NCBI GenBank assembly: GCA_017987895.1
Contig: JAGNSU010000002.1
Span: 64,074-128,073 of the forward strand
DNA length: 64,000 nucleotides
Direction of reading: 5' to 3'
Source of the DNA: Flavobacteriales bacterium
Lineage (GTDB): Bacteria > Bacteroidota > Bacteroidia > Flavobacteriales_F > PHOS-HE28
In this document: positions 1 through 64,000 of the stretch, piece after piece
Numbering within the stretch: position 1 is the first letter of the stretch
How the letters are laid out: every line of letters starts with the position of its first letter
The notes under the pieces: model-generated
Seen by the model: only the letters and a program-made list of their open reading frames with translations
What the model was told of the DNA's origin: nothing
Database searches by the model: none
Made by a program: the position numbers and the translations under genes

Positions 1-1922
1 CTCATCCGAACCGAATAGACGCCTGGTGCCAGATGCTCGGTGCTGAGTTCCTCCCTCGAGCTGAGCAATGGACGGCGATCGATCACTGACCCGGCCACGT
101 TCATCAGTTCCAACGCGCCCGTAGGATAGACCGCGTTCCGTACCTCCACGATCACGACCCGGCCATCGAACCGAACGCTGATCCCCGGAGGCGCCTGCAA
201 CTCTTCCAGACCGGTGCATGGATCCACCACCACGGCGAGTTCGGCATCATCGTTCGGGCAAGGCGTTGCGCCGCTCACACTATAGGTATAGAGCCCCGGG
301 GCGCTCACGCCGGGATCGAAGATGCCGCCGAAGGGATCGTTCGAAGGGTCGGTCCACCCTCCCGTGGCATCCGGAGTTCCGGTAAGCAGCGTGAACAGAT
401 CCACCGGTGGATCGGTATCGCATAGCGTGACCGTACCACCGAAACCGGCCGAAACCGCCTGATTCACCGTGAGGCCGATGGCGGAGGTATCATTCGTGCA
501 AGGCGCGGTGCCGTAAACAACATAGATCAGCGCGTAGGTGCCAGCGGTGGTCGGCGAGGTCACAAGCGGGTTGGTCCCATCCCAGAAAAGCCCTGTGAGA
601 TCGCCTCCAACAACGAAGTTGAACAGGTTCTGCGGATCGTCCGAACAGGTCGATTCCGCATTGTCCTGGCCAGCGTTCGCCGGGTCGACCAGCGTGATGC
701 ATACCTGTGAGCTTTCCGCCGGGCAGCCCACACTACAATTCGCCATGTAGGTATAGCATCCCGCACCGTTCGCGGCCGAATCGAACTGCCCATTGAAAGG
801 CACGCCATTGGGCGTGGTCCATGTGCCGCAGGTATCCGGCGCACCCCCGAGCAGATCCAGCAGATCGTAAATGCCGGTGTTCTTGCATAGCGCGACCGTG
901 GCATCGCTACCGGCATCATTGCCGGACGAGATCGTAATGTCCACGCCGTTATCCGCGCTGATGGTGGCAGGTGCGCTTCCAGTGATCCTGATCCGATAGC
1001 CCGTGCCGGCCGCTTGCCCAATGGGAATGGTACAATTGAACGGTATAGCAGTGGTCGCCACCACACTACCGATCACCACGGGCGCAGTGAAACTTCCCGA
1101 TGCGTCGGACAATTCCGCAGCGAAGACATTACCGGGCCCCCAACTACCTGTGATCGTGTAGGGAACGCTGATGATCGATCCTGCACAGACCGCGAGTGGG
1201 GAAACAGTGCCGATCGCGATGTCGTTCGGTGCGGTACCTGCAGCGCTCAGGATCAACTCATCCACGGCGAAGCCAGGATCGGCCGCACCTAGCAACGATG
1301 TACCGTTCACGAAGCGGAGGCCGAAACGCAACGTGGGCTGGTTATCAAAAGCCGCCATGGTGATGGTCTGCTGGACCCAGTTCGTCTGGTTCCGGTATTG
1401 CGAGATCGGGGTGCTGATCAGGTTCCAAGAAGCGCCGCTGTTGGTGCTGTAGTACACCTCACCATAGTTCTGCGTTCCACCGTTGCACAGCCACCAGAAC
1501 GTGAGCGCAACCCCCGTTTCTCCTGCGGTGCTCACGTCGGTGTTCATCGCGGCGAAATGGTTCCCGGGATCGGTGCAGAACCCGTCAGCCGCGCCGAAGG
1601 AGCAACAGAGGATGCCATCGGCCGCCGCCTCGGTGCTGGCCGTGTGCATGTAGTTCCCGTTGGGGGTAGTGATCCCGACCGGCTGCGAGGCCGTGCTCGG
1701 CACCGTGAAGGTGAGCGGGAAACCCAAGCACTCCACATCACCGTTGCCGCCTGCGTATACCGCATTGATGAGCCAGGTATTGGCTCCATTGCTGATCGAA
1801 CCCACGTCCGTGGTGTTCAGCGTGAAGACAGGGGTACTCTCGAAATCCTCAGTGAACAAAACGGTCTGGGCTGAGATGTTCGAGCTGAGAAGGATGGCCA
1901 GGGTAGCGTAGCAGGGCTTCAT
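1..1922 (-). CDS. Secreted Cys-rich multidomain protein with T9SS-type C-terminal sorting domain (3' end cut by window edge)
   Basis: My own translation: the frame is open from ATG (1922-1920) to position 1. It is absent from the ORF track because there is no stop inside the window. N-terminus MKPCYATLAILLSSNISAQ is signal-peptide-like. There are repeated C..GW/C.ND modules. The last visible residues ...STEHLAPGVYSVRM look like a Por/T9SS CTD. Confidence 0.7.
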   Translation of the reverse strand, partial: MKPCYATLAILLSSNISAQTVLFTEDFESTPVFTLNTTDVGSISNGANTWLINAVYAGGNGDVECLGFPLTFTVPSTASQPVGITTPNGNYMHTASTEAAADGILCCSFGAADGFCTDPGNHFAAMNTDVSTAGETGVALTFWWLCNGGTQNYGEVYYSTNSGASWNLISTPISQYRNQTNWVQQTITMAAFDNQPTLRFGLRFVNGTSLLGAADPGFAVDELILSAAGTAPNDIAIGTVSPLAVCAGSIISVPYTITGSWGPGNVFAAELSDASGSFTAPVVIGSVVATTAIPFNCTIPIGQAAGTGYRIRITGSAPATISADNGVDITISSGNDAGSDATVALCKNTGIYDLLDLLGGAPDTCGTWTTPNGVPFNGQFDSAANGAGCYTYMANCSVGCPAESSQVCITLVDPANAGQDNAESTCSDDPQNLFNFVVGGDLTGLFWDGTNPLVTSPTTAGTYALIYVVYGTAPCTNDTSAIGLTVNQAVSAGFGGTVTLCDTDPPVDLFTLLTGTPDATGGWTDPSNDPFGGIFDPGVSAPGLYTYSVSGATPCPNDDAELAVVVDPCTGLEELQAPPGISVRFDGRVVIVEVRNAVYPTGALELMNVAGSVIDRRPLLSSREELSTEHLAPGVYSVRM

Positions 1923-2009
1923 GGGATGGGGCTGGACGGGTAAATTAGGGAACCTTGGGAAGAGAAGAGCCCCGAACTTGCCGGGGCTCTCTCTCGATCG
2001 GGGGCGGGA

Positions 2010-3644
2010 TCAACGCACTGCTACCGGAGTTCTGCCTAGGCTCGATCCACTGCTATCGCGCAGTACCAATACATAGACCCCATCCTTCGCCGCACCCAGA
2101 TCCAGGCGCAAAGTGCGCTGGCCTTGGGGGAACGGAACGTCCAGGATCGTGCGGCCGGTGCCGTCCACAAGTTCGGCGTGCAAGGTGCCGGAAAGATGGT
2201 CATCGCGGTCTATGAACAACGCGTCCTGTGCGGGTTGCGGATAGACCCTGAAACCGTTCGGGGGCGTTTCCAACAACCCATCGCCCACGAAATTGAGCGT
2301 ATCGGAGGTCAATATGCAGGGACCTGCGTAGGTCGCGACAACATGGACGACACCGTTCACTGCCGGGCTGAAAGTCTGAGCGGTTTCACCGGACACCAAC
2401 ACGCCGTCCAAGTACCATTGGTAGGTCAATGCCAATGTGCTCTCCACGGTGTTCCCGCTCTGGATCAGCGATGGCGGGTCCATGGGGCATTTGTCCACGA
2501 TCTTCTTCACTTGGCCGTTACTCGTGTTGCCCGCATAGATCTCGCCGTTCACATCCTCCGCGATGACGACGTAGCCCTGCGAACCAGAATTCAGCCCCAG
2601 TTCATCGATCCAGCCTCCCGAACCATCGGGGCGGATAACCCAGAACTCGCCTGCGCAGTAGTCCGTGTAGATGTAGCGTCCGTACAGATGCGGCCATACC
2701 GTGCCGCGGTAGACCCGCCCGCCGATGGAACTGCACCACGTGCCGCCCGTGGCCACGTTCTCATGCGTAGTGACCGGAAATTCATAGTTGGACATGCCTT
2801 GGCAACCCTGTGTATTGAAAGGGGTATCGCCCTCATAGCACCGCCACCCGAAATTGGGGCCACTGTTGTCGCCGGCAGGCCAGAAGTCCACTTCTTCCCA
2901 GGCGTTCTGTCCCACATCGCCGATCCAAAGATCGCCCGTTAGGGCATCGAAGCCGAAGCGGTAAGGGTTGCGCACGCCGCTCGCCCAGATCTCCGGCAGG
3001 GTATCCTGCGCGGATACCCATGGATTGGTGGCCGGTACGGTCCAGGTCGTATCCGGGTCGCTCACATCAAGGCGGATGATATCGCCCAGCGGATCGGTGA
3101 GGTCTTGGGCATTGTCTTGTGGATCGCCTCCGCTCCCTCCATCGCCAAAACCCACATACAGGAGGCCGTCCGGCCCAAAATCGAGATCACCACCGTTGTG
3201 ATTGGTGAAGGGTTGGGGCCAGGTGTACAGGATCTCCTCGCTCGCCGCATCCGCTGAATCCGGATCATTGCTGACCCGGAACCGCGATACCCGACTGGTG
3301 CCGGGACCGCTGTCCGCGATGTAGTAGACATAGAAGTAGCCATTGTTCGTGTAATCGGGATCGAACGCGAGACCCAGAAGGCCCTGCTCGCCGCCAATAC
3401 TGTTCACACTATCCTGGATATCCAGGAACGGATCCACGATCACCTGCATACTGTCACTGATGATACGGATGATCCCCTGCCGCTGCACGGCGAAGAGCCT
3501 GCTGTCCCCTGCATGCGTCAGATCGACCACGTTGGACAATCCGTTGGCCCAATTCACCAGCTTCAACTGTACCGGATCCTGTGCCCGCACGCCAAGCACG
3601 GTCAGAAGCAACGCTCCCGTCAGGCACTTTCTCATCTTGCTCAT
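2010..3644 (-). CDS. PQQ-dependent sugar (glucose/sorbosone) dehydrogenase family protein with T9SS C-terminal domain
   Basis: 544-aa ORF. Signal peptide MSKMRKCLTGALLLTVLGVRAQ. GLLGLAFDPDY and HNGGDLDFGPDGLLYVGFGDGG motifs are typical of soluble quinoprotein dehydrogenases. C-terminal RVYPQPA...GVYVLVLRD is a CTD-like tail. Confidence 0.85.
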   Translation of the reverse strand: MSKMRKCLTGALLLTVLGVRAQDPVQLKLVNWANGLSNVVDLTHAGDSRLFAVQRQGIIRIISDSMQVIVDPFLDIQDSVNSIGGEQGLLGLAFDPDYTNNGYFYVYYIADSGPGTSRVSRFRVSNDPDSADAASEEILYTWPQPFTNHNGGDLDFGPDGLLYVGFGDGGSGGDPQDNAQDLTDPLGDIIRLDVSDPDTTWTVPATNPWVSAQDTLPEIWASGVRNPYRFGFDALTGDLWIGDVGQNAWEEVDFWPAGDNSGPNFGWRCYEGDTPFNTQGCQGMSNYEFPVTTHENVATGGTWCSSIGGRVYRGTVWPHLYGRYIYTDYCAGEFWVIRPDGSGGWIDELGLNSGSQGYVVIAEDVNGEIYAGNTSNGQVKKIVDKCPMDPPSLIQSGNTVESTLALTYQWYLDGVLVSGETAQTFSPAVNGVVHVVATYAGPCILTSDTLNFVGDGLLETPPNGFRVYPQPAQDALFIDRDDHLSGTLHAELVDGTGRTILDVPFPQGQRTLRLDLGAAKDGVYVLVLRDSSGSSLGRTPVAVR

Positions 3645-3798
3645 GTTCGTTTTCTAAGGGGGGCGAAAATACCGCAGGGGCTTCTTCTTCCGCATACGTT
3701 TCGATGGACAACGAGCAACGGTGCCCGTAGCGCCTGGGTGTGTGCGGTGCCAGCGCTGTCGAAGAACGGCCACCATGGTCGGCCTACTTTTGCCGCCC

Positions 3799-5397
3799 AT
3801 GTCCCTCGAGCAAGAGATCCAACGGCGTCACACCTTCGCCATCATCAGCCACCCCGACGCGGGCAAGACCACGCTGACAGAGAAATTCCTGCTCTATGGC
3901 GGAGCCATACAGACCGCCGGGGCGGTGAAGAGCAACAAGATCCGCAAGGGGGCCACCAGCGATTTCATGGAGATCGAGCGCCAGCGCGGCATTTCGGTGA
4001 GCACCAGCGTAATGACCTTCCAGTACGCGGACAAGCTCATCAACCTATTGGACACACCCGGCCACCGTGATTTCGCCGAGGACACCTACCGCACCCTCAC
4101 AGCTGTGGACAGTGTCATACTGGTTGTGGATTGTGTGAAAGGTGTTGAGGCGCAGACCCGCCGGTTGATGGAGGTATGCCGGATGCGCAACACCCCCGTC
4201 ATGGTCTTCATAAACAAGCTGGACCTGGAGGGTCGCGATCCGTTCGACCTGTTGGATGAATTGGAGCAGGAACTCGATATCCGGGTGACGCCGTTGAGCT
4301 GGCCCATCGGTATCGGCGCCACCTTCCAAGGGGTGTACGATCTGTACGACAAGGACCTTCGGCTCTTTGAGGAAGTGAAGACCAAAGTGGAACGATCCGC
4401 GGTGCATATCGATGATCTGAAGGACCCCCGTCTGGACCAGCAGCTTGGAGAGGCCGCAGCGGAGCAGTTGCGTCATGATGTGGAACTTGTAGATGGTGTG
4501 TACGGCGCGTTGGACCTGGCCCGGTACCGCTCCGGCTCCACCGCCCCGGTGTTCTTCGGGAGCGCTTTCAATAATTTCGGAGTGAAGGAAGTGCTGGACA
4601 CTTTCGTGCGCATCGCACCCACACCAGGACCGCGTCCCACAGACCGGGGAGAGGTACGCCCGGAGGACCCGAAATTCAGCGGTTTTGTGTTCAAGATCCA
4701 CGCGAACCTGGATCCGAACCACCGCGATCGTATCGCGTTCCTTCGGGTGTGCAGCGGACGTTTTGCCCGCAACACCTACTACCATCATGTGCGCTTGGAA
4801 AAATCGGTACGCTTCGCCAACCCCACCACCTTCATGGCGGCTACGAAAACGATCGTGGAAGAAGCCTGGCCCGGGGATGTGATCGGCCTCTTCGACACCG
4901 GCAACTTCAAGATCGGCGATACCCTCACGGAGGGGGCCGACTTCCAGTTCCGTGGCATACCAGCGTTCTCCCCCGAACTGTTCCGCGAATTGGTGAACAA
5001 CGATCCCATGCGCAGTAAACAGCTGGAGAAGGGGATCCGCCAACTCACGGATGAAGGTGTGGCGCAACTGTTCACCCAACAACCCGGGAACAAGAAGATA
5101 GTGGGCTGTGTGGGCGACCTCCAGTTCGACGTGATCCGCTATCGGCTCGAGCATGAATACAATGCCGTATGCAGCTTCCAATTGATACAGGCCTACAAGG
5201 CCTGCTGGCTCACCAGCGAAGATGCGGGAGCGCTCCAGCGGTTCATTCAAATGAAGACGCTGCAGATCGTACAGGACAAGGACGGGAATCCGGTCTTCAT
5301 GGCCCCCAGTGCCTACATGTTGGACCTGGAGAAACGGAACTTCCCCGAGATCACGTTCCACACCACCAGCGAGTTCAAGACGGCCGTAACCACCTGA
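3799..5397 (+). CDS. prfC: Peptide chain release factor 3
   Basis: [12 protein letters not shown] (G1), DTPGHRDF (G3), NKLD (G4), and full-length similarity pattern to RF3. The ATG at 3799 gives 532 aa. The GTG at 3721 in the ORF track adds an implausible Cys/Arg-rich extension. Confidence 0.93.
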
Positions 5398-5401
5398 AAT
5401 G

Positions 5402-5432
5402 AGGAAGGCCGCCCCAAGGCGGCCTTCCTTCT
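5402..5432 (+). terminator. Intrinsic terminator hairpin between convergent prfC and the 5450-5809 gene
   Basis: AGGAAGGCCGCC (5402-5413) / loop CCAA / GGCGGCCTTCCT (5418-5429) forms a perfect 12-bp stem, followed by TCTC. Confidence 0.65.
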
Positions 5433-5449
5433 CAGGATCGTTCAGAGCC

Positions 5450-5809
5450 TTACTTATTGGCCTCCTGCCATTTGGCCAATTGGTCCGGAGTGAGGATGGT
5501 GGCTAGTCGCTTCTCCACGTGGTCATCCATGTTCGCGTATTGCGCTGGCATGTCGGCTTCCTTCACTTCCGCAGGCTGCCCCTCGAAGCGTTGCTCAATG
5601 GCTTGATGGTAGCGTTCCACTTGCAGATAGGCTTCGTTGACCTGGGCCGTTTGCTCGTCGGTCAACGTCACGGTCTTATGGACCACCGCGGTGCGCTCGG
5701 CAGCCTTGGCGGTCATCTGCGGGGTATCGCGCACGGCGACCTGGCTATCCTGTGCGGTAAGAGCCAGTGCGACAAAAACGAAGGAGAGGGTGAGTATGCT
5801 CTTGCGCAT
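5450..5809 (-). CDS. Small secreted/periplasmic protein of unknown function (two LT[DP][ED]Q helical repeats, Spy/CpxP-like pattern)
   Basis: 119-aa ORF. Signal peptide MRKSILTLSFVFVALALTAQ. A TATCTTTG box lies on the gene strand 20 nt upstream of the ATG. Confidence 0.6.
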   Translation of the reverse strand: MRKSILTLSFVFVALALTAQDSQVAVRDTPQMTAKAAERTAVVHKTVTLTDEQTAQVNEAYLQVERYHQAIEQRFEGQPAEVKEADMPAQYANMDDHVEKRLATILTPDQLAKWQEANK

Positions 5810-5966
5810 GTCCTTGGGTGTGAGGTGGTCAAAGATACACTGCCGGGTAGACGAACGAAACCTCGAAGCGTTGCCTTGCCCACACCCTTCCGTGGGATCC
5901 CGTCAACGGCCCAATGTTTGCAAAACCGGCGCTTCGCCGTCCCCCGCCCGTCTAATTTTGGCCGCT

Positions 5967-7466
5967 ATGAACCCTGTTCAGGCTTGCTGCCTCCCGCTTC
6001 TGTTCTCCTTTGCGACGGCTCTTTCCGCCCAGGACCAACGGCGTCTTGAGTTCCGCCTTACCGGCGCGGAGAACGACACGGTCTACCTGGCCAATTACTA
6101 CGGCAACCGTCTCTTCTACACCGATACGGCCATGGCCAGCGCGAAGGGAGAGGTCGTCTTCGCCCGGGAAAAGGGGTACAAGGCAGGGGTATACGCCGTG
6201 GTGGTGGACGGCCCCAAGTACTTCGAATTCATCGTGAACGAACCCGTGGTCCGCTTGGAAACGAAGACCGCCGACCTGATGGGTGCCATGGTGGTGCAAA
6301 AGTCCGATGAGAACACGCTCTTCTTCGACTACATCCGTTTCCTGAACGCACGGAAGAAGGAGGGCGATAGTTTACGCACGGTGATGGACCGCATCACTGA
6401 CCCCATCGCCAAGGGCCCTGCGAAAGCCCGTCTAGAACAACTGGATGGCGAAGTGAAGAAGTACCAAGCCGATCTGGTGACCGCTCACCCACAGAGCTTG
6501 GTGACCATCATCGTGCGAATGAGCATGCCCGTGGAACTGGAGAAACCACGCCTTGCGAACGGAAAGGTGGATAGCGTCGCGGCCTACTATCAGTACCGTG
6601 CCCACTTCTGGGACCACGTGGACCTTTCCGACGAGCGGATCTTGAACATGCCCGTGTTCCAGAACAAGTTCGAAGAGTACATAGGGACCGTCGTTCCGCA
6701 GATCCCGGACACGATCAATGCCCTGGCGGACGATCTGGTCGGTAAACTGGGGCCCAGCAAGGAACTCTTCCGCTTCGTGGTACATGGCATCACGTACAAG
6801 TACGAGACCAGCGACATCATGGGTATGGACGCCGTGTTCGTCCATATGGCGCAGACCTATTACTGTCCCAAGGCAGGAGCCGAAAGCAAGGCCTTCTGGA
6901 TGAGCCAGGAGAAACTCGACAAACTTTGCGAACGTGCCCGCAAGAACGCCCCGATCATCATCGGCGCAAAAGCCCAGGAGATCGTTCTCACGGATACGAC
7001 CGAAACCAATTGGATCAGCTCGCACAAGCTCACGAACGACTACCTACTGGTGGTTTTCTGGGATCCTCACTGCGGACATTGCAAAAAGGAACTTCCCGCC
7101 ATTTATTCGGCCTACCGGGATACGTTACGCCCAATGGGCATCGAGGTCATGGCCGTGGCCAAAGCCACCGATAGCACCTTGTTCAAGGATTGGAAAGCGT
7201 TCATCCGTGAGCACAAGCTGGATTGGGTGAACGTGGGCCTCACCCCCACCGTGTACGCCGAGGCCAAGGCCGACCCGCTGAAGTACATTCCGAAGTTCAC
7301 CACCCTTCAAAGCCTCAATTACGCGGATACCTGGGATGTTTACGCCACGCCGAAATTCTTCCTCTTGGGTCCCGACCGGAAGATCGTGGGTAAACAACTC
7401 AACCCCAAGCAAGTGGCCGATCTAGTGGAACGGTTGCGTGAGCGGAACGCCACCCCCAAACCCTGA
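5967..7466 (+). CDS. Thioredoxin-fold thiol:disulfide oxidoreductase-like protein (TlpA/ResA-like C-terminal domain)
   Basis: The ATG at 5967 gives MNPVQACCLPLLFSFATALSAQ, a signal peptide. WDPHCGHCKKE is a CxxC motif in a thioredoxin-like context. The upstream part of the 609-aa track ORF overlaps the opposite-strand gene and was dropped. Confidence 0.8.
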   Translation: MNPVQACCLPLLFSFATALSAQDQRRLEFRLTGAENDTVYLANYYGNRLFYTDTAMASAKGEVVFAREKGYKAGVYAVVVDGPKYFEFIVNEPVVRLETKTADLMGAMVVQKSDENTLFFDYIRFLNARKKEGDSLRTVMDRITDPIAKGPAKARLEQLDGEVKKYQADLVTAHPQSLVTIIVRMSMPVELEKPRLANGKVDSVAAYYQYRAHFWDHVDLSDERILNMPVFQNKFEEYIGTVVPQIPDTINALADDLVGKLGPSKELFRFVVHGITYKYETSDIMGMDAVFVHMAQTYYCPKAGAESKAFWMSQEKLDKLCERARKNAPIIIGAKAQEIVLTDTTETNWISSHKLTNDYLLVVFWDPHCGHCKKELPAIYSAYRDTLRPMGIEVMAVAKATDSTLFKDWKAFIREHKLDWVNVGLTPTVYAEAKADPLKYIPKFTTLQSLNYADTWDVYATPKFFLLGPDRKIVGKQLNPKQVADLVERLRERNATPKP

Positions 7467-7471
7467 CCGGG

Positions 7472-10400
7472 CTATTCGCCCTCGGTACCGTTGGTCCAGA
7501 TCATCTCTGTTATGCTCTGGCCATTGCGGAAGTAGAAGGTTCCCCACTTGGCGATCACCTTGCTGTATTCGTCCGCTTTGTTGCCATCTACCACGACACG
7601 TCGAACGATCACTTTGTTGCCCTCGGTGTAGCTCTCTTCCGTGACCCCCTGGGGGTATTCGGTGGCGAGTTTCGAGCGATTGTAGTCCGTGAAATCCTTC
7701 GGCTCGTTCAGCGATGTGTTCGAAATGCGTTCCTGCGCGGCCAGCCGCTGATCGGTGGACCGCTGCGCGAGCTGCGCATCCCGGCGCTGCAGAACATCCT
7801 TCGTTTCTACGACCTGCTCTTGATTGCCCCGCGCGAACTCGTTACCGCGCGACTTCATGGCCTCCTGATCCTCGCTCACAGCCACTACCTCAGAGCGCGC
7901 CTGGGAATTGCGCGCCAGACCCTGCTGGCTGTCCCGGGCCAGCTTGTCCCGCACCTGTTCGGCCTCCGTGAGTTGTTCTTGCACTTGCTGTGAACGCCGG
8001 TCCTCCCAGGTCCTGCTCGCATCAGCGAATTGATCACGCAACGCATCCCCGGACGCTTGGCTCGCACCGCGGAGTTGGGAAGACCGGGCTTGGCGTTGGC
8101 GATCGGTCTCGGCCAGTTCATCCTGATAGGCCTTCAGCTTTTCAGCGTTCTCGATCCGTAGCGCATCGCTGCCATGATAAAGCTCGTCGGTACTTTCCAC
8201 GATGCGCTGCTTGCCGGCCACGTTCTCCTCCATGCGTTTCCAGGCTTCACCCTGGTTGGCCACTTCCTCTTCAGTGAGATCGCGGCGCAGTTTCTTGATC
8301 CGTTCGTACTTCTCCGCCTCTTCCCGAGCCTTCGCCTCACGCATGAAACGTTCCGCTTCCTCCTCCTTGCGGATGTCGATCGTACTGCTTGGCTTCTTGA
8401 GCACCACGGGTTTCGGTTCTTCCTTCTTCGCAGCGAGTTCCGCTTCGCGGCGAAGGCGCTCCGCCTCTTCGGCCATTAAGCGATCGATCTCGGTGATGCG
8501 TTCGGCGGGGTAAGTTTCATCCGGTTTGATGTCCAGCGCCTGGGCGTATAGACCACGGGCTTCGGGATAGCTCTTGGCGGTGAAGGCGAGGTCCGCCTCG
8601 GTGATGGTCTTGCGGTAACGCTCAGCCAATGAGCGCGAATCCTCGGTACGCCGACGCTCCTCCTCGGCGGCAAGGCGCGCGGCCTCGGCGTCGGCCGCTT
8701 CCTTGCGCTTGCGCTCTTCATCCAGCCGCCGCTTTTCCTCCGCCAAACGATCGGCTTCGGACATCTCCTTGGCCCGATCGGCGAGCAGTTGCTCGATGGC
8801 CGCCAGACGGTCCTTCGGGTACTGCTCCTCCGGCTTTACAGTGAGCGCCTCGGTGTACTTGTCACGGGACCTATCGAACTCCTCACCGTCAAAGGCCATG
8901 TCCGCAGCGGCGATAAGGTCGCGATAGCGACGTTCGACCGCTTCGGCTTCGGCCTTGAGGCGATCGCGCTCCGCAGCATCCCGGTCGGCGGCCGCTCTTT
9001 CCGCCGCAGCGCGCTCGGCAGCTAGACGGTCGGCTTCAGCTTGGGCCGCCATATCACCCAGGAGTTTTCCGATCTCGGCGATCCTGTCTTTGGGGTACTG
9101 CTCATCCGCCTTTACGCCGAGCGCGTCCGTGTAGGCCGTGCGGGCGTCCTCATACTTGCTCGCTGTGAAGGCCTTGTCCGCCTTTAGGATCAAAGCCTGG
9201 TAACGGGCTTCGAGCTCCTGCTTCTCACGCTCCAACCGTTCTTTCTCCGCTTTGTCCTTTGCCGCCGCGTCCATGCGGCCCTCTATGTCGGCGATACGCG
9301 CGGCGGGATGCGCTTCCCCCGGTTTCAGGGTCAGCGCATCCTTGTAATCGTTCAACGCGGGCGACCATTTTTCGGTGTCATAGGCTTTGTCGGCACGGGC
9401 GATCAGGTCGTTGTACTTCGCGTCGAGCTCGGCCCGCTTGCGCTCCTCTTCCGCCTTGCGCGCCAGTTCTGCCAGCGCAGCGTCGATCTCCACGATCCGG
9501 TCCTTGGGATAGCGCTCTTCCACCTTGACCGAAGCGGCCTCGGAATATTTCGCGCGTGCCGTCTGGTAGTCCTTCTTTTCCAACAACGCGTCCGCGGCGT
9601 CGATCAATGCGTTGTACTTCGCCTCAAGCTCCTGGCGCTTGCGCTCCTCTTCGGCCTTGGCGGCCAGTTCGGCGATGCGCCGATCGATGGCCCCAAGCTG
9701 GTCCTTGGGATACTTCTCGGTCGGCTTCAGACCGATGGCCTCATTGTATTTCGACCTGGCCTCGTCGAACTTGTCGCCTTGGAAGGCCGCGTCGGCAGCG
9801 GCGATGACCGCCTGGTACTTCTCATTGAGCTCCCTCTGCTTGCGCTCCTCTTCTTCCTTAGCCGCTAGCTCCGCCAACTTCTTGTCGATGGCTACGAGTT
9901 GGTCCTTGGGGTATTTCTCGTCCTTCTTGAGAGCGATGGCCTCATTGTAACCGGCCTTCGCATCATCGTACTTGGCCGCATTGAAGGCCGCGTCCGCAGC
10001 TGCGATGGCCGCGTCGTATTTCGCTTGCAACTCCCTGGCGAGTTTCTCTTCCTCGGCTTTCTTGGCGAGTTCGGCGAGCTTGGCTTCAATGGCGGTAAGC
10101 TGGTCCTGGGGGTACTTCTCCTCCGGTTTGAGGCCCAGGGCTTCGGTGTATTTGGTCTTGGCCTGGTCGTAGTTGGCCGCTTTGAAGGCAGCGTCGGCGG
10201 CAGCGATCACAGCGGTGTACTGCGCGTCCAGTTCCTTCTTCTTCTTGTCCTCCTCGGCCTTCTTCGCCAGGTCGGCGAGCTTGGCGTCGATAGCGGCCAA
10301 TTGGTCCTTCGGGTACTTCTCCTGGGGCTTAAGGCCGATGGCCTCCGTGTAGCGCGCCTTGGCATCGTCGTATTTCTCGCCTTTGAAGGCGGCATCCCCC

Positions 10401-11365
10401 GCCTTGATCGCAGCATCGTACTTCTCCGCGAGTTCCTTCGCCAACCGTTCCTCTTCGGCCTTCTTCGCCAGGTCGGCTAGAAGTACATCGATCTCTTTCA
10501 CCTTCTGCTTCGGGTAGGCCTCCTCCTCCTTCACGCCGAGCGCGGCGTTGTACTTGCCCTTGGCGTTCTCATACTCCTTCTTGGCAAAGAGCGCATCGGC
10601 TTCCTTGATGAAGGCCGCGTACTCGGCTTCGCGCTTCTTGCTCCCCTCCTGATCGGTCAGGCGCATTTGCGCATCGCTCAGTTTCGCGGTCGCCACGGGA
10701 TCACCTGCCTTCAAGCCCAACGCCCCGGTGAAGGATTCGACGGCCTTTTTGAAGTCGGCCGCTGTCATGGCGGCATCGCCAGCGGCCATCAGCTTGGCAA
10801 AGTCGGCGTCCGCACCTGCTTCGCGGCGCTTCTTGTCCTCGTACTCTTTCATCAACCGCGCGATCTCGCTGCGGATCTGTTCCGTGTACTGCAGATCCCA
10901 GGTGACCTCGCTGCTCGTCGGATCGAACTTAGCCTTGCCGATCGGCTGCTGCAACACGCTGAAGTCTATGCCAGGCAGCTCGGAAAAGAGGGTCATCTCA
11001 ATGTTCATCCCGTGGCCGCCCACCCGTTCTTCCTCGGGGATGTTCCGGGTGTCGATCGTGATGTTCTTGCTCACGATCCCCGTCTTCACATACATGATCT
11101 TGTAGTCCGCCCCGTAGTCCAGGTTGAATTCGTATTTGCCGCTCGCGTTGGTGACCACCTCGGTGAGCTTCGCACCGTTCTTGTAAACGGCCACGGCCAC
11201 CCCGTCCAGCTTCTTTGCGCTGGTGTAATCCTTCACCGTGCCGTAGACATAGACGTTGTCCACCTGGGCGGAAAGACCGCTCGCAAACCCGATGAACAGG
11301 GCACACAGCAGTATCTGCCAGCCCCTAACTTGCCTCCCGCGTCCTAGCTGCATTGTCCGGCTCAT
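7472..11365 (-). CDS. Large secreted repeat protein: N-terminal carboxypeptidase-regulatory-like module, 11 tandem ~67-aa TPR-like/coiled-coil repeats, Gln/Arg-rich region, conserved C-terminal domain
   Basis: The track ORF is 1547 aa. Its first 250 aa are antisense to the FAD oxidoreductase gene. The credible start is MSRTMQLGRGRQVRGWQILLCALFIGFASGLSAQ (ATG 11365, alternative 11353). The repeat unit is KYxxxIxxADxAFxxxxYDxAxxxYxEAxxLKPxEKYPKDxxxxIxxxLAELAKKAEEE. Confidence 0.8.
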   Translation of the reverse strand: MSRTMQLGRGRQVRGWQILLCALFIGFASGLSAQVDNVYVYGTVKDYTSAKKLDGVAVAVYKNGAKLTEVVTNASGKYEFNLDYGADYKIMYVKTGIVSKNITIDTRNIPEEERVGGHGMNIEMTLFSELPGIDFSVLQQPIGKAKFDPTSSEVTWDLQYTEQIRSEIARLMKEYEDKKRREAGADADFAKLMAAGDAAMTAADFKKAVESFTGALGLKAGDPVATAKLSDAQMRLTDQEGSKKREAEYAAFIKEADALFAKKEYENAKGKYNAALGVKEEEAYPKQKVKEIDVLLADLAKKAEEERLAKELAEKYDAAIKAGDAAFKGEKYDDAKARYTEAIGLKPQEKYPKDQLAAIDAKLADLAKKAEEDKKKKELDAQYTAVIAAADAAFKAANYDQAKTKYTEALGLKPEEKYPQDQLTAIEAKLAELAKKAEEEKLARELQAKYDAAIAAADAAFNAAKYDDAKAGYNEAIALKKDEKYPKDQLVAIDKKLAELAAKEEEERKQRELNEKYQAVIAAADAAFQGDKFDEARSKYNEAIGLKPTEKYPKDQLGAIDRRIAELAAKAEEERKRQELEAKYNALIDAADALLEKKDYQTARAKYSEAASVKVEERYPKDRIVEIDAALAELARKAEEERKRAELDAKYNDLIARADKAYDTEKWSPALNDYKDALTLKPGEAHPAARIADIEGRMDAAAKDKAEKERLEREKQELEARYQALILKADKAFTASKYEDARTAYTDALGVKADEQYPKDRIAEIGKLLGDMAAQAEADRLAAERAAAERAAADRDAAERDRLKAEAEAVERRYRDLIAAADMAFDGEEFDRSRDKYTEALTVKPEEQYPKDRLAAIEQLLADRAKEMSEADRLAEEKRRLDEERKRKEAADAEAARLAAEEERRRTEDSRSLAERYRKTITEADLAFTAKSYPEARGLYAQALDIKPDETYPAERITEIDRLMAEEAERLRREAELAAKKEEPKPVVLKKPSSTIDIRKEEEAERFMREAKAREEAEKYERIKKLRRDLTEEEVANQGEAWKRMEENVAGKQRIVESTDELYHGSDALRIENAEKLKAYQDELAETDRQRQARSSQLRGASQASGDALRDQFADASRTWEDRRSQQVQEQLTEAEQVRDKLARDSQQGLARNSQARSEVVAVSEDQEAMKSRGNEFARGNQEQVVETKDVLQRRDAQLAQRSTDQRLAAQERISNTSLNEPKDFTDYNRSKLATEYPQGVTEESYTEGNKVIVRRVVVDGNKADEYSKVIAKWGTFYFRNGQSITEMIWTNGTEGE
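8410..10804 (-). repeat. In-frame tandem repeat array, about 11 units of ~201 bp (coding, inside the 7472-11365 CDS)
   Basis: Eleven successive protein units were read from the translation. Units 3-7 are the most regular at 67 aa each. Confidence 0.8.
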
Positions 11366-11413
11366 TCTCTCCCGTGAAAGACCTCGCAAAGTACGACTTC
11401 CGGCCCCAGCAGG

Positions 11414-12580
11414 TTGCGCACCGGGGCGTGTTCCCATCCACACCGCGCCGTGCATAGCATTTGGGAACAGCGCAGTTTCCTCGCCCGGCCGGACCTGGCC
11501 GTGGTCGGTGCCGGCCTGGTGGGGCTCTTCGCAGCGTTGCACGCCAAGCGGCTCCATCCGGGATGGAAAGTAGTGGTGCTGGAGCGCGGACCCCATCCCA
11601 GCGGTGCGAGTGTCCGCAATGCGGGATTCGCCTGTTTCGGAAGCCCCAGTGAGTTGCTCGCCGATATCGCCGCCGAAGGAGAGGCCACCGCCCTGCGCCG
11701 GGTGGAAGAACGCTGGAAAGGTCTGTTGGAACTGCGCGCCGAGTTGGGCGACGCGGCCATAGGCTTCGAACCGAGCGGTGGGCATGAGATATACGGGGTG
11801 AACGACCCGCTGTACAACCAGGTCGCCGAAGGGTTCGATCGGCTGAACGTCTTGCTGGCCGATATCACCGGTCCTGGAACCTACCGCTGGCTGCCCGACG
11901 GACCCGCCCGTTTCGGCTTGGCGCTCACCTCCCACATCGTGCGTACCGACCTGGAAGGCCCCGTGGACACTGGCCGCCTGATGCGCAGCCTGCTTGCGAA
12001 GGTGAGCGAAGCGGGGGTGGAAATGCATTTCGGACAGGACGTGCAGCGGTTGGAGAACGCCGACGACGGCGTGGACCTTGTGCTCGCCAACGGCCACACC
12101 CTTAACGCCCGGCAAGTTCTGGTGGCCACGAACGGGTATGCGCGCCAGCTACTGCCCGCGCTCGACATTGAACCCGCCCGCGGACAAGTGCTTCTTACTG
12201 AGCCCGTTCCCGGTCTTAAGCTCAAGGGTACGTTCCATGCCAACGAGGGCTATTTCTACTTCCGCGACTATGAGGGACGGGTGCTCCTGGGCGGCGGAAG
12301 GCATTTGGACAAAGCGGGCGAGAGAACCTGGGACGATGGCACCACACCATTGATCATGGGATCGCTGGAGGATCTGCTGCGCACCACCATCCTACCGGAC
12401 CAGAACGTAGCGATCGTGCACCGCTGGAGCGGCGTGATGGGCTTCCGGGCCAAAGGCAAGGAGCCCTTAGTAGCCCGCGTGGCGCCGAACGTACTTGTAG
12501 CCGCTGGGCTGAGCGGCATGGGCGTGGCGATCGGGGTGCGGGTGGCTAGAAGGGCGGTAGGGCTTATTGTACATCCGTGA
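11414..12580 (+). CDS. FAD-dependent oxidoreductase (DAO/glycine-oxidase-like family)
   Basis: N-terminal DLAVVGAGLVGLFAALHA dinucleotide-binding fold, plus VATNGY and AAGLSGMGVAIG near the C-terminus. The start is ambiguous: TTG 11414 or GTG 11450. Confidence 0.8.
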   Translation: MRTGACSHPHRAVHSIWEQRSFLARPDLAVVGAGLVGLFAALHAKRLHPGWKVVVLERGPHPSGASVRNAGFACFGSPSELLADIAAEGEATALRRVEERWKGLLELRAELGDAAIGFEPSGGHEIYGVNDPLYNQVAEGFDRLNVLLADITGPGTYRWLPDGPARFGLALTSHIVRTDLEGPVDTGRLMRSLLAKVSEAGVEMHFGQDVQRLENADDGVDLVLANGHTLNARQVLVATNGYARQLLPALDIEPARGQVLLTEPVPGLKLKGTFHANEGYFYFRDYEGRVLLGGGRHLDKAGERTWDDGTTPLIMGSLEDLLRTTILPDQNVAIVHRWSGVMGFRAKGKEPLVARVAPNVLVAAGLSGMGVAIGVRVARRAVGLIVHP

Positions 12581-12600
12581 GCTTCGCGCCCTCACCTAGT

Positions 12601-12624
12601 TAAAAAGGGCCGCTCGCGCGACCC
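12601..12624 (-). terminator. Intrinsic terminator following tRNA-Thr (also lies downstream of the convergent + strand gene)
   Basis: The minus strand reads GGGTCGCGCGAGCGGCCC followed by TTTTTA. The stem has one mismatch and starts 5 nt after the tRNA 3' end. Confidence 0.6.
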
Positions 12625-12629
12625 TTCAG

Positions 12630-12701
12630 AGCCTCCCGCCGGATTTGAACCGGCGACCTGCTCATTACGAATGAGCTGCTCTACCGCTGAGCTAGGGAGG
12701 C
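12630..12701 (-). tRNA. tRNA-Thr (anticodon CGU)
   Basis: Hand-folded cloverleaf: acceptor GCCTCCC/GGGAGGC, D arm GCTC-AGCGGTA-GAGC, anticodon arm GCTCA-TTCGTAA-TGAGC, T arm GCCGG-TTCAAAT-CCGGC. 72 nt, no encoded CCA. Confidence 0.9.
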
Positions 12702-12705
12702 TAAT

Positions 12706-12730
12706 GGCCCCCCGACCGGGTCGGGGGGCC
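12706..12730 (-). other. GC-rich perfect hairpin/palindrome between the upstream CDS stop and tRNA-Thr
   Basis: GGCCCCCCGAC (12706-12716) pairs with GTCGGGGGGCC (12720-12730), an 11-bp stem with a 3-nt loop. It sits 1 nt downstream of a TACATTTG box on the minus strand. Confidence 0.6.
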
Positions 12731-12731
12731 G

Positions 12732-12739
12732 CAAATGTA
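12732..12739 (-). promoter_or_regulatory. Candidate Bacteroidota -7 promoter box TACATTTG for tRNA-Thr
   Basis: CAAATGTA on the + strand is TACATTTG on the minus strand, 30 nt upstream of the mature tRNA 5' end. No convincing -33 TTG was found. Confidence 0.35.
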
Positions 12740-12768
12740 GGAGCTTGATCCGCTCCGATGCTTCGGGT

Positions 12769-14043
12769 CTATCGCTTCACGATCCGTGCAGCGGGCAGGC
12801 TAGGAACTTGCACGCTGTACACACCAGGTTCCAAGGCGCTGAGGTCGAGTTGCACGGTGTTGCTCGCCGCTATGATGCTCAGTACCTCACGGCCTGCGGC
12901 ATCCAACACGCGCACCGGGCCAGCGCTGCGCAAGGGCATGCTGACGGTGACGCGATCGCTGGCCGGGACAGGGAAGACCGTGAGCGCGCTTTGTTGTGCG
13001 AGTTCAGGCGTGGCGGTGCTGGTGCGCACATCCAGGCAGAGCCGACCCGCACTGACACCAATGGCGGTGCTGCTGAGTTCGGTGCCGTCATGGTCGAGCA
13101 CATGCAGGGTGCCGCTGCTGACGAAGTCCGTGGTGGTGGCATACATCACATTGTTCAGCGGGTCGTTGAGCAGGCTGTACGGGAAGAGCGTGGTGGCAAG
13201 GGTATCCAGGATATTCTCCGTGGTGATGTCATAGCGGGCCATGCGGCTCAGCGCGTATTCGTTGTAGACCACCTTGTCCGCAACCAGTTCGCTGGCACCG
13301 CAACCGGAGTTCTCGGTGATGTCCTCCGTGAAGGCGAAAGCTCCAGTCGTGGTGACCTTGCTGATGGCGCTGCCGCTGAAATCCTTGTTGCAGAGCACGT
13401 AGAGGTCCTGGCCGGCGACCATGATGTTCTCCGGGTTGATGCCGTTCGCGCCCAAGTCCACTTCGTTCTCGTAGGTGCCGCTTGGCAGGTCCACAATGCC
13501 CAAGCGCCCGACCATGTTGCCGAAATCGAAGGCATTCCCTACAGCGAGGTAGGCCTTGTCCCCCACTACTTCTACATCCTCAGCGCTGTAGAGCAGACCA
13601 TCGGCCGGGTCGATGCTATAGAGCAGATCGAGGTTGGCTACGTCGCGCGCTTCGAAGTAGTGGTCCAATCCACCCAACTCGCCGCGCGTGATGAGGACTT
13701 GATCGTTCCACAGGGCGATCTTGCGAATGCCCGGAACAGTGGCTTGATCCAGCAAGACATAGGTATCGGCGTCGTACTTCAGCAGCGCGCCATCGGCAGC
13801 CACGTAGACGGCACCGTTGGCCAGGTCCACATCGCTGGCGAACCGCTGGCCGGTGATGGTGGCGACTGTCTGGTAGATGCCCGTGGCGGGGTCGTAGCTA
13901 CCGAGGCTGACGGGGACCTCCTGGGTTTGCGTGTTCATGTTGTAGTAGCCCTCGTTGAGCACGAACACCTGATGCACGTAGGATTGGGCGGTGGCCTGTG
14001 CCACCAAGCCGCAGGTAGCGGCGAAGAGAATAGAACGGTACAT
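12769..14043 (-). CDS. Secreted beta-propeller-like cell-surface protein with T9SS C-terminal domain
   Basis: The ATG at 14043 gives MYRSILFAATCGLVAQATAQ, a signal peptide. There are repeated blade-like segments. The C-terminal LTVFPVPASDRVTV...GVYSVQV is CTD-like. The track start at 14103 adds 20 non-signal residues. Confidence 0.8.
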   Translation of the reverse strand: MYRSILFAATCGLVAQATAQSYVHQVFVLNEGYYNMNTQTQEVPVSLGSYDPATGIYQTVATITGQRFASDVDLANGAVYVAADGALLKYDADTYVLLDQATVPGIRKIALWNDQVLITRGELGGLDHYFEARDVANLDLLYSIDPADGLLYSAEDVEVVGDKAYLAVGNAFDFGNMVGRLGIVDLPSGTYENEVDLGANGINPENIMVAGQDLYVLCNKDFSGSAISKVTTTGAFAFTEDITENSGCGASELVADKVVYNEYALSRMARYDITTENILDTLATTLFPYSLLNDPLNNVMYATTTDFVSSGTLHVLDHDGTELSSTAIGVSAGRLCLDVRTSTATPELAQQSALTVFPVPASDRVTVSMPLRSAGPVRVLDAAGREVLSIIAASNTVQLDLSALEPGVYSVQVPSLPAARIVKR

Positions 14044-14092
14044 GGGAGAGAGGTTATTTGTGCCGCGTTCACCGCGCGGCGGTTTCGTGAAA

Positions 14093-14145
14093 CCTTCGGG
14101 CAAAGGGATGGCCTACCGCAAGCCATCATGCCCTTTTCCCGAAGG
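14093..14145 (-). other. Long imperfect hairpin in the 5' leader/intergenic region of the 12769-14043 gene
   Basis: CCTTCGGGCAAAGGGATGGC ... GCCAT(CATG)CCCTTTTCCCGAAGG. About 20 bp pair, with one mismatch and one 4-nt bulge. Confidence 0.5.
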
Positions 14146-14358
14146 CCGATACTTCGTTGCGTGACGGCAGGTCTTCTGGCTCATCCCTATCCACCGCGCC
14201 TTCCCATCCCGACGGATCGGGGCAGTGGCTTCTGCGGTGGCGTTGAGGATCTACAGCTGCGGGAACAGCTCCCGGGTTGGACGGGATTCCCTTTTCATTC
14301 CCGACAGGTCGGGAAACCTTCACGCAGCGCCAAATGTAGCAGGCTATCTTGGCCGGGC

Positions 14359-15219
14359 ATGACCGCGCCGGAATATGATCTGCGACCGTTGGATCTTTCC
14401 ACGGAAGGACTGGCGAAGGTGACCGCCTTGCTGCGCCTGGTTTTCCCGCATGCGGCCCACTATTCCGAAGCCCTGTTGCGTTGGCAATATGTGGATAACC
14501 CGGATGGCCCTGCGGTAGGCTACAACGCCTGGGCCGACAAGGAACTAGCCGCGCACTATGTCACGATCCCGATGCGCGCCCAAGTGGACGGGCGCGAAGA
14601 GCGCGGCTTGCTCTCGTTGAACACGGCCACGGCGCCGACGCATCAGGGCAAAGGGCTCTTCACCCGGTTGGCGGAAGCCACCTACCGCACTGGAGCAGAG
14701 CAGGGCTTCGGCTTTGTGGTGGGCGTCGCCAACGCGAACAGCACACACGGCTTTACGAAGAAGCTGGGCTTCCAATTGGTGTCGCCTTTACGCGCGATGG
14801 TCGGGATAGGATCTCTTCCGCTGCGGCCGGATGATGGCAATGTCCAGTTCGCGCCCATGCACAGCGAAGCGAAGCTGCGCTGGCGCACCGCGCATCCAGC
14901 GCACACGTACACGTTGGCGGCCGAGCCTGGTAAGTGGTCGATCCTGAGCCCGAAAAAGATGAAAGGCGCTCGCTTCTTGCTGGCTGCGGGGTTGGGTGAT
15001 GCACCGCATCTTCTCCTACAGAAGGAGAACCCTCCCGCGCTGAAGGCTTGGATCGGTCTTGATCCCTTGATGGCCTGGACCACTTCCGCCTACCTGAACG
15101 TGCCCATGCGCTTGCGTCCTTCGCCGCTCAACATGATCTTCAAAGACCTCAGCGGTGCAGGTCGCAAGCTGAATGCCAGCAAAGTGCGCATGGAGGCGAT
15201 CGACTTCGATGTGCTCTGA
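14359..15219 (+). CDS. GNAT family N-acetyltransferase (two-domain)
   Basis: The ATG at 14359 gives MTAPEYDLRPLD... The HQGKGLFTRLAEA segment (acetyl-CoA-binding motif A-like) precedes GFQLV. Only the 3' 286 codons of the 824-aa track ORF are credible. Confidence 0.8.
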   Translation: MTAPEYDLRPLDLSTEGLAKVTALLRLVFPHAAHYSEALLRWQYVDNPDGPAVGYNAWADKELAAHYVTIPMRAQVDGREERGLLSLNTATAPTHQGKGLFTRLAEATYRTGAEQGFGFVVGVANANSTHGFTKKLGFQLVSPLRAMVGIGSLPLRPDDGNVQFAPMHSEAKLRWRTAHPAHTYTLAAEPGKWSILSPKKMKGARFLLAAGLGDAPHLLLQKENPPALKAWIGLDPLMAWTTSAYLNVPMRLRPSPLNMIFKDLSGAGRKLNASKVRMEAIDFDVL

Positions 15220-15325
15220 CCCCGCACTGCGTGGATCGATCGAACGGTGACGAAAATAAGGGCTGGCAGTGCAAGGATGCGAACCATTCCGTTGACATGT
15301 TGTTTACAACCCATCGAAGAGCACC

Positions 15326-15333
15326 TACATTTG
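15326..15333 (+). promoter_or_regulatory. Candidate -7 promoter box TACATTTG
   Basis: Exact TAnnTTTG match 20 nt upstream of the ATG at 15354. The nearest upstream TTG is 23 nt away, which is suboptimal. Confidence 0.3.
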
Positions 15334-15353
15334 GCGCCTTCCGAACGGAACAC

Positions 15354-15539
15354 ATGGAGCTATCGACCAAAGCAGAGCACGAGATGGAGCAGAACGAGCG
15401 GTCGTACACGGTGTACAAGAACGAGGATCGGTTCAGCTTCTGCCCCCATGAGGACCTGAACCTTCCCAAGTCGTATGAGGAGGTGCTGGCTCGTTTCAAG
15501 CGTCTACAAGGCGACAAGGCCTGGGAGGTGTTGAACTGA
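15354..15539 (+). CDS. Small (61 aa) hypothetical protein forming its own promoter-to-terminator unit
   Basis: MELSTKAEHEMEQNERSYTVYKNEDRFSFCPHEDLNLPKSYEEVLARFKRLQGDKAWEVLN. It is bracketed by a TACATTTG box and a strong terminator. Confidence 0.45.
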   Translation: MELSTKAEHEMEQNERSYTVYKNEDRFSFCPHEDLNLPKSYEEVLARFKRLQGDKAWEVLN

Positions 15540-15558
15540 CCCTGACCCCTACCCGCTC

Positions 15559-15599
15559 GCAAAGCGCCCCGCCCTTTCGGCAGGGCGCTTTGCTTTTCT
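15559..15599 (+). terminator. Rho-independent terminator
   Basis: GCAAAGCGCCC / 13-nt loop / GGGCGCTTTGC forms an 11-bp stem, followed by TTTTCTC. Confidence 0.8.
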
Positions 15600-15661
15600 C
15601 CCGTCCGCGGGTTTACCTTCAACTCGTTCTTTTCCGTGCTACCCCTAACCCCCAACGAGCC

Positions 15662-17791
15662 ATGAACACCTTCGATGCGAAACACATCAAGAACGTGGCC
15701 CTCCTGGGCAGCCATGGTGCAGGCAAGACGACGCTTGCGGAGACCATGCTGTTCGAGGCGGGCTTGATCACACGCCGAGGACGTGTGGAGGATGGCAATA
15801 CCGTGAGCGACCATACCGACCTCGAACATGAACGGGGGGGCTCGGTGTACGCTGCATGCATGCACACCGAATGGCGCAACTTCAAGATCAACATCATCGA
15901 TACCCCTGGTCTCGACGACCTGGTGGGGGAAACGATCCCGGCGTTGCGCATCGCGGACACCTGCCTTTTGCTGCTGAACGCCCACCACGGTGTGGAGGTG
16001 GGCACCGATCTGGTGTGGGAGCAAATGCAGCGCTTCGACCGGCCAGTGCTCATCGGTATCAATCAACTGGACCATGCGAACGCCGACTTCGACGCCACCT
16101 TGGCCCAAGCACAGGATCATTTCGGATCTGCCGTGACCGTTATGCAATACCCGGCCGAGCAAGGTGAAGGGTTCCATCGCATCATCGATCTGTTGAAGAT
16201 GACGATGTACGTGTTCAAGGACGCTGGCGGAAAACCGGAGAAGCAGCCCATCCCGGACAGCGAAAAGGAGCGCGCCGATGCGCTGCACAAAGTGCTCGTC
16301 GAGAAGGCCGCCGAGAACGATGAGACGTTGATGGAGCACTACTTCGAGAAGGGCGAGCTCGACGAGGACGAAATGCGCCTGGGCCTGAAGCTGGGCATGA
16401 TGAAGCGCACCGTGTTCCCGGTCTTCTGCCTGAGCGCCTTGCGCAACATGGGCAGCGGGCGCCTGATGGGCTTCATCGACAATGTGGCGCCGAGCGCAGT
16501 GGAAATGCCACCCTCCCCGCTCGCTGACGGCCGCGAACTGCCTTGCCGCGCGGACGGTCCGCCGGTTCTCTTCACCTTCAAGACCATCCTCGAGCCCCGC
16601 ACGGGCTGGATCACGCTGTTCAAGGTGATGAGCGGCGAGGTGAAGGCCGGCACCGACCTGATGAACGACAATACAGGCGCCAGCGAACGGATCGGGCAAT
16701 TGTTCATCGTGGAGGGCAAGGAGCGCAAACCGGTGGACAGTCTCGCGGCCGGTGATATCGGCGCCACGCTGAAGTTAAAGGACACGGCGACCGCGCACAC
16801 CCTTCATGCTCCGAACCAGGCCGTACGCTTGGTGCCGATCGAATTCCCCGCACCACGCTTGCGTGTTACCGTTCGTGCCAAAGACGGTAAGCTGGAAGAA
16901 AAGCTTCATGCGGCCTTGTTGGAAATGCACAAAGAGGACCCGACCGTAGTGCTCGAATACCTCCGCGAAAGCGCCGAACAGGTGCTGGGTGTTCAAGGCG
17001 AGTTGCACTTGAACCTGGTGAAGTGGAAGCTCGATCATCATTATAAGGTGGAAGCTGAGTTCGGATCACCCAAAGTCCCCTACCGGGAAACGATCCGTCG
17101 CTCGGCTGAGGCCTCCTACCGCCACAAGAAGCAGACGGGCGGAGCTGGGCAGTTCGGCGAGGTCCATCTTCGGATAGAGCCCTACACGGAAGGAATGCCC
17201 GAGCCGACCGGCGTCAGCTTGCGGGGTAAGGAGATCCATCCCCTGCCCACAGGCGGCTCCCTGGTTTTCTACAATTGCATCGTCGGCGGCGTGATCGACA
17301 ACAAGTTCATGCCGAGCATTCTGAAGGGCATCATGGAGAAGATGGACAAAGGACCGTTGACGGGCTCGCCTGCACGCGACATCCGTGTGATGGTGTACGA
17401 TGGCAAGATGCATCCGGTGGACAGCAACGACATCAGCTTCAAGATCGCCGGCCTGATGGCCTTCAAGGACGCGTTCACCCAGGCCGACCCGCTGCTCATG
17501 GAGCCGATCCACGAGATCGCGGTGCGCGTACCCGAGGACTTGATGGGCGATGTGATGACCGATCTGCAAGGTCGGCGGAGCGTGATCATGGGTGTAGAGT
17601 CGGAAGGCCGTTCGCAAGTGATCCGCGCGCACACTCCGCTCGCCGAACTGGACCGCTACAGCACCACCTTGCGCAGCCTTACCCAAGGTCGAGGCACCTA
17701 CACGGAGGCCTTCCATGCTTACCAGCCCGTGCCCCAAGATCTCCAGCATCGTTTGATCGGACAGCACAAGGAAGAGGCCGTGGAAGCCTGA
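15662..17791 (+). CDS. Elongation factor G paralogue (EF-G2-like) with degenerate GTPase motifs
   Basis: 709 aa from the ATG at 15662. EF-G domain order is recognisable. G1 is GSHGAGKT. G3 is DTPGL, with Leu in place of the catalytic His. G4 is NQLD instead of NKxD. Confidence 0.85.
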   Translation: MNTFDAKHIKNVALLGSHGAGKTTLAETMLFEAGLITRRGRVEDGNTVSDHTDLEHERGGSVYAACMHTEWRNFKINIIDTPGLDDLVGETIPALRIADTCLLLLNAHHGVEVGTDLVWEQMQRFDRPVLIGINQLDHANADFDATLAQAQDHFGSAVTVMQYPAEQGEGFHRIIDLLKMTMYVFKDAGGKPEKQPIPDSEKERADALHKVLVEKAAENDETLMEHYFEKGELDEDEMRLGLKLGMMKRTVFPVFCLSALRNMGSGRLMGFIDNVAPSAVEMPPSPLADGRELPCRADGPPVLFTFKTILEPRTGWITLFKVMSGEVKAGTDLMNDNTGASERIGQLFIVEGKERKPVDSLAAGDIGATLKLKDTATAHTLHAPNQAVRLVPIEFPAPRLRVTVRAKDGKLEEKLHAALLEMHKEDPTVVLEYLRESAEQVLGVQGELHLNLVKWKLDHHYKVEAEFGSPKVPYRETIRRSAEASYRHKKQTGGAGQFGEVHLRIEPYTEGMPEPTGVSLRGKEIHPLPTGGSLVFYNCIVGGVIDNKFMPSILKGIMEKMDKGPLTGSPARDIRVMVYDGKMHPVDSNDISFKIAGLMAFKDAFTQADPLLMEPIHEIAVRVPEDLMGDVMTDLQGRRSVIMGVESEGRSQVIRAHTPLAELDRYSTTLRSLTQGRGTYTEAFHAYQPVPQDLQHRLIGQHKEEAVEA

Positions 17792-17894
17792 AGGTGAGAA
17801 CTTGACAGTGCGCGAAGGCCCGGCGATACCGGGCTTTCGCATTTGGTCCCTGAAGGGATCCTGCCAACTTTGTGGACCCAAGCAAACCCTTCGC

Positions 17895-19151
17895 ATGGCA
17901 GTGGAAAAGGTGGATGTGATCGTGATCGGCGCAGGACCGAGCGGATGTGTGGCGGCCGCGCACCTGGCCCGACAAGGCCGCAAGGTGCTTGTGCTGGAAA
18001 AGCAGGTCTTTCCACGCCTGGTGGTCGGAGAAAGCCTTCTACCGCGCAGCATGGCGCATTGGGAGGAGACCGGCCTTTTGCCAGCGCTCGAAGCACAGAA
18101 CTATGCCCCGAAATTGGGCGCGCGTTTCGTACGCGGTGCAGAACTCATCGACCTCCGTTTCGGTGAGAACTTCACGCAAGGGTGGACCCGCACCTGGCAG
18201 GCGCCACGAGCCCATTTCGACAAGACCGCAGCCGATGCCACAGCCGCCCAGGGTGTGGATATCCGCTATGGCATTAGCGCGGAACGCGTCGATCTCGAAG
18301 CTGACGATGGTGTGATCGTTCAAGCCCGGGACGGCCACGGGGACCACTCCTTCCAAGCCCGATACCTCATCGACAGCAGCGGTTACGGAGGCACCCTGGT
18401 GAAATTGCTCGGGCTGCGCGACGACAAATGGCCGAACCCGCGCATGGCCGCATACACCCACGTTCGGGAACGTGACCGCGACAGTTGGAAAGAAGCCATG
18501 CAGATCACGTTCGAAGTGATGGCCGTTGATCTTTGGTTCTGGGTGATCCCCTTCTCGGATGGTACCACCTCGGTCGGCTTCGTGGGCGATCCACGCCACT
18601 TCGATCCGTTCACGCCAGGTCGACCCGTCGCCGAAGCTTTCGCTGAAATGGTCCTGCGCTCCGAGAATTTCCGGGAACGGTTCCAGGATCAGACCCCGCT
18701 TTGGGAGCCGCATGTGATCCGCGACTACAGCCACTACAACGAGAGATTGTACGGCCGCAATTACGTGCTCACGGGCAACTGCGCCGGATTCCTGGACCCT
18801 GTGTTCTCGAGCGGCGTGATGCTCGCCACGGAGAGCGGCCTGCTGGCGGCCAAGCTGGTGGAACGGATCCTACAGGGTGGTGCGGTGGACTGGGAGACCG
18901 AGTACAGCGATCACATCCGTCACGGTGCGGCGGTGTTCCGCAGCTACATCGAAGGTTGGTACAACGGCGATCTGCAGACCATTTTCTTCAATCCGACCAT
19001 GGAACCACGCATCAAGGAGCAGATCATTTCCGTGCTGGCAGGCTATGTGTGGGACATGCAGAACCCGTTCGTGAGACGGCATGACCGCATCCTTTCCCAA
19101 TTGGCATCGCTGGTGCGCGCGGGCAATGGTGCGGCCATTGAAGCGCAGTGA
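17895..19151 (+). CDS. FAD-dependent oxidoreductase, flavin-dependent halogenase-like
   Basis: The ATG at 17895 gives MAVEKVDVIVIGAGPSGCVAAAHLA (GxGxxG). WFWVIP matches the WxWxIP halogenase hallmark. Confidence 0.75.
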   Translation: MAVEKVDVIVIGAGPSGCVAAAHLARQGRKVLVLEKQVFPRLVVGESLLPRSMAHWEETGLLPALEAQNYAPKLGARFVRGAELIDLRFGENFTQGWTRTWQAPRAHFDKTAADATAAQGVDIRYGISAERVDLEADDGVIVQARDGHGDHSFQARYLIDSSGYGGTLVKLLGLRDDKWPNPRMAAYTHVRERDRDSWKEAMQITFEVMAVDLWFWVIPFSDGTTSVGFVGDPRHFDPFTPGRPVAEAFAEMVLRSENFRERFQDQTPLWEPHVIRDYSHYNERLYGRNYVLTGNCAGFLDPVFSSGVMLATESGLLAAKLVERILQGGAVDWETEYSDHIRHGAAVFRSYIEGWYNGDLQTIFFNPTMEPRIKEQIISVLAGYVWDMQNPFVRRHDRILSQLASLVRAGNGAAIEAQ

Positions 19152-19157
19152 GCCCAT

Positions 19158-21029
19158 TTAGTTCTTCTCCCGTTTTCCCTTGGGCACCGGTGCCGGGGCC
19201 GCGACCTCTTTCTTATCGTTGGATGGATCCATGTCCGCCAGGCGTCCGGCGCTGAACAGTTCAGCGCTGTTCCAAATACCGGGCACCCGAAGTGTAAAGG
19301 TGGGTTCCGGCCATGACCACGACCGTGCGCTCGTGAACGGATAGGATTCGCTACCGGTCGGCTTCGCCCCACGCATCAGCGAAAGCGGAATGTGTACCAC
19401 CGCGCTCGCCCCCCCCGTGTTCGCGAGCCGCACATCCACTGGCATCAGCATACCACCCAACCGCCGAACGCGCACTTGCGTGCTATCGCCTATGTCGAAG
19501 ATCGTATCAATGGCGTAGTCCGTTACGCGGACGGTGTTGATCCACTCATCGAAGTACCAATCCAGCTCCAGGCCGCTCGCCTTTTCCATGCTGCGCTCCA
19601 GATCCACAGGCATCGGGTGTTTGAACCGGCAAGCATCGAAGTACCGCAAGAGACCTTGCCGCATGGTGGTTTCACCGATCACGTACCCGAGTTGCTGAAG
19701 GAACATTTCGCCCTTGCTGTAGGCCGTGATCCCATAAGCGCGATTGGTCTCGAAATGATCGCCGTGGACGCTCATGGGTTCGTGTTCCGGCATCGCCATC
19801 AGCGCGCGATACCCTTCATATGCGCTGGCGTGAGGATCCGCCGTGCCGCCAAATAGGTGCTGCATCACTTTCGACCCTGCATATTCCGTGAACCCTTCGT
19901 CCATCCAGGGGAAATGACCCTCGTCGCTCGCCAGCACACCATAGTACCAGCTATGCACGCTCTCATGCACGCTCACGCCTACCAAACTGCCCAGCTTCCG
20001 CTTACCGGTGATCAGGGTAAGCATGGGGTACTCCATACCACCGTCCCCGCCTTGCGCGATCGTATACTCCGGCCAGGGGTAGCGGCCGAACTGCTCGGAC
20101 ATGAACTGAAAGGACCGCACCATGTGCGCCGGTAGTTGTTCCCATTCAGCGCGAAGTTCCGGGGTGTCCTGAAAGAAGAAGCGCAACAAGGGACCGTTGG
20201 GGACCTGCGCGGTGATCTGGGTGAATTCCGGATCGGCGACCCAGGCCACGTCATGCACGCTATCCGCTTTGAAGTGCCATTGAGCGTGGCCGTCGCCCCC
20301 TCGCACGGGAGCCGGTTCGGGCGCATACCCATGTCCGACCTCCTCGGGGTTCTGCAATACGCCGGTAGCCGCAACGGTGTACGCACTGTCAAGTGAGATC
20401 TCCACGTCATAGTTGCCCCATTCCCCGTAGAACTCACGACCCACATAGGGCTCGGCATGCCACCCACGCGCATCGTACGCGGCCACCTTTGGATACCACT
20501 GGGTCATGCTATAGGCCACCCCTTCCGCATTATTGCGCCCCGATCGCCGAACCTGTACAGGCACTTGGCCACTGAACCGTAATTCGACCTCACCTGTGCT
20601 ACCCGGAGGAATGGCGCTGGCCAATCGAGCGCGCAGAACCGTTCCCAAATGCTCCAACCGCGCGGCCTTCCCGGCTTGTGTCATGCTGCCAACGCGCAGT
20701 TCGCCTTGCTCCTCCGGCGCGAGCGCCGCGATCCGTGAGCCCACCCGTGGATCCGGGTCCGCGATGGTGCGCGATCGCACGTCCATTTCGCTGCCCGGCC
20801 TGAACGCGTTGAAATAAAGGTGGAACCAGAGTTCCTGGATGGTGTCCGGACTGTTGTTGGTGTACCGTAACCGCTCGGTCCCTGCGAAACGATGGGTCCG
20901 AACGTCCAGGTCCACCGTCAGCGCTACTTGGATCCACTGCTGCCAGCGGTCGCATTGGCACATGGTGGGAGAAGTAGAAAGGAAGGCGGCAGCGGAAACG
21001 GCCAGGTAACACGAACGGGGGAAGCTCAT
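19158..21029 (-). CDS. M1 family (gluzincin) metallopeptidase
   Basis: 623-aa ORF. HESVHSWYYG (HExxH) is followed by WMDEGFTEYAG. The N-terminus is hydrophobic. Confidence 0.85.
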   Translation of the reverse strand: MSFPRSCYLAVSAAAFLSTSPTMCQCDRWQQWIQVALTVDLDVRTHRFAGTERLRYTNNSPDTIQELWFHLYFNAFRPGSEMDVRSRTIADPDPRVGSRIAALAPEEQGELRVGSMTQAGKAARLEHLGTVLRARLASAIPPGSTGEVELRFSGQVPVQVRRSGRNNAEGVAYSMTQWYPKVAAYDARGWHAEPYVGREFYGEWGNYDVEISLDSAYTVAATGVLQNPEEVGHGYAPEPAPVRGGDGHAQWHFKADSVHDVAWVADPEFTQITAQVPNGPLLRFFFQDTPELRAEWEQLPAHMVRSFQFMSEQFGRYPWPEYTIAQGGDGGMEYPMLTLITGKRKLGSLVGVSVHESVHSWYYGVLASDEGHFPWMDEGFTEYAGSKVMQHLFGGTADPHASAYEGYRALMAMPEHEPMSVHGDHFETNRAYGITAYSKGEMFLQQLGYVIGETTMRQGLLRYFDACRFKHPMPVDLERSMEKASGLELDWYFDEWINTVRVTDYAIDTIFDIGDSTQVRVRRLGGMLMPVDVRLANTGGASAVVHIPLSLMRGAKPTGSESYPFTSARSWSWPEPTFTLRVPGIWNSAELFSAGRLADMDPSNDKKEVAAPAPVPKGKREKN

Positions 21030-21207
21030 GGGGCAAAGATGGGATCTCGCCCGATGCCCAGTTCTCGTGCCCGGTGATAGCCAGCGCGATCCGGGGCGAA
21101 CGCTAGGAGCCTGTTTATGATCTCTTCAAATGCGTTCTCCGGCCTCTTTTCCGCCGAGGCGAAGAATAGTCTCGGAGCCCATCATTCAAGAGATCATGAA
21201 CAGGCTC

Positions 21208-21699
21208 TCAGGACAGGAGGCGCTGGCGCAACGCGAACTCCAATTGACGGTTCGATTCCAGCAATTGCTGGGTGTAGGCCGTGCGATCCCGTTCCGCGCG
21301 AACTTCCGAGAAGGCCGCGTTGACAAGATGGCGCACCTGGTCCGGGTCCCATGGCTTGGTGATGTAGTTGATGACCCCTCCCTGATTGATGGCATCGACC
21401 AGCGCCTGCAGATCGGAATAGCCCGTAAGGAGCATCCGACGCACCTGCGGAAAGTGCTCGCGCACCAGCCTCAGCAACTCGCTACCGGGGGTGCCTGGCA
21501 TGCGTTGATCGGTGATCAGTACATCCACCCCCCGGTTGGAGAGGAAAAGCCAAGCTTCCTCCATTCCCGAGGCGGTCATCACATCGAACTCCTTCCGGAA
21601 GGCAGCATGGAACGCCTGGCGGTTGCCTGCGTCGTCATCCACGAACAGGACCCGGGGGATATCGGTGCGGCCGTCGATGTCAAGTATGCGTGCGGACAT
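21208..21699 (-). CDS. Stand-alone response regulator receiver (REC) protein with C-terminal coiled tail
   Basis: The ATG at 21699 gives MSARILDIDGRTDIPRVLFVDDD. DQRMPGTPG, LLTGYSD and ITKPWD motifs are present. Divergent from the 21873 operon. Confidence 0.85.
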   Translation of the reverse strand: MSARILDIDGRTDIPRVLFVDDDAGNRQAFHAAFRKEFDVMTASGMEEAWLFLSNRGVDVLITDQRMPGTPGSELLRLVREHFPQVRRMLLTGYSDLQALVDAINQGGVINYITKPWDPDQVRHLVNAAFSEVRAERDRTAYTQQLLESNRQLEFALRQRLLS

Positions 21700-21789
21700 G
21701 GAACTGGCGCTGCGTGTGGGTTGCAACGGACTTTAGCTACGAAAGGAAGGGGCTACGGGTTTCGCATCCGGGTCCGGGATGTTGAGAAA

Positions 21790-21819
21790 TTGTTCATAAT
21801 CCAACGATTTTTAGCTTTG
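21790..21819 (+). promoter_or_regulatory. Candidate Bacteroidota sigma-A promoter: TTG-N19-TAGCTTTG
   Basis: TTG at 21790-21792, a 19-nt spacer, TAGCTTTG at 21812-21819. It lies 53 nt upstream of the ATG at 21873. Confidence 0.4.
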
Positions 21820-21872
21820 AGCCGCCAAGCCTTCGTTGGCACTGCTCCGGTACCAATCTCTCTTCAGGAACA

Positions 21873-24191
21873 ATGGACAAGGTGCTCAGCGCGCTTCAGC
21901 GTGGGGTAACGGGGGATGTGCGCCAGCACACGCCGCTCTTCTTCCGCCTAGGCCGTCCGGAGGACCGCGCGGCTTTGGCGGGCCTCCTAGCAGTAGGTCC
22001 GTATATCCAGGTCCACGATACACTGCAGAGCCAACTGACCGAACTGGCCCGGACGCTGGATCCTTCCCAGCGGTTCACCAAGGAAAGTCTGCGGGAGGCT
22101 GCCCTGGCCCAATTGGGCGGGACCGCCTCTGAGGAATACGGCGTATGGGTCTACTACCCATGGAGCCAACGCTTGGTGCATCTGCTGGACGAGCAGGAAT
22201 TCATCCGTGTGCGCACGGACCGGAACCGCAACAAGATCACAAGGGACGAACAGGACACCCTAGCCACCAAACGGATCGGCGTGATCGGGCTCTCGGTGGG
22301 GCAATCGGTCTGTCTCACCATGGCCTTGGAGCGAAGCTTCGGGGAGCTGCGCATCGCCGACCACGATCATCTGGACCTGAGCAACCTGAACCGCCTCCGC
22401 AGTGGGGTGCATCAACTCGGCTTGGCCAAAACAGTGAACGTGGCCCAGGAGATCGCGGAGATCGACCCCTTTCTCCGTGTGACCTGCTTCCATGAAGGGA
22501 TCACCGCCGACAACATCGACGGTTTCCTGACCCAAGGCGGAAGGCTCGATGTGTTGGTGGAGGAATGCGATAGTGTGGACATCAAGATCCTCGCTCGCCA
22601 GCGCGCCAAAGCGCACGGAATACCCGTGGTGATGGATACCAGCGACCGGGGTATGATCGATGTGGAACGGTTCGACATCGAACCCACGCGGCCGATCATG
22701 CATGGATCGGTGGAGCACCTCGACCTGGACCTCGCCTCCAGGGTGCTCACGATGGAGGAGAAGCTTCCGTTCGTGATCCCGATGATGGGCCTCGAGAAGT
22801 TGAGCGGTCGCATGAAGGCCAGCATGCTCGAGATCGAGAGCAGCGTGACCACTTGGCCACAGCTCGCAACCAGCGTGGTGATGGGTGGCGCTGCCGTGGG
22901 CGACATCTGCCGGAGGATCTTGCTCGATCAACATCAGGAAAGCGGACGTTGGTTCCTTGACCTGGAGGACCTGATCCCCTGCGCGGTCGGAACGAGCGTC
23001 GGGCACGCCGCACCTCGCCCGACCCCTGAATCCCTGTCGAGCCTGGAAATGGAGCGTATCAGGGAACGGTGCGTAGAGATCCTCCACACCCCCCAGCCTC
23101 TTTCATCGGAGCACGCCAGGGCGATCGCGGAGGCAGGCGCGTTGGCGCCATCCGGTGGCAATGTTCAACCGTGGCGTTTCTATTACGACGGATCGGCCCT
23201 ATTGCTCTTCCATGATACCGCGATAAGCCATTCGGAACTGGATGGTGCGCACCTGGTGCCGACCATCGGGCTGGGGGCCTGTCTGGAGAATATGCTGCTC
23301 AAGGCGCGATCCCTTGGGATCAATGCGCGCACTGACCTCTATCCCTTGAAGGACGAACCGCGTCTGGTGGCCATTTTGGCGGCGGGCCGCCCAGACACCG
23401 TGTTACCCGATCCGTTGGCCGGGATGATCGCAGAGCGATGCACGAACCGACGCACGCCTTCCCGGATCCCGATCGCTCCCGCTGACCTGGCAGCATTGGT
23501 CGATGCTGGCAACGTCATCTCGGGGTGTGCTGTGCAGGTCCTGACCTCGAAGGATGATCTCGACAGGATCGCGGAGTTGGTGGGGATGGCCGAACGCATT
23601 CGAATACTGAACCCGATCGGTCATGAGGAGTTGTTCCACCGCGAGTTGAGGTGGACCAAGGAGGAAGCGCAACGCTCCCGCGACGGCCTTGATCTGGACA
23701 CTTTTGAAATGAGCCTGGCACAGCGCACGGCGCTGGGCGTGGCCGCCGACAGAGAAGCCATCGCACTGGTGCGGTCATGGAGGGGTGGCATGGGCTTTAC
23801 GCGCATCTCCGGCGATGTGATCCGAGCATCGAGCGCGGTGGTTCTGATCAGCGGCGTTGACGCCGGATCGAACGGCGCACTTCTTGGCGGACAGTGCATG
23901 GAACGCGTATGGCTCGCCGCAACGAGCCTCCAGCTAGCTGTGCATCCCATATCCGCCCCCATCCTTCTCGCGCACCACGTTCGGTTCGGTGGCGGCTATG
24001 GACTGAACGAAGTGGAGCAACTCGAGATCCTGGACTGCTTCCAGCGCATGCGACACCTATTTCCCGATCCCGCTGGCGAACCGCTCTTCCTGATGCGCCT
24101 CGCACATGCGGATCCGCCTTCCGCGCGTAGCTTGCGCAGGCCTTTGGAGGCGCTGTTCGCTCAACGTGGATCACAAAGCGTTCGACCATGA
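21873..24191 (+). CDS. ThiF/E1-like adenylyltransferase domain fused to two nitroreductase-like domains (Rv1355c/MoeY-type architecture)
   Basis: 772-aa ORF. RIGVIGLSVGQS and DHDHLDLSNLNRL are E1/ThiF motifs. APSGGNVQPWRF and a second C-terminal nitroreductase-like half follow. Confidence 0.8.
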   Translation: MDKVLSALQRGVTGDVRQHTPLFFRLGRPEDRAALAGLLAVGPYIQVHDTLQSQLTELARTLDPSQRFTKESLREAALAQLGGTASEEYGVWVYYPWSQRLVHLLDEQEFIRVRTDRNRNKITRDEQDTLATKRIGVIGLSVGQSVCLTMALERSFGELRIADHDHLDLSNLNRLRSGVHQLGLAKTVNVAQEIAEIDPFLRVTCFHEGITADNIDGFLTQGGRLDVLVEECDSVDIKILARQRAKAHGIPVVMDTSDRGMIDVERFDIEPTRPIMHGSVEHLDLDLASRVLTMEEKLPFVIPMMGLEKLSGRMKASMLEIESSVTTWPQLATSVVMGGAAVGDICRRILLDQHQESGRWFLDLEDLIPCAVGTSVGHAAPRPTPESLSSLEMERIRERCVEILHTPQPLSSEHARAIAEAGALAPSGGNVQPWRFYYDGSALLLFHDTAISHSELDGAHLVPTIGLGACLENMLLKARSLGINARTDLYPLKDEPRLVAILAAGRPDTVLPDPLAGMIAERCTNRRTPSRIPIAPADLAALVDAGNVISGCAVQVLTSKDDLDRIAELVGMAERIRILNPIGHEELFHRELRWTKEEAQRSRDGLDLDTFEMSLAQRTALGVAADREAIALVRSWRGGMGFTRISGDVIRASSAVVLISGVDAGSNGALLGGQCMERVWLAATSLQLAVHPISAPILLAHHVRFGGGYGLNEVEQLEILDCFQRMRHLFPDPAGEPLFLMRLAHADPPSARSLRRPLEALFAQRGSQSVRP

Positions 24192-24943
24192 TGGACACAC
24201 TGCACCTGATGGCTTTCAAAGCCCCCGACAGACCCGACCTGTGCGCTGAATTCCTCCATCAGCACGAGCTGGTCCTCGCAGAGTTGGGGATCCCCCTGGT
24301 CGTGAAAGCCGACGGATCATGGATCCATGACCCGTTCTGCTATGTGATCGTGGCCACCCACCCCACGGAGGGAATGGTCGGAGGTATCCGCTTGCAGCTT
24401 GATCACAACCCCGAGCGTAGCCTTCCACTGGCAGCTTCCCTGCGCAGCCTCGCGCCGGATATCCACGCTGTGCTGGATCAGTTGCGGCCCTTCGGGAACG
24501 GCGAGGTATGTGGACTTTGGAGCGCGAGCCGCTATGCGAACCGCGGGGTCACTGTTCTCTTGAGTTTGGCGGTCACGACGATAGCTCCAATGGTCGGTGC
24601 GAATCGGTTGGTCTGTTTCGTTGGCCATCACACCAAACGCCACCCGGAAAGGAACGGGTTCGTTCCGATGGCCGGCATCGGCGATCGCGGCGTGTTCGAT
24701 TATCCCACTTCGGAGTTCCGGTCCGTTGTTATGGTGAACCCGGATACCATTCTGCTGCCGTATGCGGACCCCAACCACCGGAAAGCGATCTACAGTTTGC
24801 GGCTGCGGCCTGACCAAACGCGGGAGGAACAACCGGCCCGCTTGCGACTCGAGGTCCGTTATGATCTGATCGTCGCGGCCGGGGTCATCGATCTGGTCGC
24901 GTACAGAATGATCTCCGAAGAGCGGTTCCGCCATACCGGATAG
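24188..24943 (+). CDS. Hypothetical protein with GNAT-like (acyltransferase/N-acyl synthase-like) pattern, translationally coupled to the upstream gene
   Basis: 251-aa ORF. Its ATG overlaps the upstream TGA (ATGA at 24188-24191). The segments VIVATHPTEGMVGGIRLQL and GEVCGLWSASRYANRGVTVLLSLAV...NGF resemble GNAT beta2-3 and beta4-alpha3. The fold call is inference only. Confidence 0.55.
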   Translation: MMDTLHLMAFKAPDRPDLCAEFLHQHELVLAELGIPLVVKADGSWIHDPFCYVIVATHPTEGMVGGIRLQLDHNPERSLPLAASLRSLAPDIHAVLDQLRPFGNGEVCGLWSASRYANRGVTVLLSLAVTTIAPMVGANRLVCFVGHHTKRHPERNGFVPMAGIGDRGVFDYPTSEFRSVVMVNPDTILLPYADPNHRKAIYSLRLRPDQTREEQPARLRLEVRYDLIVAAGVIDLVAYRMISEERFRHTG

Positions 24944-24992
24944 CGCCACGAGGCTCGCAACCTCCGGCCTGTGGGGAACGTAGGAGCGGCCG

Positions 24993-27137
24993 ATGAAAGC
25001 TCTCCGCGCGTGCGTTACCGCCCTCTTCCTTGGGTGGTGCGCCGCTTCGTATTCCATTGGCCCCGGTCCGGTGGACTTCCATGATGATCGGCGGCGACTT
25101 CCCATAGGAAAGAGCCTGGAGATCTTTTCGGACACCACGGGCTCCATGGACCTGGAGGACGTCATCCGGGTGGACCGCTTTGAGGCCCTCGGCATGGACG
25201 TTCCCAATCTCGGAGTCACCAGTTCCACCTTCTGGGTGCGCACATTGGTGCGGAACGAAAGCTCCTATGACCATGTCGTTCTATCCCTGGAATACGCGGA
25301 GATCGATGCGCTCGACCTGTATCTATCCATGGATGGCAGGATCCAGCGGTTGGCCGCGAAAGGTCAATCCGTACCTGCCGCGATGCGCTCGGGCGCCGAC
25401 CCGGAGTTCGCGTTCGACCTTCCAATTCCGAAAGGGCGCTCTGGACAGGTGTTCATGCGTATGCGAAGTACCAAGCAGCTCCAACTTCCTATCGTGTTGC
25501 GCACACCGCAGGAACTTACCGCGAACCGCTCGCGCCGGAACCTGATCCTCGGCGTCTACATCGGCATCATGGTGGTGATGGCGCTGTACAACCTCTTCAT
25601 CTTCTTCTCGATCCGGGACAAGAGCTACTTGTACTACGTCCTGTACATCCTTAGCGTGACCTCCACGCAACTGGCGTTCACCGGCATCGGTCCGTTCTAC
25701 TTGTGGCCCGGCAACACATGGCTCTCCACGTCAGCAACGGTGATCCTCACCCTATGCACCGCAACGCTGGGCTTCGAATTCGCCAGGCAGTTCATCCATA
25801 CCCGACGGCACACCCCTCTTTTGCATCGCATCGGCCCGGTATTCTATATCCTGTTCGCCGGTTGCATCTTCCTACAGCAAACGGGACAGGCCGTGATCGC
25901 CTACCAAATGGCGCAGGGCCTCTCGGGGATCTCGGCCCTCTATGTGCTGGCCATGGCGTTCCTGGCTTGGCGACGCGGCTCGCGACAGGCTTTCTTCTTC
26001 CTTATGGCCTGGAGCGCGTTCCTCATCGGTGTGGTCGTGTTCGTGGTGAAAGACCTTGGCGCACTTCCCTACAACGATCTTACGACCTACACCATGCCGA
26101 TCGGTTCGGCGATCGAGTGTGTCCTACTGAGCTTCGGTCTCGCCGATCGCATCAACATCCTCCGACGCGAAAAGGAACAGTCCCAGGCCGAAGCATTGCG
26201 CATATCGTTGGAGAACGAACGCATCATCCGCGAGCAGAACGCCATGCTGGAGGTGAAGGTGACCGAGCGCACCCTCGCTTTGCAGGAAAGCAACGATCAT
26301 CTCAAGCGCACACAGACCCAACTCGTGAACGCGGAGAAGATGGCCTCGCTCGGTCAGCTCACCGCGGGCATCGCGCATGAGATCAACAATCCGGTCAACT
26401 TCATCTCAAGCAACATCCCTCCCCTGCGCAGGGACATCGGTGACGTGCTGGAAGTGCTGGCGGAGTATCGAGAGCGGGGATCGAAGATCGATGACCCTTC
26501 GCTGGCGGAACTGCGCGCCAAGGAAAAGAGCCTTGACCTGGATGGTTCCATCACCGAACTCGATGCCATCATCCGGAGCATCGAAGAAGGCGCGGGCCGT
26601 ACGGCCGAGATCGTACGCGGACTTCGGAACTTCAGCAGGCTCGACGAGGACGACCTGAAACTCGCTGACCTGAACGAAGGCATTCAGAGCACGTTGCTCG
26701 TTCTCGCACCGCAGCTCAAGGAACGCGTACGGATCGATCTGGACCTGGAGGCGCTTCCCCCGGTGGAATGCCACCCCGGCAAACTGAACCAGGTTTTCAT
26801 GAATATTTTGAACAACGCCGTGCAGGCCATCCTCGAACAGCAACGCTCCGATGAAGGTCGAGTGCAGGTGAGTTCCCGCGTGGTCGGCGACCAAGTGGTC
26901 ATCAGCATTTCGGATGATGGCCCAGGCATATCCCCAAGCGTGATCGGGAAGATCTTCGATCCGTTCTTCACCACGAAGGACGTGGGTGCGGGCACTGGCC
27001 TCGGCCTTTCGATCGCCTTCAGCATCATAGAGAAGCACCACGGCAAGATCACCGTGGACAGCATCCCTGGCGGGGGCGCGACTTTCCATGTGACCCTACC
27101 CCTAGCCCAGACCAACGAGGCCCGCAAACGCGCCTAA
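24993..27137 (+). CDS. 7TMR-DISM family sensor histidine kinase
   Basis: 714 aa. It has a signal peptide, an extracellular domain, a ~7-TM block (residues ~190-400), the H-box AGIAHEINNPVNFI, and an HATPase with DDGPGI and GAGTGLGLS. Confidence 0.9.
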   Translation: MKALRACVTALFLGWCAASYSIGPGPVDFHDDRRRLPIGKSLEIFSDTTGSMDLEDVIRVDRFEALGMDVPNLGVTSSTFWVRTLVRNESSYDHVVLSLEYAEIDALDLYLSMDGRIQRLAAKGQSVPAAMRSGADPEFAFDLPIPKGRSGQVFMRMRSTKQLQLPIVLRTPQELTANRSRRNLILGVYIGIMVVMALYNLFIFFSIRDKSYLYYVLYILSVTSTQLAFTGIGPFYLWPGNTWLSTSATVILTLCTATLGFEFARQFIHTRRHTPLLHRIGPVFYILFAGCIFLQQTGQAVIAYQMAQGLSGISALYVLAMAFLAWRRGSRQAFFFLMAWSAFLIGVVVFVVKDLGALPYNDLTTYTMPIGSAIECVLLSFGLADRINILRREKEQSQAEALRISLENERIIREQNAMLEVKVTERTLALQESNDHLKRTQTQLVNAEKMASLGQLTAGIAHEINNPVNFISSNIPPLRRDIGDVLEVLAEYRERGSKIDDPSLAELRAKEKSLDLDGSITELDAIIRSIEEGAGRTAEIVRGLRNFSRLDEDDLKLADLNEGIQSTLLVLAPQLKERVRIDLDLEALPPVECHPGKLNQVFMNILNNAVQAILEQQRSDEGRVQVSSRVVGDQVVISISDDGPGISPSVIGKIFDPFFTTKDVGAGTGLGLSIAFSIIEKHHGKITVDSIPGGGATFHVTLPLAQTNEARKRA

Positions 27138-27140
27138 GCG

Positions 27141-28667
27141 ATGAACAAGGATCGGATCAAAGTGCTCTACCTGGATGACGAGGAGGGCAACCTGGTGGCC
27201 TTCCGCGCCAACTTCCGCCGCGATCTGGAGGTCTTCACCGCGACCACGGCCGAGGAGGCCCTGGCCATTCTGGACCGGGAACACATACCGGTCGTTATCT
27301 CCGATCAGCGCATGCCCCTGGTCACAGGGGTCGATTTCCTCGCACAGGTCAAGCAGCACCATCCGAACTCCATTCGGATGCTCCTTACCGGTTATGCCGA
27401 CATACAGGCTGTGATCGATGCGGTGAACAAAGGCCGCATCTATGCCTACGTGACCAAACCCTGGGATGCGAACGACCTTCTACTGCGCATCCAACAGGCC
27501 TATGAAGTGTATGGTCTGCGTGCCGACCGCGACCGCATGTTCCGGCGCTACGAGCAGGTGTTCGCCTCTTCGGGCGATCCGATCGTGATCGTCGACGAGA
27601 AAGGACGGATCCATGAGGTCAATCCGGCGACGGAGAAACTGTTCGGGATCGATCGTGCGCAGCTGCTGGCCCTTCCAATGAACGATCTATTGGATGACCC
27701 GGGATCCCTGCAGCGCTCCCTATCCGGCAGGCGGCGCGGGCGAGCCTTCCAGAACGTGGACCTGACACTACGCACTCCTTCCGGCCATACGGTGGACGGC
27801 CTGCTCACGATCAACTATCTCGGCCTGAACGAAGCTGGCGACCGCTTGTTCCAAGCCATCATCAAGGACATCACGGACCGGCGGCAAGAAGAACAACGGC
27901 TGGTGAAATTGAACGCGGACCTTGACCGCCGTGTGGCCGTGCGCACCCGTCAGCTACTTGAGGCCCTGGAAGACCTGGGCTCCTTCTCCTATACGGTGGC
28001 CCATGACCTGCGCTCCCCTTTGAAGAACATACTCGCCCTGAGCGAACTGGTGAAGGAACAGAGCGCGAAGAGCGACCCGGCCCAACAAGAGGTCACCGAA
28101 CGCATCCACCGCGGAGCCTCGCGCATGATCGACCTTGTAGATGACCTGCTCCGATTCTCCCAGAGCAATAACCGCGAACTGCAATGTGGCGAGGTGCGGT
28201 TGCGACCATTGGTACAAGAGGTGATCGACGAGATCCCCAACGCCGCGCACAAACCCTCCCTAAAGAACTCAGTGCCCGAGGGAACCTTGGTCCACGCCGA
28301 CGCCGCGATGTTGAAAGTGGTTCTGGTGAACCTGCTCTCCAACGCTGTGAAGTTCACACGACAAGTGGAGAACCCCGCGATCGAGGTGGGCAGCGAAGCC
28401 GAGGAAGGACGCACGCGGTTCTGGGTGCGGGACAATGGAGTGGGCTTCGATAGCACAGGCAGCAAGGCCGTGTTCGGGGCGTTCAAACGCATGCACCGGG
28501 CCGATCAGTTCGAAGGCAGCGGAATCGGGCTCGCCATAGTTCAGCGCGTCGTCAACAAACACGGCGGCGATGTGTGGGCGGACAGTACCGTAGGTAAAGG
28601 CACCACCATCACCGTCCAGTTACCGGACAGCGTCCCCGAGCAACGCCAACTTCTTTTCGCTTCCTAG
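27141..28667 (+). CDS. Hybrid REC-PAS-histidine kinase
   Basis: 508 aa. REC domain (VLYLDDEE, SDQRMP, LLTGYAD, VTKPWD), PAS-like region, H-box VAHDLRSPL, and HATPase (DNGVGF, GSGIGLAIV). It starts 3 nt after the upstream stop. Confidence 0.9.
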   Translation: MNKDRIKVLYLDDEEGNLVAFRANFRRDLEVFTATTAEEALAILDREHIPVVISDQRMPLVTGVDFLAQVKQHHPNSIRMLLTGYADIQAVIDAVNKGRIYAYVTKPWDANDLLLRIQQAYEVYGLRADRDRMFRRYEQVFASSGDPIVIVDEKGRIHEVNPATEKLFGIDRAQLLALPMNDLLDDPGSLQRSLSGRRRGRAFQNVDLTLRTPSGHTVDGLLTINYLGLNEAGDRLFQAIIKDITDRRQEEQRLVKLNADLDRRVAVRTRQLLEALEDLGSFSYTVAHDLRSPLKNILALSELVKEQSAKSDPAQQEVTERIHRGASRMIDLVDDLLRFSQSNNRELQCGEVRLRPLVQEVIDEIPNAAHKPSLKNSVPEGTLVHADAAMLKVVLVNLLSNAVKFTRQVENPAIEVGSEAEEGRTRFWVRDNGVGFDSTGSKAVFGAFKRMHRADQFEGSGIGLAIVQRVVNKHGGDVWADSTVGKGTTITVQLPDSVPEQRQLLFAS

Positions 28668-28673
28668 GCTCCG

Positions 28674-30410
28674 CTACGGCTGGACCAACCGGAGTTTGAG
28701 GCCCGGTAGCTCATCGATCACGATCGAGTAAACACCGCTCGTTAACCGGTGCGTGGCGATCTCCAAACGATCGGACAGCGACGAGATCCGCTCCGATCGC
28801 GCAACTCGTCCCGCGGCGTCTAATATCGAGATCCGGTAGCTGCCCGGGGCCATGCCGACCAATATCACTTCTTCCCCATTGGAGGGATTCGGGACCAGTT
28901 GCAACTGGGTCGCATGAGGTGAGCTCACCGACGTGGCTATGAACGTGTATACGCCTTGCGGATCGGCCCCGTGCGCCAAACCTGTAATGCTCGGCGTGTT
29001 CGCATCGAGGGTCACGACGTAGTAACTGAGCATCGGAAGACCCGGATGGTCCACCAGGATCCGATAGGTGCCGTGGGGGACGTTCTGGAACTGGAACACG
29101 CCATCGGCATCGGTGCGCACATAGCCAGCCAGCGTCGCAGCGGGCCAATGTTCAAGTGCGATGCCCTGATCCGGCCACGGGTCTCCAGGACCTTCGCTGC
29201 GCACAATGCCCAGATCGCCCAGATAACCTTCCAGATAACCGGTTCCGCTGAGGTTGCCCGTGCTTACCAATTGGATATCCGCCACCATGGTGGTATCGCA
29301 AAGCGCATGCACCACATCGGCATAACCCCAGTAGTAGGTGCTGGTGTGGTAGCTCGTCGCTGTACCAGGATAGAGCCCACCATCCGGGATGGCGCGCACC
29401 AGGTACTGACCGATGGGTTGTGCCGCGAACGCATAGTCCCCGTTCGTGCCAACAGCGACCGAATCGATGCGTATGGAACCTGTGGCGTTGAGGCCGTATT
29501 CGTAAAGCTCCACGCCCCCTGCCGTCACCGGCGCAGCGAGTGTGTCTTTGACCGTACCGCTGATCTCTATGTTACCGGCCGGGCAGTTCACCACCCATAT
29601 CTGTAGATCACGTCGGCTGCGGCCCACAACAATGCCGTTGCGCCATTCCTCGACCTGATAGGCCACAACGTAGTCGCCCAGCATGTTCGGAGTAGAACAA
29701 TGGTTGCCGGTCGTGGGGTCGAAGGCGTGGCCAGTTGCTGAGGGGAACGGATCGGACGGATCGAAGCCTGCTACGTATGGCACCGGGGCGCTACCATCGT
29801 GCAATGGTTCGACCATCTGATAAGTCAATGAATCCCCATCTGGGTCATAGCCCGCATTGGCTATGCAGAGCGGCGTGCTCAGACATACAAATGGTCCCGT
29901 GAAGTCCTGGTAGATCGGAGACGAATTCCCTGGCTGGTTCAGGTTATCCAACGTGGCGGACACGTAGAGATCATAAGTGCCTGCGTTCATAAGGTTGGAC
30001 ACCTCGTCGCGTCGGCAACACCAATGCCAGGATAGTATCCAATCCGCACAGGCCGAGAGCGTGATGGTATCCCTGTAATAGTGCAACCGGGCTCCTGGAT
30101 AGGAGCCCCCTTCACAGGTAGTCAACTGTCCCATGCAATTGATAGAGATCCCAACAGTGTCCGTGAGCACGATGTCCGTGTTGAACCCAGAGCCACAACT
30201 CGACTCGCACCATACGGACTGTAAAGGGTTGAGTACCGAGAAGGAGCAGTCGCTCAACACCGCAAGGCGCAACTCATAGTCGTTACCACCCAACCATGTA
30301 TAGGTGAGTTCTCCCCCTATCAAATGATTGGATCTCACCGGCATCGCGTGAAGAGCCGCCGTGAAAACAGCGATACATGTAAAGGGGCGAACGAATATGG
30401 AAAGGCGCAT
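28674..30410 (-). CDS. Secreted Cys-rich adhesin-like protein with carboxypeptidase-regulatory-like domains and T9SS C-terminal domain
   Basis: The ATG at 30410 gives MRLSIFVRPFTCIAVFTAALHA. The HLIGGELTYTWLG module is typical of gliding-associated surface proteins. The C-terminal LQLVPNPSNGEEV...GVYSIVI is a CTD. Confidence 0.8.
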   Translation of the reverse strand: MRLSIFVRPFTCIAVFTAALHAMPVRSNHLIGGELTYTWLGGNDYELRLAVLSDCSFSVLNPLQSVWCESSCGSGFNTDIVLTDTVGISINCMGQLTTCEGGSYPGARLHYYRDTITLSACADWILSWHWCCRRDEVSNLMNAGTYDLYVSATLDNLNQPGNSSPIYQDFTGPFVCLSTPLCIANAGYDPDGDSLTYQMVEPLHDGSAPVPYVAGFDPSDPFPSATGHAFDPTTGNHCSTPNMLGDYVVAYQVEEWRNGIVVGRSRRDLQIWVVNCPAGNIEISGTVKDTLAAPVTAGGVELYEYGLNATGSIRIDSVAVGTNGDYAFAAQPIGQYLVRAIPDGGLYPGTATSYHTSTYYWGYADVVHALCDTTMVADIQLVSTGNLSGTGYLEGYLGDLGIVRSEGPGDPWPDQGIALEHWPAATLAGYVRTDADGVFQFQNVPHGTYRILVDHPGLPMLSYYVVTLDANTPSITGLAHGADPQGVYTFIATSVSSPHATQLQLVPNPSNGEEVILVGMAPGSYRISILDAAGRVARSERISSLSDRLEIATHRLTSGVYSIVIDELPGLKLRLVQP

Positions 30411-30557
30411 GTGCTCGGGGAATAGTGCCGGCAAAGTACTTGGAACCCCGGAACATGCTCCGGCCGTAGGACATGTAACCCTTGCGATCCATGACCCGTA
30501 GCAACACCCACCCCATGATCGGAACACCGGGCCCGCACCAAGCATACCCTACGAACC

Positions 30558-31085
30558 ATGCGACACATTCTACTAGCCACCGGGATCCTGCTCTGCCTTT
30601 CACAGGTGGCCCAGGCCCAAGCGAAAAAAGGGAAATTGGTCGACCGTCGTGACCAAGCCGAAGGATGGTATCTGCCCATCCATGGCCAAGTGATGGTGGA
30701 CGGCAAGGCCGTCGACGGCTATTCGGTCGAACTCTGGAAAGGCGATGAACGCCTCGGCGATGTGGCCGTGCAGAAAAAGGGCGACTTCCATCTGGACCTT
30801 GATATCGACAATAACTTCTTGATCCGGGTGAAGAAAGAAGGGTACGAGGATAAACTCGTGCTCATCGACACCAGCCTTCCACCCGATCTGGTGACCTATC
30901 CGGACTACGAGTGTTACGTGAACTTGATCCCGCGCGGTAAGACCCAAGGCGTGGATCCCTTCTACACGGATTTCCCTTCCGCGATCGTGCGCTACAGCGT
31001 TGATATGGGCGGATTCTATCACAGCGAGCACTACCTCGAACACATCCAGACGAAAGTGGCGGGTTACGCCCAGGCCAGTTTCTGA
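30558..31085 (+). CDS. Small secreted protein carrying the carboxypeptidase-regulatory-like module shared with the 7472-11365 and 56049-56582 genes
   Basis: 175 aa. Signal peptide MRHILLATGILLCLSQVAQAQ. IHGQVMVDGKAVDGYSVELWKGDERL...FLIRVKKEGYEDK aligns by eye to the other two modules. Confidence 0.7.
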   Translation: MRHILLATGILLCLSQVAQAQAKKGKLVDRRDQAEGWYLPIHGQVMVDGKAVDGYSVELWKGDERLGDVAVQKKGDFHLDLDIDNNFLIRVKKEGYEDKLVLIDTSLPPDLVTYPDYECYVNLIPRGKTQGVDPFYTDFPSAIVRYSVDMGGFYHSEHYLEHIQTKVAGYAQASF

Positions 31086-31142
31086 TCCAACGAAACTCTT
31101 CCCGCCTTACAAAACGAACCGAACAAGGCAGGGAAGATCGAG

Positions 31143-31166
31143 AAGGCGGGCCCGTAAGCCCGCCTT
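31143..31166. terminator. Bidirectional terminator hairpin between convergent genes
   Basis: AAGGCGGGC / CCGTAA / GCCCGCCTT. It is followed by a T/C-rich run on both strands. Confidence 0.55.
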
Positions 31167-31192
31167 TCCTCGTTCCTAGCACTGTCGTTCCA

Positions 31193-32275
31193 TCAATGCT
31201 GATCGTAGTCGATCACCACGCGCGCGCTGCGTGGATGCGTCTGGCAGGTGAGCACGTAGCCATCCGCCACCTCCTCGTCGGTCAGGGCGTAGTTCATCTC
31301 CATCTCCACCTGGCCCTCAAGGACACGCGCCTTGCAGGTGCAACACACAGCACCTTTACAGGCATAAGGCACGTCGAGCCCGGCATCGATCGCCACTTCC
31401 AGGACCGGGTCACCTTTAGAGCCCATATGTAGCGTATGGCGGCGACCGTCCAGCACGATCTCCACCTCCGCCTGGCCGTTGAAGGCCGTGCTCGTAGCGT
31501 GCGACACTTCCTTTTTCGCTTCGGTGGTCACCGGGCTCGTGAACAGTTCGATATGCACGTGCTTCTTATCGATGCGTTGCTTCTCGAGCGCCTCGCTCAC
31601 GCTCACCATCATCTGCTCCGGTCCACAGATGAAGAACTCCTTCCGCAAGTCATCGTTCACGAAACGTTGCATTAGTTGCACGGCCTTGTCAGTAGTGATC
31701 CTTCCGTTGAAGAGCGGGTCGGTGTTCCGGCCCTGGCTCAATACATGATGAACGGTCAATCGGCTACCGTGTTCGCGGACCAACTCGTCCAGGCGCTCGC
31801 GGAAAATGATCCGGTCCGTATCCGTATTGCCATAGAACAGCGTGAAGCGGCTCTTGGGTTCCGCCCGCAGTACCGAGGACAGGATGCTCAGGATCGGGGT
31901 GATCCCGCTGCCGGCCGCGAAGGCCACGAAATGGCGCTCTATGCTCGCATCGAAAGGGGTGTGGAAGTGGCCCATCGGCGGCATGACCTCCAGTTTGTCG
32001 CCCACCTTCATCCCCGCCACGAGCCGGTTGGATGCCCGTCCCAGTGCCACCCGCTTCACCGCGATACGGATGCTCGCCTCCTCGAACGGACTGCTACAGA
32101 TCGAGTAGGAACGGCGCAACTCCTCCCCGTTCACGGACAACTTCACGGTGAGGTACTGGCCAGCAAGAAAGGTGAACTCCTTCCTCAGTTCGGGTGGCAC
32201 TCGGAGCGCGACGGATACCGCGTCAGCGGTTTCCTGCTTCACATCAATGACCTCCAAGAAGTGGAACCTGGACAT
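31193..32275 (-). CDS. paaE: Phenylacetyl-CoA epoxidase reductase subunit (ferredoxin-NADP reductase-like with C-terminal 2Fe-2S)
   Basis: The ATG at 32275 gives MSRFHFLEVIDVKQE. RSYSICS is an FAD motif. C-terminal CKGAVCCTCKARV is plant-type ferredoxin-like. The upstream 387 codons of the 747-aa track ORF are antisense to paaA. Confidence 0.9.
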   Translation of the reverse strand: MSRFHFLEVIDVKQETADAVSVALRVPPELRKEFTFLAGQYLTVKLSVNGEELRRSYSICSSPFEEASIRIAVKRVALGRASNRLVAGMKVGDKLEVMPPMGHFHTPFDASIERHFVAFAAGSGITPILSILSSVLRAEPKSRFTLFYGNTDTDRIIFRERLDELVREHGSRLTVHHVLSQGRNTDPLFNGRITTDKAVQLMQRFVNDDLRKEFFICGPEQMMVSVSEALEKQRIDKKHVHIELFTSPVTTEAKKEVSHATSTAFNGQAEVEIVLDGRRHTLHMGSKGDPVLEVAIDAGLDVPYACKGAVCCTCKARVLEGQVEMEMNYALTDEEVADGYVLTCQTHPRSARVVIDYDQH

Positions 32276-32299
32276 GTTTAACGGCTTCGTTTCTGGCGG

Positions 32300-32307
32300 C
32301 GAAAGTA
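32300..32307 (-). promoter_or_regulatory. Candidate -7 box TACTTTCG for paaE
   Basis: CGAAAGTA on the + strand, 24 nt upstream of the paaE ATG. The same octamer precedes the MBL gene at 51738-51745. Confidence 0.3.
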
Positions 32308-32406
32308 GCTCTTCACCTCGCCCGGTCGCGATGGTCGAGCACCCCACCCGGCCATCGCGTACCCGCGACCTGAGCAAGATCAGCCTTCGTGCGACACGTT
32401 CCGGAG

Positions 32407-32414
32407 TATTTTCG
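32407..32414 (+). promoter_or_regulatory. Candidate -7 box TATTTTCG for paaA
   Basis: A TAnnTT(C)G variant 20 nt upstream of the ATG at 32435, in the divergent paaE/paaA spacer. Confidence 0.3.
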
Positions 32415-32434
32415 CCCACCAACCGCGCTAGCCG

Positions 32435-33376
32435 ATGTCGGATACGACCAAACTCGAAGCACTCTTCCAGGCGAAAGTCGATACTGAGCAGAAGATCGAG
32501 CCGAAGGACTGGATGCCGGAGAAGTACCGCAAGAACCTGATCCGCCAGATTAGCCAGCACGCGCACAGCGAGGTGGTGGGCATGTTGCCCGAAGGCAACT
32601 GGATCAGCCGCGCCCCCAGCCTGAAACGCAAGGCCATCCTGCTGGCGAAAGTGCAGGACGAGGCAGGTCACGGCCTCTACCTGTACAGCGCCGCCGAAAC
32701 CCTCGGCACCAGCCGGGAGCAGACCATCGACGACCTGCTGAGCGGCAAGGCCAAGTACAGCAGCATCTTCAACTACCCCACCCTCACTTGGGCCGACATC
32801 GGGGCCGTGGGTTGGTTGGTGGACGGTGCCGCGATCATGAACCAGGTGATGCTGTGCCGCACGAGCTACGGACCCTACGCCCGTGCCATGGTGCGCATCT
32901 GCAAGGAGGAGAGTTTCCACCAGCGCCAGGGCTACGAGATCATGGCCGTGCTGGCCAAGGGATCGCCCGAGCAGAAGGAGATGGCGCAGGACGCCCTGAA
33001 CCGGTGGTGGTGGCCCAGCTTGATGATGTTCGGCCCCACCGACGCCAACAGCCCGCACAGCGCCGAGAGCATGAAGTGGAAGATCAAGCGCCAGAGCAAC
33101 GACGAATTGCGCCAGACCTTCATCGACCGCACAGTGCAGCAGGCCGAAGTGATCGGCCTTACGATCCCCGACCCGGACCTGAAGTGGAACGAGGCCACTC
33201 AGCACTACGACTGGGGCGGGATCGACTGGGCCGAATTCAATAGCGTGGTGGCCGGCAACGGTCCCTGCAACAAAGAGCGGCTGGCCGCACGCAACAAAGC
33301 GCACAACGATGGTGCCTGGGTGCGCGAAGCAGCCATGGCCTACGCGGCGAAAAAGGCGAAACGGAAAGCAGCCTAA
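32435..33376 (+). CDS. paaA: 1,2-phenylacetyl-CoA epoxidase catalytic subunit A
   Basis: 313 aa. Di-iron ligand pattern: QHAHSE ... DEAGHG ... EESFHQ. Confidence 0.93.
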
Positions 33377-33380
33377 CCTG

Positions 33381-33419
33381 GATCGAAGCACCCGTACCGT
33401 CGACCCACTGGGTCGACCT
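33381..33419. repeat. REP-like palindromic element copy 1 (GATCGA..CGTA.CGTCGACCCAC.GGGTCGACC)
   Basis: GTCGACCCACTGGGTCGAC at 33399-33417 in the paaA-paaB spacer. About 31 of 38 positions are shared with the copy at 36766-36803. Confidence 0.6.
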
Positions 33420-33435
33420 TGAACGCACCGGAACA

Positions 33436-33729
33436 ATGAGCGACAATCCCAACAACTGGCCTCTCTGGGAAGTATTCATCCAGAGCAAACGCGGGCTCGA
33501 CCACAAGCATGTGGGCAGCTTGCACGCCGCCGACCCACAGATGGCGATCGAGAACGCACGCGATGTATACACGCGCCGCCAGGAGGGCCAGAGCATTTGG
33601 GTAGTGCCCGCCGCCGCCATCAGCGCCAGCCAGCCCGACGATGCCGCCATGCTCTTCGATCCCGCCGACGACAAAACGTACCGGCACCCGACCTTCTATA
33701 CGATGCCCGAGGGCGCGAAGTACATCTGA
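33436..33729 (+). CDS. paaB: 1,2-phenylacetyl-CoA epoxidase subunit B
   Basis: 97 aa. WPLWEVFIQSKRGLDHKHVGSLHA is typical of PaaB. Confidence 0.93.
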   Translation: MSDNPNNWPLWEVFIQSKRGLDHKHVGSLHAADPQMAIENARDVYTRRQEGQSIWVVPAAAISASQPDDAAMLFDPADDKTYRHPTFYTMPEGAKYI

Positions 33730-33805
33730 ATGTGGTTGTCTGTTGTTGGTTGTCAGAACGGCTGTCGCGCATTTCCCGCGCGCCCCACGTGAGACAGGAC
33801 AACAG

Positions 33806-33833
33806 CCAACTGCCAACTGACAACTGACAACTG
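33806..33833 (+). repeat. Four tandem heptamers CCAACTG CCAACTG ACAACTG ACAACTG abutting the paaC ATG
   Basis: Read directly. The ATG follows at 33834. A complementary GTTGT-rich arm lies at 33731-33756, just after the paaB stop. Confidence 0.8.
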
Positions 33834-34589
33834 ATGAGCAACGAAGCCCTCTTCACCTATACCCTCCGACTGGCGGACGACCTGCTGATCCTGAGCCACC
33901 GCTTAGGCGAGTGGTGCGGCCACGGCCCTGTGCTGGAGGAGGACATCGCTCTTACCAACCGCGCGCTGGACCACATCGGCGAGGCCCGCAACCTGCTCAC
34001 CTACGCGGGCGAAGTGGAAGGCAAGGGACGCACCGAGGACGACCTCGCCTTCCTACGCAACGAGCGGCAGTTCCTGAACACCAAGTTGGTGGAGCAGCCC
34101 AACGGAGACTATGCGCACACCATCGTGCGGAGCTTCCTCTTCGACGCGTACCACCTGCCCCTGGCCGAGGCCCTGCTGAAGAGCAGCGACACTCAGCTGG
34201 CCGCCATCGCCGGCAAAGCCGTGAAAGAGGCCCAGTACCACCTGCGCCACAGCAGCGACTGGCTGATCCGCTTCGGCGACGGCACGGAGGAAAGTCACCA
34301 ACGTGCGCAGGCAGCCCTCGACAACTTATGGACCTTCACCGGCGACCTGTTCACGCAGGACGAATTGCACCAGGCCATGGTGAAAGCAGGCGTGGCTACG
34401 GACCTAACGAAGATCAAGGCGGCCTTCGACGCCACCGTGAACAAGGTGCTGAGCGAAGCTACCTTGAAGCGCCCTGCCGATGGCTTCATGGCCAGCGGTG
34501 GCCGCCAAGGCAAACACGGCGAACAACTCGGCTACATCCTCACGGAGATGCAATACCTACAGCGCGCCTATCCCGGCGCTACGTGGTAG
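33834..34589 (+). CDS. paaC: 1,2-phenylacetyl-CoA epoxidase subunit C
   Basis: 251 aa. Position after paaB and ferritin-like helical pattern (LADDLLILSHRLGEW, EEDIALTN). Confidence 0.88.
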   Translation: MSNEALFTYTLRLADDLLILSHRLGEWCGHGPVLEEDIALTNRALDHIGEARNLLTYAGEVEGKGRTEDDLAFLRNERQFLNTKLVEQPNGDYAHTIVRSFLFDAYHLPLAEALLKSSDTQLAAIAGKAVKEAQYHLRHSSDWLIRFGDGTEESHQRAQAALDNLWTFTGDLFTQDELHQAMVKAGVATDLTKIKAAFDATVNKVLSEATLKRPADGFMASGGRQGKHGEQLGYILTEMQYLQRAYPGATW

Positions 34590-34716
34590 AAAGCCATTCA
34601 CCGCAGCGACGCCAAGAGCGCAACGGGCTCGCCACGCGAACCGAGAAGGATCTCTTGGCGCGACCTTGGCGTCCGTTGCGCCGTAGCGGTGAAAGACCTA
34701 CCCATCTTTGCAGACC

Positions 34717-35214
34717 ATGACGGTCAACGCACTCACCCGTGAGCACGTTCTTGACCTGCTCGAAAACGTGAAGGATCCGGAGATCCCGGTCATCAACGTG
34801 CTGGAGCTGGGCGTGGTGCGCACTGTGGAGGTGGAGCCCAACGGCAAGGCCATCATCACCATCACCCCCACCTACACCGGCTGCCCGGCCATGGACGTGA
34901 TGGCGGCCGACATCAAGAAGGAACTGCTGGAGGCCGGCGTGCCCCAGGTCGAGGTGAAGCTCACCCTCTCCCCCGCCTGGAGCACCGACCAGATCAGCGA
35001 CGAGGGTAAGCGCAAGCTGAAGGAATATGGCATCGCCCCGCCTGAGAAGACCGCCGACATCCGCGCATTGAAAGGCGCCGTGCCCGTGGTCGAATGCCCG
35101 CAGTGCGGCTCGAAGGATACCGTCATGCTCAGCGCTTTCGGTTCCACCGCGTGCAAGGGGCTGTGGAAGTGCAATAGCTGCCTGGAGCCGTTCGATCAGT
35201 TCAAGTGTTTGTGA
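34717..35214 (+). CDS. paaD: Phenylacetate-CoA oxygenase subunit PaaD (PaaJ-type, DUF59 plus C-terminal zinc ribbon)
   Basis: The ATG at 34717 gives MTVNALTREHVLDLLENVKDPEIPVINVLELGVVR. The C-terminus carries CPQCGS...CNSC. The TTG at 34708 in the track is a less likely start. Confidence 0.88.
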   Translation: MTVNALTREHVLDLLENVKDPEIPVINVLELGVVRTVEVEPNGKAIITITPTYTGCPAMDVMAADIKKELLEAGVPQVEVKLTLSPAWSTDQISDEGKRKLKEYGIAPPEKTADIRALKGAVPVVECPQCGSKDTVMLSAFGSTACKGLWKCNSCLEPFDQFKCL

Positions 35215-35217
35215 ACA

Positions 35218-35985
35218 ATGGACTGGGCTGCGGAGAAAAGCAAAAGTCACACAGTGCCCCTTATGGCCACGCTTGAGGGTAGGCCAATCGTTGATGGCTG
35301 TGCGATTCTGATCGAGTTGAACAGGCGCACCTATCTCTTGAGCGCGGATCATGTTGGAGTGCATCGTGGAGGAATGAAGGTTGACATAGGGTCCGAACTC
35401 TCGCAGTCCGATTTTGGTCAATTCGTGTCTGTTCCAAACATTGACATCACCGTCGTCGAGGTCTTGAATCCGACGCCATTCACTACTGATGGAAGATTGG
35501 ATTTTGTCAAGGAGCAGGACCTCGGTCTTGGTCACGCTCCCGATTCGACCACGAACATGCCGGAGTATCTCGTCTGTGGTTACCCGACCTCAAGGGCAAA
35601 GCCTCTGTGGGGCAATAGCGCGAAGCTTAGAGCTGAACCGTTCGGCTTTCGAACAAGAATGATTCCTGAGACAGATAGAGCCGACTTTCCATACGATCCG
35701 CAGCTCCATCATTTCTTCAAGTACAGAAAAGACCTACTCGTCGATGGGAAAACCGGTCACCGTCGTAACCCTCCGCCTCTCGAAGGGATTAGCGGATCTG
35801 GTGTATGGCATCACCGGGAGACATCTCTGAGCCTCGTGGGGATAATGATTGCCCAATATCCTGCCGCCAATCCGAAAGCTCTTGTGGTTGTGCGTATCGA
35901 CGCCATCACGGAGGCAATACGATTAACATTGGACCTTGAAGTCTCTCAAAGTCCATTCCTATTGGCACAAGTCGTTCGACAATGA
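35218..35985 (+). CDS. Cytoplasmic trypsin-like (chymotrypsin-fold) serine peptidase, low-GC insert in the paa operon
   Basis: 255 aa with no signal peptide. The H-D-S order is LLSADH (His45), NIDITVV (Asp76), EGISGSGVW (Ser192). It starts 3 nt after the paaD stop, and its stop overlaps the paaG ATG (ATGA). Hand-counted lines are about 47-52% GC. Confidence 0.7.
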   Translation: MDWAAEKSKSHTVPLMATLEGRPIVDGCAILIELNRRTYLLSADHVGVHRGGMKVDIGSELSQSDFGQFVSVPNIDITVVEVLNPTPFTTDGRLDFVKEQDLGLGHAPDSTTNMPEYLVCGYPTSRAKPLWGNSAKLRAEPFGFRTRMIPETDRADFPYDPQLHHFFKYRKDLLVDGKTGHRRNPPPLEGISGSGVWHHRETSLSLVGIMIAQYPAANPKALVVVRIDAITEAIRLTLDLEVSQSPFLLAQVVRQ

Positions 35986-36761
35986 CCTACTCGAAAATCC
36001 TCTACTCCATCACCGACGGCGTCGCCACCATTACGCTCAACCGCCCTGACAAGCTCAACAGCTTCGACCGGGAGATGGCCTTGGAGACCATCGACGCGCT
36101 GGACAAGGCCAAGGATGATGCGACCGTGCGGGCAGTGCTGCTCACCGGCGAGGGGCGCGCCTTCTGTGCTGGCCAGGACCTGGCGGAGGCGATCGCGCCC
36201 GGCACCAAGATCGAGGACATCCTCACCACGCAGTACAATCCGATCGTACGCCGCATCCGTGCACTGCCAAAGCCGGTGGTCGCTGCGGTGAACGGCGTGG
36301 CGGCGGGCGCTGGCGCCAACATCGCCTACGCCTGCGACCTCACCCTCGCGGCCGAAAGCGCCAACTTCATCCAGAGCTTTATCAATATCGGCTTGATCCC
36401 GGACAGCGGGGGCACATTCTCGTTACCGCGGCTCGTAGGCATGCAACGCGCCTTCGGCCAGATGATCTTCGCGCCCAAGGTGAGCGCCAAGGAAGCCGAA
36501 GCCCAGGGGATGATCTGGAAGGCCGTGCCCGACGCCGAACTGATGAACGAGGCTATCGCCCTCGCGAAAAAACTAGCCGCCATGCCCACCAAGGCCATCG
36601 CGCTCACCAAGGAAGCGCTCAACCGCTCCATGACCAATTCCATGGACGCGCAACTGGATGTCGAGAACGAGTTGCAAACGATCGCCGGGCGCAGCTACGA
36701 TTACAACGAAGGCGTAAAGGCCTTCCTGGAAAAACGCAAGCCGGTATACACCGGCGCATAG
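35982..36761 (+). CDS. paaG: Enoyl-CoA hydratase/isomerase (PaaG-like)
   Basis: 259 aa. The crotonase pattern is ITLNRPDKLNSF, FCAGQDL, AAVNGVAAGAGAN. Confidence 0.88.
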   Translation: MTYSKILYSITDGVATITLNRPDKLNSFDREMALETIDALDKAKDDATVRAVLLTGEGRAFCAGQDLAEAIAPGTKIEDILTTQYNPIVRRIRALPKPVVAAVNGVAAGAGANIAYACDLTLAAESANFIQSFINIGLIPDSGGTFSLPRLVGMQRAFGQMIFAPKVSAKEAEAQGMIWKAVPDAELMNEAIALAKKLAAMPTKAIALTKEALNRSMTNSMDAQLDVENELQTIAGRSYDYNEGVKAFLEKRKPVYTGA

Positions 36762-36765
36762 GCAG

Positions 36766-36803
36766 ATCGACGTACTCGTAGCGTCGACCCACCGGGTCGA
36801 CCG
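36766..36803. repeat. REP-like palindromic element copy 2
   Basis: GTCGACCCACCGGGTCGAC at 36784-36802 in the paaG-paaH spacer. Confidence 0.6.
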
Positions 36804-36823
36804 CCACGAACGATCTTTACCCC

Positions 36824-37999
36824 ATGGACAAGAACACCGTTGTCGGCGTGATCGGTGCCGGCACCATGGGTAGCGGTATCGCGCAAGTAGCCGCTCAGGC
36901 GGGCCATGTCTGCTTTCTCTATGACAGCCGAAGCGATGCCGTGGATCGCGCGAGCGACGCGCTCAAAGCCACCATCCACAAGCTCGTCCAGAAGGGCAAG
37001 TTCACTGCGGAAGAAGGAGCGGGCATCATCGGCCGCGTTAAGCCCGCGCACGATCTGAAGGACCTGTCGGGCTGCGGACTGGTGATCGAAGCGATCATCG
37101 AGGATCTTCAGGTGAAGAGGAAGCTCTTCGCTGAACTGGAACCCCTTCTTTCGACAGACGGGATCCTCGCGACCAACACATCCTCGCTGTCCGTTACCGC
37201 GATCGCTGCGGCATGCGCCAAGCCGGAGCGCGTGATCGGCCTGCACTTCTTCAACCCGGCTCCCCTCCTGCCGTTGGTGGAAGTTGTTCCAGGGCTCGCG
37301 ACAAGCGCGGAGAACCGTGAAAGATCCGCCGCCCTGATGACCGCCTGGGGCAAGACACCCGTCGTGTGCAAAGACACGCCGGGCTTCATCGTGAACCGAG
37401 TGGCTCGACCTTTCTATGGCGAGAGCATCCGCATCTACGAAGAAGGCATCGCCGACATGCCGACCATCGATCACGCCATGAAGAGCATCGGTGGTTTCAA
37501 GATGGGTCCGTTCGAACTGATGGATCTGATCGGCAATGACATCAACTTCACCGTGACCAGAACCGTGTGGGAGAGCTTCTTCTATGATCCGCGTTATAAG
37601 CCGAGCTTCACACAGCAGCGCCAGGTGGAGGCAGGATGGCTGGGGCGCAAAACACGTCGCGGCTACTACGCCTATGGTGAGAAAGGGCAAATGGTCGCCG
37701 GTCAACCGACCACCAGCAACCAACAACTTCTTGAGGGCATCTGCTGGCGCGTGCTTGTGATGTTGATCAACGAAGCCGCAGATGCCTTGCACTTTGGCAT
37801 TGCCTCGCGCGAGGACATCGATCTGGCGATGACCAAGGGTGTCAACTATCCCAAGGGCTTGCTACGCTGGGCGGATGAGATGGGCTTGGGCAAGTGCCTG
37901 TCCGCTTTGGATGGCCTGCAAGCTGAGTATGGTGAGGACCGCTACCGTCCCAGCCCTCTCCTGCGGCGCATGGTGCGCGAGGGCCGAACCTTCTATTGA
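36824..37999 (+). CDS. paaH: 3-hydroxyacyl-CoA dehydrogenase (PaaH-like)
   Basis: 391 aa. VGVIGAGTMGSGIAQV is a Rossmann fold. Also HFFNPAP and FIVNRV motifs. Confidence 0.9.
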   Translation: MDKNTVVGVIGAGTMGSGIAQVAAQAGHVCFLYDSRSDAVDRASDALKATIHKLVQKGKFTAEEGAGIIGRVKPAHDLKDLSGCGLVIEAIIEDLQVKRKLFAELEPLLSTDGILATNTSSLSVTAIAAACAKPERVIGLHFFNPAPLLPLVEVVPGLATSAENRERSAALMTAWGKTPVVCKDTPGFIVNRVARPFYGESIRIYEEGIADMPTIDHAMKSIGGFKMGPFELMDLIGNDINFTVTRTVWESFFYDPRYKPSFTQQRQVEAGWLGRKTRRGYYAYGEKGQMVAGQPTTSNQQLLEGICWRVLVMLINEAADALHFGIASREDIDLAMTKGVNYPKGLLRWADEMGLGKCLSALDGLQAEYGEDRYRPSPLLRRMVREGRTFY

Positions 38000-38100
38000 T
38001 CGGTCCGGGCAGTTAGGTCTCCATGCGTCTTGTAAATTTATTCTCCATGGAAGATTTCTTTCTGTTCCTTTGCGCTCCGAAAACGAACAAGACCCAATTC

Positions 38101-38760
38101 ATGAACCTGAAGATCGCTGCGGCCGCCTCCATGGCTGCCCTATTGCTGGTGGCCTGTGGCCCCAGTGCTGAAGAACAAGCCGCCGCCCGCGAAAAGGCCG
38201 TGGCCGATAGCCTGGCCGCATTAGCCAGCATGGAAATGACCTACACCGTGGACCCTGCCGCGAGCAAAGTGGTTTGGGCGGGCGTCATGCTCGGCATCAA
38301 GACCCATACCGGCAGCGTGAACTTCCTGGAGGGCACCGTGACCACCAAAGGGCCGACCCTCATCGGTGGCAGCTTCACGGTGGACATGAAGAACTACGCT
38401 ATGACGGACACGAACTATGCTCCGGACGGATCGGAGAAAGGCACCCGCGCCATGCTGATGGGCCACCTTTCCAGCCCGGACTTCTTCGATGTGGCGAATT
38501 TCCCGACCGCTACACTGAAGATCACCGGCGTGACCGGCAACAGCGCTACGGCCGATCTGACCGTGCGCGGCAAGACGAACAGCGAAACCATCACGGATAT
38601 CGTTGTGACCCCGAACGCGGACGGCAGCGTAACGGCCACCGCGAAACTGGCATTCGATCGTCAGAAATACGGCGTGGCGTGGAGCACGGGTTCGAAGGAC
38701 GCCGTGTTGAACGACATCATCGAAACAAATGTGGAGATCACCGCGAAAGCGGCGAAGTGA
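38101..38760 (+). CDS. YceI family lipoprotein
   Basis: The ATG at 38101 gives MNLKIAAAASMAALLLVAC, a lipobox. The body is YceI-like (THTGSVNF...GGSFTVDM). Confidence 0.82.
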   Translation: MNLKIAAAASMAALLLVACGPSAEEQAAAREKAVADSLAALASMEMTYTVDPAASKVVWAGVMLGIKTHTGSVNFLEGTVTTKGPTLIGGSFTVDMKNYAMTDTNYAPDGSEKGTRAMLMGHLSSPDFFDVANFPTATLKITGVTGNSATADLTVRGKTNSETITDIVVTPNADGSVTATAKLAFDRQKYGVAWSTGSKDAVLNDIIETNVEITAKAAK

Positions 38761-38776
38761 TCCACCTTGGTGAAAG

Positions 38777-38811
38777 AACAGGAAAGGCGGCCGAGGGCCG
38801 CCTTTCCTGTT
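38777..38811. terminator. Strong bidirectional terminator hairpin
   Basis: AACAGGAAAGGCGGCC / GAG / GGCCGCCTTTCCTGTT, a perfect 16-bp stem between convergent genes. Confidence 0.75.
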
Positions 38812-38826
38812 GCTGGCCGACCCGAT

Positions 38827-39495
38827 CTATTTGCGCATGGCAGTGGCCAGCCATGCGTTGAAGGGGCACATGGCCAGGTAGTGGTCCATGAGAATGTCCA
38901 TCAGCTTGGCATCCGCGACCAGTTTAGCCGGCAACTCGGCGCCCACGTAGAACTGCTTGTTCGCGATCAACGGTTCCTTGGCCATCGCGGCCTTGAACTC
39001 AGGTGCCAGCACCTTGTTGACCTCGCCCCTCACCGCTCCGAACAAGGTAGTGAACGCCTTTCCCTCGATCGCCTTGCGGAAGCCCTTGCCATCGCGAAGG
39101 ATGGCCGTCCGGATCTTCTCCAGTTGGTCCTTCTCCGGCTGGTAGGCACCGCCGTAGAACTTCACGTTCTCCGGTCCCAATTCGAAGTAGATGCCAGGTG
39201 TTGCGTGGTCCTTCCGCCCTGCGGGTGAGATGATCGCCGAGGTGTTCAGCTTGTAAGGCGTCTTGTCCTTGCTGAACCGTATATCCTTATTGATCCGGAA
39301 GATGGCCTCCTTTGGTCCGATGGTGATGGTTTTGTCGTGCTTGGCGATCCGCTTGATCGCTTCCGAGGTGAAGGCCTCGAAGGGTTTCTTCACGCTCTCC
39401 TCGTAACGTTTCCGGTTCGCATCGAACCATTCCTTGTTGTTGTTCTTCGCGAGGTCCTTGAAGAAGCCGTTGAAGTCGTTGGTGAACCAGGCCAT
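38827..39495 (-). CDS. DUF2461 (TIGR02453) family protein
   Basis: The ATG at 39495 gives MAWFTNDFNGFFKDLAKNNNKEWFDANRKRYE, characteristic of this family. Confidence 0.8.
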   Translation of the reverse strand: MAWFTNDFNGFFKDLAKNNNKEWFDANRKRYEESVKKPFEAFTSEAIKRIAKHDKTITIGPKEAIFRINKDIRFSKDKTPYKLNTSAIISPAGRKDHATPGIYFELGPENVKFYGGAYQPEKDQLEKIRTAILRDGKGFRKAIEGKAFTTLFGAVRGEVNKVLAPEFKAAMAKEPLIANKQFYVGAELPAKLVADAKLMDILMDHYLAMCPFNAWLATAMRK

Positions 39496-39533
39496 CCTAT
39501 CAGTATTTTGTGCGGAAGTTAGCCGCCTCGCCC

Positions 39534-40058
39534 ATGTCCCCCGCTCGCTCAGCCTCCGATCCCCAACTCTTCGCCCCATTGCATGTCGTCGTGGTGGAAG
39601 GTCCCATCGGCAAGGTGCACATCGAGAGCGACGGGCTGGTGATCACCCGGGTCTCCTTCGAGAACCTGCGGGGCAGCCGGGCCAAACAACCCAAATTGCT
39701 GGGCACGGCAGCGAAGCAAATGGACCAGTACTTCGCAGGCAAACGCAAGCGGTTCGATCTCCCCCTTCAACGCCTGGGTACAAGGTTCCAACGCTTGGTG
39801 TGGGATGCGATCGACGATATCCCGTATGGCAAGACACGCACCTATCAAGCCATAGGTGAAAAGATCGGTGGGCTCGCCTTGGCGCGCACGGTGGGCCATG
39901 CCTGCGGGAGCAATCCACTGCCGATCCTGCTTCCTTGCCATCGGGTGATCGCCAGCGATGGGTTGCTCACCGGCTACGTGGGCGGGCTGTGGCGCAAACG
40001 CTGGATGTTGCAGCATGAAGGCGCGCTACCCAAGGACCTCTTCACCGCCGACCGCTGA
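39534..40058 (+). CDS. ogt: Methylated-DNA--protein-cysteine methyltransferase
   Basis: PCHRVI active-site motif, plus IPYGKTRTYQAIG. ATG at 39534 (GTG 39510 is an alternative). Confidence 0.9.
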   Translation: MSPARSASDPQLFAPLHVVVVEGPIGKVHIESDGLVITRVSFENLRGSRAKQPKLLGTAAKQMDQYFAGKRKRFDLPLQRLGTRFQRLVWDAIDDIPYGKTRTYQAIGEKIGGLALARTVGHACGSNPLPILLPCHRVIASDGLLTGYVGGLWRKRWMLQHEGALPKDLFTADR

Positions 40059-40109
40059 TCCGTTAACGATCTTTTGATCCGCTCACCGAAAGGCCGCACC
40101 TTGGCCGGA

Positions 40110-40117
40110 TAATTTCG
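40110..40117 (+). promoter_or_regulatory. Candidate -7 box TAATTTCG for the gldA operon
   Basis: A TAnnTT(C)G variant 16 nt upstream of the ATG at 40134. Confidence 0.25.
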
Positions 40118-40133
40118 CCGACCATCGAAGGGC

Positions 40134-41057
40134 ATGGACATCCGTATCGAGGACCTCTCCAAACACTACGGCCCGCAAGCCGCCGTGGACGGCATCGGCT
40201 TCACGGTGAACACGGGCGAAGTGCTCGGGTTCCTGGGCCCCAATGGTGCGGGAAAGACCACCACGATGAAGATGATCTGTGGGCTCGTGGCCCCGGATCA
40301 AGGCACCATCCGCGTGGGGGGCCATTCCGTAGCGGAGGAGCCCCAGATCGTGCGTCGCCACATCGGTTACCTGCCGGAGAACAATCCACTGTACGAGGAC
40401 ATGCCTGTGCTCGATCACCTGCGCTTCAGTGCGAAGGTGCAGGGCGTGCCCGAAGGACGCATCCAGGAACGCATCGCCGAAATGGTGCGCGTGTGCGGGC
40501 TGGACGCAGAAAAGCACAAGCGTGTGGGTGAATTGAGCAAAGGCTACCGCCAGCGCGTTGGGCTCGCGCAGGCCATGGTGCATGATCCGGAGGTGTTGAT
40601 CCTGGACGAACCCACCACGGGCCTGGACCCGAACCAGATCGTGGAGATCCGCGAGCTGATCAAGGAGGTAGGCCGCGCCAAGACCGTGATCTTCAGCACG
40701 CACATCCTGCCGGAAGTGGAGGCCACCTGCGATCGCATCATGATCATCAGTAAGGGGCGCATCGTGGCGCATGGATCACCGTCCGATCTCCGCCGACAGG
40801 CGCAAGGGCGGGTGGTCCTCAACGTGCGGGTCGAGGAGGTCGATGCATCGCTCGTGCGCTCCGCCTTGTCCGGTCTTCCCGGTGTTGACCTCGTGGAAAC
40901 GATCGCGCAAGGCGGGTTCAGCCTGCAATGCGCGCCTGACATGCCGGTGGCGCGCTCCGTTTCCGCCTTGTGCGCGGAGAGGCATTGGCCGCTCACGGAA
41001 CTGCATTCGCCCGGCACCCGGCTCGAGGACATCTTCCGCGATCTCACTCTCAACTGA
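40134..41057 (+). CDS. gldA: ABC transporter ATP-binding protein, gliding-motility GldA-like
   Basis: Walker A GPNGAGKTT, signature LSKGYRQR, Walker B ILDEPT. It heads a GldF/GldG-type cluster. Confidence 0.8.
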   Translation: MDIRIEDLSKHYGPQAAVDGIGFTVNTGEVLGFLGPNGAGKTTTMKMICGLVAPDQGTIRVGGHSVAEEPQIVRRHIGYLPENNPLYEDMPVLDHLRFSAKVQGVPEGRIQERIAEMVRVCGLDAEKHKRVGELSKGYRQRVGLAQAMVHDPEVLILDEPTTGLDPNQIVEIRELIKEVGRAKTVIFSTHILPEVEATCDRIMIISKGRIVAHGSPSDLRRQAQGRVVLNVRVEEVDASLVRSALSGLPGVDLVETIAQGGFSLQCAPDMPVARSVSALCAERHWPLTELHSPGTRLEDIFRDLTLN

Positions 41058-41065
41058 CCTTCGCC

Positions 41066-41788
41066 GTGGGAAAGACCTGGACCATCGCCCGTAAGGAGCT
41101 CGCCTCCTTCTTCGACTCATTGATGGCCTATATCCTGCTCGTGGTGTTCCTCGGAATCAGCGGCTTCTTCACCTGGTGGTATGGCGCCGATGTGTTCATG
41201 GCCGGACAAGCGGAACTCACGTCGTTCTTCAGTATCGCCTACTGGACGCTGTTCTTCTTCATTCCCGCGCTCACCATGCGCACTTTGGCCGAAGAGCGTC
41301 GCACCGGTACGTTGGACCTCTTGCTCACCAAATCCATCACCGATCGGCAGGTGGTCCTGGGGAAGTTCATCGCCAACCTGGTCCTCATCGCGCTCGCTTT
41401 GCTGTGTACCCTTCCTTACTATGTCACTATCGTCAGCATCGGCGATGTGGACCATGGTGCCGTGCTCTGTGGCTATCTCGCGCTCCTGATGATGAGCGCT
41501 TCCTACATCGGCTTGGGCATCCTCGCCAGTAGCCTTACGCAGAACCAACTCGTTGCCTTCTTGATCGCACTGCTGATCGGCACCTGCTTCCATCTTCTCT
41601 TCGGGGTGGTGGCGAGCGCGGCCACGGGCGCGGTAGGCGAAGTGCTCGGCTTCTTGGGCATGGGCACACATTTCGATTCCATGTCGCGCGGTGTGGTGGA
41701 CAGCCGCGATGTGATCTACTTCCTCAGCCTCACCATAGCCGGTCTATTGGGCGCGGAACTGCGCCTGGCGAAACGTGGGCTGAAATGA
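41066..41788 (+). CDS. gldF: ABC-2 type permease, GldF-like
   Basis: The GTG at 41066 gives VGKTWTIARKELASFFDSLMAYILL. 240 aa with six hydrophobic segments. The track ORF start at 40970 overlaps gldA in another frame. Confidence 0.75.
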   Translation: MGKTWTIARKELASFFDSLMAYILLVVFLGISGFFTWWYGADVFMAGQAELTSFFSIAYWTLFFFIPALTMRTLAEERRTGTLDLLLTKSITDRQVVLGKFIANLVLIALALLCTLPYYVTIVSIGDVDHGAVLCGYLALLMMSASYIGLGILASSLTQNQLVAFLIALLIGTCFHLLFGVVASAATGAVGEVLGFLGMGTHFDSMSRGVVDSRDVIYFLSLTIAGLLGAELRLAKRGLK

Positions 41789-41798
41789 TCGCGAAGCC

Positions 41799-43319
41799 AT
41801 GAGGACGACCGGACAGATCACCCGCTTCGCTTTGTTGTTCGCTGTGGCGCTCGTGCTGGTGAACGTGGTGGGGTCACGGCTCCATGTCCGCCTGGATCTT
41901 ACCAGCGATGGCCGCTACACCCTCAGCAAGGCCACCCTTGATCTGCTGAAAGATCTGCCCGAGGCCGTGACCGTGACAGGATACTTCACCAAAGACCTGC
42001 CTCCTGACCTGGCCGCCGCACGCGACGAGTTCAAGGACCTGCTGGTGGAATACGCCTCGCGCTCCGACGGCAATGTGGTGTTCGAAATGATCGATCCCGC
42101 CGATGCCGACAGCCTGGAAGAGCAGGCGCTCCAGAACGCGATCCGGCCGCTGCTCGTGAACACACGCGAGAAGGACAAGGCCGAACAGATCAAAGCCTTC
42201 ATGGGTGCCGTGGTGCGCATGGGCGAGCTGAAAGCCGTGATCCCCGTGGTGCAGCCCTCCTCCCCGATGGAATGGGAGTTGAGCTCTCGTATCAAGGAAG
42301 TGAGCGTAACGGAGAAACCTACCGTAGGTATCGTGCAAGGCCACGGCGAACCCTCCACGAACGCCTTGGGCGAAATGGCGCTCGGGCTCAGCGCGCTCTA
42401 CAATATCGAGCCCACCGCCATCTACGACACGTTCCCGATCCACGGACGGTTCAACACCCTCCTCTTCGTCGATCCGAAGGACACGATCTCCGACCTGCAA
42501 TTGCAACGGCTGGAAGAGTTCATGGGGAAGGGACACGGCGTGGTGATCGCCCTGAGCGCCACGGAAAGCGACCTGCAGCGTTCCCCGATAGTGACCCCAC
42601 GGCCGAACAGTTTCACACCGTGGCTCCTGCGGCATGGTGTGGTGTTGGGCGATGCCTTGGTGGCGGACGCCCAATGTGGGCAGGTGCAGGTGATGCAGCA
42701 ACGCGGTTTCTTCAACGTGCAGACCGCGATCGCCTTCCCCTACTTCCCCTTGGTGACGAACTTCGGCGAACATCCCGTCACTTCCGGCCTCGAAGCAGTG
42801 GTGATGCAATTCGCCACCCCGCTCGGAAGCACCGGCGACAGCACCTACCGGATCACACCGCTGCTCAGCACCTCCCCGAAGAGCGCGCTACTGAGCACAC
42901 CCTTGCAACTCGACATCCAGAAGCAATGGACGGACGCCGACTTCACCGCGGGACCACAAACCCTCGCGGTGGCCGTGGAAGGTCCTTTCGGCAATGGCGG
43001 TGGTGCGCGTATGGTGGTGATGAGCAACGGCAACTTCGCGGTGAACGGCGAAGGCCAGGGCGGCCAGTTGAACCCGGACAATGTGAACCTGTTGGTGAAC
43101 GCCGTGGATTGGGTGAGCGACCAGACCGGATTGATCGAGCTACGCGGCAAAGGCGTCGACTACCGCCCGCTCGACGAGTTGACCGATGCGCGCCGCACCG
43201 GCCTCAAATGGCTGAACCTCCTCTTGCCCATCGCATTGGTCGTTCTCTACGGACTGTTCCGCATGCAATGGCGCCGCGGCCAGCGCCGCGCTCGAATGGC
43301 ACCCGGTCATGTCGCGTAG
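41799..43319 (+). CDS. gldG: GldG-like ABC transporter auxiliary protein
   Basis: 506 aa with an N-terminal TM, a large periplasmic domain and a C-terminal TM (LKWLNLLLPIALVVLYGLF). It sits after gldF. Confidence 0.75.
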   Translation: MRTTGQITRFALLFAVALVLVNVVGSRLHVRLDLTSDGRYTLSKATLDLLKDLPEAVTVTGYFTKDLPPDLAAARDEFKDLLVEYASRSDGNVVFEMIDPADADSLEEQALQNAIRPLLVNTREKDKAEQIKAFMGAVVRMGELKAVIPVVQPSSPMEWELSSRIKEVSVTEKPTVGIVQGHGEPSTNALGEMALGLSALYNIEPTAIYDTFPIHGRFNTLLFVDPKDTISDLQLQRLEEFMGKGHGVVIALSATESDLQRSPIVTPRPNSFTPWLLRHGVVLGDALVADAQCGQVQVMQQRGFFNVQTAIAFPYFPLVTNFGEHPVTSGLEAVVMQFATPLGSTGDSTYRITPLLSTSPKSALLSTPLQLDIQKQWTDADFTAGPQTLAVAVEGPFGNGGGARMVVMSNGNFAVNGEGQGGQLNPDNVNLLVNAVDWVSDQTGLIELRGKGVDYRPLDELTDARRTGLKWLNLLLPIALVVLYGLFRMQWRRGQRRARMAPGHVA

Positions 43320-44244
43320 TTCCGGAACACGCACGCTGCTGATCGTCGTGGCCTTGCTGTCCGGGGTCTATTTCGTTTCCACGCGATGGGGTGCGACCAG
43401 CCAGCAGCGGAGCTTCCGCGAGGAAGTGATGACCCTGGACACAGCCGCGATCACCGGCTTCTCGGTCTTCCCCGCCAAACTCGCGCATGCCGAACTCCGT
43501 TTCGAGCGCGCGCCGGGAGGCTGGACCGTGGCACGCGAAGGATCCGTGCATCGCGCCGACACCGCCGATGTGAACGCCTTGTTGGGGGGACTGGTCCATG
43601 CCCGCGCACATCGCTTCACCGGCTATTTGGACCGGCTCGCTGCCCGGTACGATCTCACGGACAGTCTCGCGGACCGCGCGGTCTTCCGGCTGCGAGATGG
43701 ATCCGAGCGGCAAGTGCTCTTCGGTCGTGGCCAACCTGCGGAGGACGGCTCCGGCATGCTCTCCACGATCAATGTCGTTGGCGAGAACGAGGTGTTCTCG
43801 GTGAAGGGTACGATGAGCGAAATGGCCGATCAAGACCTCGTGGCCTGGCGGCCCACCCGTTTGATGGCCGGCCGTCCTGCGGATATCCAACGCGTGTCCT
43901 TCCAGTACAGCATGGACACCGCCTACGTGCTGGAGCGCGCAGGGAACACCTGGCTCGTGGATCGGGACACGGCCGACCAAAGCAAAGTGGACAAGTTCCT
44001 GGCCGATATCACCAACGCGAAGGCACAGACCTTCGCGGACACAATGAACATCGTCGGCCGGGCCCCCGACTACAGCATGCGCGTGGAGTTCGCCGATGGT
44101 CGCACTCCCGTCGAGGTTCATGTGACCATGGCGTGGACCGGATTGGTGGTGACCACCACCTTGGACCCGGGAAGCCAGATGCGCTTCGATCCAGCGCGGG
44201 AATTGCCCCGCATGTTCAAGACGCGGCCCTACTTCCTGCCGTGA
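43309..44244 (+). CDS. DUF4340-like protein that commonly follows gldG
   Basis: 311 aa. N-terminal TM RTLLIVVALLSGVYFV. It overlaps the gldG end by 11 nt. Confidence 0.65.
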   Translation: MSRSSGTRTLLIVVALLSGVYFVSTRWGATSQQRSFREEVMTLDTAAITGFSVFPAKLAHAELRFERAPGGWTVAREGSVHRADTADVNALLGGLVHARAHRFTGYLDRLAARYDLTDSLADRAVFRLRDGSERQVLFGRGQPAEDGSGMLSTINVVGENEVFSVKGTMSEMADQDLVAWRPTRLMAGRPADIQRVSFQYSMDTAYVLERAGNTWLVDRDTADQSKVDKFLADITNAKAQTFADTMNIVGRAPDYSMRVEFADGRTPVEVHVTMAWTGLVVTTTLDPGSQMRFDPARELPRMFKTRPYFLP

Positions 44245-44254
44245 GAACCTATCT

Positions 44255-44280
44255 ACCATGAACACCCCATCGTTCATGGT
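44255..44280 (+). terminator. Hairpin after the gld cluster
   Basis: ACCATGAAC / ACCCCATC / GTTCATGGT, a 9-bp stem. There is no clear T-tract. Confidence 0.4.
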
Positions 44281-44362
44281 GCGCATCTCTCTTTCGTCGC
44301 CATAGGCCTTCGTACAGGGATCTTTGCCGTAGGTGCTTCGCCAGCTTAGCACCTGTCCTCCT

Positions 44363-45121
44363 ATGCGTGCCATCCGCATGCTTGCCCAACCCGACGACAG
44401 CACGTGCGGCCCTACCGCGCTGCAGGCGGTCTATGCCCATTTCGGCATGGAGCTGCCGTTGGAGCAGGTGATCCGCGAAGTGCATTTCCTTGAGGATGGC
44501 GGTACTCTGGCGGTCTTCCTCGGCCTGCACGCGCTGAAGCAGGGTTTCAAGGCGCGGATCCATAGCTACAACCTGCGCGTGTTCGATCCCACCTGGGCCG
44601 ACCTTCCTGCCGAAACGCTGCGCAAGAAGCTGGTGGCGCAAACGCGCTTCAAGGACAGCAAGAAGCTGCATTCCGCCTGCCTCGCCTACGCGCGCTTTCT
44701 GAAGATGGGCGGGGAGATCCGCTTCGATGACCCCGCACCCGATATGCTGCGCGGCTACCTCGACGCCGACCTGCCCATCCTCACCGGCTTGAGCGCGACC
44801 TATCTCTACGGAAGCAAACGCGAGATCAGCGGCAGCAACGGCCAAAGCATATTCGATGATCTGCGCGGAAAGCCCATGGGCCACTTCGTGGTGCTCAGTG
44901 GCATGGAGGGCAAGACGGTATTCGTCGCCGATCCCTATCAGGGGAATCCCTTCAGCAAGGATGGCCACTATCCCGTTCACGTAGGACGGCTGATCAATTC
45001 GATCATGCTCGGCATCGTGACCTACGATGCGAACATGCTGATCCTCTCTCCCAAACGGCTGCCTGAACCCGTGATCAAGGTGCGGCCCAAGCTCCCTTCC
45101 AACCCCGCCCGTAGCGTATGA
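44363..45121 (+). CDS. Papain-fold C39-like cysteine peptidase
   Basis: The ATG at 44363 gives MRAIRMLAQPDDSTCGPTALQAVY (Q...CG..AL Cys motif). MGHFVVL supplies the His and VADP the Asp. Its stop overlaps the next ATG (ATGA at 45118). Confidence 0.7.
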   Translation: MRAIRMLAQPDDSTCGPTALQAVYAHFGMELPLEQVIREVHFLEDGGTLAVFLGLHALKQGFKARIHSYNLRVFDPTWADLPAETLRKKLVAQTRFKDSKKLHSACLAYARFLKMGGEIRFDDPAPDMLRGYLDADLPILTGLSATYLYGSKREISGSNGQSIFDDLRGKPMGHFVVLSGMEGKTVFVADPYQGNPFSKDGHYPVHVGRLINSIMLGIVTYDANMLILSPKRLPEPVIKVRPKLPSNPARSV

Positions 45122-46614
45122 GAAAGATCATCGTGGTGCGCGAGCCCAAGGAGTTCAACCTGGGCGTGAAGGGCGTGGAAGTGGTGTCCAGCAAGGACTA
45201 CCTCACCGACCCGCGATACGCGGCACTGCACAACGTGCGCATCTTCAACCTGGCGCGGAGCTACAGTTACCAGAGCCGCGGCTACTACGTGAGCTTGCTC
45301 GCTGAAGCGCGCGGGCAAAAGGTGATCCCGGACGCGAAGAGCATCCTCGATCTGCGCTCACCCCGCCTGGTGAAAGTACTCTCGCGTGATCTGCAAGGGA
45401 TCATCCAGCAACACCTCGCGCACAAGGAAAAGGACCAGTTCGAGCTGAGCATCTACTTCGGCCGCAACGTGAACCGGAAATACGATCGGCTCGCCCATGA
45501 ATTGTACAAGGTATTCCGTTCCCCGCTCCTTCGCGCGCGTTTCGCCAAAACCGCCGACGAGTGGGAACTGCGCGCGATACGGCCCATCCCGTACAACGAC
45601 ATTCCGGAGGAGCACCTTCCCTTCGTGAAGCGCTTCGCCCAGGAGTACTTCACCAAGAAGCGCCATGACCGAGCCCGGGAGGACCGCAGTAGTTACGACC
45701 TCGCCATTCTGGTGAACACGGAGGACAAGGCCGCGCCTTCGAACAAACGGGCCATCGTGAAGTTCCGTCAGGCCGCCGAGCGCATGGGTTTCGCGGTGGA
45801 CATCATCGGCCCGAACGATATCGACCGTGTGGCCGAATACGATGCGCTGTTGATACGTGAGAACACCCACGTGGATGACCACACCTACCGCTTCGCGCGG
45901 AAAGCGCAGAAAGAAGGGCTCGCCGTGATGGACGCACCGGACGCCATTCTGAAGTGCAACAACAAAGTGTTCCTGGCCGAGGTGATGATCGCGCACGATG
46001 TGCCCACGCCCCGAACCATGATCGTACACAGCGAGAACAGGCAGGAAGTGGCCGCGCGGCTGGGCATGCCTGTCGTACTGAAACTACCGGACAGCACCTT
46101 CAGCATCGGCGTGACCAAGGCCAGGACCCCGGAGGAGCTCGAACTGAAGATGGACGAACTGCTGGCGGAAAGCGACCTCGCCATCGCGCAGGAGTACATG
46201 CCCAGCGATTTCGACTGGCGCATCGGTGTGCTGGACGGAAAGCCGCTGTACGCGTGCAAGTACTTCATGGCGCGCGGCCACTGGCAGATCTACAACTGGG
46301 GAAGCGATACCAAGAAGCACCAGACCGGCGACTTCGCGACCATGCCGGTGGACGAGGCGCCCAAAGCCATCGTGGACGCCGCGGTGAAAGCGGTGCTCGC
46401 CATCGTGGGCGATCGTGGCCTCTTCGGCGTCGACGTGAAGGAACACGATGGCAAACCCTATGTGATCGAGGTGAACGAATGCCCCAACATCGACCATGGC
46501 GTGGAGGACGTGGTGCTGGGGGACAAGCTCTACGAAGCCATCATCGGTTCCTTGAAACGAAGCATCGAACGGAAGATAGGGATCGCCCCACGCCATACAG
46601 CGACCAGACCATGA
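45118..46614 (+). CDS. RimK-type ATP-grasp amidoligase with N-terminal RLAN domain
   Basis: 498 aa. The N-terminal domain is ...YSYQSRGYYVSLLAEARG. The ATP-grasp core is PVVLKLPDSTFSIGV, IAQEYMPSDFDWRIGVLDGK and VIEVNECPNIDHG. Confidence 0.85.
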   Translation: MRKIIVVREPKEFNLGVKGVEVVSSKDYLTDPRYAALHNVRIFNLARSYSYQSRGYYVSLLAEARGQKVIPDAKSILDLRSPRLVKVLSRDLQGIIQQHLAHKEKDQFELSIYFGRNVNRKYDRLAHELYKVFRSPLLRARFAKTADEWELRAIRPIPYNDIPEEHLPFVKRFAQEYFTKKRHDRAREDRSSYDLAILVNTEDKAAPSNKRAIVKFRQAAERMGFAVDIIGPNDIDRVAEYDALLIRENTHVDDHTYRFARKAQKEGLAVMDAPDAILKCNNKVFLAEVMIAHDVPTPRTMIVHSENRQEVAARLGMPVVLKLPDSTFSIGVTKARTPEELELKMDELLAESDLAIAQEYMPSDFDWRIGVLDGKPLYACKYFMARGHWQIYNWGSDTKKHQTGDFATMPVDEAPKAIVDAAVKAVLAIVGDRGLFGVDVKEHDGKPYVIEVNECPNIDHGVEDVVLGDKLYEAIIGSLKRSIERKIGIAPRHTATRP

Positions 46615-47846
46615 GCAAAAAGACCGCCTACAAGCTCTTCGAGGTGACCGGTATCGAACTGGAATACATGGTGGTGGAACGGGGCACCCTGAAAGTGCTG
46701 CCCATCGTGGACAAGCTCTTCGAGGATGTGACGGGCAAGATCACCAGCGACGTGGAACGCGGCGATGTGGAATGGAGCAATGAGCTCGTGAGCCACGTGG
46801 TCGAACTCAAGACCGCCAAGCCCACCAAACGCATCCCCTCCTTCCGGAAGAAATTCGCCAGTGAGGTGCAGGCCATCAATGCCGTGCTCGCGAAGCGCAA
46901 CGCGATGTTGCTTCCCACGGCCGCGCACCCGCTGATGGACCCCTTCACCGAAACGGTGATCTGGCCCCACGATCACAACGAGGTCTACGCGCTCTACAAT
47001 CGCATCTTCGACTGCCGTGGCCACGGCTGGAGCAATTTGCAGAGCACACACCTCAACTTACCCTTCGCAACGGACGAGGAGTTCAGCAAGCTGCACGCGG
47101 CAGTGCGCATGGTGCTGCCACTCATCCCGGCGCTCAGTGCCAGTTCCCCGATACTCGACGGTAAGGTCACCGGCCATTTGGACAGCCGCATGGAGGCCTA
47201 CCTGCATCACCAGGAACGGCTTCCGCAACTGATGGGTTCCTTGATCCCTGAAGCGGTGTTCACACAGGAGGACTACTACCGCGAGATCTTCGGTCCCATC
47301 GGCAAGGCCCTCGCTCCTTTCGATACGGAGAACGTGATGGACCACCATTTCGCCAACTCGCGCGGTGCCATCGCCCGCTTCGATCGTGGCGCCATCGAGC
47401 TGCGCGTGATAGACATCCAGGAGTGTCCAAATGCGGATCTGGCGATCGCAGAACTGATCGTGGCGCTCACCCGCGCCATGACCAAGGGCCGCTGGACGAG
47501 CACCTACCTGCAGCGTGCCTGGAGCGAGACCGATCTACTGGCCATCTTCAAGCAGGTGATCCGTGATGCGGGCAAGGCCGAGATCATCGACCGGGACTTC
47601 CTGGTGATGTTCGGTGTGATGAAGGAAGAGCGCATGACCGCACAACGGTTGTGGGAGCACATCGTACAGGAACTGCGGAGCGAACTGAGCGAAGGCGCAC
47701 AGGAGGTCATCACCCACATCCTTCAGCATGGTTGCCTTGCCCGGCGTATTCTGGGCCGAACGGGTGCATCACCCAATGCGGACACCGTGCGCAAGGTCTA
47801 CGCTGAAATAGCGGAATGCTTGCAGGAGGATCGGCTCTTCGTGTGA
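46611..47846 (+). CDS. Glutamate--cysteine ligase family 2 (GCS2 / carboxylate-amine ligase) protein
   Basis: The ATG at 46611 (ATGA overlap) gives MSKKTAYKLFEVTGIELEYMVVE. Also HLNLPF and ELRVIDIQECP motifs. The 630-aa track ORF start at 45954 overlaps the ATP-grasp gene out of frame. Confidence 0.85.
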   Translation: MSKKTAYKLFEVTGIELEYMVVERGTLKVLPIVDKLFEDVTGKITSDVERGDVEWSNELVSHVVELKTAKPTKRIPSFRKKFASEVQAINAVLAKRNAMLLPTAAHPLMDPFTETVIWPHDHNEVYALYNRIFDCRGHGWSNLQSTHLNLPFATDEEFSKLHAAVRMVLPLIPALSASSPILDGKVTGHLDSRMEAYLHHQERLPQLMGSLIPEAVFTQEDYYREIFGPIGKALAPFDTENVMDHHFANSRGAIARFDRGAIELRVIDIQECPNADLAIAELIVALTRAMTKGRWTSTYLQRAWSETDLLAIFKQVIRDAGKAEIIDRDFLVMFGVMKEERMTAQRLWEHIVQELRSELSEGAQEVITHILQHGCLARRILGRTGASPNADTVRKVYAEIAECLQEDRLFV

Positions 47847-47866
47847 ACAACGAACATGCCTTCAAT

Positions 47867-47899
47867 ACGAACGCCCCGACCAAAGGCCGAGGCGTTCGT
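47867..47899. terminator. Hairpin between convergent genes
   Basis: ACGAACGCC ... GGCGTTCGT, a 9-bp stem with a 15-nt loop. Confidence 0.45.
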
Positions 47900-47918
47900 G
47901 CAAGATGGTCGGGTGAGA

Positions 47919-50870
47919 TCAACGCACCACGGAGAAGCGCCGCTCGTCGCGACCCTGGTCGGTGATCACCTGTAGTACATACGAGCCAGCGCTGTAGGCG
48001 GAGAGGTCCAGGGTCATTCGTTCCTGACCGATCGTGTTGGCCGGAGAGGGTCGGTCCAGCATGCGTCCGGCGAGATCCAGCACACGCATCTCCACGATGC
48101 GCGCGGTGCCCAGGTCCATGCGAACGTTCAACACCTCCGTAGCTGGATCCGGATAGACCCGCAGTGCAAGGTCCAGATCGTTCTCGGTAATGCTGTTCTC
48201 CTCCATCTCATCCCATAGCTGGATGTCGTCCACGGCCGCTTCGATCAGGCTTCCGCCGTCCAGGTCCTGCCCGATACGGATGCTGTCCGAGGCATTGAAC
48301 CGGATCTGAACGGTAGCGTTCGGGGTCACATAGTCCTGCACGCGGAAAGCCACGCGGCGCCAGCTGCGGTCGGTGGTGGTGGTGGTTTCCACAGGCACCC
48401 AGGTGGTACCGTTGTTGGTGATCGCCACCTGCCACCAATCCGCGTTCGGGTTCGCACCGGCGTTGTTCGTGTACCAGCGCCAGTAGCTGAACGTGGGATT
48501 GTCATACGCGGTGAGGTCCAATGCGGCGCTCTGTAAGGTGGTGGTCCCATCGTCGACGTCATCATCTCCGATCGGTGCCTGTTCGCCGTTGGCATTGGCC
48601 GTCACATAGCAGAACTCACCGTTCGGCGTGTGTTGGAAGTAAGGCTGCACCACGGTGGCTGGATCCCCCGGGGTGCTGAACGATCCGACCGGGAAGGCAT
48701 AGGTCCATTGCCCGGTGACCGCATTATCCGTGGGAAGTCCGGTTTGCCAGGTCCCCAGTTCGCCGAACAAGTCGCCATCCTCGGTGGCTTCCAATGCATA
48801 ACCCACCAGGATGAAATTAGGCAGGTTCGGATCGGGCTCCGCAGCACCGATGGGCAACACGCCGCTGAGCTGCTGGAAGTTGTCCGCAAGCCCCATGTAG
48901 TAGGCGATAACAGTACCCATCGGCTGTGCGGGAATGGTCACATGATAGTCGTTACCGCCCATATCCATCATGGGCACCATCGTCCAGTTCGGATCATCGT
49001 TGATGCGGTAGAAGAGCCGCACTTCGTCCACGTAGGAGAGGAAATCCAGGTCGAGCACCAACTGGGCATCAAGTTCGATCCCTGCCGCCGCAGGAGCGCT
49101 TTCCACCGCATCATGCAATAGTTCGGCGCTGCTCAGCAACGTGATGCCGTGGATGGCGAAGGCCTCCACGATCGCCGATGCGTTCGGGGTGCCGTTGGTG
49201 AGGTCACCATCGTCATCATCCGCCTGCAGCACGTCCAGCAATACATCGCGGAAGGCCACACCTTCGTTCCCATTGGGCGTATCGGCCTGCAAGCCCGGGA
49301 AGGCCCCCACGAACAAGGTCATCATCGCGTTGATGTCACTACCCAACAGCACGTAGGTATCCCACCATGCGCCAGCGATGATCTCGCCGTCGCCATGTAC
49401 CTCGCCCACGATATCGATGGGGTACACCTTGGGGTCTTGATCGTAGCGCCGTATGTAGGAATCCGGATCGGTGAGCGAGCTTCCATCGGCCAGGATCGGG
49501 TCCTCGGTGATGGTGAAACCCCACACATCGGCATACCCTTCGTTCATGGCCCCGTTCTGGAAATTGGCCCCCAGGTCGCTGTAGAAGCGGTCGTTGATAC
49601 CATGGCCGTATTCATGGTACACCACCTCGCCCACCTGTGCGTAGCTCTGACAATCGCCACCTTCCGCGTAGAAATTGATGGAGCCACCATCGTAGAACGC
49701 GTTGCAGCTGCCCGCCACGTCCACGTTGGTGGTGAGCGAAAAGTCCATCCCGTCGAAAGCAGGCAACCAGAACTTGGCATGATCATGCACGATGTTCACA
49801 TGGAAGTATGCGCTACGCTCACGGCTGTTCGCGTCGGCATCGAAGGAGATGTTGTTCGATCCCTCCTGAAGCGTTGCCGGGAACGACGGGGTGTTCCCGT
49901 TCGTGCGCACATTGCTCCAGAGGCCATCGAGGTAGAAGGTGGCGTTCACCGGCCCTCCCACACCCGTGTTCACATACCCTTGCTGATCGAGGTATTGCGA
50001 TATGCCGTTCACCACCACCCGCATGTTGGCCATCGGTTGCAGGGCTGCTGGGATATAGGGGTTCTGCTCGAAGACATTGCTGCTCACGGTGGCCTCCGCA
50101 CCGGCCGAAGCGGGCGGAGCATGGCGCATCACCCGATCCTGACGGTAGAGCAGTTCCCCCGTATTGGCATCGACCCAGCAATTCCACCGTGCAGGCAGAC
50201 CCTCCTCGGTGGTGCGAACCTCGATCTCGCGCACCAAGCGGTGTTCCACTCCATGGTGAACTGGCACCGGCAGCACCATGAGCGCTGCGGATACGGTCAC
50301 TCCTTCAATGCCGGTAAGCCCCGACGATGCGCTCACTATCGCGGCCGCTTCATCCTGTGCTGGATCGAGCGAGATACCGATCGACGGATGGGCGTCCAGA
50401 CCAAAGGCGATCACCCGACCCTGTGTATCCAGCTTCACCATCACCTTTCCGGTAAGTACGCGAAGACCATTGTGGACCTGGGTGAAATGCACGTAGGTAT
50501 GTTTCTGCGTGGGATAGACCCCGCTCACCACCAGTTCGTCCATGGGCAGTGCGTACATCGCAAGCTCCTGCTGTAGGAACGAGGTGGCGCGGGTTATGGG
50601 ATCGGGGCCCGAAGTGGGTATCGGCCCACCGAACGCGCGGTGGGGCATGGCATTGGCCGTGTTGAACTCCGCCCACCAGGTTCCGTGCGCGGCCAGGAAG
50701 GAGCGCCATTGCGGCCGATGCCGCAGTTCAGCTTGCCATGCGGGATCCAGGGCGGTGAGTTCGGGACGCAGATACGTCACCGCCGCTTCATGACGATGAC
50801 CATGGAAGGCCGAGGCCAACTGGCCCAACAGCAGCAAGCTGGACGCGAGGAAAAGAGTTCGGATGGACAT
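47919..50870 (-). CDS. Secreted zinc metalloprotease (M36/fungalysin-like HExxH...EGxxD) with propeptide and T9SS C-terminal domain
   Basis: 983 aa. Signal peptide MSIRTLFLASSLLLLGQLASA. VVYHEYGHGINDRF and MNEGYADVWG motifs. C-terminal RVYPDPATEVLNV...GSYVLQV is a CTD. Confidence 0.85.
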   Translation of the reverse strand: MSIRTLFLASSLLLLGQLASAFHGHRHEAAVTYLRPELTALDPAWQAELRHRPQWRSFLAAHGTWWAEFNTANAMPHRAFGGPIPTSGPDPITRATSFLQQELAMYALPMDELVVSGVYPTQKHTYVHFTQVHNGLRVLTGKVMVKLDTQGRVIAFGLDAHPSIGISLDPAQDEAAAIVSASSGLTGIEGVTVSAALMVLPVPVHHGVEHRLVREIEVRTTEEGLPARWNCWVDANTGELLYRQDRVMRHAPPASAGAEATVSSNVFEQNPYIPAALQPMANMRVVVNGISQYLDQQGYVNTGVGGPVNATFYLDGLWSNVRTNGNTPSFPATLQEGSNNISFDADANSRERSAYFHVNIVHDHAKFWLPAFDGMDFSLTTNVDVAGSCNAFYDGGSINFYAEGGDCQSYAQVGEVVYHEYGHGINDRFYSDLGANFQNGAMNEGYADVWGFTITEDPILADGSSLTDPDSYIRRYDQDPKVYPIDIVGEVHGDGEIIAGAWWDTYVLLGSDINAMMTLFVGAFPGLQADTPNGNEGVAFRDVLLDVLQADDDDGDLTNGTPNASAIVEAFAIHGITLLSSAELLHDAVESAPAAAGIELDAQLVLDLDFLSYVDEVRLFYRINDDPNWTMVPMMDMGGNDYHVTIPAQPMGTVIAYYMGLADNFQQLSGVLPIGAAEPDPNLPNFILVGYALEATEDGDLFGELGTWQTGLPTDNAVTGQWTYAFPVGSFSTPGDPATVVQPYFQHTPNGEFCYVTANANGEQAPIGDDDVDDGTTTLQSAALDLTAYDNPTFSYWRWYTNNAGANPNADWWQVAITNNGTTWVPVETTTTTDRSWRRVAFRVQDYVTPNATVQIRFNASDSIRIGQDLDGGSLIEAAVDDIQLWDEMEENSITENDLDLALRVYPDPATEVLNVRMDLGTARIVEMRVLDLAGRMLDRPSPANTIGQERMTLDLSAYSAGSYVLQVITDQGRDERRFSVVR

Positions 50871-50950
50871 GCAACAGGGGTTGAAGTGCCAAGGTCGGGC
50901 ACATTGGTGGATCGGCCAAGGTTTTTTCTAGCACCGGTGTTGGGCACCCA

Positions 50951-51727
50951 TCATGGGTCCGGGAGTTCAAGTTGAAGTCCGTCCCATGCCAGTCGCACGC
51001 GGGGTGGAAGCCTTGGTTGGACTTCCGCATGCAGACCCATCTGATGGCTGATGTGCGTGAAACAGGCTTCTCGTGGACCCAATTCCGCCACCAGGGCCAA
51101 GGCGTCTGTGAGGTCGAGGTGGGAATAGTGCGGCTTGGCCCGAAGCGCGTTCAGCACCAGTACGTCGGTCCCCTTGATCTTCTCCTTTTCCGCTCCGCTG
51201 ATGGTCTTCGCGTCCGTGATGTAGGTGAAACCGCCGATCCGGAAACCGAGCACCGGCATATTGAGGTGCATCACTTCGATCGGGATCACATGGATGTCCC
51301 CCACCCTGAAGGGTGCGCGATCGATGAGCCGCATATCGTATTCCGGCACGCCCGGGTATTTCCTCGCCTCGAAGGCGTAGCTGAACACCCTGCGCACCGC
51401 TTGTTGCGTAGGTGCATCGGCATAAATGGGCACGGCTTTGGGCGGCTCATGCGCGAAACTCACCGCACGCAGATCGTCCATACCACTGATGTGGTCCATG
51501 TGCTCGTGTGTCAGCAATACCGCATCGATATCCACGATACCGGCGCGCAGGAACTGCTGGCGTAGGTCGGGGCCCGCATCGATCAGGATCCTATGTCCGC
51601 GGGTTTCCACCAGCACGGACACCCGTAGGCGGGCATCGCGGGGGTCGCTGCTGCGGCACACCGCGCAGTTGCATGCGACCATGGGAACGCCTTGACTGGT
51701 GCCTGTGCCGAGGAAGGTGACGCGCAT
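50951..51727 (-). CDS. MBL-fold metallo-hydrolase (PhnP/GPP-like)
   Basis: The ATG at 51727 gives MRVTFLGTGTSQGVP. LLTHEHMDHISG is the HxHxDH motif. The longer track ORF runs through the tRNA-Ser gene. Confidence 0.85.
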   Translation of the reverse strand: MRVTFLGTGTSQGVPMVACNCAVCRSSDPRDARLRVSVLVETRGHRILIDAGPDLRQQFLRAGIVDIDAVLLTHEHMDHISGMDDLRAVSFAHEPPKAVPIYADAPTQQAVRRVFSYAFEARKYPGVPEYDMRLIDRAPFRVGDIHVIPIEVMHLNMPVLGFRIGGFTYITDAKTISGAEKEKIKGTDVLVLNALRAKPHYSHLDLTDALALVAELGPREACFTHISHQMGLHAEVQPRLPPRVRLAWDGLQLELPDP

Positions 51728-51825
51728 GGTAAGAGGGCGAAAGTAGGTTCGGCTACCTTCGCGGCTGTTCAGGACAGGACCTGAATATGTGCATCCACCG
51801 CTGCTCCGCTCAGCCAGGTGGCCCA

Positions 51826-51915
51826 GGAGAGGTGGCAGAGCGGTCGAATGCGGCGGTCTTGAAAACCGCTTTGCCCGCAAGGGCAACGGGGGTTCGAATC
51901 CCTCCCTCTCCGCCA
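51826..51915 (+). tRNA. tRNA-Ser (anticodon UGA), long variable arm, encoded CCA
   Basis: Hand-folded: acceptor GGAGAGG/CCTCTCC, anticodon arm GCGGT-CTTGAAA-ACCGC, variable arm GCCC-GCAA-GGGC, T loop GGTTCGAATCC, then GCCA. Confidence 0.9.
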
Positions 51916-52043
51916 AGCGGTCCGCGCGCACCTGGCGCCATGTACGAAGCGGGACACCGACCACTTCACCCGTTCGCCCCGATCGCCTCTTTGAACGGTC
52001 CTCACCGAACGAGCAACGGAGATCGTCCCCTTGTTCGGCGCGC

Positions 52044-52051
52044 TATCTTTG
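52044..52051 (+). promoter_or_regulatory. Candidate -7 box TATCTTTG only 5 nt from the ATG
   Basis: TATCTTTG GGTTC ATG(52057). Confidence 0.3.
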
Positions 52052-52056
52052 GGTTC

Positions 52057-53511
52057 ATGGCATCCCTCCGCGTCCCTTCGACCGTGACACTTGTGTTCCT
52101 CGTCGCCTTGGCATCCGCACAGCGACTACCTGAAGCTATTGTGGAGACCAAGGTCTTTCATCACCCGGGGTCGGGGCCTTACGTGGAAGTGAACACCGCC
52201 ATTCTTGGAGCCAGCGTGGCGCATGACCAGGCTGTGGGCTTGGACCAAGCGAAAGTGGAGTTGCTCGTCATCGTGGAGAAGGATGCCGCGATAGTGGACT
52301 TCCGGAAGGTGGAGGTCCTGGGCCCACCACGCACGGGCGAGGTAGCACCCGATTTTCTCCACTCGGAGACCTTCGCGTTACCGTCAGGTGAGTACAGCCT
52401 CGAGGTGCAGGTGCGCGACCTGAACGGGTCCGACACGGCCTTCGTGCAGAAGCGCGTGCTCGCCATCGGTGCCATAAGCGCACCACCCGTGTTCTCCGAC
52501 ATCCTGCTCATCGCGTCGGTCGGCCCCGCGCGTGAAGGAATGGCGACGCACAACGGCCAGTACATGGAACCCTACATGGGCACCTACTTCCCCCGCGATA
52601 AGCCCCGGCTGGACCTGTACGCTGAGTTGTACGGTATGGACCGGGCGGTGGGCCCCGATAGCCTGTATCTGCTGAGTTACCAGCTCGAAGTGCATGGTAC
52701 AGGAACGGTCGTAGGCAATTTCCGCAACAGCGTTCGCTTGAAAGCCCGACCCGTGGAACCTGTCCTTGGCGGGTTCGATCTGGCAGCGCTCACTTCCGGT
52801 AACTACGTGCTCAAAGTGGAAGCGCGCGATCGGAACGGCCAACTCCTCGCTGCGCAAGACCTCTTCGTTCAGCGGAACAACCCCATGAACTACGACCTCA
52901 CCCAGCTTGACGCGCTGGCCATGGGGAACACGTTCGCTGACCGCATCACGGAACCGGATACGCTCGTGGAGTTCGTCCGCTGTTTGGTGCCCATAGCGGA
53001 CGACTTGGAGCGGAAGATCATCATGGACCGCACACGCGACCATGATGCGGACCTCTCCCGCCGCTTCCTCTATAGTTTCTGGTTCAACCGGAATTCCGCG
53101 GATCCCGAAGGCGCTTGGGTGAGCTACCGCGATGAGGTAGCCCGCGTGAACCGCATGTACGGTACCCGCATCAAGCGAGGCTATGAGACGGATCGAGGCC
53201 GGGTCCACCTGAAGTACGGTGCGCCCAATACCGTGACGGACCGCTCCAATGAGATGGACGCATACCCCTATCAGATCTGGCACTATTACCGCGCCGGGCG
53301 CTACACCGACCGCCGTTTCGTCTTCTACCTGCCCGACCTGGTGACCAACGACTATGAGTTGTTGCACTCGGAAGTGCCGGGAGAGGTCAACAATCCGCGA
53401 TGGAACTTGATGGTGCATTCCCGTAACACCCCGCAGAACAATGTGCAGAGCACCGGGGTGAACTCGATGAGCGGGGAGCGCGCCAACGATCTGTTCGCCA
53501 TTCCGCGTTGA
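52057..53511 (+). CDS. GWxTD domain-containing protein
   Basis: The ATG at 52057 gives MASLRVPSTVTLVFLVALASAQ. The C-terminal RGYETDRGRVHLKYGAP...YQIWHY pattern fits a GWxTD variant. Confidence 0.78.
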   Translation: MASLRVPSTVTLVFLVALASAQRLPEAIVETKVFHHPGSGPYVEVNTAILGASVAHDQAVGLDQAKVELLVIVEKDAAIVDFRKVEVLGPPRTGEVAPDFLHSETFALPSGEYSLEVQVRDLNGSDTAFVQKRVLAIGAISAPPVFSDILLIASVGPAREGMATHNGQYMEPYMGTYFPRDKPRLDLYAELYGMDRAVGPDSLYLLSYQLEVHGTGTVVGNFRNSVRLKARPVEPVLGGFDLAALTSGNYVLKVEARDRNGQLLAAQDLFVQRNNPMNYDLTQLDALAMGNTFADRITEPDTLVEFVRCLVPIADDLERKIIMDRTRDHDADLSRRFLYSFWFNRNSADPEGAWVSYRDEVARVNRMYGTRIKRGYETDRGRVHLKYGAPNTVTDRSNEMDAYPYQIWHYYRAGRYTDRRFVFYLPDLVTNDYELLHSEVPGEVNNPRWNLMVHSRNTPQNNVQSTGVNSMSGERANDLFAIPR

Positions 53512-53547
53512 GGCCTTCGTTCCGGGGTCCATCTTTGCGCTTCGTTG

Positions 53548-54618
53548 ATGGCCATGGGAACGATCGCGGTGGTGGTATTGAACTGGAACGGTGAGGTGTG
53601 GCTTCGACGCTTCCTGCCTGAAGTGGTGCGTTGCACACCAGGCGCCCGCATCGTGCTGGCGGACAATGGCAGTTCGGACGGATCCGTGGCCTGGGCGGAG
53701 GCTGCGCTACCTGCCGTAAAGATCCTGCGCCTGCCCACCAATCTGGGGTTCGCAGGGGGGTACAACGCTGCGCTGGCCCAATTGGATAGCGACTACTTCG
53801 TGCTGCTCAATTCGGATGTGGAAGTGCGTCCAGGTTGGTTGGAGGGATTACAGGAACTGTTGGACCGCAACCCCGATATGGCGGCCTGCCAGCCGAAGGT
53901 TCTGGCACAACGCGATCCGTCCCGGTTCGAGCATGCGGGCGCGGCAGGCGGGTTCATCGATCGCAACGGCTATCCCTTCTGCCGTGGGCGCATCTTCGAA
54001 CTCACCGAGGAGGACCACGGGCAATACGATGATGAGCGCGACGTGTTCTGGGCCACCGGGGCCTGCTTGATGGTAAGGCGCGAAGCCTTCCGAGCGGTGG
54101 GCGGTTTCGATGCCTCGCTCTTCGCGCATATGGAGGAGATCGACCTGTGCTGGCGCTTACGCCGCCGGGGTTGGCGGATAGGGTACACGAGCACCTCGGT
54201 GGTGTACCACGTGGGTGGAGGGTCCCTGGGGTACGGAAGCCCGCGGAAAACCTACCTGAACTTCCGCAATAGCCTTATCGTGCTTACGAAGAACCTACGC
54301 GACAAGCATGTGCTGTACCGGATCCTGCGGAGGATCCTCCTGGACGGCTTCGCGGGTTGGAAGTTCCTGTTCGAAGGCCATGCGGCCCATACCTGGCAGG
54401 TGGCACGTGCGCATAGACATTACCTGCGACGCCTCCCCGCTCTCCTGCGCGAACGCAGGCGCTTGATCGGTGAGGAGAAGGATCCGGACCTCACCGGAGC
54501 GTATCGGCGCAGTATCGCGTACGACCGTTTTATCCTAGGCCAGCAAAAATTCTCGGACCTGGACCGTGGGGCCTTCGTCCAGCGCACCGATCACGCGCGG
54601 ACCCGGCGTAGCAAGTGA
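53548..54618 (+). CDS. Family 2 glycosyltransferase
   Basis: IAVVVLNWNG, LADNGSSDGS, and EEIDLCWR (DxD/ED motif region). Confidence 0.85.
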   Translation: MAMGTIAVVVLNWNGEVWLRRFLPEVVRCTPGARIVLADNGSSDGSVAWAEAALPAVKILRLPTNLGFAGGYNAALAQLDSDYFVLLNSDVEVRPGWLEGLQELLDRNPDMAACQPKVLAQRDPSRFEHAGAAGGFIDRNGYPFCRGRIFELTEEDHGQYDDERDVFWATGACLMVRREAFRAVGGFDASLFAHMEEIDLCWRLRRRGWRIGYTSTSVVYHVGGGSLGYGSPRKTYLNFRNSLIVLTKNLRDKHVLYRILRRILLDGFAGWKFLFEGHAAHTWQVARAHRHYLRRLPALLRERRRLIGEEKDPDLTGAYRRSIAYDRFILGQQKFSDLDRGAFVQRTDHARTRRSK

Positions 54619-55022
54619 TCCACCGCCAACCGATACCCTTCCAGCCCGAACCCTGTGATGACGCCCGCACACACCGCGCCCGTCAACGTGTGGTGCCGGA
54701 AGTCCTCCCGGCCATGGATATTGCTGATATGCACCTCCACGACGGGCACGTTGAGCACCGCAATGGAATCGCGCAAGGCCACGCTCGTATGTGAATAGCC
54801 CGCAGCGTTCAGGATGATCGCGTCCTGGTCCTGCGGCGCCGCTCGCATCCGCGCCACCAGTTCCCCTTCCACGTTCGACTGGGCATAGGTGAACGCTATC
54901 CCCGGGTATGCGGTCCGTATCTCGTTAAGAAAGTCCTCGAACGAGCGGTTGCCGTAGATCTGGGGTTCGCGCGTGCCCAGCAGGTCCAGGTTCGGGCCAT
55001 TGAGGATCAAGATGCGGAGCAT
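54591..55022 (-). CDS. aroQ: Type II 3-dehydroquinate dehydratase
   Basis: The ATG at 55022 gives MLRILILNGPNLDLLGTREPQIYG. Also AGYSHTSVALRD and HISNIHGRE. Its 3' end overlaps the GT2 gene by 28 nt (convergent). Confidence 0.9.
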   Translation of the reverse strand: MLRILILNGPNLDLLGTREPQIYGNRSFEDFLNEIRTAYPGIAFTYAQSNVEGELVARMRAAPQDQDAIILNAAGYSHTSVALRDSIAVLNVPVVEVHISNIHGREDFRHHTLTGAVCAGVITGFGLEGYRLAVDHLLRRVRA

Positions 55023-55135
55023 GGGGCAAAGATGGGAATGCGGACGTGGGTTTGCGGTTGAGATGAACACCGCCGCGTTCGCAGTTGGCCATACCTACGA
55101 ACCTTGGCCAAGCGCAGCGTTCGCAGCTTTGAGGC

Positions 55136-56044
55136 ATGACCTGGGACCGCGCCATCGCCGACCTGCGCATCCACCTGAAGCTCGAGCGCTCATTGAGCGA
55201 TCGCACGGTGGAAGCGTACCTACGCGACGTCGGCAAACTGCGCCGCTATGCCGAGGCCCAACAGCCTGTGTTGCTTCCGGAGCAGGTCCAGTTGGACGAC
55301 CTACAGGCCTTTGTCACCACAGTTGCCAAGCAAGGCGCCGCGGCCACGAGCCAAGCTCGGTTGTTGAGCGCTGTGCGTTCGCTCTTCCGCGGGTTGCGCC
55401 GCGAGAAGGTGATCGAAGGGGATCCCACCGAACTATTGGAGAGCCCACGCACGGGACGCACCTTACCCACCTTCCTCAGTGTACAGGAGATCGATGACCT
55501 GGTGGGGGCCATCGACATGAGCGGTCGGCTTTCACATCGCGACCGCGCGATGATCGAAACCCTCTATGGATGCGGCCTCCGCGTGAGCGAACTCTGCGGC
55601 CTTCGCCTGTCCTGGCTGCATTTCGCCGATGGCTTCATTCGCGTGGTGGGTAAAGGCGACAAGGAACGGCTGGTACCCATCGGGCCCGATGCCATCAAGC
55701 GGATCGTGCGCTATCGCGACGAGGAACGTGTGCATCTTCCGGTACAACGCGCCGCTGTGGACCTGCTTTTCCTCAATGCGCGCGGCTCCGGTCTCTCCCG
55801 CGTCTCTGTGTTCAACTTGGTGAAACGTCTGGCCACGAAAGCGGGGATCCGCAAGACGATCAGCCCACACACCTTCCGGCACAGTTTCGCCACGCACCTG
55901 GTGGAAGGCGGCGCCGATCTGCGCGCCGTGCAAGAAATGCTCGGTCACGCGAGCATTACCACCACCGAGATCTATACGCACCTCGACCGCGAGTATCTGC
56001 GCAGCAACATCATGCGCTTCCACCCCCGTGCGAAACGGGCTTAG
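55136..56044 (+). CDS. xerD: Tyrosine site-specific recombinase XerD-like
   Basis: 302 aa. N-terminal SAM-like domain. Catalytic-domain motifs GLRVSEL, HTFRHSFATHL and LGHASITTTEIYTHL. Confidence 0.85.
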   Translation: MTWDRAIADLRIHLKLERSLSDRTVEAYLRDVGKLRRYAEAQQPVLLPEQVQLDDLQAFVTTVAKQGAAATSQARLLSAVRSLFRGLRREKVIEGDPTELLESPRTGRTLPTFLSVQEIDDLVGAIDMSGRLSHRDRAMIETLYGCGLRVSELCGLRLSWLHFADGFIRVVGKGDKERLVPIGPDAIKRIVRYRDEERVHLPVQRAAVDLLFLNARGSGLSRVSVFNLVKRLATKAGIRKTISPHTFRHSFATHLVEGGADLRAVQEMLGHASITTTEIYTHLDREYLRSNIMRFHPRAKRA

Positions 56045-56048
56045 CTCT

Positions 56049-56582
56049 TCAACTGTCGTTGCGGGCCAGGGTCTGCCTGCCGGTCAGTATCCTTTCATAC
56101 GCGGCCATCAGGGTAGTGATCTCCGGCCGGATACGTTCGTCGTAGCCTTCATCCCAGCTTAGCCGCCCGTTCAACGGGTCGAACGTCGCAATGCCCATGG
56201 GCAGATCGAAGAGGGACAGATCCAGTTCAGGTAGGCGCTCCAGCATGGTCATCTCGATATACACCTCCTTCACGCTGTGGTCGCCCTGCCACTCCGGGCC
56301 ATGGGTACTAACGGTGTAGCACTTGCTGACATGCCCGGGAAGGGCGAAACGGATCACGTAGTCCGCATTGTTGTCCAAGAGCACTTCATAGCGCCCATTG
56401 GCACCTGTTGCCAGCGTGCGCAACTTCTCGCCGTTCTTGTAAATGCGGACGGATGCATCCGCCAACGGCGATGCCGTGGTCTTGTCCGTGACCACCCCGA
56501 CCAGGCGGAGATGCGCTGCGGACGATCGGAGAGCAACGACGCACAGCAGTGCGGTGATCGTATGGGTAAGCATCGTTCTCAT
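56049..56582 (-). CDS. Small secreted protein with the shared carboxypeptidase-regulatory-like module
   Basis: The ATG at 56582 gives MRTMLTHTITALLCVVALRSSAA. LVGVVTDKTTASPLADASVRIYKNGEKL...ADYVIRF...ATFDPLNGRLSWDEGY aligns with the N-terminus of the 7472-11365 protein. Confidence 0.7.
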   Translation of the reverse strand: MRTMLTHTITALLCVVALRSSAAHLRLVGVVTDKTTASPLADASVRIYKNGEKLRTLATGANGRYEVLLDNNADYVIRFALPGHVSKCYTVSTHGPEWQGDHSVKEVYIEMTMLERLPELDLSLFDLPMGIATFDPLNGRLSWDEGYDERIRPEITTLMAAYERILTGRQTLARNDS

Positions 56583-56716
56583 CGCGTGGACCGGCGCTTT
56601 GGTGGCTCCGGCGGGCGGCGAAACTAGAAGCGGCCCGATCGGGATCAAAGTCGGATCCGGGCCTTTTCGATTTGATCGATCAACAGGCACTTGTGAAGAA
56701 CCCCGGTGGTCCGAAC

Positions 56717-56748
56717 GAACAAGGGCGGCCCTTCGGCCGCCCTTGTTC
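56717..56748 (-). terminator. Perfect 14-bp hairpin after the 56766-59369 gene
   Basis: GAACAAGGGCGGCC / CTTC / GGCCGCCCTTGTTC. There is no T-tract. Confidence 0.45.
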
Positions 56749-56765
56749 AAGACCTCGTTCGAGGA

Positions 56766-59369
56766 TCAGCGTACGATGATCCGCTGTTCGGAACTACCAT
56801 CAGCGGTCGTCACGCGCACCAGATACGCTCCAGACTGAAGCATGGCTTCCACGCCGATCAGCACATTGGTACCCTGTTGCAAGGGCTGCCGCTGCTGGCG
56901 CACCAAGCGTCCCGTGGCATCGAGCAGATCGATGGTGGCCATCGTGCTCGCATCGGCCCAGATCAGGTTCACAACCCCATTGGTCGGGTTCGGATACAAG
57001 GACCACGAAAGGCCTCCGGTCGGTTGAACGCCGGTGCCGAGATCCCCGGTGAGGCAGATCGTGAAGTCCCCGCCCGCACCGAAATCCGTGTTCGAATAGA
57101 CGCGTACCGTATAGCTGGTGAAAGTGCTCACCGTCAACACGATGGGGGCCGTGGGCGTGATCACACAAGCCAGTTCCGCTCCGCTGCATCCATCGCTCAC
57201 AACCACCACCCAATCCGTCATCGTGCCCTCGTCGAAGTTGACCGTGATCGTGGAATACGGTCCGGAACTGAAGATGTACCACACATCGAGCAACTCCGTG
57301 CCAACGCCGGTGCTGTCACAACTCGGGGTTCCGCCGTCCTGTGTGGCCAGAGCGTTGTTCCCCGCTGTCGCGTTCGCAGGACATTCCGCGGGGGTCCATA
57401 CCGGAAGTGCCGTTACATTGGTACAATCGTCGTTCGCCGGTGCGCTACCGCAGGCGGTCGCCGTGGCCAGGATCGTGTAGTTGCCCTGGTTGTTCGCGTT
57501 GCCGAACACCGGCACATAGTAGGTGCCGGCGGGCAGGTTGGCGAAAAGGATCGTGGCATTGCTGTCCACGCATGTCACGAAATCCGCCGCCGTAGCGAAG
57601 ACGAGCTGGTCGGCGGGACAGGTCTGGGCCAGTACCACCCATACCGTCGCGAACTCCGGTGTCGTACCACAATAGCTCAGTGTTACGTTCGCGCAAGTGG
57701 TCGTGGTGAAGGCGTGCCATACGGTGGTGGTGTCCGGGGCGACATCCAGGCCGCTGCCCACTACGGCATCATTGGTACTGGTGGCACCCACGTTGGTCCC
57801 GGTGAAAGTGAGCTGGCCGCCCACATTGAGCGCGCCCGGTACCACATTGAAACACTGGTCGTTCGGTGGAGGATTACCGCCTCCGCACGCAGTGGCCGTT
57901 GCAATAATGCTGTAGGCTCCTTGCGTGCTGGCATCGCCATAGACCGGCACGTAGTAAGTGCCTGCGGGCAGGTTGGCGAAGGTGATGGTCGCATTGCCGC
58001 TCGCGCAGGTGGTGAATTCCGTGGTGGTCGCTAGGATGATCTGGTTGGCCGGGCAGGTTTGTGTCAATACGACCCAGACCGTTCCGAACGGTGGCGTTGT
58101 GGTACAATAGCTCAGGGTCACGTTCGCACAGGTGGTGGTGGTAAAGGCGTGCCACACCGTGGTGGTATCGCCGGTCACATCCAACGCCGACCCTCCTACC
58201 GCATCGTTGGTGCTGGTGGAGCCCACGTTGTTGCCGGTGAAGGTGAGTTGGCCACCCACGTTCAAAGCAAGGGGCACCACATTGAAGCACTGATCGTTCG
58301 CAGGAGGGTTGCCGCCGCCGAAAACGCAGATATCGAAACTTGTAGTGGCCGGAATAGCGGTGTAATAGTGATAGACCCGGACGTAGTAAGTCTGGCCTAC
58401 TTGAAGCCCGGTAGCGGAGATCACCTCCACGCCACCGATCAACGTAACGTCCGCACAGCCCACGTTAACGGTTGCGCCGCAGCTACCGGAGAGTAATTCC
58501 ACCACGGCGTCCAAAGAATCAGATCCCGCGACACGCACAGTGAGGTTCGCAGCCGTCGCCACGAACCGGAACCACACATCATCATTCGCGTCACCGGTGA
58601 AGGTGCTGCAAAGGATAGCCGGAAGCGACTGGGTGGCATTCGCCACGTTGCCCACCACGGACTGGCAGGAAGTGTTCACTCCGAGCAGGACCGCTCCCGC
58701 GCAATTGTCATTGGCTGGCGGCGGTGGCGTGCCGAACACGCAAATGGTGAACTCGGGCGTAGGGGCAGCGCCGGTGAAATAGTCGTACACCCGGACGTAG
58801 TAGGTGACGCCTACGCTGAGACCTGGAGCGACGATCTGCTCCACCCCACCATCAAGGGTCACATCCGCACATGAAACGCTGGTTCCATTGCACGCTCCTG
58901 AGCGCAGTTCCACCACCGCATCGAATTGCGCCGCGCCATCCACCACGATGGTCGCCGAAGCGGCCGTAGCAACGAACTTGAACCAGACATCATCGTCCGC
59001 GTCGCCTGTTGCGCCGCTGCACGTCGATGCGGCCACACTCTGCGTCGCGCCTGTGTTATTCACGGAAAGAGGCGTACAGGTGGCACTCATGGTGAGCGTG
59101 GTGGCGCCAGCGCAATCATCGTTGGCAGGACCGCCCTGGCGGTCAGCGGCGATAGGTCCTGGAGGGCGGTGTCCTTTGTTCGGGACCATCGTCTTCACAT
59201 GCTGCGAATTCGATGCTGGTGCCGAACGAGCGAATGCCGGGTACGGGCTCGTCGCCTTCGACATGGTCGTCTTTGGTGCCTGTGCGGTGCCGCCGCGTTG
59301 TGCGAGCACGGCCATGGGTAGCAATAGTGCGCTCCCGATCAGCAGGCGCATCGCGTAGTATCCTCTCAT
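56766..59369 (-). CDS. Secreted protein with five Cys-framed beta-sandwich (pre-peptidase C-terminal-like) domains and T9SS C-terminal domain
   Basis: 867 aa with a signal peptide. The domains are two of type A (NDxCAGA...DDVWFKF...YYVRVY), two of type B (NDQCFNVVP...TVWHAFTTTTCANVTLSYC...GTYYVPV) and one of type C. The CTD is LYPNPTNGVVNL...GAYLVRV. Confidence 0.85.
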   Translation of the reverse strand: MRGYYAMRLLIGSALLLPMAVLAQRGGTAQAPKTTMSKATSPYPAFARSAPASNSQHVKTMVPNKGHRPPGPIAADRQGGPANDDCAGATTLTMSATCTPLSVNNTGATQSVAASTCSGATGDADDDVWFKFVATAASATIVVDGAAQFDAVVELRSGACNGTSVSCADVTLDGGVEQIVAPGLSVGVTYYVRVYDYFTGAAPTPEFTICVFGTPPPPANDNCAGAVLLGVNTSCQSVVGNVANATQSLPAILCSTFTGDANDDVWFRFVATAANLTVRVAGSDSLDAVVELLSGSCGATVNVGCADVTLIGGVEVISATGLQVGQTYYVRVYHYYTAIPATTSFDICVFGGGNPPANDQCFNVVPLALNVGGQLTFTGNNVGSTSTNDAVGGSALDVTGDTTTVWHAFTTTTCANVTLSYCTTTPPFGTVWVVLTQTCPANQIILATTTEFTTCASGNATITFANLPAGTYYVPVYGDASTQGAYSIIATATACGGGNPPPNDQCFNVVPGALNVGGQLTFTGTNVGATSTNDAVVGSGLDVAPDTTTVWHAFTTTTCANVTLSYCGTTPEFATVWVVLAQTCPADQLVFATAADFVTCVDSNATILFANLPAGTYYVPVFGNANNQGNYTILATATACGSAPANDDCTNVTALPVWTPAECPANATAGNNALATQDGGTPSCDSTGVGTELLDVWYIFSSGPYSTITVNFDEGTMTDWVVVVSDGCSGAELACVITPTAPIVLTVSTFTSYTVRVYSNTDFGAGGDFTICLTGDLGTGVQPTGGLSWSLYPNPTNGVVNLIWADASTMATIDLLDATGRLVRQQRQPLQQGTNVLIGVEAMLQSGAYLVRVTTADGSSEQRIIVR
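57452..58307 (-). repeat. Tandem duplication of a ~430-bp coding module (domain B1/B2)
   Basis: The two ~142-aa units share long identical stretches: QCFNVVP, LNVGGQLTFTG, TTTVWHAFTTTTCANVTLSYC, FANLPAGTYYVPV. Confidence 0.8.
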
Positions 59370-59389
59370 GTTCTTTCAGAGTTTGGGCA

Positions 59390-59397
59390 CGAAACTA
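59390..59397 (-). promoter_or_regulatory. Candidate -7 box TAGTTTCG
   Basis: CGAAACTA on the + strand, 20 nt upstream of the ATG at 59369. Confidence 0.25.
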
Positions 59398-59446
59398 ACC
59401 GTGCGTAACACTGCGGCCACAGTGCCTGAGGAAAGGATCGAACAAC

Positions 59447-61894
59447 TTAGCGTGAAACGCTGAACGCCTTGCGCGCCAGCACCTCGCCGAGATCGTTCCG
59501 AGCCACCAGCTCGTAGACGCCAACTGCCCAGCCGGAGACCGGAACAACGGTCCGATCCCGGACCGGACCACCTTCCCCCGACCGCCAGATCACCCGGCCG
59601 TCCGCGCTGGTCACTTCCAGATCGACAAGGTCTTCGGCCCCCGCCCATTCCACCGTGAGCGTATTGGCCGCCGGGACGGGATACACGCGCAACGCGTTCG
59701 GTGCGTTCGCGGCGCCATCGGCTACGGCGGAGATGAACTGGCCCTTGCCGAACGCATAGTGTCCCCTCAATAGGGAGTCGAGCAGAATATACCCCGAGCG
59801 GTTGGTGAGCGGGCCGGTCATCACGGTCTGATGCGGATAGGCGCTCCATGGTGTGCCCGCATCCGGCCGATAGAGCAGGACGGCATCTTGCTCAGTGGTA
59901 TAGTAGAGGTCGTAGTCGAATTGGTCCGCGTTCAAGGCGGTGTAGTTCAATCGGGCGTGCAGGTCCGTTCCGGGGGGCCAGATCCCATCCACCACCCAGT
60001 AATGCGTGCTGCTGATCTGGTCCACTTCGGCATCCAGGAGATCCGCATCCGGGGCGGACCAGATATGGTCCACGCGGAAGAGCGCTGAGTCGAGCAGGGT
60101 ATCCGCATACAGCCGGAAGTCCACCCGGGGCAATGTGGTAGTGAACGTCTCACCCGGCCGGAGAATGAACTCATGGTCCATGCGGGCCTGGTTCAACCGG
60201 TTGTAGCCGTTGATCACGGCCATGCGCGGTTCGAAGGGCGCGGTCAAAGTGAGGCTCGTGAACTCCCCTCCTGCTGTTACCAGGTGCTCCTGCCGTTGCC
60301 AATCCTCCCCGATCAACGTGAGGTCCAGCGGTACTTCATCATGGAAAGTGGAGGTTCCGCGCAGCCCCTGCCGAAGGACCAGGTCGACCTCCCATTCGTT
60401 GCCTTGCTGCACCGCATCGAGATCATGCAACACGAACACCGAGAAGCCCGGCGCGAAGACCCAAGCATCGAAGAACGGATCGAGATCGGCGCCCGAGACG
60501 AGCTCGAGCGCATCGCGGAACGCGTTCGCATCCACCGCGCTGTCCGCGAACTGTTGTTGAACACCCTGCATGGTCTGGCGAAATAGGCTGTCGCCCAAAT
60601 AGCCCCGCAGGTTGTGCAGTACCGCCGCCCCTTTGTAGTAGGTGTGATGCCCGTAGATGTAGGGGTCGGGCATGGGGGACAAAGGCTGGAAGCCACCGTC
60701 CTGCACATGACTGTTCTTCAACACATCGAACTGGTTGTTCTTCACCGCGTTCACGAAGGCTTCGGTGCCGCCGAGCCATTCTTCCACCAGATGTCCGGTG
60801 TACTCCGCAGGCCCTTCCTTGATCCACATATCGTTGTGGACGTACGGCGTTACCGCATCACCCCACCAATGGTGCCCCAGCTCGTGGCTGAACAACGCGC
60901 GGTTGTCGGCGATGGGTTGTGAGGTCATGAAATCCGGGTAGGCCACATTGGTCGGGATCTCCAAGGCCCCATCGGTGGTAAGAACATAGCCCACGCGCCC
61001 CCAAGCGTAAGGTCCGTACCAATGCTCGCAAGCATCGATCGCCGCGCCCAGATCACCGAAGCGTGCCACCATGCCGGGTAGTTGGCCCGCTTTCGCCGAG
61101 AGGCGTACCGGAACGTTCCCGTACGCGCCGACATGCACATAGTCGCTATCCACATAAGCGGCCACCGCCACAGCGGAGATATGCGTTGGGATGTCGTACG
61201 GCAGATCGAAGGAGCGCACCACCGTGTCCCCGGCCAGGGCGAGTTCGCCCATGAAGTCCCCCTGTCCGTGCAGCCGGTACGTACCCGCGCTCTTCACATG
61301 GTAGGTATAGGTCGCCCGTTCCACGAACGAATCGAAGCAGGGGTACCACACCTTGCCGAAGTTGGGTGGTATCGTGCTGATCCCAATGCCCAGATTATAG
61401 ATGTACCCGCTTTCGAAATAGAACCCACCCCATTGGCTGTCCCGATGCGGATGACCGCGGTAATGAACGGTCACATCGCGTTGCTCACCGATCAGTGGTG
61501 CCGTTCCCAACTCAACGCGAAGAAAGTCGCCTGACTGGGAAAAGGACAATGCACTTCCGGCGCTGATCACGGAGTCGACCACCAGATCCTTCAGGTCGAA
61601 CCGTATGAAGGTCTGCCCGGCCATTTTCGCCGTGAAGGTGATCGTGGTAGCGGCCGTGATCTGCTGCGCCCCCACCTGGGTCACGTCCAGTGCGATATCG
61701 TAGTGCAGGATGTCGAAGGTGTCGCTGCGGGCGATGGTCTCATCGATCTGTGCGCGCTCGGCGGCGGTCAACACCGGCGCTGCGCCCTGCCGGTCGCGAA
61801 AATAGTGACAGCCATACCGGTAGGGTTGGGCATCGCACCACGTGTTCACCAGAACGAGCAGGATGACCGGAAGGAAGCGACGAATGGAACGCAT
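59447..61894 (-). CDS. M1 family aminopeptidase-like metalloprotease with T9SS C-terminal domain
   Basis: The ATG at 61894 gives MRSIRRFLPVILLVLVNTWCDAQ. HELGHHWWGD and WIKEGPAEY motifs. C-terminal LRVYPVPAANTLTV...GVYELVA is a CTD. Confidence 0.85.
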   Translation of the reverse strand: MRSIRRFLPVILLVLVNTWCDAQPYRYGCHYFRDRQGAAPVLTAAERAQIDETIARSDTFDILHYDIALDVTQVGAQQITAATTITFTAKMAGQTFIRFDLKDLVVDSVISAGSALSFSQSGDFLRVELGTAPLIGEQRDVTVHYRGHPHRDSQWGGFYFESGYIYNLGIGISTIPPNFGKVWYPCFDSFVERATYTYHVKSAGTYRLHGQGDFMGELALAGDTVVRSFDLPYDIPTHISAVAVAAYVDSDYVHVGAYGNVPVRLSAKAGQLPGMVARFGDLGAAIDACEHWYGPYAWGRVGYVLTTDGALEIPTNVAYPDFMTSQPIADNRALFSHELGHHWWGDAVTPYVHNDMWIKEGPAEYTGHLVEEWLGGTEAFVNAVKNNQFDVLKNSHVQDGGFQPLSPMPDPYIYGHHTYYKGAAVLHNLRGYLGDSLFRQTMQGVQQQFADSAVDANAFRDALELVSGADLDPFFDAWVFAPGFSVFVLHDLDAVQQGNEWEVDLVLRQGLRGTSTFHDEVPLDLTLIGEDWQRQEHLVTAGGEFTSLTLTAPFEPRMAVINGYNRLNQARMDHEFILRPGETFTTTLPRVDFRLYADTLLDSALFRVDHIWSAPDADLLDAEVDQISSTHYWVVDGIWPPGTDLHARLNYTALNADQFDYDLYYTTEQDAVLLYRPDAGTPWSAYPHQTVMTGPLTNRSGYILLDSLLRGHYAFGKGQFISAVADGAANAPNALRVYPVPAANTLTVEWAGAEDLVDLEVTSADGRVIWRSGEGGPVRDRTVVPVSGWAVGVYELVARNDLGEVLARKAFSVSR

Positions 61895-61959
61895 GCGGGT
61901 GGGACGTGTGGATGGATCCGAAGCTACGCCAAGCATCCCTGTCCGCGGCATTTCCGTTC

Positions 61960-62997
61960 TCATCGTAGCTCAAGGCGCAGGGCCAGGTGCCGCTCCAGGA
62001 CCGCTCCCATGCTGCGGCAGCGACCCATCTCCACATCGCCATGGAAGACGGACAGCTCCCGCGCGAGCATGGCCACGTGCTCCTCGGTGGAGACCACATC
62101 GTCCTTCATCACGGCGATCAGCGCTTCGATCTGCGACTGGGCCAGCAGATAGCGTTTGCGCAGGAGGGCGCGTTCCTCGTTGCTGTATTGCGCGGCCGTT
62201 TCGTAGGAGATGTACTGTTGCGCGAACTCCACGAAGGGCAGGTTCTCCTTGTAGAACTGTGGCAGATAAATGCGGTGCCGTCCATCGTAGCTCTGTTGAT
62301 CGAAGTCGATGGAGCGCAGCCGGTACTGCACCTGGTCGAAGTCCTGGATCACGTCCACCACGAAGTTGTACGCCCGCATATCGCCGAGCAACCGGGCGAA
62401 GCACCGTTCGTTGAACTTCACGAACTCCTTGCTGAGCCGCACGGGGCTGAGGTGCGCACCGTAGCGTTCAGGCTCCTGCATGAAGGTATCGCCCGGTACG
62501 CCGATGATGTGCTCCTCCACCAACGTATCGCGGTGCACCATGTAGTTGATCTTGTTCGGGCTCAACAGGTGCTCCAGTTCCAGGCCGTACACGCGCGATG
62601 CATCCGCCTTCTTGATGTAGTAGTAGTCGTGGTTGTCATTGATCTGGTTGAGGATCTTGATGCGGAACGGCTGGCTGTTGCCATAAGCGCAGAAATCGAT
62701 GCTCGCCACTTTCAAATAGTCGATGCGGCGCCCGTCCGCCGCCACCATCTGGTAGAGGTCCACCAACTGTTCGTGCAGCTCGGCCTGGTCCTGGGGACGA
62801 AGGAGCACCGTGGTCCAAAGGGTGGGTCGGCCCGCGGCATCCACCTGGGGCATCAGGCCGTCGTGGCGGAGGAGTTCGGTATAACCGATCGGCAGTGGTG
62901 CCGCACGTCCATGTGCGTCCAGATAGCCCCTTAGCGCATCGGTGACCGGGTAGCTCGGCTTCTTGATCCGGATCTCATTGAACTGCTGGGCCTCCAT
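61960..62997 (-). CDS. Hypothetical cytoplasmic protein with a possible protein-kinase-like motif arrangement
   Basis: 345 aa from the ATG at 62997 (the TTG at 63009 in the track is less likely). The order is YYYIKK ... LELEHLL ... LVEEHIIG ... GDMRAYN ... SIDFDQ. No other recognisable family signature was seen. Confidence 0.65.
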   Translation of the reverse strand: MEAQQFNEIRIKKPSYPVTDALRGYLDAHGRAAPLPIGYTELLRHDGLMPQVDAAGRPTLWTTVLLRPQDQAELHEQLVDLYQMVAADGRRIDYLKVASIDFCAYGNSQPFRIKILNQINDNHDYYYIKKADASRVYGLELEHLLSPNKINYMVHRDTLVEEHIIGVPGDTFMQEPERYGAHLSPVRLSKEFVKFNERCFARLLGDMRAYNFVVDVIQDFDQVQYRLRSIDFDQQSYDGRHRIYLPQFYKENLPFVEFAQQYISYETAAQYSNEERALLRKRYLLAQSQIEALIAVMKDDVVSTEEHVAMLARELSVFHGDVEMGRCRSMGAVLERHLALRLELR

Positions 62998-63180
62998 GGA
63001 TGGGTGCAAAGGTGCGATCCCGTCCTTACCTTACACTGCGGACCGTTCCGCCATACCGCTCCCCCCTCCATCGGGGAACTATAACCTATTAGAACCTCGC
63101 ATCTGATCACCCATGATCGATCAGTAGCCCACCCACTGAATCCCTTGTCTGGCGCGGATTTCGTACATTCGTGTAGTTCT

Positions 63181-63218
63181 TAGAAAAGAAGAGGACCGCT
63201 CCTCTCGGAACGGCCCTC
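63181..63218 (-). terminator. Rho-independent terminator on the minus strand
   Basis: The minus strand reads GAGGGCCGTTCC-GAGA-GGAGCGGTCCTC (10 bp paired, 2 mismatches), followed by TTCTTTTCTA. Confidence 0.6.
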
Positions 63219-63410
63219 CACTCAGATTGCGATCAGGAACCTACGTCCTGATCGGGTATTGCACCTTCCGCCTCGGCCATCTGTGTGGCCTCGGCATCGG
63301 GTGAACACTCCTGCGGGTGGCTGTCTTGCTCATCCTGTCGGGGGTATTCGATTGCCGGAGGACTATCCTTCCCGGCACGCTGGCCGACCCCTCGTACGGG
63401 TCGGCCTTCG
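63219..63410 (-). ncRNA. Candidate small RNA or cis-leader (unassigned family) between a minus-strand promoter and terminator
   Basis: TTTG-N18-TACATTTG promoter (63416-63445), a 5' hairpin GGCCGACCC/GGGTCGGCC (63382-63406), a hairpin GATCAGGA/TCCTGATC (63231-63253), and a terminator at 63181-63218. There is no convincing ORF. Confidence 0.35.
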
Positions 63411-63415
63411 CGCTT

Positions 63416-63445
63416 CAAATGTAGTCCATTGTCGGATCCGTCAAA
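63416..63445 (-). promoter_or_regulatory. Candidate promoter TTTG-N18-TACATTTG (minus strand)
   Basis: The reverse complement of 63401-63450 reads AAGTC TTTG ACGGATCCGACAATGGAC TACATTTG AAGCGCGAAGGCCGA. Confidence 0.4.
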
Positions 63446-63504
63446 GACTTTCAGTAGGATCGACCGCCGATCAGGGGTCGGCTCCTGAAAGTTGCTGTTA
63501 CTAC

Positions 63505-63535
63505 TTGGAGGTTGTCAGTAGGCGACATACATTTG
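63505..63535 (+). promoter_or_regulatory. Candidate promoter TTG-N20-TACATTTG (plus strand)
   Basis: TTG at 63505-63507 and TACATTTG at 63528-63535. The ATG at 63553 lies 17 nt downstream. Confidence 0.4.
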
Positions 63536-63552
63536 CGCCAACTTCACCCACC

Positions 63553-64000
63553 ATGGACATCAAGGGCATCATAGAACGGCTCAGGAAGCGCAAGGAGGAG
63601 TATGAGGAACAGGCCCGGAGGATACAAACCCTCCTCAATATGGGCCCGGATGATCTTCTATTCTTCGTCAGCGAGATCAGGGCCATAGAGGACACTGTTC
63701 GCTTGAACGTGCGGCCCATGGCGACTAACGGCGCCGGTATTGGTGCTGCACATCATCGTGAAGCGCCTAAGTCTTATGACAAGGACACCGCCGGAGGAGC
63801 GCAGCAGATCTTGGACATTATTGAGCGAGCGAGGAAGGAAAAGGTAATACTACCCACATCCTTCTTCATGGACGCCGCGTTAGCCTGCATCCCCGATGGA
63901 AGTGAGAAGGAGAAGAAAACTGTGCGCACCAGGGTATCGAACACCTTGCAATATCTCAGGGAGAAGCGCAAGAAGATCGGTCGGCACAAGCTGGATGGCG
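63553..64000 (+). CDS. Hypothetical protein, 5' part only (runs off the window), lower-GC with atypical codons
   Basis: My translation: MDIKGIIERLRKRKEEYEEQARRIQTLLNMGPDDLLFFVSEIRAIEDTV...TLQYLREKRKKIGRHKLDG, with no stop to position 64000. It uses ATA, AGG, CTA and TTA codons, which are rare elsewhere in the window. Confidence 0.5.
   Translation, partial: MDIKGIIERLRKRKEEYEEQARRIQTLLNMGPDDLLFFVSEIRAIEDTVRLNVRPMATNGAGIGAAHHREAPKSYDKDTAGGAQQILDIIERARKEKVILPTSFFMDAALACIPDGSEKEKKTVRTRVSNTLQYLREKRKKIGRHKLDG

What the first reader, a model, noticed from the sequence alone, without database searches (positions are those of the whole stretch)
21208..28667. Compact signalling locus: E1-like/tandem-nitroreductase fusion + coupled GNAT-like protein + 7TMR-DISM kinase + REC-PAS-kinase, with a divergent stand-alone REC
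Four co-directional genes appear to form one operon:
- 21873-24191, the E1-like/tandem-nitroreductase fusion.
- 24188-24943, the GNAT-like protein, joined by an ATGA overlap.
- 24993-27137, the 7TMR-DISM kinase, after a 49-nt gap.
- 27141-28667, the REC-PAS-kinase, after a 3-nt gap.

The operon sits behind a well-formed TTG-N19-TAGCTTTG promoter. It is transcribed divergently from a lone REC protein.

The two enzymes look like makers or modifiers of a small molecule or peptide: an adenylating E1 domain, two flavin nitroreductase-like domains and an acyltransferase-like fold. The downstream genes are an extracytoplasmic-sensing kinase and a cytoplasmic PAS kinase.

An enzyme pair hard-wired to three two-component proteins suggests a self-produced signal with its own sensing circuit, or a redox/nitro-stress circuit. 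I do not know of a characterised system with this composition.
Basis: partly seen in the sequence, partly recalled or inferred. Interest (0 to 1): 0.7.

Follow-up and report, generated by a model that had tools for sequence, protein, structure and literature searches.

The report
Oxazolone-lipid synthase wired to receptor kinases
Two enzymes that should make a small N-acyl-amino-acid-derived lipid (an oxazolone) sit in one operon with a membrane receptor kinase and two partner signalling proteins, and this pairing recurs across Bacteroidota, which suggests a self-made chemical signal with its own sensor and gives a testable role for a lipid class whose function is unknown.

Summary

The enzyme pair is not novel. 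[quoted passage not shown] The 251-aa protein is a LuxI/FeeM-fold acyltransferase homologous to TrzA (hhalign 97.9%). In mycobacteria, TrzA and TrzS make N-acyl tryptazolones, whose physiological role is unresolved.

The new part is the wiring. In 70 loci of the window's Flavobacteriales lineage the five-gene layout is kept, but so are the flanks. In distant relatives (including Solitalea, Sphingobacterium and a Chitinophagaceae MAG; 29–55% GC) with unrelated flanks and shuffled gene order, 33 of 34 well-flanked loci still pair the acyltransferase with a 7TMR-DISM kinase. 32 have a REC-kinase and 28 a lone REC. ThiF, FDO, methyltransferases or an FAD oxidase swap in and out.

The parts list matches Ralstonia phcBSRQ quorum sensing. 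Best explanation, at about 0.55: a self-produced N-acyl-amino-acid-derived signal with a dedicated receptor phosphorelay. I rate it a new variant of a known kind, testable in cultured strains.

The parts
21208..21726 (-). Stand-alone receiver (REC) protein, 172 aa, no output domain, transcribed divergently from the operon
   Evidence: Pfam Response_reg 6e-20. The acidic pocket DDD, phospho-acceptor D (ITDQRMP), T (LLTGY) and K (TKPW) are visible in the translation. It is 44% identical to the REC of the REC-PAS-kinase. A lone REC accompanies the module in all Flavobacteriales-lineage loci and in 28 of 34 distant loci.
21790..21819 (+). Bacteroidota-type promoter-like element, TTG-N19-TAGCTTTG, about 55 nt upstream of the trzS-like start
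   Evidence: Read directly. The same 30-nt block is conserved in L001, L012, L013, L015, L016 and L037-L039, with variants in L026 and L066. Overall 16 of 112 loci carry TAnnTTTG, against about 6% expected from shuffles. It was not detectable with the strict pattern in more distant loci. The sigma-70 scan found nothing here.
21873..23027 (+). ThiF-like (E1-like) ATP-dependent cyclase domain of the TrzS-like protein (residues 1 to about 385)
   Evidence: Pfam ThiF 3.3e-16. The whole protein scores 743 bits against NCBIfam NF005901 'Rv1355c family protein', cutoff 476. Invariant with actinobacterial TrzS homologues: G136, G139, S141, V142, G143, R160, D163, D165, N171, N173, R174, K186, C232, D233, D258, R259.
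23028..24191 (+). Flavin-dependent oxidase (FDO, single-chain nitroreductase-like, Acg-type) domain of the TrzS-like protein
   Evidence: NCBIfam Acg family FMN-binding oxidoreductase 5.8e-39 over residues 418-697; Pfam Nitroreductase 8.7e-10. Invariant A425, P426, N430, Q432, W434, R522, R526, H584, E591, R593. The domain is missing in 14 related loci.
24188..24943 (+). TrzA-like N-acyl amino acid synthase (GNAT superfamily, LuxI/FeeM-like fold), 251 aa, start overlapping the trzS-like stop (ATGA)
   Evidence: AF2 pLDDT 90.6. Best PDB matches are the AHL synthases RpaI, MesI, EsaI and BjaI and the N-acyl amino acid synthase FeeM, E about 5e-7 to 2e-6. hhalign of its family against the actinobacterial TrzA family gives 97.9%, E 4.9e-13 over 192 columns. 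14 of 49 distant members hit Pfam Acetyltransf_1. Overlap verified.
24993..27137 (+). 7TMR-DISM sensor histidine kinase: signal peptide, periplasmic DISMED2, 7TM bundle, HisKA, HATPase_c
   Evidence: Pfam 7TMR-DISM_7TM 1.7e-51, 7TMR-DISMED2 1.5e-24, HATPase_c 3.8e-27, HisKA 1.4e-6. It directly follows the acyltransferase in 115 of 136 loci, with one gene between in the other 21. DISMED2 plus 7TM are kept in 57 of 59 distant kinases.
27141..28667 (+). Soluble REC-PAS-histidine kinase (receiver-kinase hybrid without a DNA-binding domain), 3 nt after the previous stop
   Evidence: Pfam Response_reg 4.6e-16, PAS 7.4e-12, HisKA 1.1e-13, HATPase_c 3.6e-23. Junction verified. A REC-(PAS)-HK is present in 32 of 34 distant loci.
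30558..31085 (+). Secreted 175-aa protein of unknown function. Conserved downstream neighbour in the Flavobacteriales lineage only; probably not part of the core module
   Evidence: Present after the REC-PAS-kinase in nearly all of L001-L075 but in none of L076-L159. No significant Pfam family. Separated from the operon in the window by a T9SS-sorted protein gene on the other strand (28674-30545).

Best explanation
The locus encodes a self-contained chemical signalling module of Bacteroidota.

Step 1, inferred from homology: the 251-aa TrzA-like acyltransferase N-acylates an amino acid using an acyl-CoA or acyl-ACP donor.

Step 2, inferred from equivalog-level homology to a biochemically characterised enzyme: the TrzS-like fusion adenylates the free carboxylate and cyclises it to a 5(4H)-oxazolone (ThiF domain, ATP). 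It then desaturates it with O2 (FDO domain, FMN). The product is a neutral, lipophilic, water-labile N-acyl oxazolone, or its ring-opened 2,3-dehydro-N-acyl amino acid.

Step 3, inferred from conserved gene linkage and analogy: this molecule is the ligand of the adjacent 7TMR-DISM histidine kinase.

Step 4, inferred: the kinase passes phosphate to the two paralogous receivers, one on the soluble REC-PAS-kinase and one the lone divergent REC. These relay the signal to targets encoded elsewhere, since the module has no DNA-binding domain.

The layout (signal synthase, membrane sensor kinase, receiver-kinase without a DNA-binding domain, lone receiver) matches the Ralstonia phcBSRQ quorum-sensing operon.
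For: Enzyme identity:
- NCBIfam Rv1355c-family equivalog, 743 bits against a cutoff of 476.
- TrzS/TrzA biochemistry from PMC12856293, with OxzAB and TyzACB as precedents.
- The acyltransferase has the same structural neighbours (FeeM 2G0B, BjaI 5W8x) that were reported for TyzA.
- Its family is homologous to TrzA at 97.9% probability, E 4.9e-13.
- The catalytic and cofactor motifs of ThiF and FDO are invariant.

Operon: overlapping or near-abutting genes, a single promoter-like element, and no plus-strand terminator-like site.

Linkage:
- 70 lineage loci keep the layout.
- In unrelated genomic contexts with shuffled order, 33 of 34 well-flanked loci keep a DISM kinase, 32 a REC-kinase and 28 a lone REC.
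- 21 loci have the order synthase, HK, REC-HK, REC.
- One ORF runs the acyltransferase straight into DISMED2 plus 7TM, and another protein fuses ThiF to the acyltransferase.

Chemistry: the alternative tailoring genes in the same slot are ThiF, an ICMT-type methyltransferase and class-I SAM methyltransferases. ThiF, by its characterised chemistry, and the ICMT family, by its known activity, act on a free carboxylate. This fits an N-acyl amino acid core whose charge is masked, as in diffusible autoinducers.

Analogy: the Phc architecture is confirmed in PMC8578825.

Independent echo: actinobacterial trzAS sits beside GGDEF/EAL genes, and the authors note this for Mtb.
Against: There is no experimental link between any oxazolone and any kinase.

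Gene linkage would also arise if the kinases merely regulate production of the compound.

The module has no DNA-binding regulator, exporter or obvious output, so the response is unknown.

Known 7TMR-DISM ligands are not lipids, by my recollection: LadS senses calcium and RetS relates to glycans.

In 14 lineage loci the FDO domain is absent, and in some distant loci ThiF is absent too, so the signal, if there is one, is not always an oxazolone.

de Rond et al. saw no phenotype when bacteria were exposed to oxazolones.

The amino acid and acyl chain cannot be predicted.

Confidence: 0.55

Rival explanations
1. The kinases are regulators, not receptors, of the product. The 7TMR-DISM kinase senses an external or envelope cue (surface, glycan, ion, stress) and the phosphorelay controls synthesis or activity of the enzymes. 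The N-acyl oxazolone or N-acyl amino acid would then be an effector (antimicrobial, surfactant, membrane or stress lipid) rather than a signal.
For: Linkage alone cannot distinguish a regulator from a receptor. Oxazolone production in Proteobacteria is induced by antibiotics, and the tyz genes are tied to oxidative stress. Related N-acyl tyrosines are antimicrobial. Tryptazolones are mostly cell-associated. DISMED2 is a periplasmic carbohydrate-binding-like domain (recalled knowledge).
Against: No DNA-binding response regulator is part of the conserved module, so direct control of the operon's own transcription is not evident. The tailoring chemistry changes (ThiF-FDO, ThiF, methyltransferases, FAD oxidase, none) while the same receptor architecture stays attached to the acyltransferase. 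The parts list is that of a proven synthase/receptor system, Phc. One ORF joins the acyltransferase to the receptor.
Confidence: 0.27
2. A redox, oxygen or nitro-stress circuit. The nitroreductase-like domains and the PAS kinase sense or detoxify redox-active or nitro compounds, and the E1-like domain is incidental.
For: Pfam Nitroreductase and Acg-family hits. Acg-family proteins belong to the mycobacterial hypoxia regulon (recalled). PAS domains often bind redox cofactors (recalled). The FDO step requires O2.
Against: The FDO domain is absent from 14 lineage loci and from 15 of 34 well-flanked distant loci while the kinases remain. The family member that has been characterised is a desaturase acting on an N-acyl amino acid or oxazolone, not a nitroreductase. 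REC-kinases in most distant loci lack a detectable PAS domain.
Confidence: 0.04
3. The E1-like domain activates a protein or peptide C-terminus (a ubiquitin-like, RiPP/TOMM-like or E1-E2 defence system), with the GNAT-like protein and nitroreductase-like domain acting as tailoring enzymes.
For: ThiF/E1 fold. Weak PADLOC E1-E2 hits, at most 31.5 bits. PDB sequence matches to TcdA and UBA5. TOMM clusters combine an E1-like protein with a nitroreductase-type dehydrogenase (recalled).
Against: Equivalog-level membership in the TrzS family, whose substrate is a small N-acyl amino acid. The partner is homologous to TrzA. No YcaO, E2, ubiquitin-like protein or precursor-peptide gene is among the five genes or recurs in the neighbourhoods. 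The other four proteins have no PADLOC hit.
Confidence: 0.03
4. Coincidental adjacency kept by common descent in one collinear lineage.
For: Within the window's lineage the flanks (M1 peptidase; p175; paaE and paaABCD) are as conserved as the module.
Against: Distant relatives share no flanks, span 29-55% GC, and show at least 16 different gene orders, yet keep the same set of components.
Confidence: 0.02

Closest known systems
TrzA/TrzS (Rv1356c/Rv1355c) N-acyl tryptazolone pathway of Mycobacterium, Rhodococcus and Nocardia (Kleetz et al., JBC 2025, PMC12856293)
   Same: The 772-aa protein passes the NCBIfam Rv1355c-family equivalog cutoff and has the same ThiF-then-FDO domain order and invariant motifs. 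The 251-aa protein's family is homologous to TrzA. The genes are adjacent and translationally coupled. In both phyla signalling genes lie next door: GGDEF/EAL in Actinobacteria and kinases here.
   Different: About 33-36% identity to actinobacterial TrzS. The gene order is reversed, with the S gene before the A gene. The neighbours are a phosphorelay rather than c-di-GMP enzymes. The amino-acid and acyl specificity are unknown. The FDO, or even the ThiF, is dispensable in relatives.
OxzAB of Pseudoalteromonas rubra and TyzACB of M. tuberculosis (N-acyl tyrazolone/phenazolone synthesis); NAS + ThiF + nitroreductase clusters for stieleriacines, kyonggic acids and thalassotalic acids
   Same: The same three activities: N-acyl amino acid synthase, ThiF-type cyclase and FDO desaturase. 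TyzA has the same structural neighbours, FeeM and BjaI. Methyltransferase tailoring also occurs in Stieleria clusters and in the Sphingobacterium variants found here.
   Different: None of these papers reports associated histidine kinases; the term occurs zero times in them ('kinase' zero times). TrzS-type and OxzB-type proteins fall in different subclusters.
Ralstonia solanacearum phcBSRQ quorum-sensing operon (3-OH-MAME/PAME)
   Same: The same parts list, and in 21 distant loci the same order: signal-synthesis gene, membrane sensor kinase, receiver+kinase protein without a DNA-binding domain, lone receiver. The signal there is a fatty-acid methyl ester, that is, a lipid with a masked carboxylate. 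Some variants here carry a methyltransferase in the synthase slot.
   Different: An analogy of architecture only. Homology of the kinases and receivers to PhcS, PhcR and PhcQ was not tested. The synthase is a GNAT-type acyltransferase (± ThiF-FDO), not PhcB. The sensor is a 7TMR-DISM protein. Different phylum.
LuxM/LuxN, AinS/AinR, CqsA/CqsS and Legionella LqsA/LqsS/LqsR (autoinducer synthase adjacent to a membrane receptor kinase)
   Same: A synthase gene next to its cognate membrane histidine kinase. LqsR is a receiver without a classical DNA-binding output. These points are recalled knowledge, not tested here.
   Different: Unrelated synthase families and different receptor folds. No membership is claimed.
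LuxI-type AHL synthases and FeeM-type N-acyl amino acid synthases
   Same: Top structural matches of the 251-aa model.
   Different: The window protein has no Pfam hit to any family, including FeeM. A distant member hits FeeM only weakly, E 1.2e-3 and below cutoff. The carboxylate-directed tailoring enzymes argue for an amino-acid acceptor rather than a SAM/homoserine-lactone acceptor (inference).

Membership tests
TrzS / Rv1355c family (NCBIfam NF005901) | Full-length match above the curated equivalog cutoff | tested here: met
   743.3 bits against a cutoff of 476, residues 17-761 against profile positions 9-717 of 722
TrzS / Rv1355c family (NCBIfam NF005901) | [quoted passage not shown] | tested here: met
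   Pfam ThiF at 116-253; NCBIfam Acg-family at 418-697; Pfam Nitroreductase at 406-437
TrzS / Rv1355c family (NCBIfam NF005901) | Conserved Asp of the ThiF adenylation motif (D217 in M. smegmatis TrzS), needed for cyclisation | tested here: met
   The ECD motif Asp (window D233) is invariant in 14 sequences including four actinobacterial homologues.
TrzS / Rv1355c family (NCBIfam NF005901) | FMN-site residues R540 and Q651 (M. smegmatis numbering) | tested here: inconclusive
   Several invariant Arg residues (R522, R526, R593) and the APSGGNxQPW motif are present, but exact equivalence could not be established without the reference sequence.
TrzS / Rv1355c family (NCBIfam NF005901) | ATP-dependent cyclisation and O2-dependent desaturation of an N-acyl amino acid to an oxazolone | not testable with these tools
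   Requires enzyme assays and LC-MS.
TrzA / TyzA / OxzA N-acyl amino acid synthases | Sequence-profile homology to TrzA (Rv1356c-like) proteins | tested here: met
   hhalign A2 against A6: probability 97.9%, E 4.9e-13, 192 aligned columns, motifs in register. Comparisons of the profile to single sequences were not significant.
TrzA / TyzA / OxzA N-acyl amino acid synthases | GNAT-derived alpha/beta/alpha fold closest to FeeM and AHL synthases | tested here: met
   Foldseek: RpaI, MesI, EsaI, FeeM and BjaI at E 5e-7 to 2e-6, TM (target-normalised) 0.54-0.68. The same neighbours were reported for TyzA.
TrzA / TyzA / OxzA N-acyl amino acid synthases | Gene adjacent to, or coupled with, a ThiF(-FDO) gene | tested here: met
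   ATGA overlap. A ThiF+acyltransferase fusion protein, P0330, exists.
Pfam FeeM (PF21926) / Pfam GNAT families | Match above the Pfam gathering threshold | tested here: not met
   No Pfam family for the window protein. Distant members: Acetyltransf_1 in 14 of 49 (best E 2.1e-5), and FeeM at E 1.2e-3, below cutoff, in one.
LuxI-type AHL synthase | Sequence match to a LuxI-family model; SAM as the acyl acceptor | tested here: not met
   No Pfam hit of any kind for the window protein. Only fold similarity. The acceptor specificity itself cannot be tested here.
7TMR-DISM receptors | Periplasmic DISMED2 domain followed by the 7TMR-DISM 7TM bundle | tested here: met
   PF07696 at 86.9 bits (cutoff 22) and PF07695 at 175.5 bits (cutoff 29)
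Phc-type quorum-sensing operon (phcBSRQ) | Signal-synthesis gene co-operonic with a membrane sensor kinase, a REC+kinase protein lacking a DNA-binding domain, and a lone REC | tested here: met
   This is architectural resemblance only.
Phc-type quorum-sensing operon (phcBSRQ) | Homology of the components to PhcB, PhcS, PhcR and PhcQ | not tested
   No Ralstonia chromosomal sequence was available in the collections used. The synthase here belongs to a different enzyme family.
Phc-type quorum-sensing operon (phcBSRQ) | Cell-density-dependent response to the self-made compound | not testable with these tools
   Needs cultures, mutants and synthetic ligand.
E1-E2 / ubiquitin-like or TOMM-type peptide-modifying systems | Presence of E2, ubiquitin-like, YcaO or precursor-peptide partners | tested here: not met
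   None among the five genes or among the recurrent neighbours. PADLOC gives only weak generic E1 hits.

The most novel reading that the evidence does not exclude
This is a phylum-wide quorum-sensing-type system of Bacteroidota. TrzA-like synthases would make N-acyl amino acids that are charge-masked, as oxazolones via ThiF±FDO or as methyl esters via methyltransferases, and would act as diffusible autoinducers. 7TMR-DISM histidine kinases would be their cognate receptors. That would give oxazolones their first physiological role and receptor, give 7TMR-DISM receptors a lipid ligand class, and give Bacteroidota a dedicated acyl-signal circuit.
Probability: 0.4. Interest if true: 0.85.

Novelty: new variant of a known kind. 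Interest (0 to 1): 0.68.

Why it matters
N-acyl oxazolones were discovered only recently (OxzAB, then TyzACB in 2023 and TrzAS in 2025). Their discoverers call the physiological role 'a major unresolved question'. Exposing bacteria to them has given no phenotype so far, and the only contextual hint was c-di-GMP genes next to trzAS in mycobacteria.

Here the homologous biosynthetic genes are hard-wired to a receptor kinase phosphorelay. This holds across several orders of Bacteroidota, through changes in gene order, genomic context and tailoring chemistry. That turns 'are oxazolones or N-acyl amino acids signals?' into a concrete experiment with a named candidate receptor in culturable organisms (Solitalea canadensis and several Sphingobacterium species).

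It also nominates a ligand class for the widespread but poorly understood 7TMR-DISM receptors. And it offers a candidate acyl-signal communication system in a phylum where, to my recollection, no dedicated synthase/receptor pair of this sort has been characterised.

Tried and rejected
- **Sequence searches of the 251-aa protein.** Pfam, NCBIfam, PADLOC and the PDB gave nothing usable. Only the family profile touched GNAT motif A in the PDB.
- **Profile against single TrzA-like sequences.** Not significant (E 0.016-0.55). Significance needed a TrzA-family profile.
- **Neighbourhoods of the closest homologues.** L001-L006 and L012-L075 turned out to be one collinear lineage with conserved flanks, so I rejected them as independent evidence for linkage.
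- **Broad alignments A2 and A4.** Narrower subsets A3 and A5 worked.
- **Plasmid-borne actinobacterial homologues.** L008 and L011 lack a TrzA neighbour, and the Streptomyces ThiF-only gene pairs with an unrelated GNAT of the Acetyltransf_3 type.
- **Promoter motif.** The strict TAnnTTTG pattern is conserved only in the nearest relatives. The sigma-70 scan is uninformative for Bacteroidota.
- **Search for a further conserved component.** Clustering of flanking ORFs found only extra REC proteins, with no exporter or DNA-binding regulator.
- **Defence-system reading.** Rejected.
- **Literature.** Searches for an earlier description of oxazolone or NAS genes coupled to kinases, or of 7TMR-DISM with autoinducers, found none. 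The statement that Bacteroidota lack LuxI homologues could not be verified in the library and is used only as recalled background.

Full report
**1. Observation**

Pfam and NCBIfam confirm the domain calls:
- 21873-24191: ThiF plus a nitroreductase-like/Acg-type flavin domain.
- 24993-27137: 7TMR-DISMED2 + 7TMR-DISM_7TM + HisKA + HATPase_c.
- 27141-28667: REC + PAS + HisKA + HATPase_c.
- 21208-21726 on the opposite strand: a receiver domain alone.

The junctions were read from the sequence. ATG 24188-24190 overlaps TGA 24189-24191. A 49-nt spacer without a hairpin precedes 24993. TAA 27135-27137 is followed by 3 nt and then ATG 27141. The terminator scan found no plus-strand site anywhere in 20900-31200. 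The promoter-like element is real: TTG 21790-21792, 19 nt, TAGCTTTG 21812-21819. It matches the Bacteroidota -33/-7 consensus as I recall it. The window is about 60% G+C. Its closest public relative is an uncultured Flavobacteriales MAG, with a 96% identical 251-aa protein.

**2. What the enzymes are**

The 772-aa protein is not an orphan architecture. It scores 743 bits against NCBIfam NF005901 'Rv1355c family protein', an equivalog model with a cutoff of 476.

[quoted passage not shown] It performs ATP-dependent cyclisation and then O2-dependent desaturation of N-acyl-tryptophan to N-acyl tryptazolone. Its neighbour Rv1356c (TrzA) is the amino-acid N-acyltransferase (PMC12856293). Earlier relatives are OxzAB of Pseudoalteromonas rubra and TyzACB of M. 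tuberculosis.

An alignment of the window protein with four actinobacterial Rv1355c-family proteins and nine Bacteroidota homologues shows these motifs invariant:
- ThiF domain: the nucleotide loop (G136, G139, S141-G143), R160, D163, D165, N171, N173, R174, K186 and the ECD aspartate (D233).
- FDO domain: APSGGNxQPW, R522, R526, H584, E591 and R593.

The enzyme therefore looks catalytically intact. Mapping to the published D217, R540 and Q651 is by motif only.

The 251-aa protein has no Pfam, NCBIfam or PDB sequence match. Four lines of evidence still place it:
- An AlphaFold model built on 44 homologues is confident (pLDDT 90.6, pTM 0.87).
- Its best structural matches are the AHL synthases RpaI, MesI, EsaI and BjaI and the N-acyl amino acid synthase FeeM (E 5e-7 to 2e-6). 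These are the same structures reported as nearest to TyzA.
- A profile of its family aligns with a profile of actinobacterial TrzA proteins at 97.9% probability, E 4.9e-13, over 192 columns, with the MVGGIRLQ/VVGGVRAQ and GEVCGLW/VVExKxAW motifs in register. The TrzA profile was seeded from the gene directly upstream of trzS in Nocardia farcinica.
- Distant members of the family hit Pfam GNAT models (14 of 49).

The pair is therefore a TrzS/TrzA-like N-acyl-oxazolone pathway, with the gene order reversed relative to mycobacteria.

**3. Is the link to the two-component genes real?**

The first neighbourhoods and a scan of one genome per species (64 loci, 96% down to 31% identity of the 251-aa protein) all showed the same layout: M1 peptidase and REC on the minus strand; ThiF(-FDO), acyltransferase, DISM kinase, REC-PAS kinase and a 175-aa protein on the plus strand; paaE on the minus strand. 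Because the flanks are conserved too, I did not count this as independent evidence.

An exhaustive HMMER search with the family profile then found 564 cluster representatives. Their loci are decisive.
- **L076** has flanks of pdxA, rpmF, plsX and fabH on one side and an LPG synthase and a sigma-70 gene on the other. It carries REC (minus strand), then acyltransferase, 7TMR-DISM kinase, REC-kinase and REC, with overlapping genes and no ThiF or FDO.
- **L078** has still other flanks and a ThiF-only gene.
- A metagenome scan returned more than 556 relatives, of which 80 loci were kept. None has the M1-peptidase, p175 or paaE flanks, and they span 29-55% G+C.
- Of the 34 loci with at least 3.5 kb upstream and 5.5 kb downstream, 33 contain a DISM kinase, 32 a REC-kinase, 28 a lone REC, 25 a ThiF gene and 19 an FDO domain. 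They show 16 different arrangements. Examples are REC-HK → ThiF-FDO → AT → DISM-HK → REC, AT → ThiF → DISM-HK → REC-HK, and AT → DISM-HK → REC-HK → REC on the minus strand.
- The kinase follows the acyltransferase directly in 115 of 136 loci. It keeps both DISMED2 and the 7TM bundle in 57 of 59.
- One ORF (P0226) runs from the acyltransferase straight into DISMED2 and 7TM, and P0330 fuses ThiF to the acyltransferase.
- Exact-sequence look-ups place variants in cultured Solitalea canadensis and in Sphingobacterium bambusae, S. thalpophilum, S. prati and others, and in a Chitinophagaceae MAG.

The deepest conserved pairing is acyltransferase with receptor kinase. ThiF and FDO are accessory layers.

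**4. Variation that informs the chemistry**

The FDO domain is missing (ThiF-only genes of about 385-415 aa, still overlapping the acyltransferase gene) in 14 loci of the window's own lineage and in many distant loci.

Where ThiF is absent, the slot between acyltransferase and kinase holds one of three things:
- an ICMT/PEMT-family membrane methyltransferase (L098, L106);
- a class-I SAM methyltransferase (L132, L142, L147, L150 and others);
- an FAD_binding_4 oxidase (L109, L158).

ThiF cyclisation needs a free carboxylate, and ICMT enzymes methylate carboxylates (established knowledge of those families). My inference is that the common core product is an N-acyl amino acid whose carboxylate is then masked, as an oxazolone or possibly as a methyl ester. 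This argues against a homoserine-lactone product despite the LuxI-like fold. The result would be neutral, lipophilic and hydrolytically labile molecules. de Rond et al. report a half-life of hours at pH 8.

**5. How it most likely works**

Shown by homology to characterised enzymes: N-acylation of an amino acid, then ATP-dependent cyclisation and O2-dependent desaturation to an N-acyl oxazolone, or its ring-opened dehydro acid as in stieleriacine-type compounds.

Inferred from linkage: the product is perceived by the 7TMR-DISM kinase. That kinase would phosphorylate two paralogous receivers, which are 44% identical and both carry the full D/D/T/K set. One is on the soluble REC-PAS-kinase and the other is the lone divergent REC.

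No DNA-binding domain, exporter or other family is conserved with the module. Clustering of flanking ORFs found only one more recurrent family, a short CheY-like REC directly downstream of the REC-kinase in 21 loci. The output must therefore go through proteins encoded elsewhere.

This parts list equals that of Ralstonia phcBSRQ: synthase PhcB, sensor kinase PhcS, PhcR with receiver and kinase domains but no DNA-binding domain, and PhcQ with a receiver only (PMC8578825). A 2026 paper title reports that PhcQ acts by binding the regulator PhcA (PMC13320629). That is a precedent for output through a lone receiver.

I put this explanation at about 0.55. The main rival, at about 0.27, is that the kinases sense something else and merely control production of an effector lipid. 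Gene linkage cannot separate the two.

A redox/nitro-stress circuit is unlikely because the FDO domain is dispensable. An E1-type protein or peptide modifier is unlikely given the TrzS/TrzA homology, the absence of E2, YcaO or precursor partners, and only weak generic PADLOC hits. Coincidence is excluded.

**6. Comparison with what is known, and novelty**

The enzymes are new members of a known family. What I could not find described is their coupling to a dedicated phosphorelay:
- The oxazolone, ThiF-review and N-acyl-tyrosine papers contain no mention of histidine kinases.
- Searches for 7TMR-DISM with autoinducer, or for N-acyl amino acids with sensor kinases in Bacteroidota, gave nothing relevant.
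- The TrzAS authors call the physiological role of oxazolones 'a major unresolved question'. They note a resemblance to AHLs and the neighbouring c-di-GMP genes in Mtb. I saw the same adjacency in Nocardia (trzA, trzS, then GAF-GGDEF-EAL) and on a Rhodococcus plasmid.

The Bacteroidota module is a much stronger contextual argument of the same type, and it names a candidate receptor. I therefore rate it a new variant of a known kind: a synthase/receptor-kinase signalling cluster built from oxazolone or N-acyl-amino-acid biosynthesis and a 7TMR-DISM receptor. Interest is about 0.68.

**7. Limits**

Everything beyond enzyme family assignment and gene linkage is inference. The amino acid, the acyl chain, the real end product, the ligand-receptor relationship, the phosphotransfer route and the output are all untested. 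Loci from metagenomes are partly redundant. Taxon names are available for only a few distant members. Homology to the Phc proteins was not examined.

Noticed in passing
window 7472-12115 (-): A 1,547-aa ORF lies under a region of unusual base composition (AT skew -0.33 and -0.24 at 8-12 kb against about 0 elsewhere, G+C 0.615). It has no Pfam family above cutoff, only sub-threshold TPR and tyrosine-decarboxylase C-terminal hits.
   Followed up: partly
window 17802-19151 (+): An FAD-dependent enzyme with a Trp_halogenase-family hit (2e-23) sits two genes upstream of the module, beyond the M1 peptidase. It is kept at that position in only a subset of related loci (L001, L012, L013, L015, L016, L027, L029, L037, L039). 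A link to a tryptophan-derived product is conceivable but untested.
   Followed up: partly
window 28674-30545 (-): A T9SS-sorted protein gene (CarboxypepD_reg domain plus Por_Secre_tail) is inserted convergently between the REC-PAS-kinase and the conserved 175-aa gene. This occurs only in the window, L012, L013, L069 and L073. All other related loci have the 175-aa gene directly downstream.
   Followed up: partly
window 30558-31085 (+): A 175-aa protein with a signal peptide and no Pfam family is conserved directly after the kinases throughout the Flavobacteriales lineage but is absent from all distant module loci. Its function is unknown.
   Followed up: partly
L006, L018, L019, L027, L029, L032, L040, L041, L044, L048, L049, L062, L063, L074: The FDO (nitroreductase-like) half of the TrzS-like gene is missing, leaving a compact ThiF-only gene that still overlaps the acyltransferase gene. 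No separate FDO gene was seen within the 20-kb loci. These species would make a saturated oxazolone or another adenylate-derived product.
   Followed up: partly
P0307, P0264, P0330, P0226 (L079 2046-3779): The acyltransferase domain also occurs fused to a TIR domain, to leucine-rich repeats, to ThiF, and in one ORF to DISMED2 plus 7TM. The last is on a short contig, so an assembly or frame artefact is not excluded. The TIR and LRR fusions hint at uses of this domain outside the kinase module.
   Followed up: partly
L074 6441-14761; L006 8844-10749: In L074 the whole module is broken into many short ORFs. In L006 the ThiF-FDO gene and the acyltransferase gene are truncated or split, and the paa genes are fragmented too. 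This could be real decay or long-read frameshift errors.
   Followed up: no
L010 5066-9838; L007 3708-7956: In Nocardia farcinica the order is trzA-like, trzS, then GAF-GGDEF-EAL, with the last ORF overlapping the trzS stop. On a Rhodococcus qingshengii plasmid a GGDEF gene and a divergent TrzA-like gene flank an Rv1355c-family gene. So the oxazolone genes also sit beside signalling genes in Actinobacteria.
   Followed up: partly
L009 5914-7712: A Streptomyces plasmid carries a ThiF-only protein 46.7% identical to the N-terminal half of the window protein, which is higher than the 33-36% seen for mycobacterial TrzS. It overlaps an unrelated GNAT (Acetyltransf_3) gene and lies next to a MerR regulator. 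This may be a different ThiF-acyltransferase pathway.
   Followed up: no
window 31193-33436 (-): The listed 747-aa ORF is an over-extension typical of high-G+C DNA. Only its C-terminal ~360 residues correspond to the PaaE-like ferredoxin reductase (FAD_binding_6, NAD_binding_1, Fer2) called at this position in related loci, upstream of paaABCD.
   Followed up: partly
window 21790-21819 and the equivalent sites in L001, L012, L013, L015, L016, L037-L039: The whole 30-nt block TTGTT(A/C)ATAA..C...(C/T)..TTG.TTAGCTTTG, not only the two promoter elements, is conserved among loci whose acyltransferases are only about 48-96% identical to the window's. It might include a regulator binding site.
   Followed up: no

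Follow-up and report, generated by a model that had tools for sequence, protein, structure and literature searches.

Within the window, the 64,000-nucleotide stretch of Flavobacteriales DNA analysed here, which otherwise has a housekeeping look, a gene for a small serine protease is placed between paaD and paaG of a phenylacetate (paa) operon. How did a protease gene come to lie inside a catabolic operon, how could it be expressed there, and what might it do?

A solo serine protease gene between paaD and paaG

The genes adjoining the protease gene are both paa genes, and the locus is laid out as follows.

34708..35214, + strand: paaD (1,2-phenylacetyl-CoA epoxidase subunit D), upstream anchor; Pfam FeS_assembly_P and Zn_ribbon_PaaD
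35212..35220, + strand: left junction TGA-ACA-ATG; paaD stop TGA at 35212-35214, protease ATG at 35218
35218..35985, + strand: solo trypsin-like (PA clan) serine protease gene, 255 aa, predicted cytoplasmic; from ORF, AF2, Foldseek and PADLOC LmuA
35350..35352, + strand: catalytic His45 codon CAT, motif SADHV; invariant in a 46-sequence alignment
35443..35445, + strand: catalytic Asp76 codon GAC, motif NIDITVV; invariant in the same alignment
35791..35793, + strand: catalytic Ser192 codon AGC, motif GISGSGVW; invariant in the same alignment
35979..35985, + strand: right junction A-CAA-TGA; protease TGA at 35983-35985 overlaps the paaG ATG (ATGA)
35982..36761, + strand: PaaG-like enoyl-CoA isomerase, downstream anchor; Pfam ECH_1, E=3.5e-71

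The upstream anchor was identified as PaaD by NCBIfam TIGR02159 (186.9 bits versus a cutoff of 108), while the best NCBIfam match of the downstream isomerase was TIGR02280 (PaaG), with 339.9 bits slightly below the cutoff of 345. The initial annotation, made from the letters alone, had described the protein as a serine protease with its catalytic residues in the order His-Asp-Ser and with no signal peptide, and both points held. The AF2 model (pLDDT 92.9, pTM 0.91) gave 907 Foldseek matches in the PDB at E<=1e-3, the best 50 of which were all chymotrypsin-fold (S1) domains with TM scores of ~0.5-0.6, and its BFVD matches were viral serine proteases, supporting a predicted double beta-barrel serine protease of the chymotrypsin fold. 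In the predicted triad His lies in the motif xAxH, Asp in D(I/L)(A/T) and Ser in GxSGxG, in that order along the chain, and H45, D76 and S192 were invariant in 46 homologues. With hhalign, GISGSG fell onto GDSGGP (Ser195) of chymotrypsinogen, and a PDB profile search aligned TAaHV of the family with TNKHV of SplE, and DiAvl with DIAIL, the segments with the catalytic His and Asp of SplE, respectively. At a limit as loose as E<=10 the window protein still matched neither a Pfam nor an NCBIfam family, and so stayed below any curated trypsin threshold, and 23 of the 46 family members matched Pfam Trypsin_2 weakly (best E=2.2e-5). P0001, the gene call in the database, begins at Met53 (203 aa) and was rejected as too short; it drops His45, and the region N-terminal of Met53 is conserved and modelled with high confidence.

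The junctions were also as first described, with the protease ATG 3 nt past the paaD stop and the protease stop overlapping the paaG ATG. Judged by its geometry, the 3-nt gap of the left junction would be suited to translational coupling. Since the junction is too tight for the protease gene to have its own leader, the protease would most likely be made by ribosomes that end on paaD and re-initiate, and paaG in the window may in turn be coupled to the protease stop through the ATGA overlap. Here paaG lacks its usual leader of ~25 nt; relatives carry ...GATCTTCGCACC-ATG or ...GATCTTTACCCC-ATG upstream, and HicA, an unrelated gene found at this place in L018, L019, L020, L022 and L027, shows the same ...GATCAATGA overlap with paaG. 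Besides the protease, no extra ORF was found between paaD and paaG in the window, hence no toxin-antitoxin partner, and no RNA element was found at the junction, Rfam returning only sub-threshold noise elsewhere.

The paaD-paaG junction as a hotspot of accessory genes

The low GC content noted in the initial annotation was borne out. GC in 200-nt windows was 0.495-0.535 within the protease ORF versus 0.60-0.675 outside, whole-gene GC was 0.517 for the protease versus 0.621 for paaD and 0.622 for paaG, and its GC3 of 0.53, where the paa genes next to it reach 0.84-0.87 (0.87-0.88 for paaD), made it the sole outlier among 53 window ORFs of at least 70 aa, the rest of which lay at 0.66-0.88. The gene was also absent from the nearest genome (L004, 92-96.5% nucleotide identity), as would be expected of the foreign gene first proposed: homology with L004 ends exactly at the paaD stop and restarts at 35991, 9 nt into paaG. 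The L004 junction, which holds a different 459-bp filling, is not a clean empty site. More broadly, the protease was absent from all 80 related species-level loci carrying paaC, paaD and usually paaG and paaH, that is, it is not conserved in the paa clusters of the lineage, and it is an accessory gene rather than a part of the core paa pathway.

What fills the junction in its place varies widely. The paaD-paaG spacers in 46 related Flavobacteriales genomes spanned 10-2740 nt around a median of 440, with a GC content mostly of 0.46-0.58 versus 0.60-0.67 in the flanks, and their cargo above the Pfam score cut-off comprised HicA, HicB, PIN and RusA, with weak sub-threshold matches to DUF5063, TonB_C, CarboxypepD_reg and OmpA; unrelated cargo often lay equally near the paaD stop. 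The paaD/paaG junction is thus a hotspot for accessory cargo in this high-GC Flavobacteriales lineage. Like known accessory and defence hotspots, it holds variable cargo of lower GC between highly conserved flanks, includes toxin-antitoxin genes and differs in content between genomes 92-96% identical. Unlike them, it lies inside an operon, has no integrase or tRNA anchor, and receives one or two small, mostly co-oriented genes that often begin on or beside the upstream stop codon. The protease gene, one ORF that apparently lacks its own leader and is positioned for expression driven from upstream, also recalls integron cassettes and phage 'morons', but the locus has neither an integron integrase nor an attC-like element, its stop codon running into the following ATG, and no prophage surrounds the protease. 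Such hypervariable, stop-codon-anchored spacers within the paa operon may interest researchers on gene-flow hotspots. The conserved paaD and paaG flanks may have served spread and retention. Identity in the flanks showed no gradient toward the junction such as co-transfer might leave, and exchange by recombination through them is accordingly conjectural.

The protease itself recurs at this place. Eight lineages (the window, L001/L002, L003, L091/L092, L093, L094-L096, L097 and L147) carry it directly behind paaD, with proteins that share 26-55% identity with that of the window (local alignment gave 28-29% for L147) and, among six of the lineages, 30-55% with each other. In the seven other lineages the start lies at -4 to +3 nt relative to the paaD stop, in the contexts TGA-C-ATG, TAG-C-ATG, TAATG, TGATG, TGA-CCG-ATG, TGA-G-ATG and GTGA. 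These seven are represented in Logan SRR33513887, SRR13001969, SRR25375752, SRR32162532 and ERR7179831, ENA ERZ27280359 and JGI Ga0105046. The right junction is looser in other lineages, with up to 94 nt and the paaG leader kept, and in L091 and L094 no intact paaG follows the protease, which places the link with paaD and not with paaG. With a clade profile, members scored at least 294 bits versus 159 bits for the next match, which sets the clade apart as discrete, and no member beyond the eight lineages was found in a 5.8-billion-protein set and JGI metagenomes; the clade is rare and patchy. The protease evolves several-fold faster than PaaD, which is 77-90% identical among the protease-carrying lineages, and a co-phylogeny comparison of the two proteins gave a Spearman rho of 0.36 (p=0.19), over only 98 aa of PaaD. 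Because eight such divergent lineages all hold the gene behind paaD, the arrangement appears to be old or repeatedly inherited, at a junction that is otherwise hypervariable.

These observations bear on the origin first put forward, in which a mobile cassette of one gene recently inserted at a precise site and duplicated the 6 bp ACAATG as its target. The hexamer does stand at both borders (35215-35220 and 35979-35984), the base composition changes in a sharp step, and homology with the nearest genome stops at the gene borders, all as this origin would predict. As a duplication, however, the hexamer did not hold up: ACAATG occurs in the window 26 times versus 27.3 expected and also forms the start context of paaB (33433-33438), its right-hand copy consists of the conserved C-terminal Gln codon and stop of the protease itself (CGA-CAA-TGA), and homologues show C-ATG or overlapping stops in its place. 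The ORF is not bordered by terminal repeats, whether direct or inverted, no recombinase adjoins it and no transposase or integrase lies nearby, the only Phage_integrase-family match in the window being among 31 other proteins scanned (ORFs outside ~31-38 kb). The comparison of the junction in relatives, where a clean empty site TGA-ACA-ATG with a single hexamer had been anticipated, gave such a site in 0 of 46, the shortest spacer being 10 nt. Furthermore, the nearest homologue of the protease is just 53-55% identical, yet it occupies the same position, and the other divergent lineages likewise carry the gene directly behind paaD. A mobile cassette with a target-site duplication was therefore rejected, and the recent-insertion model, already largely refuted, is in our judgement highly improbable. 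One locus that had seemed a clean empty site, L042, was unusable, its assembly having a garbled, duplicated 3' end of paaD.

Low GC is commonly taken to mean recent foreign arrival. In the paaD-linked clade GC3 was 0.43-0.55 in the seven lineages measured (all but L097), and because it is low throughout, in lineages whose proteins have diverged so far, it gives no sign of recent arrival and, as far as sequence comparison goes, cannot be read as such. Low GC here more likely tracks accessory status, a caution for readings of this kind, and its persistence could stem from the gene having escaped GC-biased gene conversion or from selection that favours weak expression.

An old arrangement could also belong to a selfish, promoter-less ORF that brings the host no benefit and persists through its place inside the operon. 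In the window genome the protease has replaced the paaG leader and its stop overlaps the paaG ATG, so that imprecise loss would harm paaG expression; toxin-antitoxin genes, addictive elements of the classic sort, gather at the same hotspot, and the rarity and patchiness of the clade would suit such an element. Against this stand the loose right junctions and retained paaG leaders of other lineages, which show that the 'hostage' geometry is not general, and the lack of mobility machinery. Moreover, the triad and fold are kept down to 26% identity, which argues, from sequence conservation and the model, for selection on protease activity. A purely selfish gene is thus, to us, quite improbable.

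Kinship with protease domains of defence systems

The possibility of a defence-type effector, raised when the gene was first described, found backing in homology. The window protein matched the PADLOC LmuA model at E=7e-7, over profile positions 6-197 of 425 only, and among the 46 family members LmuA was matched by 32 (best E=3.6e-18), RT_UG9_large by two and RT-Protease_XI by two; the family fits the LmuA protease effector domain better than generic trypsin models. The best PDB sequence matches were SplE (E=9e-4) and then a HamA-trypsin fusion, 9wh1 (E=1.4e-3), with HtrA and DegQ also matched. Spl/V8 and HtrA-type enzymes are secreted or periplasmic and have signal peptides, and HtrA carries PDZ domains. 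The window protease shares the fold and triad of these S1B/S1C peptidases (Spl/V8, HtrA/DegS/DegQ) but has no signal peptide or PDZ domain, whereas a predicted cytoplasmic PA-fold His-Asp-Ser protease is what it has in common with the trypsin domains of Lamassu, Hachiman, Avs, DRT/UG9 and retron type XI systems.

At E<=1e-3 the wider family numbered 131 representatives of 50%-identity clusters, and its source-named members were all from Bacteroidota. The family consists of free-standing proteins whose genes often lie in islands of defence or toxin-antitoxin genes, and on occasion in metal-resistance clusters, with contexts such as the following.

L084: SNF2 and an MmeI/Eco57I-type methylase upstream, AbiJ/Abi_C 7 nt downstream
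L086: SIR2_2, ArdC
L088/L089: HNH_2, DUF4420 and ImmA-like genes
L148: HigB, PIN_3
L149: IS66, putAbiC

Clustering the neighbours of ~55 family loci yielded redundancy clusters only and no conserved partner gene. Two inspected Hymenobacter plasmid loci of distant members were copper/heavy-metal resistance clusters, so the association with defence is not exclusive. A plasmid pool was considered as the source and is weak, with five distant matches only (~24% identity), and a phage origin was rejected, since neither tblastn against 50,697 phage records nor comparison with PHROGs gave any match.

LmuA, HamA, Avs and DRT proteins are reported with a trypsin-like protease as their fusion partner (PMC12799240; 10.1101/2025.04.02.646746), and the known defence trypsin modules require a sensor and usually also an MBL-fold pro-nuclease (PMC12799240). 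By contrast, the window protein is free-standing, with 255 aa, no sensor fusion and no LmuB or LmuC, its neighbours being paaD and paaG, so that the locus is not a Lamassu operon of LmuA and LmuB, with or without LmuC; it lies within a catabolic operon, and no MBL-fold hydrolase gene adjoins it, so that it does not form a trypsin-MBL module either. Elsewhere in the window, no MBL partner appeared among the best 25 of 39 Pfam families, no Lamassu model was among the PADLOC matches of 31 other proteins, and defence genes were represented only by generic PADLOC matches (mad3, mad8 and AriA).

Possible roles of the paaD-linked protease

The protease domain that Lamassu (LmuA), Hachiman, Avs and reverse-transcriptase defence systems carry joined to a sensor stands on its own in the wider family, and this kinship would make a conflict or defence-type role the most likely one, in which a latent protease cleaves a host or invader protein once triggered. 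With modest confidence, we favour an accessory, defence-type solo protease that resides in an intra-operon hotspot and would be expressed through translational coupling to paaD; the defence function alone, which we argue by analogy, is a tentative proposal.

Instead, the protease might be a genuine accessory part of phenylacetate catabolism or of its stress response, where it might clear proteins that reactive epoxide and aldehyde intermediates have damaged, or might act on PaaD or the epoxidase by processing or regulation, a role that would explain its co-translation with PaaD. It would be in keeping with eight lineages in which proteins as little as 26% identical to that of the window start no more than 4 nt from the paaD stop, with the link to paaD in L091 and L094, where the next gene is not a whole paaG, and with another subclade in copper/heavy-metal clusters, which would fit the theme of a 'stress operon protease'. 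Yet the nearest relative and 80 species-level relatives keep their paa genes with no protease, the same junction also holds HicAB, PIN and RusA, often equally near the paaD stop, and the gene retains its low GC3 while evolving several-fold faster than PaaD; in addition, defence protease models fit the family better than generic ones. We consider this role unlikely.

Several features sit uneasily with defence as well. The protease has no sensor fusion, no partner gene and no conserved neighbour across the family; its strict linkage to paaD over deep divergence could mean a paa-related role; and expression confined to paa induction would be odd for an immune gene.

The paaD-linked solo clade has no promoter, leader or partner gene and a low GC content in genomes of 60-65% GC. 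A bolder proposal, to which we give little credence, is that this LmuA-type clade is obligatorily coupled to the paaD stop, either as a functional immune or suicide effector made of one gene, with translation of a catabolic gene then setting its dose, or as a so far overlooked proteolytic branch of phenylacetate catabolism. In both cases the architecture would be new for an LmuA-type protease, and the locus would exemplify a stop-codon-anchored intra-operon hotspot. The defence trypsin-like proteases studied so far are sensor-fused and paired with pro-effectors, and this free-standing family has no Pfam or NCBIfam model; a solo defence-type protease raises the question of how it is kept silent and what it cuts, for which the paaD-linked clade, where a single gene lies beside known flanks in an operon that can be induced, offers a tractable test system.

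Chymotrypsin-fold protease gene between paaD and paaG

The ORF sits in the gene order paaE (divergent), paaA, paaB, paaC, paaD, ORF, paaG, paaH and yceI, and its coordinates confirm the layout given in the initial annotation, with a start just past the paaD stop and a stop over the paaG ATG:

34708–35214: paaD, ending in TGA (Pfam and NCBIfam TIGR02159, 186.9 bits against a cutoff of 108)
35218–35985, + strand: protease ORF, ATG at 35218, 3 nt past the paaD stop, TGA at 35983–35985
from 35982, ATG inside the protease stop: PaaG-like enoyl-CoA isomerase (best NCBIfam match PaaG, 339.9 bits, narrowly missing the cutoff of 345)

With the paaD stop and the paaG start abutting or overlapping the ORF, there is no space for a leader of its own. 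The protease would be made by termination-reinitiation after paaD translation, and paaG in this genome, because its usual ~25-nt leader is gone, would likewise depend on the protease ORF. The setting is an ordinary chromosome encoding EF-G, RF3, dehydroquinase, ABC transport and two-component proteins; no defence island was found in the 64-kb window, and a tyrosine recombinase with the N-terminal SAM-like domain of Xer recombinases does not adjoin the paa cluster. Elsewhere (44333–46614), a Peptidase_C39-like protein is encoded directly 5′ of a RimK-like, RLAN-domain ATP-grasp protein, the ORFs overlapping by 4 nt, possibly a peptide-modification pair bearing no relation to the protease.

The 255-aa product itself had no match in Pfam, NCBIfam or PHROG. 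An AlphaFold model built from a 46-sequence alignment (mean pLDDT 92.9, pTM 0.91) matched 907 PDB chains in Foldseek at E ≤ 1e-3; all of the first 50 listed were chymotrypsin-fold (S1) domains such as kallikrein, elastase, thrombin and chymotrypsin (TM ~0.55–0.6), and its matches in a viral structure library were viral serine proteases. His45, Asp76 and Ser192 were invariant in 46 homologues, as were G121-x-P123 and G190-x-S-G-x-G-x-W. In alignments, GISGSG fell on the GDSGGP (Ser195) motif of chymotrypsinogen, and the His and Asp motifs fell on TNKHV and DIAIL in staphylococcal SplE, the segments with its catalytic residues. Model, structural matches and invariant triad identify the product as a predicted chymotrypsin-fold serine protease with the His-Asp-Ser order first read from the sequence. 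The protein lacks a hydrophobic N-terminal segment, and residues 3–43 were modelled with confidence as a helix and first-barrel strands, so that it is predicted to be cytoplasmic, as initially proposed from the lack of a signal peptide. The database gene call P0001 (203 aa, start Met53) is too short, since it would leave out His45 together with a stretch that all homologues conserve. The call for the homologue P0002 is likewise 15 aa short, the ORF at its locus L001 reaching the conserved MDWAAEK start.

The low GC content noted initially was borne out as a sharp step, 200-nt windows giving 0.495–0.535 inside the ORF and 0.60–0.675 outside. Whole-ORF GC was 0.517 against 0.62 for both paaD and paaG, and GC3 was 0.53 against 0.84–0.87 for neighbouring genes, making the protease the sole GC3 outlier among the 53 window ORFs of at least 70 aa (remaining ORFs 0.66–0.88).

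Linkage to paaD and the insertion proposal

All close homologues with an assignable DNA locus lay directly 3′ of paaD, forming a clade of the window protease and seven other lineages.

paaD-linked homologues: protein, identity to the window protein, loci
P0002, 53–55%, L001/L002
P0004, 46–47%, L091/L092
P0003, 41–44%, L003
P0005, 34–35%, L093
P0006, 33–35%, L094–L096
JGI contig, 32–33%, L097
P0007, 26–29%, L147

Relative to the paaD stop, the start was always at −4 to +3 nt (TGA-C-ATG, TAG-C-ATG, TAATG, TGA-CCG-ATG, TGATG, GTGA, TGA-G-ATG), and the right-hand junction ranged from an overlap to 94 nt. Since no intact paaG comes next at L091 and L094, the linkage is to paaD. In L091 (4190–4600), the protease is followed only by a paaG-like start (MRYTKILFSITDG...), then by an acetyltransferase and ribosomal protein L21, and tblastn detected no full PaaG; in this lineage the paa cluster thus seems to end, or paaG to have decayed, right after the protease. 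Pairwise identity was 30–55% for the protease against 77–90% for the PaaD C-terminal halves. The clade is discrete, its members scoring at least 294 bits against the clade profile and the next protein 159 bits, and rare, with one to three contigs known per member.

GC3 was 0.43–0.55 in the seven clade lineages measured (L097 left out), beside 0.80–0.90 for paaD. Since it is low in every measured lineage, low GC is probably a kept property of the clade and not a date of arrival. It may reflect the escape of a rarely shared gene from GC-biased gene conversion, or a dangerous enzyme may have been selected to be weakly expressed. Both the low GC that persists across lineages and the conserved coupling to paaD are genuine features.

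The initial annotation had proposed a precise insertion flanked by a 6-bp ACAATG duplication. The hexamer is indeed present at both borders, but it occurs in the window at chance frequency (26 observed, 27.3 expected from shuffles), it also forms the paaB start context (33433–33438), and its right-hand copy is made up of the final sense codon and stop of the protease itself (CGA-CAA-TGA); a meaningful repeat was therefore rejected. The L001 homologue shares this final Gln codon, after which comes TAG-C-ATG. The ORF borders are marked by no direct or inverted repeats, and the predicted empty site TGA-ACA-ATG was absent from all relatives compared. In the nearest genome (L004, 92–96.5% nucleotide identity), homology stops precisely where paaD ends (35214) and returns at 35991, with a different 459-bp filling between. 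With close homologues also directly 3′ of paaD, the precise insertion with duplication fails. At a long-read MAG locus, L042 (4440–4710), the paaD 3′ end is garbled: a ...FDQF.. segment is duplicated and the paaG start is missing, probably from assembly or frameshift errors. This locus was unusable as an empty-site comparator.

Accessory genes in the paa spacers

A PaaD scan of species-representative genomes yielded 80 loci, all from MAGs of high-GC Flavobacteriales/Bacteroidota, with activated sludge a frequent source. The protease was absent from all 80, an accessory distribution. The paaD–paaG junction is a hotspot of varied cargo: at the 46 loci with both genes, the spacer measured 10–2740 nt (median 440), with at most 30 nt in 6 and more than 130 nt in 30, and its GC was mostly 0.46–0.58 against 0.60–0.67 in the flanks. 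Its cargo was as follows:

above the Pfam score cut-off: HicB plus HicA; a PIN-domain toxin, opposite strand; a RusA-like nuclease
below it, weaker matches: a DUF5063-like family (160–175 aa); a TonB_C-like secreted protein; a small lipoprotein; an OmpA-like protein

Many of the ORFs carried there are co-oriented and start on or beside the paaD stop (TGATG), and the ...CAATGA overlap between the window protease and paaG recurs at the end of HicA. The extremely conserved paaD 3′ and paaG 5′ ends may hold the clade at this locus by confining inheritance or exchange of cargo there; no gradient of flank identity was seen as a sign of such exchange, and a PaaD–protease co-phylogeny test was weak. 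That the protease is a selfish hitch-hiker appears improbable.

The paaB–paaC and paaC–paaD spacers of L004 also differ from those of the window, the latter being ~760 nt with a 152-aa ORF against 118 nt. Spacers of the paa cluster (paaD–paaG, paaC–paaD and paaG–paaH, L004–L083) are hypervariable in this Flavobacteriales lineage, even among genomes 92–96% identical. Each paa spacer carries a palindromic hairpin, with these positions in the window:

33377–33435 and 36762–36823: hairpins GTCGACCCAC(T/C)GGGTCGAC
33730–33833: long inverted repeat GTTGTCTGTTGTTGGTTGTCAG...CTGCCAACTGACAACTGACAAC
34590–34707: spacer with a palindromic hairpin

In relatives (for example L009, L014 and L028), the paaD–paaG spacer often opens with GATCAGATGATCGG... 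and closes with ...TCATCTGATCGACCGATCTTCGCACC-ATG, mutual inverted copies that bracket the cargo, and short spacers of 80–130 nt hold only the hairpin. Cargo may enter the hairpin loop, or the hairpin may be a deletion scar.

Solo relatives of defence-type proteases

HMMER, run exhaustively against 1.84 billion cluster representatives, returned only 131 relatives at E ≤ 1e-3 (4 at E ≤ 1e-30), and a profile search returned 237, free-standing and of 250–290 aa. The few with a named source are all Bacteroidota (Saprospiraceae, Flavobacterium, Chryseobacterium, Ferruginibacter, Chitinophagaceae, Larkinella, Kaistella, Myroides), annotated mostly as hypothetical and at times as "trypsin-like peptidase". 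Among 46 members, Pfam Trypsin_2 matched half weakly (best E = 2.2e-5), whereas one PADLOC LmuA model matched 32 far better (best E = 3.6e-18), and the DRT model RT_UG9_large and the retron model RT-Protease_XI matched two each. The window protein covers only positions 6–197 of the 425 in the LmuA profile, its N-terminal effector part, and its second-best PDB sequence match is 9wh1, HamA with an N-terminal trypsin domain. Published work reports fusions of a trypsin-like protease with LmuA, HamA, Avs and DRT proteins, where its partner is a separately encoded MBL-fold pro-nuclease activated by protease cleavage (PMC12799240; 10.1101/2025.04.02.646746). The family studied here has the same type of protease domain but is free-standing and without a partner; given the LmuA-type matches and these fusions, it is best described, on sequence similarity, as the solo form of this defence-type protease domain. 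A trypsin-like protease and an accessory gene in a hotspot are known in kind; in the libraries and literature searched, neither the paaD-specific clade nor a solo architecture of this sort, partner-less and anchored at a stop codon, is described.

Distant family members showed no conserved neighbour gene across loci:

L084: SNF2 helicase, MmeI/Eco57I-type methylase and DUF4062-HATPase-Fic protein 5′ of the protease; AbiJ_NTD3/Abi_C gene 7 nt 3′
L086: adjoining ArdC and SIR2_2
L088–L090: with HNH_2, DUF4420 and an ImmA-like HTH-M78 protein
L148: with HigB/HTH, PIN_3 and a second Trypsin_2 gene
L149/L150: near IS66 and putAbiC
L151 (NZ_CP032319.1) 4837–5748 and L152 (NZ_CP095051.1) 4824–5825: distant subclade, ~24% identity, Hymenobacter plasmids

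For the role of the window protease, we tentatively favour a latent conflict or defence-type enzyme. One tied to the paa pathway or to stress is a live but unlikely alternative, if less so than the hitch-hiker. Both inspected Hymenobacter plasmid copies lie within clusters for copper or heavy-metal resistance, the second instance of this family inside an operon with no link to defence.

At L084 (6001–7743) and L085 (4067–5809), the protease and the AbiJ_NTD3/Abi_C gene 7 nt on may form a two-gene unit, and the upstream methylase/SNF2 pair is type IIG-like. In the Flavobacterium locus L148 (7001–8762), the shorter Trypsin_2-like gene (232 aa) follows the protease, with HigB/HTH and PIN_3/DUF6364 pairs near. 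Neighbours at the metagenome loci L105, L110 and L121 resemble metal clusters (DUF305-like and heavy-metal-binding-like, judged by eye), and the metal-cluster subclade keeps a conserved position between heavy-metal-binding/DUF305 genes and a P-type ATPase.
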